Notes: generated by a model from the sequence alone, not told the origin. A stretch of DNA of 34,419 nucleotides from Candidatus Fischerbacteria bacterium RBG_13_37_8 (GCA_001780385.1 MFGW01000180.1:23935-58353), one strand, 5' to 3'; numbered from the stretch's first letter, positions 1 through 34,419 are shown. Translations and numbers: made by a program.

Positions 1-324
1 GGTGCATTGTGGTTTCGTGACACACATCTGCCGCTTCCGCTAGGTGGTCTCGCAATTAGAAAAAATCTTGCCATAGAAGATAAAATATTTCTTGTAGAAC
101 TCATTAAAGAAAGTCTTGCCTACTCTCTTAATAATTTTGATGAAGCATTTCTCTATGCAAGTAAATACAGCAGAAATGCACCGGCAGAAACTATCAAAAA
201 ATTTATTAAAATGTATGTCAATGATTTAACCATGGATTATGGTGAACAGGGGATACAGGCACTCAAAATATTTTCACAAAAATTTCAACTGCCCGATATT
301 TCCCAATCATTAATCACGCTTTAA
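1..324 (+). CDS. mqnD: Menaquinone biosynthesis (futalosine pathway) MqnA/MqnD-family protein, most like 1,4-dihydroxy-6-naphthoate synthase; C-terminal fragment, 5' end outside the window
   Basis: Frame-1 ORF is open to the window edge (the track starts it at an internal TTG at 7). The motifs LPLPLGGLAIRKNL and KMYVNDLTMDYGEQG match my memory of the conserved C-terminal half of the VitK2_biosynth (MqnA/MqnD) family. Stop TAA at 322-324. Confidence 0.6.
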   Translation, partial: GALWFRDTHLPLPLGGLAIRKNLAIEDKIFLVELIKESLAYSLNNFDEAFLYASKYSRNAPAETIKKFIKMYVNDLTMDYGEQGIQALKIFSQKFQLPDISQSLITL

Positions 325-385
325 CCATTCCCATTTTACAGGCTTAAAGTTCAAGGTTCGAGTAAGCTTCGCATTCTTTATTCTG

Positions 386-415
386 CCCACTGATCACTGC
401 CCACTGGCCACTGAT
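386..415. repeat. Heptamer tandem repeat (CACTGNN) x4
   Basis: CACTG recurs at 388, 395, 402 and 409, an exact 7-nt period, in the intergenic region between convergent genes. Confidence 0.6.
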
Positions 416-450
416 TCCCTATTCCGAACAAGTCGGAACCCAAAGGGAAA

Positions 451-529
451 AACCACAGAGAACCTAGCGTTTTAAGCAAGCAAGGCTTGCTTAAAACGCT
501 AGGTTCTCTGTGGTTCAATTTTTTTTTTT
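451..529. terminator. Very long perfect hairpin with a T-tract; likely bidirectional rho-independent terminator between convergent genes
   Basis: Positions 451-481 (aaccacagagaacctagcgttttaagcaagc) are the exact reverse complement of 485-515, giving a 31-bp stem and 3-nt loop. A T-run follows at 519-529 and an A-run (447-451) precedes it. The hairpin lies between the mqnD stop (324) and the glycerate kinase stop (555). Confidence 0.75.
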
Positions 530-554
530 GCCAAAAATGCAAGAATTTCGCGAA

Positions 555-1883
555 CTAGGGACTATTCCCCAACAATATTACTCTTAAATCCATTACATTT
601 GTATTCGTAGGGCCGGTAATGATGAGATTGCCAAGTTGTTTATAAAAAGTATATGAATCATTATTGGCGAGATATTGTTCCGGATCTAAGCTCATAGCAA
701 GTGCTTTGCGATAGGACGAGCCGTCGCAAAAAGCACCGGCTGCATCGGTGGGACCATCTGTGCCATCTGTTCCGATACAGAAAGCACGATAATCAGGCAA
801 ATCCTTTAATTCCAGCAATAATGCTAGCGCAAAATGCATATTTCTGCCGCCTTTACCTTTTCCTTTAACCTGCACGGTTGTTTCACCACCTGACAGGAGG
901 CAGAGTCGTTTAGAAGAATCCTGTAAATTTTTTAATTCGTTTTTTATAAATTCAGCATGTTGGTGCACTGCTTGTTCTGTATCTCCCTGAATAGTAGTAG
1001 AAATAATCTTTGTGTCATAATTCAGCGAGGATGCTTTTTGTTGAGCGGATTGCACGGCAATAAGATTGCTGCCTACTATTATATTGGACACATTCGCAAA
1101 TACCGGGTCGTGTTCTTTTACTGTCTCAGGATGGTTTCCATTACTGCCTTTTTGTATATACTGAATGATGTTCGGGGGAAGCACATTCTGCAAATGATAC
1201 TTCGCAACAATAGCTTCGCAATCGGTAAATGTTGTGCTATCCGGTGCAGTAGGACCTGATGCAATTGAATTCAATCTATCACCTATCACATCTGAAAGTA
1301 TGAGACTTACCACCGTTGCAGGATATGCCGCACGAGCCAGTTTTCCTCCTTTTATCTTCGATATGTGTTTGCGGATAGCATTTATTTCATCAATAGAAGC
1401 ACCGCACGCTATTAAATGATTTGTAGCAATCTGTTTTTCTTCGAGAGTAATACTATCTTCCGGTAAGGGAAGCAATGCTGATCCTCCTCCGGAAATTAAT
1501 ACTATCAAGAGATCTTTTTCAGCTAAATGTTCCGCAATATTCATTATGCGATTCGCACCTTCCATTCCGGAATAATCAGGAATCGGATGTGATGCTTCAT
1601 TTATGTTTATTTTCTTTAATGATTCCAAATGTCCATATTTAACATTCAGGTAACCCCCGGAGATCAAATCAGGCATTATTTCTTCAATTGCTTTTGCCAT
1701 GGAAGCAACCGCTTTTCCTGCTCCCACAACCATTACCCTTTCATAATTATCAAGAGAAAAATGTTTTTCTTTTACGATTAATTCATTGTCCTGTCTCTTT
1801 GCGCTATTGCGAACGCATACCTCACCCTTTACCGCTTCTATTGCTGAATGAATTATTTGCATTGCATCTTTATGCATTTGCAT
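555..1883 (-). CDS. Glycerate 2-kinase / hydroxypyruvate reductase family (DUF4147 + MOFRL domains)
   Basis: 442-aa ORF with family-typical motifs: VVGAGKAVASMA, EASHPIPD, LISGGGSALL, IRKHISKIKGGKLA, LSGGETTV, GKGGRNMHFALA, GTDGTDGPTDAAGA, ITGPTNTNVMD. Confidence 0.85.
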   Translation of the reverse strand: MQMHKDAMQIIHSAIEAVKGEVCVRNSAKRQDNELIVKEKHFSLDNYERVMVVGAGKAVASMAKAIEEIMPDLISGGYLNVKYGHLESLKKININEASHPIPDYSGMEGANRIMNIAEHLAEKDLLIVLISGGGSALLPLPEDSITLEEKQIATNHLIACGASIDEINAIRKHISKIKGGKLARAAYPATVVSLILSDVIGDRLNSIASGPTAPDSTTFTDCEAIVAKYHLQNVLPPNIIQYIQKGSNGNHPETVKEHDPVFANVSNIIVGSNLIAVQSAQQKASSLNYDTKIISTTIQGDTEQAVHQHAEFIKNELKNLQDSSKRLCLLSGGETTVQVKGKGKGGRNMHFALALLLELKDLPDYRAFCIGTDGTDGPTDAAGAFCDGSSYRKALAMSLDPEQYLANNDSYTFYKQLGNLIITGPTNTNVMDLRVILLGNSP

Positions 1884-1933
1884 GAAAATTCTTAAATCCC
1901 TTCCGATGGTTCATCTTGAACCTTTTTGTCTTT

Positions 1934-1963
1934 GAGGGCAGACACATGGGTCTGCCCCTACAC
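1934..1963 (+). repeat. GC-rich palindromic intergenic repeat, copy A (GGGCAGAC-n6-GTCTGCCC-CTAC)
   Basis: 8-bp GC-rich stem (1936-1943 pairing with 1950-1957) in otherwise AT-rich DNA. Near-identical copies at 3098-3127 and, inverted, at 25631-25656. Confidence 0.85.
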
Positions 1964-1981
1964 TTTATGGATTTATTAATA

Positions 1982-3028
1982 TTAAAACAGCGATAGCTTG
2001 ATATGAAGATATTTTTTCGGGTTCTCTCGAATATCAGTAAGAAGAAGACGTGCTTCCTGTATAAACCTGTTGGAATTTTCATACAGTGTTTTATCCTGTG
2101 CAAGTTTACCGATAGTGCCCCTGCCTTTTGCGATATCTTCTGCCACCGGGACAAATGCTTGAGTCAATGTAGCAATATTATTGTATAATTTTTCATCTGT
2201 CATTATTTTCCCGAGAGTTCCTTTTCCTTCATGTAAATTTTTTATTAATGCTGCTATTTCATTAGAAGATTCAGTAAGGTTTTTTGAGAATGTATCATCC
2301 ACGATAAGTCTTCCTATTCCTTTATTTCCTTCTTTTAAATTGGTAGCAATATCAGAAAAGGTGGAGGAAACATTTTTTATATCTTCATAGATATTCTGGT
2401 CATTTACCAGTTTCGCTATGCTTCCATTTCCATCATTGATTTTACTAGCAAGAGATAATAATTCCTTATGCAATTTGTCATTGATAATAAGCTGGCCAAT
2501 CGTACCTTTCCCATCACGAATATCTGCTGCAATTACATCTAATGAAGATGCTGCTGTATTAATATTCGTAATAGCGTCAGTTGCCTGTGTAATTAATTCA
2601 TCTATTTCAGCGCCAGTCGAACCTTTTATTAGTCCATTATCTTCAATTTCTTCCAGTCCGGGCGAACCAATGGTAATATCTATGTATTTATCTCCTAATG
2701 CGCCCATCGTTTTTACATTTGCCACGGAATCAGTTCGTATCCATGGTTTATATTTATCACTGATTTTCATAGTAACGGCTACTTTTTTAAGATCATGCCG
2801 AAAATATACATCATCCACAAGTCCTACTTCGACACCGGCAAGCATCACCAAGGAGGCAGTCTTGATGCCATTTACATTCGTCAGATATGTGATAAGCGTA
2901 TATTTTCTGCTGAAAAGCGGCACCTCTTTTCCAATTAATAAAATAGTAGCAGCGAGCAAAAATATCGCCAGGAAAAGCATTATGCCAACTTTGATATCTT
3001 TCCATGATAATTTTTTATCTTTTCTCAT
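1982..3028 (-). CDS. MCE/MlaD-family protein with a long repeat-containing C-terminal extension
   Basis: N-terminal TM (IKVGIMLFLAIFLLAATILLI) followed by an MCE-type domain (VNGIKTASLVMLAGVEVGLVDDV, GDKYIDI). Five roughly 30-aa repeats of the G-x-G-[TS]-[IL]-[GA]-[KQR]-L-x-x-D-x-x-[LI]-[YH] type follow: GKGTIGQLIINDKLH, GNGSIAKLVNDQNIY, NKGIGRLIVDDTF, GKGTLGKIMTDEKLY, GRGTIGKLAQDKTLY. Confidence 0.8.
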   Translation of the reverse strand: MRKDKKLSWKDIKVGIMLFLAIFLLAATILLIGKEVPLFSRKYTLITYLTNVNGIKTASLVMLAGVEVGLVDDVYFRHDLKKVAVTMKISDKYKPWIRTDSVANVKTMGALGDKYIDITIGSPGLEEIEDNGLIKGSTGAEIDELITQATDAITNINTAASSLDVIAADIRDGKGTIGQLIINDKLHKELLSLASKINDGNGSIAKLVNDQNIYEDIKNVSSTFSDIATNLKEGNKGIGRLIVDDTFSKNLTESSNEIAALIKNLHEGKGTLGKIMTDEKLYNNIATLTQAFVPVAEDIAKGRGTIGKLAQDKTLYENSNRFIQEARLLLTDIRENPKKYLHIKLSLF

Positions 3029-3097
3029 TTTTTTCCTCCATTTAATTTCTTATTTCTTCTCTATAATTAAAAAGATTATTCAATTCTCCGTGCCTTT

Positions 3098-3127
3098 AAG
3101 GGCGGACACATGGGTCCGCCCCTACTA
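3098..3127 (+). repeat. GC-rich palindromic intergenic repeat, copy B (GGGCGGAC-n6-GTCCGCCC-CTAC)
   Basis: Same element as 1934-1963. Its two differences (A to G at stem position 5, T to C at the pairing partner) are compensatory. It sits in the 100-nt gap between the ABC ATPase stop and the MCE start. Confidence 0.85.
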
Positions 3128-3128
3128 T

Positions 3129-3926
3129 TTATTCTTGTAAAAGAAATTCCTGGATATAACTGCTTGTAGATTTTTGTAAATCACAAAATGTTCCACTGAA
3201 ACTTATTTTACCTTGTTCTAACAGAAAAAAGATACAATCAGGATTACCTCCTTCTATAGAATTATACACGACCTGATTACCTTTTTGTTCAGCTTTCAAC
3301 ATTGCAAGGAGCAATGTTTCCTCAAATTGATTTGAAATTACTAAAGAAGTGATACCTCTCATATCACGCAATTTTATGATTACCTTCATTATTGTCCTGG
3401 CGGTCATTGGGTCAAGACCTGCCGCAGGATCATCATATAATAAAAGGGCTGGAAAAGGCGAAAGTGCTCGTGCAATAGAAACACGCTTTTTCATTCCTCC
3501 GCTTAATTCTGATGGATATTTTTTTTCTGTCGCTTCTAATTCTACTAACCGAAGTACTTCCTGCACTCTTGATTCTATATCTACTTCATCCAATACAAGT
3601 CTCTCAACTAAAGGATATGCTACATTCTCTTCTACCGTTAATGAATCAAATAGAGCACTCTCTTGAAAAATAATTCCCATCTCTTTTCTTATTTCATACA
3701 ATTCCTCTTCTTTAAACTGAACTATATCCTTTCCATTTATGAGAATTTCACCCTCATCCGGTTTTATTAATCCAACTATAAGTTTAAAAATAGTAGATTT
3801 TCCTGATTCATTTTCACCAATAAAAATACCCATCTGTCCTTTGTTCAGTGAAAATGTTGATCCTTTTAAAATATGATGATCATTATATGAAAAATGTACA
3901 TCATTAAAAGTAATAATCGGCTGCAT
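3129..3926 (-). CDS. ABC transporter ATP-binding protein, MlaF-like, with degenerate catalytic motifs
   Basis: Walker A GENESGKST, Q-loop GIIFQESALF and signature LSGGMKKRVSIARAL are present. Walker B region reads LLLYDDPAAGLDP (GAT GAT read directly from the DNA), so Asp replaces the catalytic Glu. The H-loop position reads LVISNQF, so the usual His is absent. Confidence 0.85.
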   Translation of the reverse strand: MQPIITFNDVHFSYNDHHILKGSTFSLNKGQMGIFIGENESGKSTIFKLIVGLIKPDEGEILINGKDIVQFKEEELYEIRKEMGIIFQESALFDSLTVEENVAYPLVERLVLDEVDIESRVQEVLRLVELEATEKKYPSELSGGMKKRVSIARALSPFPALLLYDDPAAGLDPMTARTIMKVIIKLRDMRGITSLVISNQFEETLLLAMLKAEQKGNQVVYNSIEGGNPDCIFFLLEQGKISFSGTFCDLQKSTSSYIQEFLLQE

Positions 3927-3934
3927 CGCTTATT

Positions 3935-5062
3935 TCAAATATATTGTTTATATAAAGAAATTAATGTTCTTATATCATCATCAATAGTAATTGGTGATAC
4001 AGTACTATTATAACTTTTTTGCAGAATATGTAAAACATCATCCGGATTATTAATAATAAATCCTGCTTTCTGTTCTTCAATGAAAGTTTTTATTTGAGAA
4101 TAATTGCCCGCCAGAATTGTTAATCCTGCTGCCATGAAATCAAATATTTTGCAGGGAAGATACGTATTGAAAAATATTTCCTTTTCATATTGATAAGATG
4201 GAGGGATGAGACCATAATCATACTGGCTTAATTCATAGATAAAATTCGTGTATCCTTCTATGCTTTTATGTAAATGGAAAAATACATTTTGTTTCATTTG
4301 AGTCAATTCATTCTTTATCTTATCATTTTTTACCAGAGGATATATATGCAATTGAAGACCTCTATTGCAAAGTTGCCGTATAAAATCAAGCGCTCCTTCA
4401 TTAATATGACCATGGTAGACAATCGTTTTCTCATGAGTTTGAGCCGATACTTTTAATTTTCTGCTTTCAGGAAGCATTTGACTTAAAGGTGCATTTTTAA
4501 GCACAAGCTTCTTTTTATTACCAGGCGCCATTGTATTGATTACTTGCAATGACATCTGGGAATCACATGATACTACATCTGAAGAATGAATAGCGTGTAT
4601 TTCCAGCTTTTTTAAAAAATACTTCTTTACCGGCACAAATACTCTTTTAAATCCTGGATAAAGCAGATAATGAGGAAAAATCGATTGAATTTCTCTGAAA
4701 TGATGAAAAACTGGTTTCTTTAAATATTTTTTTGCCAATACAGGAATATAGTCTGGTGTTATTGTTTGAATAACATCTATGTTTTTATTGTGTTCGATCT
4801 CCAGAAGTGTTTTACGCCATGCTGCTGAATGCAGAAAAATATATTTCAAAGTTTTTTCTAAATAGCCAATCTTTTTATGGTAGACAGATGAGTCTAATGC
4901 GGTATCATAACCCAGTTTTTTCCATAATGAAGAAAAATCAACAGATTCACTTATCGTAACTACATTGCATCGATTATCTGATAATAATTTGATGCCCTGG
5001 ATCAATTTGATAATCGTTGGACATGGTTCCTGCATTAGAACAAGTACATTTATTTTTTTCAT
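3935..5062 (-). CDS. GT-B fold glycosyltransferase-like protein (GT4/GT1-like), function unknown
   Basis: The C-terminal region YLPCKIFDFMAAGLTILAGNYSQIKTFIEEQKAGFII resembles the nucleotide-sugar-binding motif of GT-B enzymes. The N-terminal MKKINVLVL resembles a Rossmann beta-1 strand. Start moved from the TTG at 5089 to ATG 5062, which is preceded by AGGTG. Confidence 0.45.
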   Translation of the reverse strand: MKKINVLVLMQEPCPTIIKLIQGIKLLSDNRCNVVTISESVDFSSLWKKLGYDTALDSSVYHKKIGYLEKTLKYIFLHSAAWRKTLLEIEHNKNIDVIQTITPDYIPVLAKKYLKKPVFHHFREIQSIFPHYLLYPGFKRVFVPVKKYFLKKLEIHAIHSSDVVSCDSQMSLQVINTMAPGNKKKLVLKNAPLSQMLPESRKLKVSAQTHEKTIVYHGHINEGALDFIRQLCNRGLQLHIYPLVKNDKIKNELTQMKQNVFFHLHKSIEGYTNFIYELSQYDYGLIPPSYQYEKEIFFNTYLPCKIFDFMAAGLTILAGNYSQIKTFIEEQKAGFIINNPDDVLHILQKSYNSTVSPITIDDDIRTLISLYKQYI

Positions 5063-5115
5063 GTCGCACCTGTTTTGTGCTTCCCTCAATGCACACAGAT
5101 TGTGGAATAATAAGC

Positions 5116-6009
5116 TTATTGAAAAAATAAACTATGCGGAATAAAGTATACCAATGCAGTAAGAAGTATACCAACAATTAGCCATGTACAAAATGTTCTT
5201 TTGCTTATTCTATTTTTAAAAGGTGAGATAGTTAATCTGTCTCCGCTCCTTAAAAATAAAAGAATTCCCCAGTACAAGACAACAAATAGACTTTTATTAT
5301 CCGTAATATCATCGCCGAAAGGAATGCCATTCCAACCAGTGCCAAATACTACATAAGCGATATAATATCCAATGATCAATGTCGAAAAAGTAAATGATAT
5401 CCAACTCCAGAGCACTATGCTGTATGTTTTTTTAAAGACAGAAGAAAGCATCCGGTTATCACTCCGAGTTTGCAAAAATACCAGCGCATAATATAATCCA
5501 TGCAAAAGCAGTATAGCAGCTCCAAGAACCATGACTACATGTATGACTACTAATAATTTCTTCGGTCGTCCTTCATACGTAACATAAGGCAAAGGTTTTT
5601 GAGGAGCCCATTCCGGTATCCTGACTATAGTAGTTTGAGAACCTTCTTTATAATTAATCTCAATATAATAAAAATACCGTTCCCCTTTTTGTAAACTTGG
5701 TATTTCTACTGCCCAATTACTTCCCTCGCCAATTTGATAAAAAGATGCCTGCTGATAATTCATTTCCATTTTCTTCTTAAAATGAGCAATAACAGTTTCG
5801 ATTGTAACATCCTTGAATGGTACTACTGAAAGCAACATTAAATGCGTTCTTCCTTCAAATTCATCATCATCCGGAACAAAAACATATCCAATAGGCTGCA
5901 CTGGATTCATCTTGCGATACATGTCCGGATTAATAATCGAATAGAAAATGAAGGCAAGCGCTAACGCCCCTAATAATGCCGTAATTATAAACGCTGCTTT
6001 ATTTTGCAC
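5116..6009 (-). CDS. Polytopic membrane protein of unknown function, start overlapping the ftsZ stop
   Basis: The GTG start overlaps the ftsZ TAG by 1 nt (TAGTG). Architecture: N-terminal TM (AAFIITALLGALALAFIFYSII), a roughly 130-aa extracytoplasmic domain, then about 4 TMs carrying His residues (IHVVMVLGAAILLLHGLYY, FIPHS) and the loop GWNGIPFGDDITDNKSLFVVLYW. Confidence 0.6.
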   Translation of the reverse strand: MQNKAAFIITALLGALALAFIFYSIINPDMYRKMNPVQPIGYVFVPDDDEFEGRTHLMLLSVVPFKDVTIETVIAHFKKKMEMNYQQASFYQIGEGSNWAVEIPSLQKGERYFYYIEINYKEGSQTTIVRIPEWAPQKPLPYVTYEGRPKKLLVVIHVVMVLGAAILLLHGLYYALVFLQTRSDNRMLSSVFKKTYSIVLWSWISFTFSTLIIGYYIAYVVFGTGWNGIPFGDDITDNKSLFVVLYWGILLFLRSGDRLTISPFKNRISKRTFCTWLIVGILLTALVYFIPHSLFFQ

Positions 6010-7208
6010 TAGGTCTTCATGTCTTTTAATTTTCGTTTATAGGCCGGTATCATGAATTCAGCTTCTTCACCATCAAATTTTACATCATAGAGATCTTCAA
6101 GTGTGCTCGGTGTAGGAGTTTTGCCTCGATAAAAATTCGTTGATTCATTCTTCGTAGCTGGCTGTTCTACTGCTGTTACAGAAATAGCACGTTGTTTTGT
6201 TTCCAGTGTTTTTAAACTATCTGGCAATCCACTGATTATCACAGTAAATTTAATCGCTTCTCCCAATGAATCATCAATGTAGGCACCCCAGTATATATTA
6301 GCCTCAGCATGAAGTTTTTGCCTCACTATTGTAATGGCAGAATTTATCTCCTGCATCCCTAAATTTTGATCACTAAATACTATGATAAGCGCTGCTTCAG
6401 AACCTTCTATGGAAACTTCCTCAAGTAATGGAGAAGAAATTGCATTTTCAATAGCTTGAATTGCCCTGTTTTCACCTTTCGCCATACCCGTACCCATTAA
6501 CGCACGTCCCTTATTTTGTAATACAGCCTGTACATCCGTTAAATCACGATTTACTAATCCTTTCTTCAAAATAAGCTCTGATACACCTTTGACCGCCTGC
6601 TTCAACACTTCATTGGATTGCATAAATGATTCCTTCAACGTGGTAGATTTATCACTGAGCTTTAATAATTTCTCATTCGGTACCACGATATATGAATCAA
6701 CTTTCGTTCGCAAATTCTCTATGCCTTCCATTGCCTGTCTCATTCTTTGTCCACTTTCAAATGCAAAAGGTGTTGTCACTACGCCTACGGTTAGTATATT
6801 TAATTCTTTCGCTGCTTCCGCTATTATCGGACTGGCGCCGGTTCCTGTACCACCGCCCATTCCGGCAGTTATCCACACAAGATTAGCGCCTTCCAGTATC
6901 TCAATAATCTTTTCCTTATCCTCTATCGCAGCCTGTTTCCCTCTCTCAGGATCACCACCTGTTCCTAATCCTCGACATAATGAATCCCCTATCTGCACTT
7001 TAATATCTGCAAGCGAAGTCTCTAATGCCTGCGCATCCGTATTCACCGCTATAAATTCAACTCCATCCATGTTCGACTTGATCAATTCATCTACTACATT
7101 ATTACCGGCTCCCCCTACCCCTATAACTTTTATGCGCGCTATCGCAGACGTATCATCAATTGATATTTTGACCTCAGGAATATCACTTTTCAGCAAATAT
7201 TCATCCAT
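6009..7208 (-). CDS. ftsZ: Cell division GTPase FtsZ
   Basis: Tubulin-signature motifs GVGGAGNNVV and GGGTGTGASPIIAE, a C-terminal anchor-binding type tail EFMIPAYKRKL, and position directly after ftsA. Confidence 0.97.
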   Translation of the reverse strand: MDEYLLKSDIPEVKISIDDTSAIARIKVIGVGGAGNNVVDELIKSNMDGVEFIAVNTDAQALETSLADIKVQIGDSLCRGLGTGGDPERGKQAAIEDKEKIIEILEGANLVWITAGMGGGTGTGASPIIAEAAKELNILTVGVVTTPFAFESGQRMRQAMEGIENLRTKVDSYIVVPNEKLLKLSDKSTTLKESFMQSNEVLKQAVKGVSELILKKGLVNRDLTDVQAVLQNKGRALMGTGMAKGENRAIQAIENAISSPLLEEVSIEGSEAALIIVFSDQNLGMQEINSAITIVRQKLHAEANIYWGAYIDDSLGEAIKFTVIISGLPDSLKTLETKQRAISVTAVEQPATKNESTNFYRGKTPTPSTLEDLYDVKFDGEEAEFMIPAYKRKLKDMKT

Positions 7209-7229
7209 CTATTAACCTCCTTTTATATT

Positions 7230-8459
7230 TTATTCAAAAATCATTATTATTTTATTTACGACTCTCTTTAACCATGATTTGTCAAGATCATATTTCTCAC
7301 CTAATTTTAAACTCTCAGAACCATGTTTTACTAAACCTACTGAACTTGCAAATACCGGATTATCAATAACATCATTCAATCCTTCTGCTCCGTAAGGCTT
7401 TCCAATCCTGACATTTAAATCAAATATCGCCTGTGCCATATCTGCCATCCCTTCCAATAACGCTCCCCCTCCTGTTATTACAATGCCAGCAGTTAAATAT
7501 TGATATAAATCCACTCTCCTTAATTCATCCTTGATCTTCACAAATATTTCCTCGGCCCTCGGCTTCACAATTTCATTGATTATCTGCTTGCTCAACACCT
7601 TGCGAGTGGCTCCTCCAACCGTCTGTATCTCTATCGTCTCATCTTCACTTACAAAAGTCGGCGAAGCTGAAGCATATTTTTTCTTTATCCGCTCCGCCTC
7701 CTCTAATGAAGTCCTTACTCCAATAGAAATATCATTGGTAAAATTATTCCCTCCCATGGGTAAAACAAACGTATGCCATAAACTCCCATTATCAAATACA
7801 GCAAGCGATGATGTCCCACCTCCAATATCTATCAATGCTACCCCTAATTTCTTCTCATCCTCACGCAATACTCCTATACTGCCAGCTAACTGCTCCAATA
7901 CCGGTACCACCTTCGGTATCCCGGCTCGATTTACACATTCTACTAAATTTCGTAATGCTATGTTACTGCACGTTACTATGTGCGCATTCACCTCTAATTT
8001 GCTGCATAACATGCTCATCGGATCTATTATGCTGGGATGATCATCTACTATAAACTCCTGCGGTATTACATGCAATAAATACTTATCCTGTGGTATGGAA
8101 ATATTCTTCGATGCCTCCAATACCCGGTTGATATCATCCCTCGTTACCTTGCGCCCCTGTGACGATACCGTTATAACTCCTCGTGAATTAAATCCTATTA
8201 TATGACTCCCGCTTATCCCTACAAATACCTTCTCTATACTCACTCCTGACATTAGCTCAGCATCCCCTACCGCCTTCTTTATGCACTCTATCACAGGCTC
8301 CATCGCTACCACTACCCCCCTTGATACTCCCTTCGATTCTACCGTCCCATACCCTATCACACTTAATATGCCATCCTCACGTAATTCCCCTATTAAAGCA
8401 CATACCTTGCTCGTCCCTATATCTAATCCTACAATGTAATGCTCTTTTCTCGACATCAT
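7230..8459 (-). CDS. ftsA: Cell division protein FtsA (actin-like ATPase)
   Basis: Motifs GLDIGTSKVCALIGE and LIDIGGGTSSLAVF, plus GIVITGGGALLEG. Lies between ftsQ and ftsZ. Confidence 0.95.
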   Translation of the reverse strand: MMSRKEHYIVGLDIGTSKVCALIGELREDGILSVIGYGTVESKGVSRGVVVAMEPVIECIKKAVGDAELMSGVSIEKVFVGISGSHIIGFNSRGVITVSSQGRKVTRDDINRVLEASKNISIPQDKYLLHVIPQEFIVDDHPSIIDPMSMLCSKLEVNAHIVTCSNIALRNLVECVNRAGIPKVVPVLEQLAGSIGVLREDEKKLGVALIDIGGGTSSLAVFDNGSLWHTFVLPMGGNNFTNDISIGVRTSLEEAERIKKKYASASPTFVSEDETIEIQTVGGATRKVLSKQIINEIVKPRAEEIFVKIKDELRRVDLYQYLTAGIVITGGGALLEGMADMAQAIFDLNVRIGKPYGAEGLNDVIDNPVFASSVGLVKHGSESLKLGEKYDLDKSWLKRVVNKIIMIFE

Positions 8460-8478
8460 CTGTCTCTTAATTGCTCCT

Positions 8479-9276
8479 CTATTTTAAAACTATCTGCCCC
8501 GAAAATCTTAAATCCATTAACGTATCCTCCTTCACTATTTCAGCTAATCTCCCCCGATATGAATAATACTTGCTCAATTCTTCCTCCGCTCCATTCCTGC
8601 TTACCTTCAAAATTCCCTCCTTTAATTCTAAATAAAATACATCCTCCTCCCCCTCATAACGCACCTGCTTTAAATATGCATAATTATGATCATAGTTGCC
8701 TACTTCCTTTATTATTCGCACCGCCTTTCTTATCAATCCCTCATTTAACTCCTTCTCTTCTATATATACAACAGGATAATTCCTCCCCTTTATCATCTCT
8801 GTCTTGTATAACTCCCCGATCCTATTCCCTTCCTCATCAATTAAATACCCTCTCCCCGATATTAAATATGCAAATGGCTCCTTCATCTTCACCTTTATCA
8901 TTATACTCCCAGGAAATTGCCGCTTTATGCTTATCTCTGATATCTTCTTGCTTCTCTTCATATGCTCTGCAAATAACCCAATATTAAATAATGCATCCTT
9001 CCTCTTTAAATATTCCTGCGCATACATCTTCATCTCTTCCTTCTCATTATTATCACATCCTTCCACTTCTATCTCCCACACTCCATTATTTAAATTCCTT
9101 CCTAACTTCATCATTATTCCATAACTTATTATTACAAGCTCTACTCCTATAACAATAAATAAAAATACCGTCAAGATTACCTGCCGGTATCTTATCTTCC
9201 GCTTCGAAGGTAAGATACCGACACCTGTTCTCCTTAAATAGCCACTTTCATTTGTCTCTTTGCTGTTATATATCAT
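8479..9276 (-). CDS. ftsQ: Cell division protein FtsQ/DivIB-like
   Basis: Basic N-terminus, a single TM (VILTVFLFIVIGVELVIISYGI), then a roughly 200-aa periplasmic domain. Synteny is murB-X-ftsA. The call rests mainly on architecture and position. Confidence 0.7.
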   Translation of the reverse strand: MIYNSKETNESGYLRRTGVGILPSKRKIRYRQVILTVFLFIVIGVELVIISYGIMMKLGRNLNNGVWEIEVEGCDNNEKEEMKMYAQEYLKRKDALFNIGLFAEHMKRSKKISEISIKRQFPGSIMIKVKMKEPFAYLISGRGYLIDEEGNRIGELYKTEMIKGRNYPVVYIEEKELNEGLIRKAVRIIKEVGNYDHNYAYLKQVRYEGEEDVFYLELKEGILKVSRNGAEEELSKYYSYRGRLAEIVKEDTLMDLRFSGQIVLK

Positions 9277-9364
9277 CGCCTAGCTTACTAAATATAGCAT
9301 ATTTTTAAAAAGATATCTATACATTTTGTATGAAATCAAAAAAATATTTGACTTTCTTCATCTC

Positions 9365-10270
9365 CTAACTATGCCAAATGATTACTTCATTCTCTAATTC
9401 AACCGAAAATCTCTTCCAGACAGTTTCTTTTATCTGCCCAATCAGTTGCATTACATCTTCAAAGGAAGCATTAAATCTGTTGACAATAAAATTTGCATGT
9501 TTTTCTGATATCACAGCTCCTCCTTTTCGATAACCTTTCAAGCCAGCTTCTTCTATCATTTTGCCTGCATGATTACCTGGAGGATTTTTAAAAATGCAGC
9601 CGGAACTTTTTTCTGTAAGTGGTTGATTATTAAATCTCCTGCTTTGGTAGAGTTGAATATTTTCCTGTATGCTTTTTGCATCTTTTTGCTGCAATTGAAA
9701 TTCTGCTGTCAGGATAATATCTTCCGGTGCAAAACAACTCTTTCTATACTGAAAGTGCAAAGCATCTTTTTCATAAACATCAATCTGGTTATTTTTGTTG
9801 AGAATTATGACGGAGACAAGTGAATCTTTTATTTCCCATCCAAAAGCTCCGGCATTCATAGCTACGGCACCTCCTACAGTTCCGGGAATGCCTGCTGCAC
9901 ATTCAAGTCCTGCCAATGCATTTTTTGCTGCAAAATGACATAGACGATTCAGTGGAGCACCAGCTCCTGCGGTTACGATCATATTATCTCCCAGGCTAAT
10001 GCCGCTCATATTTTCAAGGGAAATTATCACCTGTTGTAACAATTTCTCTTCGATAATAAGATTACTGCCTTTTCCGATGATTTTATATCCCTGTTGACAG
10101 GTATCAAGATGAATTTTTAATTCCAGCAGTGATTCAACAGTTGGAGGGCGAACAAACCAGGCAGCATATCCTCCAATACCCATGGTAGTATTATACTTAA
10201 GATGTACATTTTTTTCACAGGGAATGCCTGCTGTTGTAAAAATATGTTCCATTGTATCATTCAGATTCAT
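9365..10270 (-). CDS. murB: UDP-N-acetylenolpyruvoylglucosamine reductase MurB
   Basis: Motifs GIGGYAAWFV, GKGSNLII, GIPGTVGGAVAMNAGAFG, SGCIFKNP. The track start at 10324 would overlap murC by 68 nt, so ATG 10270 is preferred (10252 is also possible). Confidence 0.9.
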   Translation of the reverse strand: MNLNDTMEHIFTTAGIPCEKNVHLKYNTTMGIGGYAAWFVRPPTVESLLELKIHLDTCQQGYKIIGKGSNLIIEEKLLQQVIISLENMSGISLGDNMIVTAGAGAPLNRLCHFAAKNALAGLECAAGIPGTVGGAVAMNAGAFGWEIKDSLVSVIILNKNNQIDVYEKDALHFQYRKSCFAPEDIILTAEFQLQQKDAKSIQENIQLYQSRRFNNQPLTEKSSGCIFKNPPGNHAGKMIEEAGLKGYRKGGAVISEKHANFIVNRFNASFEDVMQLIGQIKETVWKRFSVELENEVIIWHS

Positions 10271-11669
10271 AGCTGGTAATAATTTCCATAAGTTTATTAT
10301 GAATGCCTGGCAGGTTACCTGCACCTACAGTCAACACTATTGCATCATGACATAAAATTTTTTGCAGCATAGCGGGGACATCTTCCACTTTGGGCACATG
10401 ATAGCATTGAGTATGACCTTTCTTTTTTATTTCATCTATAATAAGCTGTGTGGAAACGCCTTTTATTGGTTTTTCTGAAGCTGCGTATATATCAGTAATA
10501 ATGATTATATCAGACTGAGCCAGTACCTCTGCAAATTCCTGGTACAGATGATAAGTTCTTGTATAGCGATGCGGTTGAAAAATAGTTATTATTTTTCTGT
10601 TCCATCCTTTTTTTGCCGTATCCAGCACTGCATTTATTTCCGTAGGATGATGCGCATAATCATCAATAAGGAGAATTGATTTTGATTGTCCTTTCAATTG
10701 AAATCTTCTTTCAACTCCTTGAAATGTTTCAAGGCTTTTTATAATTCGTTCAAAGGGAATATCCAGGTGATGGCAAAGAGCAACTGTTGCAAGACTATCA
10801 ATGATATTATGCAGACCCGGCACATTCAAAGTCACCGTGTTTATTTCTTTTCCTTTATAGATAAGCAGGAATTCAGAAGTAAATTCTTTCAATCCAATGG
10901 AAACTGCTGTAAAATCAGCTAATGGATTCAAACCATACGTGATCACTTTTTTTTCCAATTCAGGTAATAATTCTGAAACGATAATATCATCAATACAGGC
11001 AACAATAGCTCCGTAAAAAGGTATTTTTTTCATGAATTCCAGGAATGTCATTTTTATTTCTTCCATTGATTGATACGCATCCATGTGTTCTTTATCAATA
11101 TTAGTAATCACTTCAAAGATTGGACTAAGTCTGAGAAATGATTTATCAGATTCATCTGCTTCCACAACAATAAAATCACCTCTGCCAAGTTTTGCATTAG
11201 AACCAATCGTAATTACTTTTCCACCAATTACCATTGTTGGATCCATGTTATAATCTGCCAGTACAGTAGAAATCATGGAAGTTGTTGTTGTTTTACCGTG
11301 GGCGCCGGCAATTGCGATACCGTATTTCAATCGCATTAATTCAGCAAGCATTTCAGCTCGTTGAATAACCGGGACATGTTTTTCACGCGCAGCTTTTATT
11401 TCTTCATTATCGTTGGTAATTGCCGAGGAAATCACCAATAAATCTGCATCTCCAATATTTGATGCCTGGTGTCCCACGGTAATCTTTGCACCCATACCTC
11501 GCAAACGTTCAATAGTAAGTGAATTGGATACATCAGAACCAGAAATAGTATATCCAAGGTTCAGCAGTAATTCGGCAATTCCGCTCATGCCTATCCCGCC
11601 TATTCCCACCATATGAATTTTTCTCATTTTTTTATACATATATTCACTTGTTGCAATCAGACTAGTCAT
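10257..11669 (-). CDS. murC: UDP-N-acetylmuramate--L-alanine ligase MurC
   Basis: N-terminal Rossmann motif HMVGIGGIGMSGIAELL and Mur-ligase P-loop GAHGKTTTTSM. Start set to ATG 11669, which is preceded by GGGGAGAAG and overlaps the murG stop (ATGACTAG). ATG 11639 and 11627 remain possible. Confidence 0.92.
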   Translation of the reverse strand: MTSLIATSEYMYKKMRKIHMVGIGGIGMSGIAELLLNLGYTISGSDVSNSLTIERLRGMGAKITVGHQASNIGDADLLVISSAITNDNEEIKAAREKHVPVIQRAEMLAELMRLKYGIAIAGAHGKTTTTSMISTVLADYNMDPTMVIGGKVITIGSNAKLGRGDFIVVEADESDKSFLRLSPIFEVITNIDKEHMDAYQSMEEIKMTFLEFMKKIPFYGAIVACIDDIIVSELLPELEKKVITYGLNPLADFTAVSIGLKEFTSEFLLIYKGKEINTVTLNVPGLHNIIDSLATVALCHHLDIPFERIIKSLETFQGVERRFQLKGQSKSILLIDDYAHHPTEINAVLDTAKKGWNRKIITIFQPHRYTRTYHLYQEFAEVLAQSDIIIITDIYAASEKPIKGVSTQLIIDEIKKKGHTQCYHVPKVEDVPAMLQKILCHDAIVLTVGAGNLPGIHNKLMEIITSYESE

Positions 11670-12807
11670 CTTCTTCTCCCCGGTCTTCCAGTCCATCCTG
11701 CTTATATTTTTCAGAAACTATTTCTACTGCCCAATCAGCAATATCAGCAGCAGCATTTGGTTTCGCAAATTTTTTCATTTTTTCTGACATTGCACTAAGT
11801 TCCTCCGGATGATTCATGGCATGCAGTATTGCCCGTACAAAATTTCTTGTTCTTACTTTCCGTTCATCCAGTATCCAGGCAAGATTATTTGATTCCATGA
11901 AAAAAGCATTGGGGTATTGATGAGCTTTTCCTGCGATCATCAAAGGCATTAAAATTGCCGGTCTTCCGGTCGCTATGATTTCACTGATCGTAGTTGCTCC
12001 AGCCCTGCATATAATCAAACTTGCCCGCCGGTAATTATCATAAATATGTTCAAAATAAGATTGGACATCAGACATAATTCCTTCCTGCCGGTAATATTCT
12101 TTTGTATTCAGGTAATCACGAAGTCCTGTTTGATGCATAATAAAAATATCATTTTTTCTTTCTTTCAGCATGGGGAGTGAATCAACCATATGGTTATTGA
12201 TATTATGAGAACCTTGACTTCCCCCGAATGCTAAAACAGAAAATCTACCATCTCTTATCGGTTCATAGGTCCAATCTCCCTCGATAAATTCTTTTCGTAT
12301 CGGATTACCGGTGTAACGAAATTTCTTTTTCTTCATATATTCCGGGTTAGGCAAACCTATTGCTACTCCCTTGGCAAACGGAAGTAAATACTTATTCGCT
12401 AATCCGAGTGTATAATTCTGTTCCATCAATAGAATAGGAATACCTTTTAAAGCAGCAGCCAGGCACATGGAACCGCTCGCATATCCTCCCGCTCCTACCA
12501 CTATCGCAGGCGAATATTTTTTGAGAATACCGAATGATACTCCTAAACTTTGCATTAATAAAAATACCGCACTTACCTTGTCCGTAAATTTTTTCTCCGC
12601 TAATCCCCTTGTCTTAAGCAAATAATAATGAAGCTGGTACTTTGCAAAAAATGTTCGCTCCATTCCATAAAAACTTCCCACAAATAATACATGCGAACGG
12701 TTATAGCGCTTCTTCCATTCTTCTTTCAAATTTACTGCAGGATAAATATGACCGGCTGTTCCTCCGCAGGTTATTATTATTGTTCTGTCATTCAATAATT
12801 CCTTCAT
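11662..12807 (-). CDS. murG: Undecaprenyl-PP-MurNAc-pentapeptide GlcNAc transferase MurG
   Basis: GT28 motifs TCGGTAGHIYPA and FGGSQGS, plus ICRAGATTISE. Position between ftsW and murC. Confidence 0.93.
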   Translation of the reverse strand: MKELLNDRTIIITCGGTAGHIYPAVNLKEEWKKRYNRSHVLFVGSFYGMERTFFAKYQLHYYLLKTRGLAEKKFTDKVSAVFLLMQSLGVSFGILKKYSPAIVVGAGGYASGSMCLAAALKGIPILLMEQNYTLGLANKYLLPFAKGVAIGLPNPEYMKKKKFRYTGNPIRKEFIEGDWTYEPIRDGRFSVLAFGGSQGSHNINNHMVDSLPMLKERKNDIFIMHQTGLRDYLNTKEYYRQEGIMSDVQSYFEHIYDNYRRASLIICRAGATTISEIIATGRPAILMPLMIAGKAHQYPNAFFMESNNLAWILDERKVRTRNFVRAILHAMNHPEELSAMSEKMKKFAKPNAAADIADWAVEIVSEKYKQDGLEDRGEEDD

Positions 12808-12932
12808 TTCATTACTTCCCTGTTCAAAATTTCAAAATATCTTTAAGCGCTTAGCGCAATTTTTGAGACAACATGTCGGTTCAAAATTATACTATGTCAT
12901 TTTTCACTTTGTGCCTTTGTGTCTTCTATTCA

Positions 12933-14039
12933 TCACTCTTTACTTATATGCTGAGATAAATTCAATAAAATTCCTACACTTAAGAGACTCATCATTAATG
13001 ATGAACCTCCAGAACTTATAAAAGGAAGCGGAATTCCCTTGGTCGGCATTAAACCCAAAACAACGCTTATATTTATCAATGATTGATAAATCAACATAAG
13101 CGTGACTCCTAATGCTACATAACTTCCATACCTGTCGGGAAATCTTTTGGCAATCATCATGCCTTTTATAAATATGAACAGGTATAATAACCATATAGAA
13201 ATTGTACCCATTAAACCGAGTTCTTCAGCTAATATTGAAAAAATGAAATCATTATGCGGCTGTGGAAGATAGAACAATTTTTGCAGACTGTTGCCAAAAC
13301 CAAGACCTTGAATCCCACCGCTTCCTACCGCTATTTTTGCCTGCTCTAATTGAAAAGCTGCTGCTGCTGTATCTGTGCCTTGTTCCTGCACACCTTTTAT
13401 TTGATTCCACCATGCATTAAGTCTATCCATTCTATAATTATAGAGTTGCACCGTTACCATTAAAAGTATTATCCCCACTATGCCAAATAATGCTATGTAT
13501 TTCTTATCCAGCCCGACAATAAAAAGCATCGTCATCAATACTAATGCTATTAAAAAACCTGTCCCGAGATCCGGTTCTACAACTATCAACGCCACGATTA
13601 TCACCACGGGCATACTCACAAAAAGAACTTTTTTCAGTCTTATCGGTAAGGTTACATTTTGTAAACTGTAGGCTAAAAATAACACTACTGCAACCTTGGC
13701 AAATTCAGAAGGTTGAAAAGAAAAACCTCCTATCCGCATCCACCTCTTTATAGATGCAGAACTGAATAATACATAGGTTAACATTCCTGCTGCAAATACC
13801 AGGCTTCCCCAGTTTATAAATTTTGATTTTAAATAGATATAATCTATAAATAAAAAAAACATCATTATGACAAATCCAAGAAATGCCCAGATAAGCTGGC
13901 GCGTTAGAAAAAAGTAAGGACTTTTTCCTAATTTCTGCGCTATCAATGCAGAAGAAGAAAACACCATCGGGATTCCTATCGTAATTAATCCAAGTACCGC
14001 AAGAAGAAGCGTTCTATCCCACATTAATTTTTTTGCCAT
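12933..14039 (-). CDS. ftsW: SEDS-family peptidoglycan polymerase FtsW
   Basis: Polytopic FtsW/RodA/SpoVE-type protein with QPSEFAK, LPQPHNDFIFSILAEELG and GIPLPFISSGGSS motifs. The dcw position between murD and murG favours FtsW over RodA. Confidence 0.9.
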   Translation of the reverse strand: MAKKLMWDRTLLLAVLGLITIGIPMVFSSSALIAQKLGKSPYFFLTRQLIWAFLGFVIMMFFLFIDYIYLKSKFINWGSLVFAAGMLTYVLFSSASIKRWMRIGGFSFQPSEFAKVAVVLFLAYSLQNVTLPIRLKKVLFVSMPVVIIVALIVVEPDLGTGFLIALVLMTMLFIVGLDKKYIALFGIVGIILLMVTVQLYNYRMDRLNAWWNQIKGVQEQGTDTAAAAFQLEQAKIAVGSGGIQGLGFGNSLQKLFYLPQPHNDFIFSILAEELGLMGTISIWLLYLFIFIKGMMIAKRFPDRYGSYVALGVTLMLIYQSLINISVVLGLMPTKGIPLPFISSGGSSLMMSLLSVGILLNLSQHISKE

Positions 14040-15430
14040 TATGCGGTTACCCCTTTATTTGAATTCTGCCCAATTATTTCATGTACCGCTCTTTTAAAAC
14101 TATTACCTCGGTCAACATAATCTTGGAACATATCAAAACTTGCACATGCAGGCGATAATAATATTACGTCACCCTGTTGGCTCAACATATATGCTCTTTT
14201 AACTGCTTCATGCATGCTCCCCGCATGCTCTAAATACACACCCGTATCCTTTATTGCATCATAAATTAAACGGCTGGCTTCCCCTATTAATATGCCTGTC
14301 TTAACATGCTTTCGAACAGGCTCTGCTAATTCCTTATATCCCAATTGTTTATCCTTTCCGCCAAGTATGATTATTACATTTTTTTGAAAGCTTTCCAATG
14401 CTTTCACCACCGCATCTGGATTCGTTGCCTTTGAATCGTTGATAAATGTTATACCCTCCTGAACTGCTACCAATTCCATCCTGTGCGGTAATCCCTTAAA
14501 TGCTGCAATTGCTCCCCTTATCGTTTCGAGTGACAGTCCTTCCTGTAATCCTGCTATTATGCATGCCATAATATTTTCTATATTATGCACACCCGGCAGA
14601 CTAATTTCATCAATGCTCATCACTTCTTGTTCGCCTGTTTTATCCTGATAATATATCTTGCTATTCCTCAGGAAACATCCTCTCTTTACTGCATCAGCAC
14701 TGCTGAACTTCCATACTGATGAATTAATCTCCGGCATCTCCTTCCAATAATGATCCTGCATTTCATTTAACACTGCCCAATCACCTTGCTGCTGATTACG
14801 AAAAATATTCCACTTCGCGAATAAGTACTCCCTTAGCGTTGCATACCGGTCCATATGATCAGTAGATATATTTAATAATAGCGCTCCATGAGCTCTGAAT
14901 AAAGTAATTGCTTCAAGCTGAAAACTGCTTATTTCAATAATATAGTAATCATAGCTCTTTTTTTGTTGTACTGCCTGGATAAAGGGAAATCCTATATTAC
15001 CGCATACTGCTATCGAATATCCTGCTTTTTCAAATATCTGACCGAGAAGCGTGGTGACGGTAGTTTTTCCATTAGTGCCGGTCACTCCTATTATTTTGCC
15101 TTCTGCAAAACGGCAAGCTAATTCTATCTCAGACATTAATGCTATATTTTTTTTAGTCATTTCCGCGCGAGGCAACCAGCCCGGTTCAACACCGGGACTT
15201 ATTATAACGTTATCCGATGCAAGACACATATCGGCAGAATGCTGTCCAAAATAAAATTGAACTCCCTTTTGTTCATACATGCTCAATTTTTCAGTATCAA
15301 AATCAGTTCGTGCTTTATTATCATTCACGGTAATTTTTGCTCCCTGCTGGAGTAAAAAATTAACGCATGCTTCTCCTGTTTTACCAAATCCCAGTACTAA
15401 TATTCTTTTATCTGCAAGACTAAAATTCAT
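14039..15430 (-). CDS. murD: UDP-N-acetylmuramoylalanine--D-glutamate ligase MurD
   Basis: Motifs VLGFGKTGEA and GVTGTNGKTT, plus NISTDHMDRY. Its stop overlaps the ftsW start at 14039. Confidence 0.93.
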   Translation of the reverse strand: MNFSLADKRILVLGFGKTGEACVNFLLQQGAKITVNDNKARTDFDTEKLSMYEQKGVQFYFGQHSADMCLASDNVIISPGVEPGWLPRAEMTKKNIALMSEIELACRFAEGKIIGVTGTNGKTTVTTLLGQIFEKAGYSIAVCGNIGFPFIQAVQQKKSYDYYIIEISSFQLEAITLFRAHGALLLNISTDHMDRYATLREYLFAKWNIFRNQQQGDWAVLNEMQDHYWKEMPEINSSVWKFSSADAVKRGCFLRNSKIYYQDKTGEQEVMSIDEISLPGVHNIENIMACIIAGLQEGLSLETIRGAIAAFKGLPHRMELVAVQEGITFINDSKATNPDAVVKALESFQKNVIIILGGKDKQLGYKELAEPVRKHVKTGILIGEASRLIYDAIKDTGVYLEHAGSMHEAVKRAYMLSQQGDVILLSPACASFDMFQDYVDRGNSFKRAVHEIIGQNSNKGVTA

Positions 15431-15445
15431 TACTACTCCGAACCA

Positions 15446-16525
15446 CTATCGCAGTTTTAAAGTTGCCAAACTCATTAATGCAAATATTATAGCAAGAATC
15501 CAAAATCTTACCACTACCTTGGATTCATTCCATCCTTTCAATTCAAAATGATGATGCAATGGTGACATTAAAAAAATTCTCTTTCCTCCTGTTGTCTTGA
15601 AATATATCACCTGTACGATCACTGATAATGCTTCAATTACAAATATACCTCCTACCAGTATTAATAATAATTCCTGTTTCACCATTACCGCAACTACTCC
15701 CAGAGAACTTCCTAACGTTAGCGAACCGACATCTCCCATAAATAATTGCGCAGGATAACAATTGTACCAAAGAAATCCGATACACGCTCCTATAAGCGCT
15801 CCGCAAAATACCGTTATTTCTCCTGCTAACGGCACCTTCGCTACTAGTAAATATTCGGAAAACAACGCATGCCCCGCTATGTAAGCAAATGCAGTGTATG
15901 CAGCTCCTGCGATTAATACTGTTCCCGTCGCTAAACCATCCAATCCGTCCGTTATGTTGACAGCATTTGCACTCCCCACCAGAACAAGCACTATGATAAT
16001 TAAATAAAACCACCCCAAGTCTACTGTAACTAATTTGAAAAATGGAAATACCATCCGTGTATCAAAATTACCACTCCCTACCAGTATGATCCCGATAATT
16101 AAACATATAAGAATCTCCAGCATGAACCGCTTTTTTCCAGATAAACCCTTCGAACTCTTTTTCTTCACTTTTAAATAATCATCTATAAATCCAATACCAC
16201 CAAATATTATACATGTCGCTAGCAATATAATAATATAAAGATTTAAAATATCTGCCCATAAAAGCGTCGGTAAAAGAATACTTAATAGTATCAATAATCC
16301 CCCCATTGTCGGCGTCCCTGCTTTTTTTAAATGAGCCTTCGGACCTTCATCCCTCACCTGCTGCTCAAGATGAAATTTCTTGAGTCTCTTTATAAGCCAT
16401 GGACCAAGAAAAAAACTTAACAGCATCGCTGATAGAACTGCTAATGCAGTTCTAAATGTTATATACTTGAATACTCTAAAATATGAAAAAGTCTCATGTA
16501 AACTGTAAAACAAATAAAATAACAT
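15446..16525 (-). CDS. mraY: Phospho-N-acetylmuramoyl-pentapeptide transferase MraY
   Basis: Motifs TPTMGG, NAVNITDGLDGLA, FMGDVGS, PLHHHFELKGW; polytopic membrane protein. Confidence 0.95.
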   Translation of the reverse strand: MLFYLFYSLHETFSYFRVFKYITFRTALAVLSAMLLSFFLGPWLIKRLKKFHLEQQVRDEGPKAHLKKAGTPTMGGLLILLSILLPTLLWADILNLYIIILLATCIIFGGIGFIDDYLKVKKKSSKGLSGKKRFMLEILICLIIGIILVGSGNFDTRMVFPFFKLVTVDLGWFYLIIIVLVLVGSANAVNITDGLDGLATGTVLIAGAAYTAFAYIAGHALFSEYLLVAKVPLAGEITVFCGALIGACIGFLWYNCYPAQLFMGDVGSLTLGSSLGVVAVMVKQELLLILVGGIFVIEALSVIVQVIYFKTTGGKRIFLMSPLHHHFELKGWNESKVVVRFWILAIIFALMSLATLKLR

Positions 16526-16526
16526 G

Positions 16527-17915
16527 CTATTTGTCCTGTTTAAAATTGCCCTTTAATGCATTTACAATAATATCAATGCGCATGCCACGCGAACCCTTGC
16601 ATAATAAACAATCATCAGATTTCACATATTCTATGATAAAATCACGACATTCCTGGCTCGTTTTAAATAAATAAAGCTCTATTTTATTACCCGCTTCCTT
16701 TTTTATTGTCTCAAGCATTGACTCTATTAAATTTCCTATCCCAAAAATACAATCAAATCCTAATTTGCTTATCGTTTCTCCTGCTTGTCTATGAAATATT
16801 TCAGCATTTTTCCCTAACTCAAGCATATCACCAAGAACTGCTATTTTTCTTCCCCTGCATTGCATGATGCTAAAATCCTTTAAAGATTCTTCCAGAGCCC
16901 TCGGATTAGAATTATAACTTTCATCCACCAGGCAAATATTATTCCCCAAAACTATTACTTCTCCTCGCATCCGGGGAACTTGTAAGCGCTGAATCCTCTC
17001 AAGTATAACGTCCCATTCTACTTCCAGTTTTCGGGCAATACCGACTGCCGCAAGTAAATTATAGAGATTCCATTTTCCACGGACGGGAAAATGAAAATGA
17101 TAATTCATGTCTTTTTCTGTAAAATTACCCTCAAAACCAAAGGGCTCTAATTTCTCGATACTATTAATTTTAAGATCGCTTTCTTGTAATAAACCATAAG
17201 AATATCGTGGATTCCGGGATATTGTTCGTAAGTATTTATCATCATTGTTATAAACTACCAATGCGTCTTCTGATAAATTATTTACCAAAGATAATTTTTC
17301 ATGTGCAATTTCTTCTATCGAATAAAAGAATTCCAGGTGTACTTCGCTCACATTAAGCAATACGCCTATATCCGGCTTGCCAATTCGCGTCAAACATTCT
17401 ATTTCACCCTTGTGATTCATAGCCAACTCTAAAACAGCTATTTCATGCTCCGGCATAATATGAATGAGGGAAAGTGGAAAACCAGTCAAGCTGTTCATAT
17501 TTCCCTCAGATTTGAAAATATTTTTTGAGCCTGACAATAAGGCAGCGGTAAATTCTTTTGTTGTTGTCTTTCCCATGCTTCCTGTTATACAGACAATTCT
17601 TGCTGGTGAATGCATTCTGACGTAATGTGCCAAACGGTGTAAAGCTTCCAGCGTATTCTTGACCATGATAATTCCACTGTAATCATTGATAATGGGCAGT
17701 TTGGAACGGTCTGAAATTACAATAGCCTTCGCACCTTTTTTTATCGCTTCTTCTATATAATAATGACCGTCGGTTGCATCCCCCTTTAAAGCAAAAAATA
17801 TGTTCCCCTCTTCTATGTTTCTTGAATCTACTGAAGCTGCGGTAAAGGTCTCTTCATTCTTTGCTAAGATCGTTCCCTCAACTGCTTTATTTATCTCTTG
17901 CATTAATAACTGCAT
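16527..17915 (-). CDS. murF: UDP-MurNAc-tripeptide--D-Ala-D-Ala ligase MurF
   Basis: Mur-ligase P-loop ITGSMGKTTTKE, plus VDESYNSNP. Position between murE and mraY. Confidence 0.9.
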   Translation of the reverse strand: MQLLMQEINKAVEGTILAKNEETFTAASVDSRNIEEGNIFFALKGDATDGHYYIEEAIKKGAKAIVISDRSKLPIINDYSGIIMVKNTLEALHRLAHYVRMHSPARIVCITGSMGKTTTKEFTAALLSGSKNIFKSEGNMNSLTGFPLSLIHIMPEHEIAVLELAMNHKGEIECLTRIGKPDIGVLLNVSEVHLEFFYSIEEIAHEKLSLVNNLSEDALVVYNNDDKYLRTISRNPRYSYGLLQESDLKINSIEKLEPFGFEGNFTEKDMNYHFHFPVRGKWNLYNLLAAVGIARKLEVEWDVILERIQRLQVPRMRGEVIVLGNNICLVDESYNSNPRALEESLKDFSIMQCRGRKIAVLGDMLELGKNAEIFHRQAGETISKLGFDCIFGIGNLIESMLETIKKEAGNKIELYLFKTSQECRDFIIEYVKSDDCLLCKGSRGMRIDIIVNALKGNFKQDK

Positions 17916-17917
17916 GA

Positions 17918-19393
17918 TTATTTTGATCCTTCAATTGCCCGTTTCAATATTTCTCTTTCATCAAAATGTAATTTTTGCGGTCCAATTATCTGATAATCTT
18001 CATGACCTTTCCCTGCCAAAACTATTGAATCATCCGGTTGTGCAATCTTCACTGCCCTGAAAATTGCTTTTTCCCTGTCTGCTATTATTTCATAGAAAGG
18101 TTGTGGTTGTACTTCCTTTACTCCTTCCTCGATCATTGCAATAATATCAAGTGGATTTTCATTCCGTGGATTATCCGAGGTAATTATAATATAATCTGCT
18201 CCGTGGGCTGCTGCTTTACCCATTAGTTTACGTTTCCCCTGATCCCTTCCACCACCGCATCCGAATACAATAATAACCCTGCCTCGCGTAAATTGCCTGA
18301 TCATCTTCACGAGATAGGCTATTGCATCCTCTGTATGCGCATAATCAATAATTATTAAATGCTGCTGACCATAATCTATTCGCTCAAATCTTCCCTTTAC
18401 TCCTTTAAAAGTGCTGGATGCCTCGCACAAATATTCTTTTTTTACTCCAAGAAGTGAAGCGGCTGAACATGCCGATAATAAATTATATACATTGGGAAAT
18501 CCCATCAGAGGACTCTCCACCTGAAAGATATCTCCCATAAGATCAACCTTCATTTGTATCCCTTCACGACTTACTTCATACTGCAAGCACCTGAAATCAT
18601 TATCAGATGCCAGTCCATAACTTAATACTTCCATATCGGCTGTTTTCCGTTCCTGTATTATCTCGCGTCCAAATATATCATCGCCATTAATTAATGCAAT
18701 ATCAGCATGACATCCAGTATCTTTTTGAAAAAGTTTCTTTTTCGTATTGAAATAGTTTTGTATCGTTTCATGAAAATCGAGATGATCTCTTGTTAAATTT
18801 GTAAAAATAGCAATTCTGAAATGTAATCCATGCACTCTTTTTAATGCAATTGCATGAGAAGAAACTTCCATGGCAGCATATTCGGTTCCATTTTCAGCCA
18901 AGCTATTGAGAAACTGATGAAGATCTATTGACTCAGGTGTTGTCAATGTTGACACACTTGAATAGGCAGTGCTTCTGAAACCGAGAGTGCCCACAACACC
19001 TGTACGATAACCAGCAGCAGAAAGCAAGGAATCAATAAGATAGGAAGTTGTAGTTTTCCCATTCGTTCCTGTAATACCGATTAAAGATATCTTTTTTAAA
19101 TTATCTTCATAAAATTTGCTGGAAATCATTGCCATTGCTTCTCTGACATCAGCAACCTGTTCCCAGTATACATTTTGAAGAGATACTGGAATTTCTTTTT
19201 CACTCACAATTGCCGTTGCACCTTTAGCAACTGCATCATTAATATAATCATTGCCATCCTGTTTAAATCCTTTTATTGCAAAAAAAATAGAATTTTTAGA
19301 AATCTTCCTTGAATCATAACAGAGTGACATTACAGGAATATCTTTATAGGTCCCCTTTATTTTTTTATTGAGTAGCTCGGATAAATATTTCAT
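17918..19393 (-). CDS. murE: UDP-MurNAc-L-Ala-D-Glu--2,6-diaminopimelate (or L-Lys) ligase MurE
   Basis: P-loop GITGTNGKTTTSY, FTNLTRDHLDFH and the TSDNPRNENP motif. Start moved to ATG 19393, 1 nt after the ftsI stop and preceded by AGGA. Confidence 0.92.
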   Translation of the reverse strand: MKYLSELLNKKIKGTYKDIPVMSLCYDSRKISKNSIFFAIKGFKQDGNDYINDAVAKGATAIVSEKEIPVSLQNVYWEQVADVREAMAMISSKFYEDNLKKISLIGITGTNGKTTTSYLIDSLLSAAGYRTGVVGTLGFRSTAYSSVSTLTTPESIDLHQFLNSLAENGTEYAAMEVSSHAIALKRVHGLHFRIAIFTNLTRDHLDFHETIQNYFNTKKKLFQKDTGCHADIALINGDDIFGREIIQERKTADMEVLSYGLASDNDFRCLQYEVSREGIQMKVDLMGDIFQVESPLMGFPNVYNLLSACSAASLLGVKKEYLCEASSTFKGVKGRFERIDYGQQHLIIIDYAHTEDAIAYLVKMIRQFTRGRVIIVFGCGGGRDQGKRKLMGKAAAHGADYIIITSDNPRNENPLDIIAMIEEGVKEVQPQPFYEIIADREKAIFRAVKIAQPDDSIVLAGKGHEDYQIIGPQKLHFDEREILKRAIEGSK

Positions 19394-19394
19394 G

Positions 19395-21362
19395 TTACGA
19401 TTCCTTTGAATCAAGATAAACAATAACTCCGCTGGTCATATTCAGCGGGAAACCCGGTTCTGGTACTTGTGCAATTACTTTGCCATATCCAATAAATTTA
19501 CAGGGTAATTTTAATTTTTCGATGAGAACAATTGCTTCATCAAGCGACATTCCTCTAAAGTCCGGCAGGCCGCCCGGAGTATTTATTTCTTGTTTAAAAG
19601 TGTGAGCAGTTGTGACAGGTTCTTCTTTATTATTTTTTCCCTTCAGGTAAGCAAGATACAACGGTTCAGCAGGTGGGATTCTAAGATGTTCTGCTGTTTT
19701 ACGGGCAATTCGTGAAAAGAGAGGTGCTGCAACCTGACTGCCCCAAAATATTCCTTTTGGTTCATCAATAATAACCAGCATGGCAACACGAGGCCTGTGA
19801 AAAGGAAAATACCCCATAAAGGAAGCAATTAATCCTCCGTCTGCATAAGTGTGCGATGGACCTATTTTTTGTGCCGTTCCTGTTTTTCCACTGACACCAT
19901 AACCTTCAAGTTCAGCTAATTTTCCTGTACCATCGACCACTACACCCCGCAGAAAACTTCTCAGTATTGCAAGAGTTGATTCATCTAAAACGTTCTCATT
20001 ATTTAATTTTTCCTTATTGAGATACTTCACCGTGCCATCAGAGGCAACTGTTTTATATCCAAGGTGTGGTTTGACAAAATACCCTCCATTGGCAATTATT
20101 GAAACAACCCGCAGCATCTGTAAAGGAGTGGTAAATACTTCCTGTCCTATTGATAAAGCTCCTATCGAAAGTCCTGACCAATCAGATAAAGGCCGTACAT
20201 ATCCACTGCTCTCACCATATAAATCAATATCGGTTTTTTCTCCTATGCCGAATTTTTGTATATACTCATACAATTTTGCCTTTCCTACTTTCATGCCTAC
20301 TTTTATTGCACCCACATTTGAAGAATTCTTGATTATTTCTTCAAAATTCAATAAACCAAAAGGTTTGTGATCCCTGATAACAAATCCGGATAACATAATT
20401 TTTCCATTCTCACAATCAAAAATATCTTTCGGCGATACTTTCTTCTCGCCCAGTGCTGCAGCAGCGACTATGACCTTAAATATTGATCCTGGTTCAAATT
20501 CAAGCTGAGTTGCAAGATTCCTTCTGTTTTCCGCTGGAGATTCCGTAAAACGATTCAAATCATAAGCCGGGTAACTAGCCATAGCATAGATTTCACCATT
20601 CTCCGGATTCATTATTATCGCTGTGCCTCTTTTTGCATTATGTTCTTTTACCCATATCTCTAATTCTTCCTCGACTATATATTGCAATTCAGAATATATC
20701 GTTAAGAATAAATCAGAACCTTTCATTTTCCCTTCGATAGGTTCACCATGCACCATGACATCTTTACTGGCAGCATCTTTTAATATTATGACCTTGGATT
20801 GCTCCCCTTTTAAAGCACGGTCATAATATAACTCGGTTCCCTCCAGACCTATATTATCTGTTCCTACAAATCCTACCGCATGAGCTGCTAAATCCTTGCC
20901 CGGATAATACCTGCTGCTTTCTTCTATCGAATAAATGCCGGGTAATTTTTTTTGCATGACAGCCTCTACAATTTCTGAATCAACTTTTCTTTTCAACCAG
21001 AAAAAACTGTCATTACTGGTTATCTTTTTTAATATCTCATTGGCAGAAAGAGGTAATAATGAGGAAAGAATTAAAGAAGTACGAACAGGATTATCAATTT
21101 CTTTCGGCATTATATAAAGTGAATATGAATTAATACTCACCGCCAACCGCTCTCCATTACGGTCACTTATATCACCGCGCAACGGATTTAATTCTATCTC
21201 CCAATATTGCTGTTTTTTTGCCAGCTCCCCATATTCCTTTGATTGAATAACCTGCAATTGCACCAGTCTTGCGAAAACAAGCAGAAACCATATCAATATA
21301 ATAAGAAGAACAATAACAAATCGCTTCCGATAGAAAAATATTATTTTTGAATAGTGACTCAT
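19395..21362 (-). CDS. ftsI: Class B penicillin-binding protein FtsI (PBP3-type transpeptidase) with a C-terminal PASTA-like domain
   Basis: N-terminal TM anchor, SxxK (GSIFKV), SxN (NSSNVG) and KTG (SGKTGTA) motifs. The C-terminal roughly 60 aa (DFRGMSLDEAIVLIEKLKLPCKFIGYGKVIAQVPEPGFPL) look PASTA-like. Confidence 0.9.
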   Translation of the reverse strand: MSHYSKIIFFYRKRFVIVLLIILIWFLLVFARLVQLQVIQSKEYGELAKKQQYWEIELNPLRGDISDRNGERLAVSINSYSLYIMPKEIDNPVRTSLILSSLLPLSANEILKKITSNDSFFWLKRKVDSEIVEAVMQKKLPGIYSIEESSRYYPGKDLAAHAVGFVGTDNIGLEGTELYYDRALKGEQSKVIILKDAASKDVMVHGEPIEGKMKGSDLFLTIYSELQYIVEEELEIWVKEHNAKRGTAIIMNPENGEIYAMASYPAYDLNRFTESPAENRRNLATQLEFEPGSIFKVIVAAAALGEKKVSPKDIFDCENGKIMLSGFVIRDHKPFGLLNFEEIIKNSSNVGAIKVGMKVGKAKLYEYIQKFGIGEKTDIDLYGESSGYVRPLSDWSGLSIGALSIGQEVFTTPLQMLRVVSIIANGGYFVKPHLGYKTVASDGTVKYLNKEKLNNENVLDESTLAILRSFLRGVVVDGTGKLAELEGYGVSGKTGTAQKIGPSHTYADGGLIASFMGYFPFHRPRVAMLVIIDEPKGIFWGSQVAAPLFSRIARKTAEHLRIPPAEPLYLAYLKGKNNKEEPVTTAHTFKQEINTPGGLPDFRGMSLDEAIVLIEKLKLPCKFIGYGKVIAQVPEPGFPLNMTSGVIVYLDSKES

Positions 21363-21384
21363 GAATGTTCTGCTGGTTCCCTGA

Positions 21385-21789
21385 CTATTTGATTATTTTT
21401 TTTGCTAAGCGAAGCTGCTCCCCTTTTACACCTTGTGGTTCCTTTATCATAATAATCCTGTTTAATTCAGTAGGTTTTAATCCCATATCCTTGACTACAA
21501 TTTGATCAATCCTTTCCGCAGAGGACAGATATTCTACCTCCAGTATTAATTTCTGATTCTCCGCTTTTAATTGACGCAGTGTATTTTCCAGGTCTCTTAA
21601 TTCATATTGACTTCTTAATTGTTCAAGACTTCGCCAACTGTAAAAAATGAGACCCGTTAATATAATAAGCATGGAAATCGTGCATATAAATAATTCCATG
21701 AACGTTAAAGGATCACGTTCTTTTTTTAATTCTTCATTTTCAAATTGCTTGCTCTGTATATAAGCAGCATCAATTCTCCTGACTATCAT
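21385..21789 (-). CDS. ftsL: FtsL-like small bitopic division protein
   Basis: 134 aa with one TM (FICTISMLIILTGLIFYSW) followed by a coiled coil (LRDLENTLRQLKAENQKLILEVEYL). Canonical position between rsmH and ftsI. Confidence 0.6.
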   Translation of the reverse strand: MIVRRIDAAYIQSKQFENEELKKERDPLTFMELFICTISMLIILTGLIFYSWRSLEQLRSQYELRDLENTLRQLKAENQKLILEVEYLSSAERIDQIVVKDMGLKPTELNRIIMIKEPQGVKGEQLRLAKKIIK

Positions 21790-21802
21790 AACGATGTCTC
21801 CT

Positions 21803-22789
21803 TTAAAGCGATGAAAAAAGAATGTGCCGATCCGGACATTGCGCAGCTAAAAATTGAGGAAACTGCACGTGGGAAATTTTCTCAATGATCCTTAATTTAG
21901 CCGAGCGCGCTTGAGGATTCCTGATAATTTCTTCACGCGATGGTTTTATTACTTTTTTATTCACCAGACGTCCTACTGGTTTTCCTTCACAACTGCATCT
22001 TGATAATTCACATCTGCAGCGGGCTGCAAGTTGTCTGAAAGCTGTTTTTACTATCCTGTCTTCCAGCGAATGATAAGCTATAATCGCCAGATAACCACGC
22101 CTGTTCAAAACATCAAAAGCATCCCTTAAAAAAATAGTCAGATTTTCAAGTTCCTCGTTGACCGCGATGCGTAATGCTTGAAACACAAGCGTAGCAGGAT
22201 CATGCTTCCGGCTCCTCTTTGCCTTTGCCCGCCGTATAATCTCAGCTAATTGCATGGTACTTGTTATGCTGCCTGTTCTTCTCTCGCGAAGAATTTCTTC
22301 TGCAATGCGATGAGCTCTGGGTTCCTCTCCATATTTTCGGAATAAAGCTACAAGCTCTTGATAACCCAGATTGTTCACTAGATTCGCTGCATCTGCTTTC
22401 ATCCTGTCACTATACCTCATGTCCAATGGTCCATCTTTTGTGAAACTAAATCCCCTCTTTTCACAATTAAGTTGAAAACTCGATAGACCAAGATCGGCAC
22501 AAATAAAATCTATTGATTCAAGCTCTAATCGTTCCGCTATTTCTTTTATATTTCTGAAATTATCTTCAACCAGCGTTATCCTCCCTGCATATGCAATTAA
22601 ATTATCCTCGGCAATACGCAGTGATTCCCGGTCAAGATCAATGCCAACTAAATGAGCATCCGTCTTACTTAAAAAATGCCGTGCATGCCCCCCAAGTCCA
22701 ATCGTGGCATCAATTATTAGCTTCATTTCACTAATTGGCATATGCTGTAATAATTCCTCGACCAGTACCGGTTCATGTATAAATTTCAT
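21803..22789 (-). CDS. rsmH: 16S rRNA (cytosine1402-N4)-methyltransferase RsmH (MraW)
   Basis: Motifs DATIGLGGHARHFL, DLGLSSFQL, IAYHSLEDRIVK, NPQARSAKLR. Follows mraZ. Confidence 0.93.
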   Translation of the reverse strand: MKFIHEPVLVEELLQHMPISEMKLIIDATIGLGGHARHFLSKTDAHLVGIDLDRESLRIAEDNLIAYAGRITLVEDNFRNIKEIAERLELESIDFICADLGLSSFQLNCEKRGFSFTKDGPLDMRYSDRMKADAANLVNNLGYQELVALFRKYGEEPRAHRIAEEILRERRTGSITSTMQLAEIIRRAKAKRSRKHDPATLVFQALRIAVNEELENLTIFLRDAFDVLNRRGYLAIIAYHSLEDRIVKTAFRQLAARCRCELSRCSCEGKPVGRLVNKKVIKPSREEIIRNPQARSAKLRIIEKISHVQFPQFLAAQCPDRHILFSSL

Positions 22790-22791
22790 AA

Positions 22792-23268
22792 CTATTTTCC
22801 TAAATGCGTTAATTTATCTGCAAGAATGCGCAATTGCTCTTCTCCTATTTTTGTAGTCGCCATCTTCTTGCTATAGCTTTCATAATCCCATACCTCCAGG
22901 TATGTGAATTGTGATATGATGGCAACCCTGTCCTTTATCCCAGCAGATTCTCTCAATGCCGGCGGTAATAATATTCTTCCACGCGCATCCAACTTGATCA
23001 ATTGCCCGTATGAATGCATGCGCCGTATAAAATTTGTCCTGTCAGGATCAAATACCTTGAGCTTAAATATATCCCGCGCAACCTCCTCCCACACTTTCAT
23101 CGGGTAAATATCTATTTTTTCACCATCTGCACTCGTAATATAAAGCTTATTCCCATAATATCGCAGCAGAATTTTTTTAAACTGTACCGGCAGTATGAAT
23201 CTGCCGGATTCATCTATCCGTGCTTCATCTCCGCCTATAAATTTATCTTTTAAAATATTATTTCCCAT
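22792..23268 (-). CDS. mraZ: Transcriptional regulator MraZ
   Basis: Two SpoVT/AbrB-like halves, each with a DxxGR motif (IDESGRFILP, LDARGRILLP). First gene of the dcw cluster. Start moved from 23331 to ATG 23268 because the upstream 21 codons overlap the predicted promoter. Confidence 0.9.
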   Translation of the reverse strand: MGNNILKDKFIGGDEARIDESGRFILPVQFKKILLRYYGNKLYITSADGEKIDIYPMKVWEEVARDIFKLKVFDPDRTNFIRRMHSYGQLIKLDARGRILLPPALRESAGIKDRVAIISQFTYLEVWDYESYSKKMATTKIGEEQLRILADKLTHLGK

Positions 23269-23287
23269 ATGTTCCCGTTTTTTCCCA
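23263..23287 (-). promoter_or_regulatory. Putative MraZ operator: three direct pentamer repeats with 10-bp phasing
   Basis: The minus strand reads TGGGA-aaaaa-CGGGA-acata-TGGGA (pentamers at 23287-83, 23277-73, 23267-63). The third box overlaps the mraZ ATG. Confidence 0.5.
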
Positions 23288-23302
23288 TAATCATTCTTTA
23301 CT

Positions 23303-23331
23303 AATTTACTACATAATACAAGCATTGTCAA
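23303..23331 (-). promoter_or_regulatory. Putative sigma70-type dcw promoter (TTGACA-17 nt-TAAATT)
   Basis: On the minus strand, -35 TTGACA at 23331-23326, a 17-nt spacer, and -10 TAAATT at 23308-23303, about 35 nt upstream of the mraZ ATG. Confidence 0.5.
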
Positions 23332-23481
23332 GCTTTTTTACCCTTTTTTAAAAAAAATATTTTTTTTATATGCAAATGCACAATATATAGACTATATCTA
23401 TGTTTGTGCCCTATATGATGATAACACTCTACCCTCTTTATGGGAAAATCGCTTATTTTATGTAAAAAACATGAAAAAATA

Positions 23482-23528
23482 GTCCCCAGTCCCCAGTCCC
23501 CAATCCCCAGTCCCCAATCCCCAGTCCC
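23482..23528. repeat. Heptamer tandem array (CCCCAGT/CCCCAAT) about 6.5 units; G-quadruplex-capable on the minus strand
   Basis: CCCC runs start at 23484, 23491, 23498, 23505, 23512 and 23519 (plus CCC at 23526), an exact 7-nt period. The array abuts the stop codon (23528-23530) of the sulfatase-like gene. Confidence 0.9.
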
Positions 23529-25588
23529 TATCTAATGTATCCCAGTGACCTTAAAAAATCATCTATACTTGTATTATCACCGGATGTTGGTTCCAATCCT
23601 TCACTCTTACGAAAATTCGCATTCTGTTTCTGCCAGTTTGCTATTAGCTTTATCATCTCATTTCTTAATTCAGGATTATTGATCGGATTTTGCTCTTCAG
23701 GATCTTCAGCAAGATTAAAAAGCAAATTTCCGTCATCTGAAAGGATTAATTTATAATCCCCATTTATGACTGCTTTACGTTCCTTGTAATAAAGCGTATT
23801 CTCAGCAAATATTGCCCTCTTTGTAAAGTCTTCTGAAAATTGCAATGCTTTCATCAGATCAATTCCTTGATATGCATATGGTTGTTTGATAGCATTCCAT
23901 GAAAGAATAGTCGGTGCAATGTCAATGAGACTTGCAGATATTTTGCACCTGAAATTCTTATATTTTTGTTGAGGAAATTTAATAATCAACGGTATATGCA
24001 TCACTTCGTCGTAGAATGAATGACCATGTGCAATGTTATCATGTTCCCAGAATTCTTCTCCATGATCAGCAGTTATTATAATCATAGCATTTTCATATTT
24101 ATTTCTCTTTTTCAATTCTTCGATGATGCCACCTATCATTTTATCGGCATATTCCACTTCAGCGCGATAATAGTTCCTGAACATTTCCTTTTCAGCGCTG
24201 GAAATTGGTGTCAGGCCGCTTCTTGCTTCAATTATGCTGAAATATTGTAATTTTTTTCCTAGGAAAGCAACATCTTTTATTTCCGGCAATGTAAATGGAG
24301 TATGGGTATCAAGATAGTGCATCCAGACAAAAAAAGGTTCTCCGATAGTTTCGAGGTGTTCCATGAAGGCTTTATTGAGGTATTCAGCCTGGTAATTTGA
24401 TTGATACAATGTTTTAGAAGGCAACCAGTCTCTAATAATGCTCAGTTCATGAAATTCTTTCACATACCATGGAATATCTGGAACTGGGATGAAATGATCA
24501 AAAACGCTTTCTATATTTGATTTTTTGCCGAACATTCCCGGATAAACGATGAAATAAGTATGATAACCATTCTTTGAGAGTACTTTTGGCAAGACCTGCA
24601 ATTTAAGAAATGGCAGGATATTTTTACGTGCTGATAGCTGTCCCAGGGCTGAGGGATACATTGCGCTCATTATTGAGGATAGCGCTGGCAATGTCCAGCT
24701 ACTGGATGAATATGCTTTTTCAAATAAGACTCCATCTTGTGCTATAGCATCAATATGAGGAGTTGTTCCTTTCATTTTTCCATAAGCGCTCACGAAATCA
24801 TAGCGCAGTGCATCTACTGAAAGAATGAGAATATCGGGATAGGTCTCCGTAGATATTACTTCTTTATTTTGTGGAGGCTTCAGGGAATAAGACAGCGCAT
24901 ATAAAATAAACAGCAACGCGCAAAGATTAATAAAGGCGATAATAATTCTGCCTGACAATCTCCTTCCGATGAATTTTACCGCATATGCTATTGTCAAAGT
25001 AATAACAATCACTGCAACAGCTAATGCATTAAAGAGCAACGAATAGGGATTTCCCGACATCATTGCCAGGGAAAGAATAATTGCAGACAGGCAAAACAAT
25101 GGCAAAGCAGCAACAATAATCGAATCTGCAAATCTCGAATACAACCATTCACTATACCTGCTTAAACGCTTAATAATTACAAATAAACCGATAAAGGAAC
25201 CTACCAGCAAAATTGCAACAAAAAACAACAATAGTTTAGACAAGGAAAATGGATGCAGCAAAAAATATTTACTTTGCGGCTGAATACTGAACGACCATGA
25301 TACCGCATAAATAAATAGCAACACGGTAATGAAGGAAATACTGTTGTTTTCTTTTTGTCTGAGCCGGCTCAATGCCTCGAGGATAAAAAATAGGGCAAAG
25401 CATATGCCTGAAAGGATTACAACAGCCGCTATAATTTCCCGCATGCTTAGCAACAAGCTTTCTCTGAAAGTTTTCGCCACATAATCCTGAACTCGATTAT
25501 AGAGAATAGCTTCACATAATCCCAGCATAAAGGCGGTGAAAAAAACAATTTTTATCTTGTTTTTCATGTCTTCATTATATTCTTGCAT
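23528..25588 (-). CDS. Membrane-anchored alkaline-phosphatase-superfamily (sulfatase-like; LtaS/EptA/OpgB-type) transferase
   Basis: Polytopic N-terminal half, then a catalytic domain with ILSVDALRYDF, SSSWTLPALSS, HYLDTHTPF and ITADHGEEFWEH. No C/S-x-P-x-R formylglycine motif. The first 32 codons of the track ORF translate a repeat element (RADTCVCPY), so the start is moved to ATG 25588 (25567 is also possible). Confidence 0.8.
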   Translation of the reverse strand: MQEYNEDMKNKIKIVFFTAFMLGLCEAILYNRVQDYVAKTFRESLLLSMREIIAAVVILSGICFALFFILEALSRLRQKENNSISFITVLLFIYAVSWSFSIQPQSKYFLLHPFSLSKLLLFFVAILLVGSFIGLFVIIKRLSRYSEWLYSRFADSIIVAALPLFCLSAIILSLAMMSGNPYSLLFNALAVAVIVITLTIAYAVKFIGRRLSGRIIIAFINLCALLFILYALSYSLKPPQNKEVISTETYPDILILSVDALRYDFVSAYGKMKGTTPHIDAIAQDGVLFEKAYSSSSWTLPALSSIMSAMYPSALGQLSARKNILPFLKLQVLPKVLSKNGYHTYFIVYPGMFGKKSNIESVFDHFIPVPDIPWYVKEFHELSIIRDWLPSKTLYQSNYQAEYLNKAFMEHLETIGEPFFVWMHYLDTHTPFTLPEIKDVAFLGKKLQYFSIIEARSGLTPISSAEKEMFRNYYRAEVEYADKMIGGIIEELKKRNKYENAMIIITADHGEEFWEHDNIAHGHSFYDEVMHIPLIIKFPQQKYKNFRCKISASLIDIAPTILSWNAIKQPYAYQGIDLMKALQFSEDFTKRAIFAENTLYYKERKAVINGDYKLILSDDGNLLFNLAEDPEEQNPINNPELRNEMIKLIANWQKQNANFRKSEGLEPTSGDNTSIDDFLRSLGYIR

Positions 25589-25630
25589 CCGCTGCAATTC
25601 AACAAGAAAGGATTCTTTGCAAGTTCTGGT

Positions 25631-25656
25631 GTAGGGGCAGACACATGTGTCTGCCC
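25631..25656 (-). repeat. GC-rich palindromic intergenic repeat, copy C (inverted relative to copies A and B)
   Basis: GTAGGGGCAGACACATGTGTCTGCCC is the reverse complement of the copy A consensus with one loop change, which makes a perfect 22-nt palindrome. Confidence 0.85.
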
Positions 25657-25827
25657 TTGCGAGCAATCCCATTGGCCTTGTCATTGTGAGTTTGCCGGAG
25701 GCAAACGTAACAATTCAAAACGGATGATAAGAAACACTTCCGTTACGGATAATTACGCATTCTTGCCAGAATGCTCATAATGACAGTCCGTTGGGGATTG
25801 CTTCGCTTGCCTTAAGCAAGCTCGCAA
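25657..25827. repeat. Two inverted copies of a TCAYAATGACA...GATTGC...TCGCAA intergenic module flanking small hairpins
   Basis: 25657-25689 (ttgcgagcaatccc...tgtcattgtga) is the inverted form of 25775-25827 (tcataatgacagtcc...gattgcttcg...ctcgcaa). Internal hairpins are gtttgcc-gga-ggcaaac and gcttgccttaagcaagc. Related copies lie at 32704-32740 and 32823-32834. Confidence 0.7.
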
Positions 25828-25837
25828 AGACTGCAAT

Positions 25838-28171
25838 TCATTTTTTGCTATTAATCCCTATAGTGAACAGCATAACCAGCGCTAAACCTATTAAAAATAA
25901 GCAATTATCAGAAACTCCCAGCAACGGTATAAAAAAGCAGCCAGTCAGCAATGAACCAAAGGCAGCTCCCAGGTGATCCATGCTGTCTGTCCTGCCGGCA
26001 GATATGCCACTTTTTCCCCCATTGACAAGATATATCTTATTTGCTATTGGGAAATAAATCCCGGTTGCCGTTCCTGCAAGTATCATCAAAAATAAAAATA
26101 CATAATATACATACTGCCAATGTAATATGCTGATGGTAATGCTATACTTAAGCAGCATGACAATCAGTATCATAAAAAGAAATATTGCCATTGCTGAAAA
26201 AAAGATAGTTGTGTTTTGTCTTAAAATAATCTTGTTCCCCGCATAACTGCCAATTACAAGACCAGCCATAAACAACGCAACAAGCAAACTTATCTGCTGG
26301 TAAACAAATCCAAATATGCTTTGAAATTGAAACATAACGAGCAGATCTATTGAAATCCCAATATATCCCGCAACAAAAATTCCTGCTAATGCATCAAACC
26401 TCTTCTGCAGCATACTATTTCTCCCTGCTCTTTTAAAAAGAATCCTGAATAAAAAAATAATAATAAGCGCCACAACAAGATGTTTAAAACGAAGATTGTT
26501 AAAAAATGAAAGAAAACGGCTGAAGCGTGGTGCTGAGTATTTTTCCCACAATATCAAATTCAAAAAAAAGGCTGCTGGTTGTTTATCACTATTAACAGGT
26601 TCACTTTCCAGATTATTAAGAAATTGTTGTACTAACTCCACCCTGTAGGATTCCAGAAGATAATGAAAATGATACTTCGAAAAATATTCAGTTTCAATCC
26701 TGACATATTCATATCGGGCAGCAAGTGTATCCTGATCAAGGGTTATGTCCTGTTCATAATCAGAAGCTATGAACATAGCTTTTTCGCCTGGTGTCACAAG
26801 CACCTTTTTAAATGCTGTCTTTAATGTAGTATAGAGACTGCCCATATAGGCAGTAGTTTCTTCGCTGAAATAATTAATAGCAGAAGTTGAAAATGTAAAC
26901 ATAATTCCATGCTTATTCATTATTTTTTTCAACATTGCATAAAATTCTGCCGTGTAATACCTGTTTATATTTGCATTTGAAGGATCCGGTTGATTCACCA
27001 CGATTATATCGTATTGTTCTTTACAAGAAGCGACATAATGTTTCCCGTCCTTCTTAATTATTTTCACACGAGGATTTCTCAGTATAGATTTATAATTTTC
27101 AGGAAAGTATTGTTCTGTGAGTATAAAATAGCCAGGGTCTACCACTGCATAATCAATTGTACGTACCGGGTACCGGAGCATTTCCAATATGATATTTTCA
27201 GAACCCATTCCAAGAATTAAAATATTTTTTGCTCCAGGATTTTGTATCATGATCATATGAGCGTTTATTGCACCTCCATAGGGATCAGGGAAACTTCCGC
27301 TATATTTCCCGTTTGCATAAATCATATAGATTGTTTCTTTTTTACCAAGCGTTAAATTTTGGTATTTTGTATCATGAGAAGTGATAAATGTTATAGTTCC
27401 TGCCAGGCCTTTCCATCGTTGTTCGATGGTATAAGTATCAATTTTTTCATATGATTTATCAAAATAGCTGATCACCATTATGAATAAAACAATAAGAGTA
27501 GTTAAGCTTTTTATACCCGGGTGCGGGCGTTTTTGTTCAAGAGAAAACAAGTCCACAGCAGAAGCAATAGCTACAACAATGATAGCCCATAGGAACATAA
27601 TTCCAAAGTTGCTAAATTTGCTGATCAACAGATAAGCAAGCACAGCGCCTGCAAACATGCTTCCCAATGATTCATAAAAATAAATTTTTCCTATACCCAG
27701 GGCTTCTTCCAAATCACGCCGATATTTATATTCTTCTCGCAATCGATAAAGCCAGCTTTGTGTTATTATCGGAAATAGAAATCCAATCAATACACTAAAT
27801 GGTACTACTGTAATGATAACAATAACTAATGTTTTATCAAAAGTTACCTGCTGTCCCGGTCCAATAGAAATAACTATCGGACTTAATCTTATTCCGATAA
27901 TACTCACTATAGACAGCACTGCTAAGCAGGTTAATAAAAACGGATACCATTTTATATAAGTCCTTGATTTTTTTTGAATCCATGAACCTGAAATCCATGC
28001 ACCTGTCATTATTCCCAAAAACCAGGAAAAAAATATAATTCCGATAGTAAGCTCATTTCCATAAAAAATTACCAGGAGCTCACGTATCAAGATAGATTGC
28101 GTAGATATTGCAATTCCTCCAAAAGCAATCACTGATGATAAAAATAATGATTTTCTGATACTTCTATGCAT
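25838..28171 (-). CDS. Fused polytopic membrane / spermidine-synthase-like (aminopropyltransferase fold) protein
   Basis: About 7 TMs, then a class-I MTase/spermine-synthase-like core (ILILGMGSENIILEML, YAVVDPGYF, YDIIVVNQPDP, YYTAEFY), then about 6 more TMs. Start set to ATG 28171; the track uses TTG 28180. Confidence 0.8.
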   Translation of the reverse strand: MHRSIRKSLFLSSVIAFGGIAISTQSILIRELLVIFYGNELTIGIIFFSWFLGIMTGAWISGSWIQKKSRTYIKWYPFLLTCLAVLSIVSIIGIRLSPIVISIGPGQQVTFDKTLVIVIITVVPFSVLIGFLFPIITQSWLYRLREEYKYRRDLEEALGIGKIYFYESLGSMFAGAVLAYLLISKFSNFGIMFLWAIIVVAIASAVDLFSLEQKRPHPGIKSLTTLIVLFIMVISYFDKSYEKIDTYTIEQRWKGLAGTITFITSHDTKYQNLTLGKKETIYMIYANGKYSGSFPDPYGGAINAHMIMIQNPGAKNILILGMGSENIILEMLRYPVRTIDYAVVDPGYFILTEQYFPENYKSILRNPRVKIIKKDGKHYVASCKEQYDIIVVNQPDPSNANINRYYTAEFYAMLKKIMNKHGIMFTFSTSAINYFSEETTAYMGSLYTTLKTAFKKVLVTPGEKAMFIASDYEQDITLDQDTLAARYEYVRIETEYFSKYHFHYLLESYRVELVQQFLNNLESEPVNSDKQPAAFFLNLILWEKYSAPRFSRFLSFFNNLRFKHLVVALIIIFLFRILFKRAGRNSMLQKRFDALAGIFVAGYIGISIDLLVMFQFQSIFGFVYQQISLLVALFMAGLVIGSYAGNKIILRQNTTIFFSAMAIFLFMILIVMLLKYSITISILHWQYVYYVFLFLMILAGTATGIYFPIANKIYLVNGGKSGISAGRTDSMDHLGAAFGSLLTGCFFIPLLGVSDNCLFLIGLALVMLFTIGINSKK

Positions 28172-28231
28172 TATTATCAATTATTCATTGTATCAATTAT
28201 TTCGTCTTATGAAAATATGAGTTCTTCATAT

Positions 28232-28260
28232 TTGATATTTCAAGTAGTTTTGGATAGAAT
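28232..28260 (+). promoter_or_regulatory. Putative promoter for lnt (TTGATA-17 nt-TAGAAT), -10 ends 6 nt before the ATG
   Basis: TTGATA at 28232-37, a 17-nt spacer, TAGAAT at 28255-60, ATG at 28267. No SD lies between them. Confidence 0.4.
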
Positions 28261-28266
28261 TTGCCA

Positions 28267-29868
28267 ATGGAATCAAAAAACCATAGTATGACAACACGCA
28301 AAAAATTCCTTCTATTGACCGTGGCGAGCCTCACAGGCGCTATTTTGTTAGCATTATCGTTTCCAAAATGGGATTATTCTTTTCTGGCATGGATAGCTCT
28401 TATTCCCCTTATTTATGCAATGAAAGAAAATGCGCGAGCCAGTTTCTTTTATGGTTTTATTTATGGTGTAGTATGCAACTATATCACGTTTTATTGGGTT
28501 GTTCAGGTAATCGATGATTACTCTAACCTGCCATTGATATTAGCGCTCTTGCTCAATTTGCTTCTCTCATTTTATTTAGCACTTTATTGGGGAGTCTGGA
28601 CATGGTCTGGTTCATATTTTCTAAAGACATTGGGCAGTGGTGCTATCTGGATATTACCCTTTCTTTGGATCGTGCTTGAATATATCAGGAGTTATTTTTT
28701 AACTGGTTTTCCCTGGTGTTTGCTCGGCTATAGTCAATATCGATTTACTTCACTCTGTCAAATTGCTTCCATAGCAGGCGTTTATGGCATTAGTTTTACT
28801 ATCGTTGCTGCCAACTGTGTCTTATGCATATTATTTTTTAAAAGAATGCGACACCGCTATTGGTACGGAGCAATTATTGTTGTCGTATTGTATGTTGCGC
28901 TTGCAGTAACATGGGGGAATTTAAGAGTACGTAACTACCACGATAATAATGCCGTGGAAACCGTCGGTATTATACAGGGAAATATACCACAGGATCTCAA
29001 ATGGCTCGTATATTTATCAGATGCACATTTCAAAAAACATCTTATTCTGACGGGAAGTGCCATCTCCAACGGCGCAAAATTAATTATCTGGCCGGAAGCT
29101 GCCATCACTATCTTTTTTTTAGAAGATAAAGACAAACAAAATGAAATAATGCATATAGTAAAAGAAAGTAATGTGGGAATTCTTTTTGGCGGAGATTACC
29201 GGAATGAAAGCGATTCAAAGGTAAATTATTATAATTCAGCATATTTCATTAATCCCGATGATCACACCATTCAATTATACTCAAAAATGCATCTGGTACC
29301 ATTTGGAGAGTATGTACCCTTAAAAAAATTACTCTGGTTTGTCGATAAATTTGTAGAAGGTGTTTCAGATTTTTCAGCAGGAAGGGAATACATATTATTT
29401 AACTATAAAAATCATAGAATCAGCACTCAAATATGTTATGAAATTATATTCCCTGAGATTAGCAGGGCATTTGTAAAAAAAGGTTCAGAGTTGCTCACAA
29501 CTATTACCAACGATGCATGGTTTGGAGAAACATCTGCTGCTTATCAGCATTTTGCCATGGCGACAATTCGTACCATTGAAAACAAACGATACCTTGTCAG
29601 ATCAGCAAATACCGGCATCAGTGGCATTATAAATCCCGTTGGACGCATAATTCATGAAAGTGATGTATTCACTGAATTCGTCATTATAGATAAAATATCA
29701 TTTCTCAAGGAACATACTTTTTATACAAAGTATGGTGACTGGATATGTTATCTCTCAATTTGTATGATGCTTCTGTCAATGATTATCGCTGTTCGCATAC
29801 AAAAAAGAAAGGTAAAGGTTGAGGTTAAGGTTAACTTCTTCCTTAACTTCATCCTCTACCTTTCTTAA
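28267..29868 (+). CDS. lnt: Apolipoprotein N-acyltransferase Lnt
   Basis: Multi-TM N-terminus plus a CN-hydrolase domain with IWPEAA (Glu), KMHLVPFGEYVP (Lys), QICYEIIFPE (Cys) and ITNDAWFG. The last roughly 20 codons (RKVKVEVKVNFFLNFILYLS) run into a repeat hairpin. Confidence 0.9.
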   Translation: MESKNHSMTTRKKFLLLTVASLTGAILLALSFPKWDYSFLAWIALIPLIYAMKENARASFFYGFIYGVVCNYITFYWVVQVIDDYSNLPLILALLLNLLLSFYLALYWGVWTWSGSYFLKTLGSGAIWILPFLWIVLEYIRSYFLTGFPWCLLGYSQYRFTSLCQIASIAGVYGISFTIVAANCVLCILFFKRMRHRYWYGAIIVVVLYVALAVTWGNLRVRNYHDNNAVETVGIIQGNIPQDLKWLVYLSDAHFKKHLILTGSAISNGAKLIIWPEAAITIFFLEDKDKQNEIMHIVKESNVGILFGGDYRNESDSKVNYYNSAYFINPDDHTIQLYSKMHLVPFGEYVPLKKLLWFVDKFVEGVSDFSAGREYILFNYKNHRISTQICYEIIFPEISRAFVKKGSELLTTITNDAWFGETSAAYQHFAMATIRTIENKRYLVRSANTGISGIINPVGRIIHESDVFTEFVIIDKISFLKEHTFYTKYGDWICYLSICMMLLSMIIAVRIQKRKVKVEVKVNFFLNFILYLS

Positions 29869-29902
29869 CCTTAACCCTTACCTTTACCTTTCCCTGTTTT
29901 TT
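29807..29902 (+). terminator. Long imperfect hairpin built from GGTAAAGGTTAAGG-type low-complexity repeat, followed by a T-tract; likely lnt terminator
   Basis: 29807-29834 (gaaaggtaaaggttgaggttaaggttaa) pairs with 29865-29892 (ttaaccttaacccttacctttacctttc) at 25 of 28 positions. TTTTTT at 29897-29902. The lnt stop at 29866-68 lies inside the right arm. Confidence 0.6.
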
Positions 29903-29934
29903 CAGAGGAAACTGAATACTTACCGAACTGTTTC

Positions 29935-29963
29935 TTGACAAAACAGCGCTCCTGAATTACAAT
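29935..29963 (+). promoter_or_regulatory. Putative consensus promoter for the kinase-PqqD-rSAM operon (TTGACA-17 nt-TACAAT), -10 ends 6 nt before the ATG
   Basis: TTGACA at 29935-40, a 17-nt spacer, TACAAT at 29958-63, ATG at 29970. Confidence 0.5.
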
Positions 29964-29969
29964 TAGGCA

Positions 29970-30902
29970 ATGGAACTTACCGTAGCTGATGTAAAATATA
30001 ATTTTACTCCAAGAGAAGGAGATTTTTTACCTCGCATTGATTATTTCTGCACAAACTGTCACAAACCTTTCGGAAAAGAAACTATTGCCTTTAAGCAGGC
30101 TAATACAAAAATATGCATAGCAAACTTGACCAAAGAAGTTAAACAATACCTGTTCAACGTGCATGGTCCATTAATAGAAACAAATTCACAGCAATGCGAT
30201 AAGGTACTCGAAATTTATACGGCCGAGATAGATAGTTTTTTAAAATTTCCTACAGACAGTTATGAATACAGGAGATTCATACTTGATCAGGATCAGAATT
30301 ACATTTATTTTTGGACCTATCATCTTGCAGGATATATTGATAAAAGTACCTGGAAGGCTTGCGCATTTCTTTGCAATGAACAGACTCAAAAGAGCGCCTT
30401 TCTTATTAATGAACTTATTCTCGGATACTTTGCATGGTGGTCAATTTTTCATGGTGGTTTAATGATGCATGGTGCCAGCATTGTCAGGGACCAAAAAGCA
30501 TATATATTTTTTGGACCATCCGGAGCAGGAAAAACAACGATAAGTCGGCTTTCTGAACATTTAAAAATAATTAGCGATGAATATTCCATGATTTCTAAAA
30601 TTAACAGCAGTTATTTTGTATTTCGACCGCCACAGAAAAAAAGCATCACGAGACTCGATAACTGGCAGGAAGGATTTCCTCTCGCAGGAATTTACAGGTT
30701 AATACAATCGAATGAACGATTTATTGAAAAAATCCCTAAAGCACTTATGATATCTGAAATCCTCGCGAATCTGCTTTTTGCGCATGCCTATAATGTGTTG
30801 GGACTCCATGCTGTAGCAAATGCTGCTGCAATATTAGGTACGACGGAAAATGGTATGCTGCATTTCAAAAAAGATCAATTTTTTTGGGAGGTAATACCTT
30901 AA
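29970..30902 (+). CDS. HPr kinase-related (HprK-like) P-loop kinase with an uncharacterised N-terminal domain
   Basis: MMHGASIVRDQKAYIFFGPSGAGKTTISRL...KIISDEYSMI parallels the HprK C-terminal core (LHG..v...g.GvLi.G.SG.GKS......l.aDD). The roughly 160-aa N-terminal region has no motif I recognise apart from a single CxxC (FCTNCH). Confidence 0.75.
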   Translation: MELTVADVKYNFTPREGDFLPRIDYFCTNCHKPFGKETIAFKQANTKICIANLTKEVKQYLFNVHGPLIETNSQQCDKVLEIYTAEIDSFLKFPTDSYEYRRFILDQDQNYIYFWTYHLAGYIDKSTWKACAFLCNEQTQKSAFLINELILGYFAWWSIFHGGLMMHGASIVRDQKAYIFFGPSGAGKTTISRLSEHLKIISDEYSMISKINSSYFVFRPPQKKSITRLDNWQEGFPLAGIYRLIQSNERFIEKIPKALMISEILANLLFAHAYNVLGLHAVANAAAILGTTENGMLHFKKDQFFWEVIP

Positions 30903-30903
30903 T

Positions 30904-31188
30904 ATGATATTACTGGAAAAAAAGCCTGTTAAAAATGAAAAATATCCTTATCGGATAATTGATGGACAAGCCCTTATCATCGATCCCGCATCAAATGTAA
31001 TTAAACTCTTAAATGAAGTGGGAACAAAAGTGTGGGAATCTATTGATGGAGAAAATACTGGCAATGATATTCTTAAAATAATAATCGATGAATATGAAGT
31101 ATCTCCTGAAATTGCTAAAAATGATCTCGTCAAATTTCTTCAGGAGCTTCTCACCGGTGGTATTATTACAATAGATAACACTGCATAG
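30904..31188 (+). CDS. PqqD-family protein (RiPP precursor recognition element)
   Basis: 94 aa with the typical PqqD pattern KLLNEVGTKVWESIDGENTGNDILKIIIDEYEVSPEIAKNDLVKFLQELLTGGII. Its start lies 1 nt after the kinase stop (TAAtATG). Confidence 0.85.
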   Translation: MILLEKKPVKNEKYPYRIIDGQALIIDPASNVIKLLNEVGTKVWESIDGENTGNDILKIIIDEYEVSPEIAKNDLVKFLQELLTGGIITIDNTA

Positions 31189-31230
31189 TGCATATATGCT
31201 TTAATTAATAGTAAAAAATTAAAGGGAACA

Positions 31231-32304
31231 ATGGGAGAACTACCAAAACAAGCACAACCATTAAGCGCTATGAAAGCATTTCTCTTGAAAGCATTTCATC
31301 AGTGTGTACCATTAAGTCTTCAACTTGAACTTACTCAATCATGCAATTTAAAATGTCAGTTTTGTTACAGTGAGAATACGATGATTTTCCTGGAAACAGG
31401 AGCTGTATGCAAGGTAATAGATGATGCATGCACATTAGGAAGTTATATGCTTGCTCTTACTGGTGGAGAGCCATTACTGCATCCAGATTTTTTTACTATT
31501 GCCGAACATGGGAAAAAAAGAGGCTATTTGCTTATTATTCAAACCAACGGAATCATCATCGATGAGAATATTGCAGCTAAAATAGCCGCGCTTGCTCCCG
31601 CCGTCGTTGATATCAGCATACACGGAGCTAAAGCAGAAACTCATGAAGCTCTTACTCTGGTAAAAGGCTCATTCGATAAAGCAATAAATGCCATAAAACT
31701 ACTTAAGGGATTGGAATGCCCTGTTCGTTTTAAAATTCCAGTAACCAAAATCAACCAGGAGGAATTAGAACAAATAAATCAAATGGCAGAATCCATGAAT
31801 TGTTATGCGGTTTTTGATCCTTTTATAAGTCCCACGCTCAAGGGAAATACAAAACCATTAGAATTAAAGCCCGATTTTAGCAAATTATCACTCTATATTG
31901 ATTATTCAATTATTGATAATGAGGGTGACATACTTCAACTTACACCTCGCAGTCTTGATGAAGTACTGTGCGGTTTGGGAAGGATTCTTATTGCAATTAC
32001 AGCAGCAGGATTCATTCAGCCATGCATGAGAGTACCAATTACTCTCGGTTCAATTTATAAAGACAGTATCATTGAAGTATGGCACACAAATGAAAAATTA
32101 AAAGAATTAAGATACTTGAAAAGATTCACTATAGAAAAATGCCGCAATTGTACCTTGTTGGATTTTTGTTTTGTTTGTCCAGGACTTCAATTGCTTAAAC
32201 ATAATACATTTAAAATCCCCTACGAAGAGGCATGTGAAAATGCCCAATTACGCCACAAAAAATACCAGGAAAGCCTAAAAGAAAAGAATGAGAAAAAATA
32301 TTAA
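31231..32304 (+). CDS. Radical SAM enzyme with a C-terminal SPASM domain (peptide maturase type)
   Basis: CxxxCxxC motif (SCNLKCQFCY), GGEPLL, and a SPASM cysteine pattern: CGLGRILIAITAAGFIQPC ... CRNCTLLDFCFVC ... EEAC. Confidence 0.9.
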   Translation: MGELPKQAQPLSAMKAFLLKAFHQCVPLSLQLELTQSCNLKCQFCYSENTMIFLETGAVCKVIDDACTLGSYMLALTGGEPLLHPDFFTIAEHGKKRGYLLIIQTNGIIIDENIAAKIAALAPAVVDISIHGAKAETHEALTLVKGSFDKAINAIKLLKGLECPVRFKIPVTKINQEELEQINQMAESMNCYAVFDPFISPTLKGNTKPLELKPDFSKLSLYIDYSIIDNEGDILQLTPRSLDEVLCGLGRILIAITAAGFIQPCMRVPITLGSIYKDSIIEVWHTNEKLKELRYLKRFTIEKCRNCTLLDFCFVCPGLQLLKHNTFKIPYEEACENAQLRHKKYQESLKEKNEKKY

Positions 32305-32333
32305 AAAATTTTTAAAAAAAAGCCAAAAAACAC

Positions 32334-32362
32334 TTGACAAGGTTTTAAATATATATTACAAT
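32334..32362 (+). promoter_or_regulatory. Near-consensus sigma70 promoter (TTGACA-17 nt-TACAAT) dedicated to the small ORF
   Basis: TTGACA at 32334-39, a 17-nt spacer, TACAAT at 32357-62. AAGGAGG follows at 32382-88 and the ATG at 32394. Confidence 0.6.
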
Positions 32363-32393
32363 GCTATTTCGCTAAGTATTTAAGGAGGTTAAG

Positions 32394-32534
32394 ATGAGCG
32401 AAAAGAAATATTATGAAGAACCAAGAATAATCCACGAGCAAAAAGTTGAATTAACCGGTGGTGGCTGCGCACTTGAACCTGGTAATACCGTTTGCGAAGG
32501 CCAAGGTTATGTAATAACTACTACAGCGTCGTAA
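32394..32534 (+). CDS. Unannotated 46-aa ORF: candidate RiPP precursor peptide MSEKKYYEEPRIIHEQKVELTGGGCALEPGNTVCEGQGYVITTTAS
   Basis: Translated by hand and below the ORF-track size cutoff. It has an AAGGAGG SD 5 nt upstream, its own consensus promoter and a downstream terminator, and lies directly after the PqqD and rSAM/SPASM genes. It shows a charged leader-like N-terminus and a Gly/Cys/Thr-rich C-terminus. Confidence 0.6.
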   Translation: MSEKKYYEEPRIIHEQKVELTGGGCALEPGNTVCEGQGYVITTTAS

Positions 32535-32654
32535 AAGCAAAAAAAAGTGTAATCACGAGAAAATATTCCTAGTAGTAAAAGTACGTTTGCAGGATTAAAG
32601 AGACTGAAATACTGCATAAAGTGAAAGTGTGGTAATTGCAATTATCACTTTAAG

Positions 32655-32705
32655 AAAGGGATTAGGATTGTGATGATCTTAATCCCTTTCGTTTTTTTAT
32701 TTTTT
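32655..32705 (+). terminator. Rho-independent terminator after the small ORF
   Basis: 10-bp stem (aaagggatta 32655-64 pairing with taatcccttt 32680-89), a 15-nt loop, then cgTTTTTTTaTTTTTT. Confidence 0.7.
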
Positions 32706-32740
32706 GCGAGTTCTTCGAAGCAGATGGACTGTCATTATGA
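32704..32740 (-). repeat. Third copy (inverted) of the TCAYAATGACA...TCGCAA intergenic module
   Basis: ggactgtcattatga (32726-40) is the exact reverse complement of tcataatgacagtcc (25775-89). ttgcgag at 32704-10 matches the other end of the module. A partial fourth copy, gctcataatgac, lies at 32823-34. Confidence 0.7.
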
Positions 32741-32803
32741 TTCCCGCGTCAGCGGGACGTGATAATCCCTAATGGATTATCATAGCACATACGTTAAGGA
32801 TTA

Positions 32804-32831
32804 TTGATTTTGTCTTCGGCAAGCTCATAAT
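32804..32831 (+). promoter_or_regulatory. Putative promoter for the CsgG-like gene (TTGATT-16 nt-CATAAT)
   Basis: TTGATT at 32804-09 and CATAAT at 32826-31. The -10 lies inside the gctcataatgac repeat fragment. AGGAGG at 32849-54, ATG at 32860. Confidence 0.35.
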
Positions 32832-32859
32832 GACGATAATTTACATTCAGGAGGATAAA

Positions 32860-33747
32860 ATGAAAAAAACAATTATGCTATTTGTGGTAATGATTTTCCT
32901 TACCTCAACTTTTATGGTTAATGCAGCCGGAAAAGGAAAAGTCCGGATTGCCGTAATGGATTTTGAGAATAACAGTACATGGTCCTGGTGGGGAGATAAT
33001 TTAGGCAAAGCTGCGGCTGATGAATTAGTAACCCAATTAGTAAAATCAGGACAATTTTCTGTTATTGAAAGAGATAAGCTTCAGGCTGTTTTAGATGAGC
33101 AGGCATTAGGAGCCTCGGGAGCCGTTCAAGGTTCAACTGCAGCTAAAATTGGGAAAATACTTGGAATTCATTTAATCCTGACAGGTTCCATTACCAAATT
33201 CAGCATCAAAACAATGAGTGGTGGTTTTGGCGGTATTGGCGCTTCCTACTCAAAAGCTGAAAGTACCGTTGACGTACGATTGATAGATACCACAACGGGT
33301 GAGATTTTACTTGCAGATGAAGCATCAGGAGACAAGAAAATGGGCGGGGCGACTGTGAAAGGGGCAAGTTTTGAGCAACACTTTGATGCAGGAGTTGCGC
33401 AGGAAGCATTGCGACCCGCTATTCAAAAAATTGTTACTAAAATTGTAGCAAATTCAGAACAATATTCGCAATTAGCTCCAGTAGCAGCAGGGCTGGCTAA
33501 AATTGTTGACGTGAAATCTCCTCAAAAAGTGTATATAGATCTTGGAGAAACCGAAGGAGCAAAAGTTGGCGATCAATTTACCGTCGAGAGAGTAACTGAT
33601 TCAATTAAGGATGAAGACGGCAATGTGCTTGATGAAGTAAAAAGTCAGGTCGGCGTCATAGAAGTAACCCAGGTATTATCTAAATCATCTATTTGCAAAG
33701 TAGTGAGTGGCAGTGCACAAAAAGGAGATTCTGCTAAGAAAAAATAG
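32860..33747 (+). CDS. CsgG-family (curli secretion channel-like) periplasmic/outer-membrane protein with an extra C-terminal domain
   Basis: KVRIAVMDFENNS...LGKAAADELVTQLVKSGQFSVIERDKLQAVLDEQALG...AKIGKILGIHLILTGSITKF fits the CsgG-family core pattern. Start moved to ATG 32860 (AGGAGG SD; signal peptide MKKTIMLFVVMIFLTSTFMVNA-AG). No lipobox Cys is present. Confidence 0.7.
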   Translation: MKKTIMLFVVMIFLTSTFMVNAAGKGKVRIAVMDFENNSTWSWWGDNLGKAAADELVTQLVKSGQFSVIERDKLQAVLDEQALGASGAVQGSTAAKIGKILGIHLILTGSITKFSIKTMSGGFGGIGASYSKAESTVDVRLIDTTTGEILLADEASGDKKMGGATVKGASFEQHFDAGVAQEALRPAIQKIVTKIVANSEQYSQLAPVAAGLAKIVDVKSPQKVYIDLGETEGAKVGDQFTVERVTDSIKDEDGNVLDEVKSQVGVIEVTQVLSKSSICKVVSGSAQKGDSAKKK

Positions 33748-33780
33748 ATAACCGAACATATTTTTTTTGCACTATTGGAA

Positions 33781-33816
33781 AGGGATGCCCTGCTAGTGAT
33801 CGGCATCCCTTTTTTT
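33781..33816 (+). terminator. Rho-independent terminator after the CsgG-like gene
   Basis: Stem agggatgcc (33781-89) pairs with ggcatccct (33802-10), followed by TTTTTT at 33811-16. Confidence 0.75.
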
Positions 33817-33817
33817 A

Positions 33818-33846
33818 TTGACAAAATTATGATTCTATCGTATATT
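33818..33846 (+). promoter_or_regulatory. Putative promoter for the HNH gene (TTGACA-17 nt-TATATT)
   Basis: TTGACA at 33818-23, a 17-nt spacer, TATATT at 33841-46. Confidence 0.5.
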
Positions 33847-33870
33847 TATAACATTAAATGATAGGTGTTT

Positions 33871-34392
33871 ATGCACATCGATAAAAGAAAAGTGCTTGTT
33901 TTAAATAACAGTTATGAGCCCATTAATATTTGCTCATGGAAAAAAGCTATTATAATGATTATCAAAGGAAACGCTACCAGCCTTGAAGACACTGATATAA
34001 TAATAAATTCCCCTTCTACAAAATTATTACTTCCTTCAGTTTTAAGGCTTGCTCATTACGTTCCCGTACCTAAAATCAGAAATAAATTAAATAAATCATA
34101 TGTTTTGCTTCGAGATAGTTTTATTTGTCAATACTGTGGGAAAAAATTGAAAGAATCAGAAATAACACTTGATCATATTATACCTCGTTCACGAGGAGGG
34201 CGAAATAACTGGCAAAATCTTGCAACAGCTTGTCCGGAATGCAATTCTAAAAAAGGAGACAAATTACCAGAGGAAGCAGGTTTCAGATTAAAAAAAGATC
34301 CTCGTCGATACCAGCCTTTTTCCATGCTTTATCAGCTTCAATTCTGTGTCTATCTTGATGAACGATGGAAAAAATATCTTTTTCTTGATTAA
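33871..34392 (+). CDS. Small stand-alone HNH endonuclease (McrA/COG1403-like)
   Basis: HNH core LDHIIPRSRGGRNNWQNLATACPECNSKKGDK with flanking Cys pairs (CQYCG, CPECN) and the conserved N-terminus VLVLNNSYEPINICSWKKAI. ATG 33871 is preferred over GTG 33865. Confidence 0.85.
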   Translation: MHIDKRKVLVLNNSYEPINICSWKKAIIMIIKGNATSLEDTDIIINSPSTKLLLPSVLRLAHYVPVPKIRNKLNKSYVLLRDSFICQYCGKKLKESEITLDHIIPRSRGGRNNWQNLATACPECNSKKGDKLPEEAGFRLKKDPRRYQPFSMLYQLQFCVYLDERWKKYLFLD

Positions 34393-34419
34393 ATGGAAAT
34401 CAAAAACATTCCTTCTTTT
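34393..34419 (+). CDS. 5' end of an unidentified ORF abutting the HNH gene stop (TAAATG); truncated by the window edge
   Basis: An ATG immediately follows the HNH stop codon. Only 9 codons (MEIKNIPSF) are visible, so coding status cannot be judged. Confidence 0.2.

What the first reader, a model, noticed from the sequence alone, without database searches (positions are those of the whole stretch)
29935..32705. Compact HprK-like kinase / PqqD / radical SAM-SPASM locus with a separately promoted candidate precursor: a putative uncharacterised RiPP system
Seen in the sequence: three co-directional genes, with the kinase stop and PqqD start 1 nt apart (TAAtATG). They encode an HprK-core P-loop protein (FFGPSGAGKTT), a classical PqqD fold, and an rSAM enzyme (CNLKCQFC) with a full SPASM cysteine set. 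A 46-codon ORF follows with its own TTGACA-17-TACAAT promoter, an AAGGAGG SD and a terminator. The window contains no leader peptidase, no ABC/C39 exporter, no lasso cyclase or protease, and no pqqB/pqqC. Established knowledge: PqqD-like proteins are RiPP recognition elements. rSAM/SPASM enzymes install thioether (sacti/ranthipeptide) or C-C (PqqE-type) crosslinks on bound peptides. HPr-kinase homologues phosphorylate the C-terminal Ser of lasso precursors (paeninodin-type clusters). From memory, TIGRFAMs describes HprK-related kinase A/B families that neighbour PqqD and rSAM/SPASM genes (the GeoRSP context) without a defined substrate. Inference: this locus makes a crosslinked, possibly phosphorylated peptide of a class that has not been chemically characterised, and the small ORF would be the missing substrate.
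Basis: partly seen in the sequence, partly recalled or inferred. Interest (0 to 1): 0.88.

Follow-up and report, generated by a model that had tools for sequence, protein, structure and literature searches.

The report
Kinase–PqqD–radical SAM peptide cassette with precursor
This is a real four-gene cassette (kinase-like enzyme, peptide-binding chaperone, radical SAM enzyme and a 46-residue substrate peptide); the peptide belongs to a large, unnamed family found across many uncultured bacterial phyla, so it likely marks an uncharacterised class of modified peptides that can be tested directly.

Summary
The window comes from Candidatus Fischerbacteria RBG_13_37_8. It carries a ScmC-family HprK/PEPCK-fold P-loop protein, a PqqD-type RiPP recognition element (RRE), a radical SAM (rSAM)/SPASM enzyme and a separately promoted 46-codon ORF.

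The small ORF is a real gene, with pN/pS of 0.07-0.27 against relatives. It belongs to a large unannotated precursor family: 188 clusters at 90% identity and 1020 representatives at 50% identity. The family signature is Y-x-x-P, then 15-16 residues to a first Cys, a second Cys, and a C-terminal Ser.

Homologous peptides lie next to ScmC-PqqD-rSAM triads in Chloroflexota, Acidobacteriota, Methylomirabilota, Nitrospirota and other phyla. The Cys pair tracks rSAM presence (35/0/1/6, Fisher p = 1.3e-6). The RRE profile is closest to lasso B1 proteins and LppB, which bind YxxP leaders.

Most likely mechanism, inferred: PqqD binds the leader, the rSAM crosslinks the two Cys, and the kinase phosphorylates the terminal Ser.

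All NCBIfam equivalog cut-offs (SynChlorMet, GeoRSP, HprK-related A) are missed. No paper in the library describes this combination. [quoted passage not shown] The Fischerbacteria version is the minimal form. I rate it a new variant of a known kind.

The parts
29935..29963 (+). Sigma-70-like promoter P1 (TTGACA-17-TACAAT) upstream of the kinase-PqqD-rSAM operon
   Evidence: 11/12 match, tied for best in the 29700-32900 region. Function is inferred from position only.
29970..30902 (+). ScmC-family P-loop kinase-like protein (310 aa) with an HprK/PEPCK fold. It carries HG(167-168), GPSGAGKTT(182-190) and SDE(202-204).
   Evidence: 100% identical to P0001, with precomputed Pfam PF27840 (named ScmC); sub-threshold hits to HprK_rel_A and ScmC. 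AF2 pLDDT 89.9. Foldseek hits ATP-PEPCK (E 5e-7) and HprK/P (E 2e-4). H167, G182, P183, G187, K188, T190, S202 and D203 are invariant in 21 homologues.
30904..31188 (+). PqqD-family RiPP recognition element (94 aa), lasso-B1/LppB-like
   Evidence: PF05402 at 53.8 bits; the profile of 16 orthologues matches TbiB1 (E 5e-15), the PqqD-family protein 9x8z_B (1e-11), the lasso PqqD chaperone 9x90_B and TfuB1 (1e-9) better than genuine PqqD (8e-7). Its start is 1 nt after the kinase stop.
31231..32304 (+). Radical SAM/SPASM peptide maturase (357 aa), with no fused RRE
   Evidence: PF04055 and PF13186. CX3CX2C is conserved in 98% of 47 homologues and seven SPASM Cys are present; the closest solved relative is the sactionine synthase SkfB (E 6.6e-14); full-length sub-threshold matches to GeoRSP_rSAM and to the mycofactocin maturase.
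32334..32362 (+). Sigma-70-like promoter P2 (TTGACA-17-TACAAT) dedicated to the precursor gene
   Evidence: 11/12 match; the TTGACA box and the -10 region are conserved in L001, L003 and L005.
32382..32388 (+). Shine-Dalgarno AAGGAGG, 5 nt before the ATG
   Evidence: One search shows the sequence. GGAGGT is invariant in four relatives.
32394..32534 (+). Precursor peptide, 46 aa: MSEKKYYEEPRIIHEQKVELTGGGCALEPGNTVCEGQGYVITTTAS. Leader is Y7-x-x-P10; the core has C25 and C34; the C-terminal residue is S46.
   Evidence: 5 close homologues; always directly after the rSAM gene; pN/pS 0.07-0.27; member of a family of at least 1020 representatives with Y/P/C/C/terminal-S conserved.
32654..32700 (+). 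Intrinsic terminator (17-bp stem, 3-nt loop, T-run)
   Evidence: Conserved in L001 and L003.

Best explanation
The locus is a compact RiPP-type maturation cassette. The 46-residue peptide is the substrate.

Proposed steps:
1. The stand-alone PqqD-type RRE binds the leader through its Y-x-x-P-x-[IV] motif and presents the peptide to the two enzymes.
2. The rSAM/SPASM enzyme acts on the two invariant Cys (C25, C34). The most likely reaction is intramolecular thioether (sactionine or ranthionine type) crosslinking.
3. The ScmC-family HprK/PEPCK-fold kinase uses ATP to phosphorylate the invariant C-terminal Ser, as HprK-like kinases do in paeninodin and pseudomycoidin.
4. The precursor gene has its own strong promoter and terminator, which would give substrate excess over enzymes.
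5. No protease or exporter is linked in Fischerbacteria, so leader removal and export would rely on unlinked functions, or the product stays cell-associated.

Shown: the gene identities and folds, coding selection on the small ORF, its cross-phylum linkage to the triad, the invariant positions, the co-variation of Cys with rSAM, and the B1/LppB-like RRE.

Inferred: leader binding, the type of crosslink, the phosphorylation site, the order of steps and the fate of the product.
For: Linkage and coding:
- Five Fischerbacteria-type relatives keep the order ScmC-PqqD-rSAM-peptide, with 48-58% ScmC identity and 65-80% peptide identity.
- Synonymous sites are near saturation (pS 0.41-0.94) while pN/pS is 0.07-0.27.
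- In 63 GTDB loci recovered with the ScmC profile, about 40 carry the triad. Profile searches find homologous peptides beside it in about 35 non-redundant loci.

Peptide family:
- It has 188 clusters at 90% identity. Of the 120 listed, none has a Pfam hit or a source name other than 'hypothetical', 'unnamed' or 'uncharacterized' protein.
- There are 1020 representatives at E <= 1e-3.
- Of the 120 listed clusters, 117 end in Ser, 113 have exactly two Cys, and the distance from Pro to the first Cys is 15 or 16 residues in 118.
- Of the top 147 representatives, 138 end in Ser and 131 combine two Cys with a terminal Ser.

Link between the rSAM and the Cys pair: the counts are 35 (rSAM with Cys), 0 (rSAM without Cys), 1 (no rSAM with Cys; a truncated contig) and 6 (no rSAM without Cys), Fisher p = 1.3e-6.

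RRE: the profile is closest to the leader-binding lasso B1 proteins TbiB1 and TfuB1 and to 9x8z_B and 9x90_B. The LPP leader consensus YxxPxVLxHQxIxFETxxS (PMC13381572) aligns with YEEPRIIHEQKVELT.

Kinase: the AF2 model is confident (pLDDT 89.9) and matches PEPCK and HprK/P. HG, the P-loop and SD[DE] are invariant. HprK-like kinases phosphorylate the C-terminal Ser of paeninodin and pseudomycoidin (PMC6993621) and Ser3 of LPP.

rSAM: it has a full CX3CX2C motif plus a seven-Cys SPASM domain. Its closest solved relative is the thioether-forming SkfB.
Against: - No chemistry was measured.
- No acceptor residue for a thioether is conserved across the family.
- HMM similarity of the rSAM is equally good to MftC (C-terminal oxidative decarboxylation and C-C crosslinking) and to heme or NirJ-type enzymes.
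- Homology of the ScmC-type protein to the lasso and LPP kinases was established only at the superfamily and fold level. TM-scores are modest (0.45 to PEPCK, 0.23 to HprK/P).
- In LPP the phospho-site is Ser3 of the core, not the C-terminus.
- The closest non-Fischerbacteria ScmC relatives (Polarisedimenticolia loci L007, L012-L014, L017) have the triad but no detectable peptide.
- Some ScmC homologues occur with neither PqqD nor rSAM (L010, L011).
- The window shows no protease or exporter, and the rest of the MAG could not be inspected.
Confidence: 0.55

Rival explanations
1. The substrate and RRE are the same, but the chemistry centres on the C-terminus and yields a cofactor-like product. 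The rSAM/SPASM would act like MftC or PqqE, performing oxidative decarboxylation or C-C crosslinking near the invariant terminal Ser. The product would be a small intracellular molecule or cofactor, not a secreted crosslinked peptide.
For: - Among full-length NCBIfam matches of the rSAM, the mycofactocin maturase is one of the best (97.9 bits for the window protein; 141 bits for the L018 orthologue).
- The C-terminal residue is invariant, as in MftA.
- The Fischerbacteria locus sits in a housekeeping, vertically conserved neighbourhood with no protease or exporter.
Against: - The Cys pair, not only the terminus, is invariant, and it co-varies with rSAM presence.
- Cores are otherwise hypervariable, and some loci carry 2-3 tandem precursor copies (L015, L021, L022, L024). 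This is typical of RiPP natural products.
- Most other phyla add a large secreted C25 peptidase and a signal-peptidase-I-like enzyme.
- No mftD/E/F or pqqB/C-like genes are present.
Confidence: 0.15
2. The kinase activates Ser for elimination and does not leave a stable phosphate. Phosphorylation of the terminal Ser would be followed by beta-elimination to dehydroalanine. The dehydroalanine would then be captured by a Cys thiol (lanthionine-like) or hydrolysed to a C-terminal amide, and the rSAM would perform a separate modification.
For: - Kinase-then-elimination logic is established for class III/IV lanthipeptides (general knowledge; review PMC8341899 listed).
- The last Cys lies only 5-7 residues from the terminal Ser in most family members.
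Against: - No lyase or HopA1-like domain lies in the window or in the conserved neighbourhoods.
- The characterised HprK-like RiPP kinases leave stable, even poly-, phosphate on Ser.
Confidence: 0.1
3. The rSAM/SPASM is an anaerobic sulfatase-maturating-type enzyme for the nearby sulfatase-family protein (23528-25684). The small ORF would be incidental.
For: Sulfatase-family genes lie within a few kb of ScmC cassettes in the window, in L001 and in five Polarisedimenticolia/Acidobacteriota loci (L007, L013, L014, L016, L017), and those five loci lack the peptide.
Against: - None of the six sulfatase-family proteins examined has a C/S-x-P/A-x-R formylglycine motif at the nucleophile position.
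- The window protein is a polytopic membrane protein with an AP-superfamily domain.
- anSMEs need neither PqqD nor a kinase.
- The peptide is under purifying selection and is linked to the triad in phyla where no sulfatase is adjacent.
Confidence: 0.03
4. The small ORF is a chance ORF, or the cassette is a decaying remnant.
For: The exact window peptide was not among the called proteins of the public collection: one search returned only relatives at 74-80% identity. Gene callers often miss such ORFs.
Against: - pN/pS is 0.07-0.27.
- The promoter, SD and terminator are conserved.
- The family exceeds 1000 representatives and has invariant positions.
- Catalytic motifs are intact in all three enzymes.
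Confidence: 0.01

Closest known systems
Linear polyphosphorylated peptides (LPP) of Bacillota (Popov et al., Nat Commun 2026, PMC13381572)
   Same: - Both have a discrete PqqD-type RRE, an HprK-like kinase and a precursor with a Y-x-x-P leader.
- The LPP consensus YxxPxVLxHQxIxFETxxS aligns position by position with YEEPRIIHEQKVELT.
- The RRE profile matches PDB entry 9x8z_B, deposited as 'PqqD family protein' and probably LppB, at E 1e-11.
[quoted passage not shown]
   Different: - LPP clusters have no radical SAM enzyme and no conserved Cys pair.
- LPP is phosphorylated on core Ser3, not on a C-terminal Ser.
[quoted passage not shown]
- LPP is reported as restricted to Bacillota.
- The window lacks SpI, the NTP-transferase and the exporter.
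Paeninodin/pseudomycoidin-type phosphorylated lasso peptides
   Same: - The RRE is B1-like and the leader is YxxPx[LIV].
- An HprK-like kinase acts on a C-terminal Ser of the precursor (PMC6993621), matching the invariant terminal Ser here.
   Different: The window has no lasso cyclase and no B2 protease. No Asp/Glu lies 7-9 residues after a Thr(-2) cleavage site. An rSAM/SPASM enzyme is present instead.
SynChlorMet cassette (NCBIfam TIGR04248-04251; Pfam PF27840 ScmC), with GeoRSP and HprK-related kinase A/B systems
   Same: The enzyme types occur together: an HprK-related P-loop protein, a PqqD homologue and rSAM/SPASM. The window kinase carries the precomputed Pfam ScmC domain. Its best NCBIfam PqqD hit is ScmD.
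   Different: - Every equivalog cut-off is missed: ScmC 20.5 vs 125, ScmD 36 vs 100, ScmE/F 106 vs 400, GeoRSP PqqD 28 vs 100, GeoRSP rSAM 108 vs 400, HprK_rel_A 20.7 vs 200.
- There is one rSAM where the SynChlorMet cassette has two.
- No NCBIfam model matches the precursor family found here. From memory, no precursor has been defined for these curated systems.
Sactipeptides and ranthipeptides (SkfB, AlbA, PapB, CteB type)
   Same: An rSAM with a full SPASM domain acts with an RRE on a short Cys-containing precursor. The closest solved relative is SkfB.
   Different: - The RRE is a separate protein, not an N-terminal domain of the rSAM.
- There are only two Cys and no conserved acceptor motif.
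- A kinase and an invariant terminal Ser are added.
- NCBIfam scores are far below the cut-offs of the sacti and ranthi models.

Membership tests
SynChlorMet cassette (NCBIfam equivalogs ScmC/ScmD/ScmE/ScmF) | ScmC equivalog score >= 125 bits | tested here: not met
   20.5 bits, covering only residues 160-254.
SynChlorMet cassette (NCBIfam equivalogs ScmC/ScmD/ScmE/ScmF) | ScmD (PqqD-like) score >= 100 bits | tested here: not met
   36.1 bits. This is the best NCBIfam hit for the PqqD protein, but it is sub-threshold.
SynChlorMet cassette (NCBIfam equivalogs ScmC/ScmD/ScmE/ScmF) | Two paralogous rSAM/SPASM proteins, ScmE and ScmF, each >= 400 bits | tested here: not met
   there is a single rSAM gene, scoring 106 and 105.8 bits.
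Pfam PF27840 (ScmC domain family) | Match to the Pfam ScmC model | tested here: met
   the precomputed PF27840 hit is recorded for P0001 (identical to the window protein) and for 28 of its 29 homologues. The local Pfam copy lacks this model, so no score could be recomputed.
GeoRSP system | geo_PqqD_fam >= 100 bits, GeoRSP_rSAM >= 400 bits, plus a separate SPASM-domain protein | tested here: not met
   27.9 and 108.4 bits. No extra SPASM protein is present in the window.
HprK-related kinase A / HPr(Ser) kinase-phosphorylase | HprK_rel_A >= 200 bits, or hpr-ser equivalog >= 240 bits | tested here: not met
   20.7 bits for HprK_rel_A and no hpr-ser hit.
HprK/PEPCK P-loop kinase superfamily | The fold, the Walker A motif G-x-S-G-x-G-K-[ST], an upstream HG, and a downstream acidic D[DE] motif | tested here: met
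   the AF2 model has pLDDT 89.9, and Foldseek matches PEPCK at E 5e-7 and HprK/P at E 2e-4. H167, G182-T190 and S202-D203 are invariant in 21 homologues. Kinase activity itself cannot be tested here.
Lasso peptide BGC (paeninodin type) | Asn-synthetase-like lasso cyclase (C) and transglutaminase-like leader protease (B2) | tested here: not met
   no such domain occurs in any window ORF of at least 100 aa. None occurs in relatives L075 or L077.
Lasso peptide BGC (paeninodin type) | B1-type RRE and a YxxPx[LIV] leader motif | tested here: met
   the RRE profile's best match is TbiB1 (E 5e-15). Y7 is nearly invariant, P10 is invariant, and I12 follows.
LPP family (PMC13381572) | HprK-like kinase, discrete RRE and a YxxP leader | tested here: met
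   at the level of fold and motif.
LPP family (PMC13381572) | [quoted passage not shown] | tested here: not met
   These are absent from the window. An SpI-like gene is present in about 28 related loci from other phyla.
Sactipeptide / ranthipeptide | rSAM with CX3CX2C and a SPASM auxiliary-cluster Cys set, plus a Cys-containing precursor | tested here: met
   for the enzyme. for the two invariant Cys that co-vary with the rSAM.
Sactipeptide / ranthipeptide | A Cys S to C-alpha, C-beta or C-gamma thioether crosslink in the product | not testable with these tools
   This needs MS/MS and NMR of the product.
PQQ / mycofactocin pathways | pqqB/C or mftD/E/F genes, and a precursor with E-x3-Y or a C-terminal Val-Tyr | tested here: not met
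   Searches show no such genes. The peptide ends in ...TTTAS. PqqD and PqqE equivalog scores are below cut-off.
Anaerobic sulfatase-maturating enzyme system | A partner sulfatase with a C/S-x-P/A-x-R formylglycine motif | tested here: not met
   the motif is absent at the nucleophile position in the window protein and in five homologues.

The most novel reading that the evidence does not exclude
The 46-residue ORF is a founding example of an undescribed RiPP class. The class is defined by the precursor signature Y-x-x-P-x15/16-C-x6-18-C-x4-11-Ser(COOH). Each peptide would be doubly modified: by a radical SAM/SPASM enzyme at the Cys pair and by an HprK/PEPCK-fold kinase at the terminal Ser. The class has more than 1000 distinct precursors across Chloroflexota, Acidobacteriota, Methylomirabilota, Nitrospirota, Proteobacteria, Planctomycetota and Fischerbacteria. 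[quoted passage not shown] This hints that the modified peptide is processed at, or attached to, the cell envelope and is not simply released as an antibiotic.
Probability: 0.35. Interest if true: 0.8.

Novelty: new variant of a known kind. Interest (0 to 1): 0.64.

Why it matters
From memory, HprK-related kinase / PqqD / rSAM-SPASM cassettes have sat in curated family databases for over a decade without a defined substrate (SynChlorMet, GeoRSP, HprK-related A/B, and now Pfam ScmC).

This locus, together with the relatives gathered here, supplies a precise and testable substrate family. The family has four invariant positions that map naturally onto the three proteins:
- Y-x-x-P to the RRE.
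- The Cys pair to the rSAM.
- The terminal Ser to the kinase.

It also links three systems as users of one shared leader, RRE and kinase module: rSAM chemistry, phosphorylated lasso peptides and the newly described LPP family. That makes the module's evolution traceable.

The Fischerbacteria version has only four genes, each with clear expression signals, so it is an unusually simple construct for heterologous reconstitution.

The peptides are unannotated in public databases, so current genome-mining pipelines probably miss the family.

Tried and rejected
1. A plain tblastn of the window peptide against the first loci found nothing outside close relatives. Iterative profile searches were needed.
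2. No peptide was found in the Polarisedimenticolia triad loci, even with unfiltered hmmsearch at E <= 10 and manual reading of ORFs. This remains unexplained.
3. The anSME-for-sulfatase idea was rejected because the FGly motif is absent.
4. The lasso reading was rejected. There is no cyclase or B2, and with a Thr(-2) cleavage the first acidic residue would be at core position 6.
5. A double-glycine/C39 leader was rejected. TGGG is specific to Fischerbacteria, other phyla have AG, AV or similar, and no C39 transporter is present.
6. Four of the six literature searches found nothing: SynChlorMet/GeoRSP/HprK-related, HPr kinase + PqqD + radical SAM, and HprK + radical SAM + RRE. A fifth gave only a general review. 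Haft's 2011 paper is not held.
7. The exact window kinase is not indexed for contig look-up, so the rest of the 98-kb contig could not be inspected. Relatives L075 and L077 were used instead.
8. Rfam found no RNA family in the window.
9. The second structure job was not used.
10. The metagenome-contig scan was not used, because the two protein searches already gave enough family members.

Full report
**Observation.**
- A 310-aa ORF (29970-30902) carries YIFFGPSGAGKTT. Its stop is one base from the start of a 94-aa ORF (30904-31188).
- A 357-aa ORF (31231-32304) has CNLKCQFC and seven C-terminal Cys.
- After 89 nt comes a 46-codon ORF (32394-32534).
- In a consensus scan of 29700-32900, the two best promoter-like sites are both TTGACA-17-TACAAT (11/12). 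They lie directly before the first gene (29935-29963) and before the small ORF (32334-32362). A 17-bp hairpin with a T-run follows the small ORF at 32654-32700.
- The number of promoter-like hits in the region is not above the shuffled expectation. The argument therefore rests on placement and on conservation: the -35 box, the GGAGGT Shine-Dalgarno and the terminator are retained in relatives L001, L003 and L005.

**Source and setting.** The kinase-like protein is 100% identical to a hypothetical protein of Candidatus Fischerbacteria bacterium RBG_13_37_8.
- The rest of the window is chromosomal housekeeping: Mla genes, ftsZ/A/Q, murB/C/G, ftsW, murD, mraY, murF/E, a PBP, ftsL-like, mraW and mraZ. 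Then come a sulfatase-family membrane protein, a polytopic spermidine-synthase-like protein and lnt. Downstream of the cassette lie a CsgG-like lipoprotein and an HNH protein.
- The window holds no lasso cyclase, B2 protease, C39/ABC peptide exporter, pqqB/C, C25 peptidase or S26 peptidase.
- The same order (lnt, then the four genes, then CsgG, HNH and IspE) holds in relatives whose ScmC is 48-58% identical (L005, L075, L077). The cassette is therefore a long-maintained chromosomal feature of this lineage.

**The three proteins.**
- *PqqD.* It matches PF05402 at 53.8 bits. A profile of 16 orthologues matches the leader-binding lasso B1 proteins TbiB1 (E 5e-15) and TfuB1. It also matches two 2026 PDB entries, 9x8z_B (a PqqD-family protein, E 1e-11) and 9x90_B (a lasso PqqD chaperone, E 1e-9). 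All these matches are better than the match to genuine PqqD (E 8e-7).
- *rSAM.* It matches PF04055 and PF13186. Its CX3CX2C motif is conserved in 98% of 47 homologues, and it has all seven SPASM Cys. It has no N-terminal RRE, which fits the need for a separate PqqD. Its closest solved relative is the sactionine synthase SkfB (E 6.6e-14). Full-length sub-threshold NCBIfam matches include GeoRSP_rSAM and the mycofactocin maturase.
- *Kinase-like protein.* Precomputed Pfam annotation places it in PF27840, 'ScmC'. The AF2 model from a 21-sequence alignment is confident (pLDDT 89.9, pTM 0.88). It matches ATP-PEPCK over its whole length (E 5e-7, TM 0.45) and HprK/P over the P-loop domain (E 2e-4). 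H167-G, G182-P-S-G-A-G-K-T-T190 and S202-D203 are invariant across 21 homologues down to 19% identity. As far as I recall, this is the HG, Walker A and acidic-pair arrangement of HprK/P.
- Every NCBIfam equivalog cut-off is missed by a wide margin (ScmC, ScmD, ScmE/F, GeoRSP PqqD and rSAM, HprK_rel_A). The locus resembles these curated systems but is not a member of any.

**The small ORF is a gene.**
- Five public peptide clusters share 74-80% identity with it. They always lie directly after the rSAM gene.
- Across five orthologues, synonymous sites are close to saturation (pS 0.41-0.94), while pN/pS is 0.07-0.27.

**The ORF belongs to a large family linked to the triad.**
- A scan of GTDB representative genomes with the ScmC profile returned 63 loci. 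They come from Acidobacteriota, Chloroflexota, Methylomirabilota, Nitrospirota, Proteobacteria, Planctomycetota and others.
- About 40 of these loci carry ScmC, PqqD and rSAM side by side, usually in that order and often overlapping.
- Iterative profile searches over the small ORFs of these loci recovered homologues of the window peptide in about 35 non-redundant triad loci. Most sit right after the rSAM gene, some just before ScmC, and some loci have two or three tandem copies.
- In a 30-sequence alignment, P10, C25 and the C-terminal Ser are invariant and Y7 is nearly so.
- Searching 5.8 billion proteins with that alignment gave 188 clusters. Of the 120 listed, none has a Pfam hit or a source name other than 'hypothetical', 'unnamed' or 'uncharacterized' protein.
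- Of those 120 listed clusters, 117 end in Ser and 113 have exactly two Cys. The first Cys lies 15 or 16 residues after the Pro in 118.
- An exhaustive HMMER search of 1.84 billion 50%-identity representatives gave 1020 hits at E <= 1e-3. Of the top 147, 138 end in Ser, and 131 combine two Cys with a terminal Ser.
- No NCBIfam model matches any member.

**What the conserved positions imply.**
- *Leader.* Y-x-x-P-x-[IV] is the motif that lasso B1 proteins and LppB bind. The LPP leader consensus YxxPxVLxHQxIxFETxxS (PMC13381572) aligns in register with YEEPRIIHEQKVELT.
- *Cys pair.* It co-varies with the rSAM. There are 35 loci with an rSAM and peptides having at least two Cys, and none with an rSAM and Cys-free peptides. 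Six loci lack an rSAM and have Cys-free peptides (...LETRAGSPL...). One apparent exception sits on a contig that ends right after ScmC. Fisher p = 1.3e-6, without phylogenetic correction.
- *Terminal Ser.* It parallels paeninodin and pseudomycoidin, whose HprK-like kinases phosphorylate the precursor's C-terminal Ser (PMC6993621). LppK polyphosphorylates a core Ser.

**Best explanation.** I conclude the following, and these steps are inferred and not shown.
- PqqD docks the leader.
- The rSAM/SPASM enzyme crosslinks via the two Cys, most likely forming thioethers.
- The ScmC-type kinase phosphorylates Ser46.
- The precursor's own strong promoter and terminator fit substrate over-expression relative to the enzymes.

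**Caveats.**
- No acceptor residue is conserved family-wide.
- The rSAM resembles MftC about as much as it resembles sactisynthases.
- The kinase is tied to lasso and LPP kinases only at fold level.
- The nearest non-Fischerbacteria ScmC relatives (Polarisedimenticolia) have the triad plus a C25 peptidase and a sulfatase-family gene but no detectable peptide.
- Some ScmC homologues stand with a cupin-like gene only.

**Wider architecture.**
- Outside Fischerbacteria, the cassette usually continues with a 1000-1450-aa Peptidase_C25 protein that resembles the T9SS sortase PorU (270 bits, below the 420 cut-off). It also continues with an archaeal-type (SipW-like) signal peptidase I (47 bits against a 51.85 cut-off).
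- The latter is the same peptidase type as the LPP leader peptidase LppS.
- The six Cys-free, rSAM-free loci keep ScmC, PqqD and the peptide, most with the C25 peptidase and SpI.
- So the leader, RRE and kinase, usually with SpI and C25, form a shared module, and the rSAM plus the Cys pair is one elaboration of it. The Fischerbacteria locus is the reverse simplification: the rSAM is kept, and C25 and SpI are not in view.

**Rivals.**
- An MftC/PqqE-like, C-terminus-centred cofactor pathway (0.15).
- Kinase-driven elimination instead of stable phosphorylation (0.10).
- An anSME for the neighbouring sulfatase-family protein. I reject this because none of six such proteins has a C/S-x-P/A-x-R motif.
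- A chance ORF. This is refuted.

**Novelty.**
- Four of six full-text searches for the relevant term combinations found nothing. A fifth returned one general review. The sixth led to the 2026 LPP paper, which never mentions radical SAM enzymes, thioethers, Chloroflexota or Acidobacteriota and describes LPP and paeninodins as restricted to Bacillota.
- The enzyme trio has been recognised bioinformatically (SynChlorMet, GeoRSP, Pfam ScmC). The precursor family and its signature appear to be undescribed.
- I rate it a new variant of a known kind: an RRE-dependent RiPP that combines rSAM/SPASM and HprK-like kinase tailoring. Interest is about 0.64. It is not conceptually shocking, but it makes a long-standing 'orphan cassette' directly testable with a four-gene construct.

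Noticed in passing
L018:8409-11477 and L018:11484-12071; also L015, L019, L021, L022, L024-L029, L033, L035-L037, L042, L044, L045, L047 and others: In most non-Fischerbacteria loci, the peptide genes are followed by a 1000-1450-aa PorU-like Peptidase_C25 protein. About 28 loci also carry an archaeal-type (SipW-like) signal peptidase I. A small fn3-like lipoprotein homologous to part of the C25 protein often precedes ScmC. The role of a sortase-like C25 enzyme in a RiPP-like cassette is unexplained.
   Followed up: partly
L007, L012, L013, L014, L017 (Polarisedimenticolia / Acidobacteriota): These loci have ScmC-PqqD-rSAM (most also with the C25 peptidase) but no detectable precursor ORF. Their rSAM proteins end in a conserved extra tail (...GG[VI]LSKC[AG]M) that is absent from the window enzyme. 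The substrate in this clade is unknown.
   Followed up: partly
window 23528-25684 (-); L001:3360-5372; L007:2003-3928; L014, L016, L017: A sulfatase-family (alkaline-phosphatase superfamily) protein recurs within a few kb of ScmC cassettes in Fischerbacteria and Polarisedimenticolia. All copies lack the formylglycine C/S-x-P-x-R motif and have S/T-x-x-P-S at that position. The window copy has an N-terminal polytopic membrane domain. A functional link to a phosphorylated peptide is possible but untested.
   Followed up: partly
L026:6601-6756, L029:6572-6760, L036:5036-5281, L037:6640-6831, L047:7813-7944, L039:4692-4787: A Cys-free sister group of precursors (...KPYxKPxIIxExxLETRAGSPL...) occurs in loci with ScmC and PqqD (most also with the C25 peptidase and SpI) but no rSAM. 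These look like non-Bacillota counterparts of the LPP family.
   Followed up: partly
window 29805-29892: A long imperfect inverted repeat (28-nt arms, 89% complementary, built from GGTTAA/GGTAAA-like units) overlaps the 3' end of lnt and ends about 40 nt before promoter P1. It is not conserved in L075, where lnt and ScmC are only 43 nt apart. It could be a terminator or an operator-like element.
   Followed up: partly
window 32830-33747 and 33865-34392: A CsgG-family lipoprotein with a FlgT_C-like C-terminal domain, followed by an HNH protein, lies immediately downstream of the cassette in all Fischerbacteria-type relatives (L001, L005, L075, L077). It is unclear whether the CsgG-like pore has anything to do with the peptide. 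It is transcriptionally separated from it by the terminator.
   Followed up: no
L010:1370-3223, L011:6001-7884: Some ScmC-family proteins are paired with a 301-aa cupin-like protein and have neither PqqD nor rSAM. The ScmC family is therefore broader than the RiPP context.
   Followed up: no
window 25838-28180 (-); window 3935-5089 and 5116-6009 (-): There is a 780-aa polytopic membrane protein with a central spermidine-synthase domain. Two ORFs between the Mla genes and ftsZ have no significant Pfam match.
   Followed up: no
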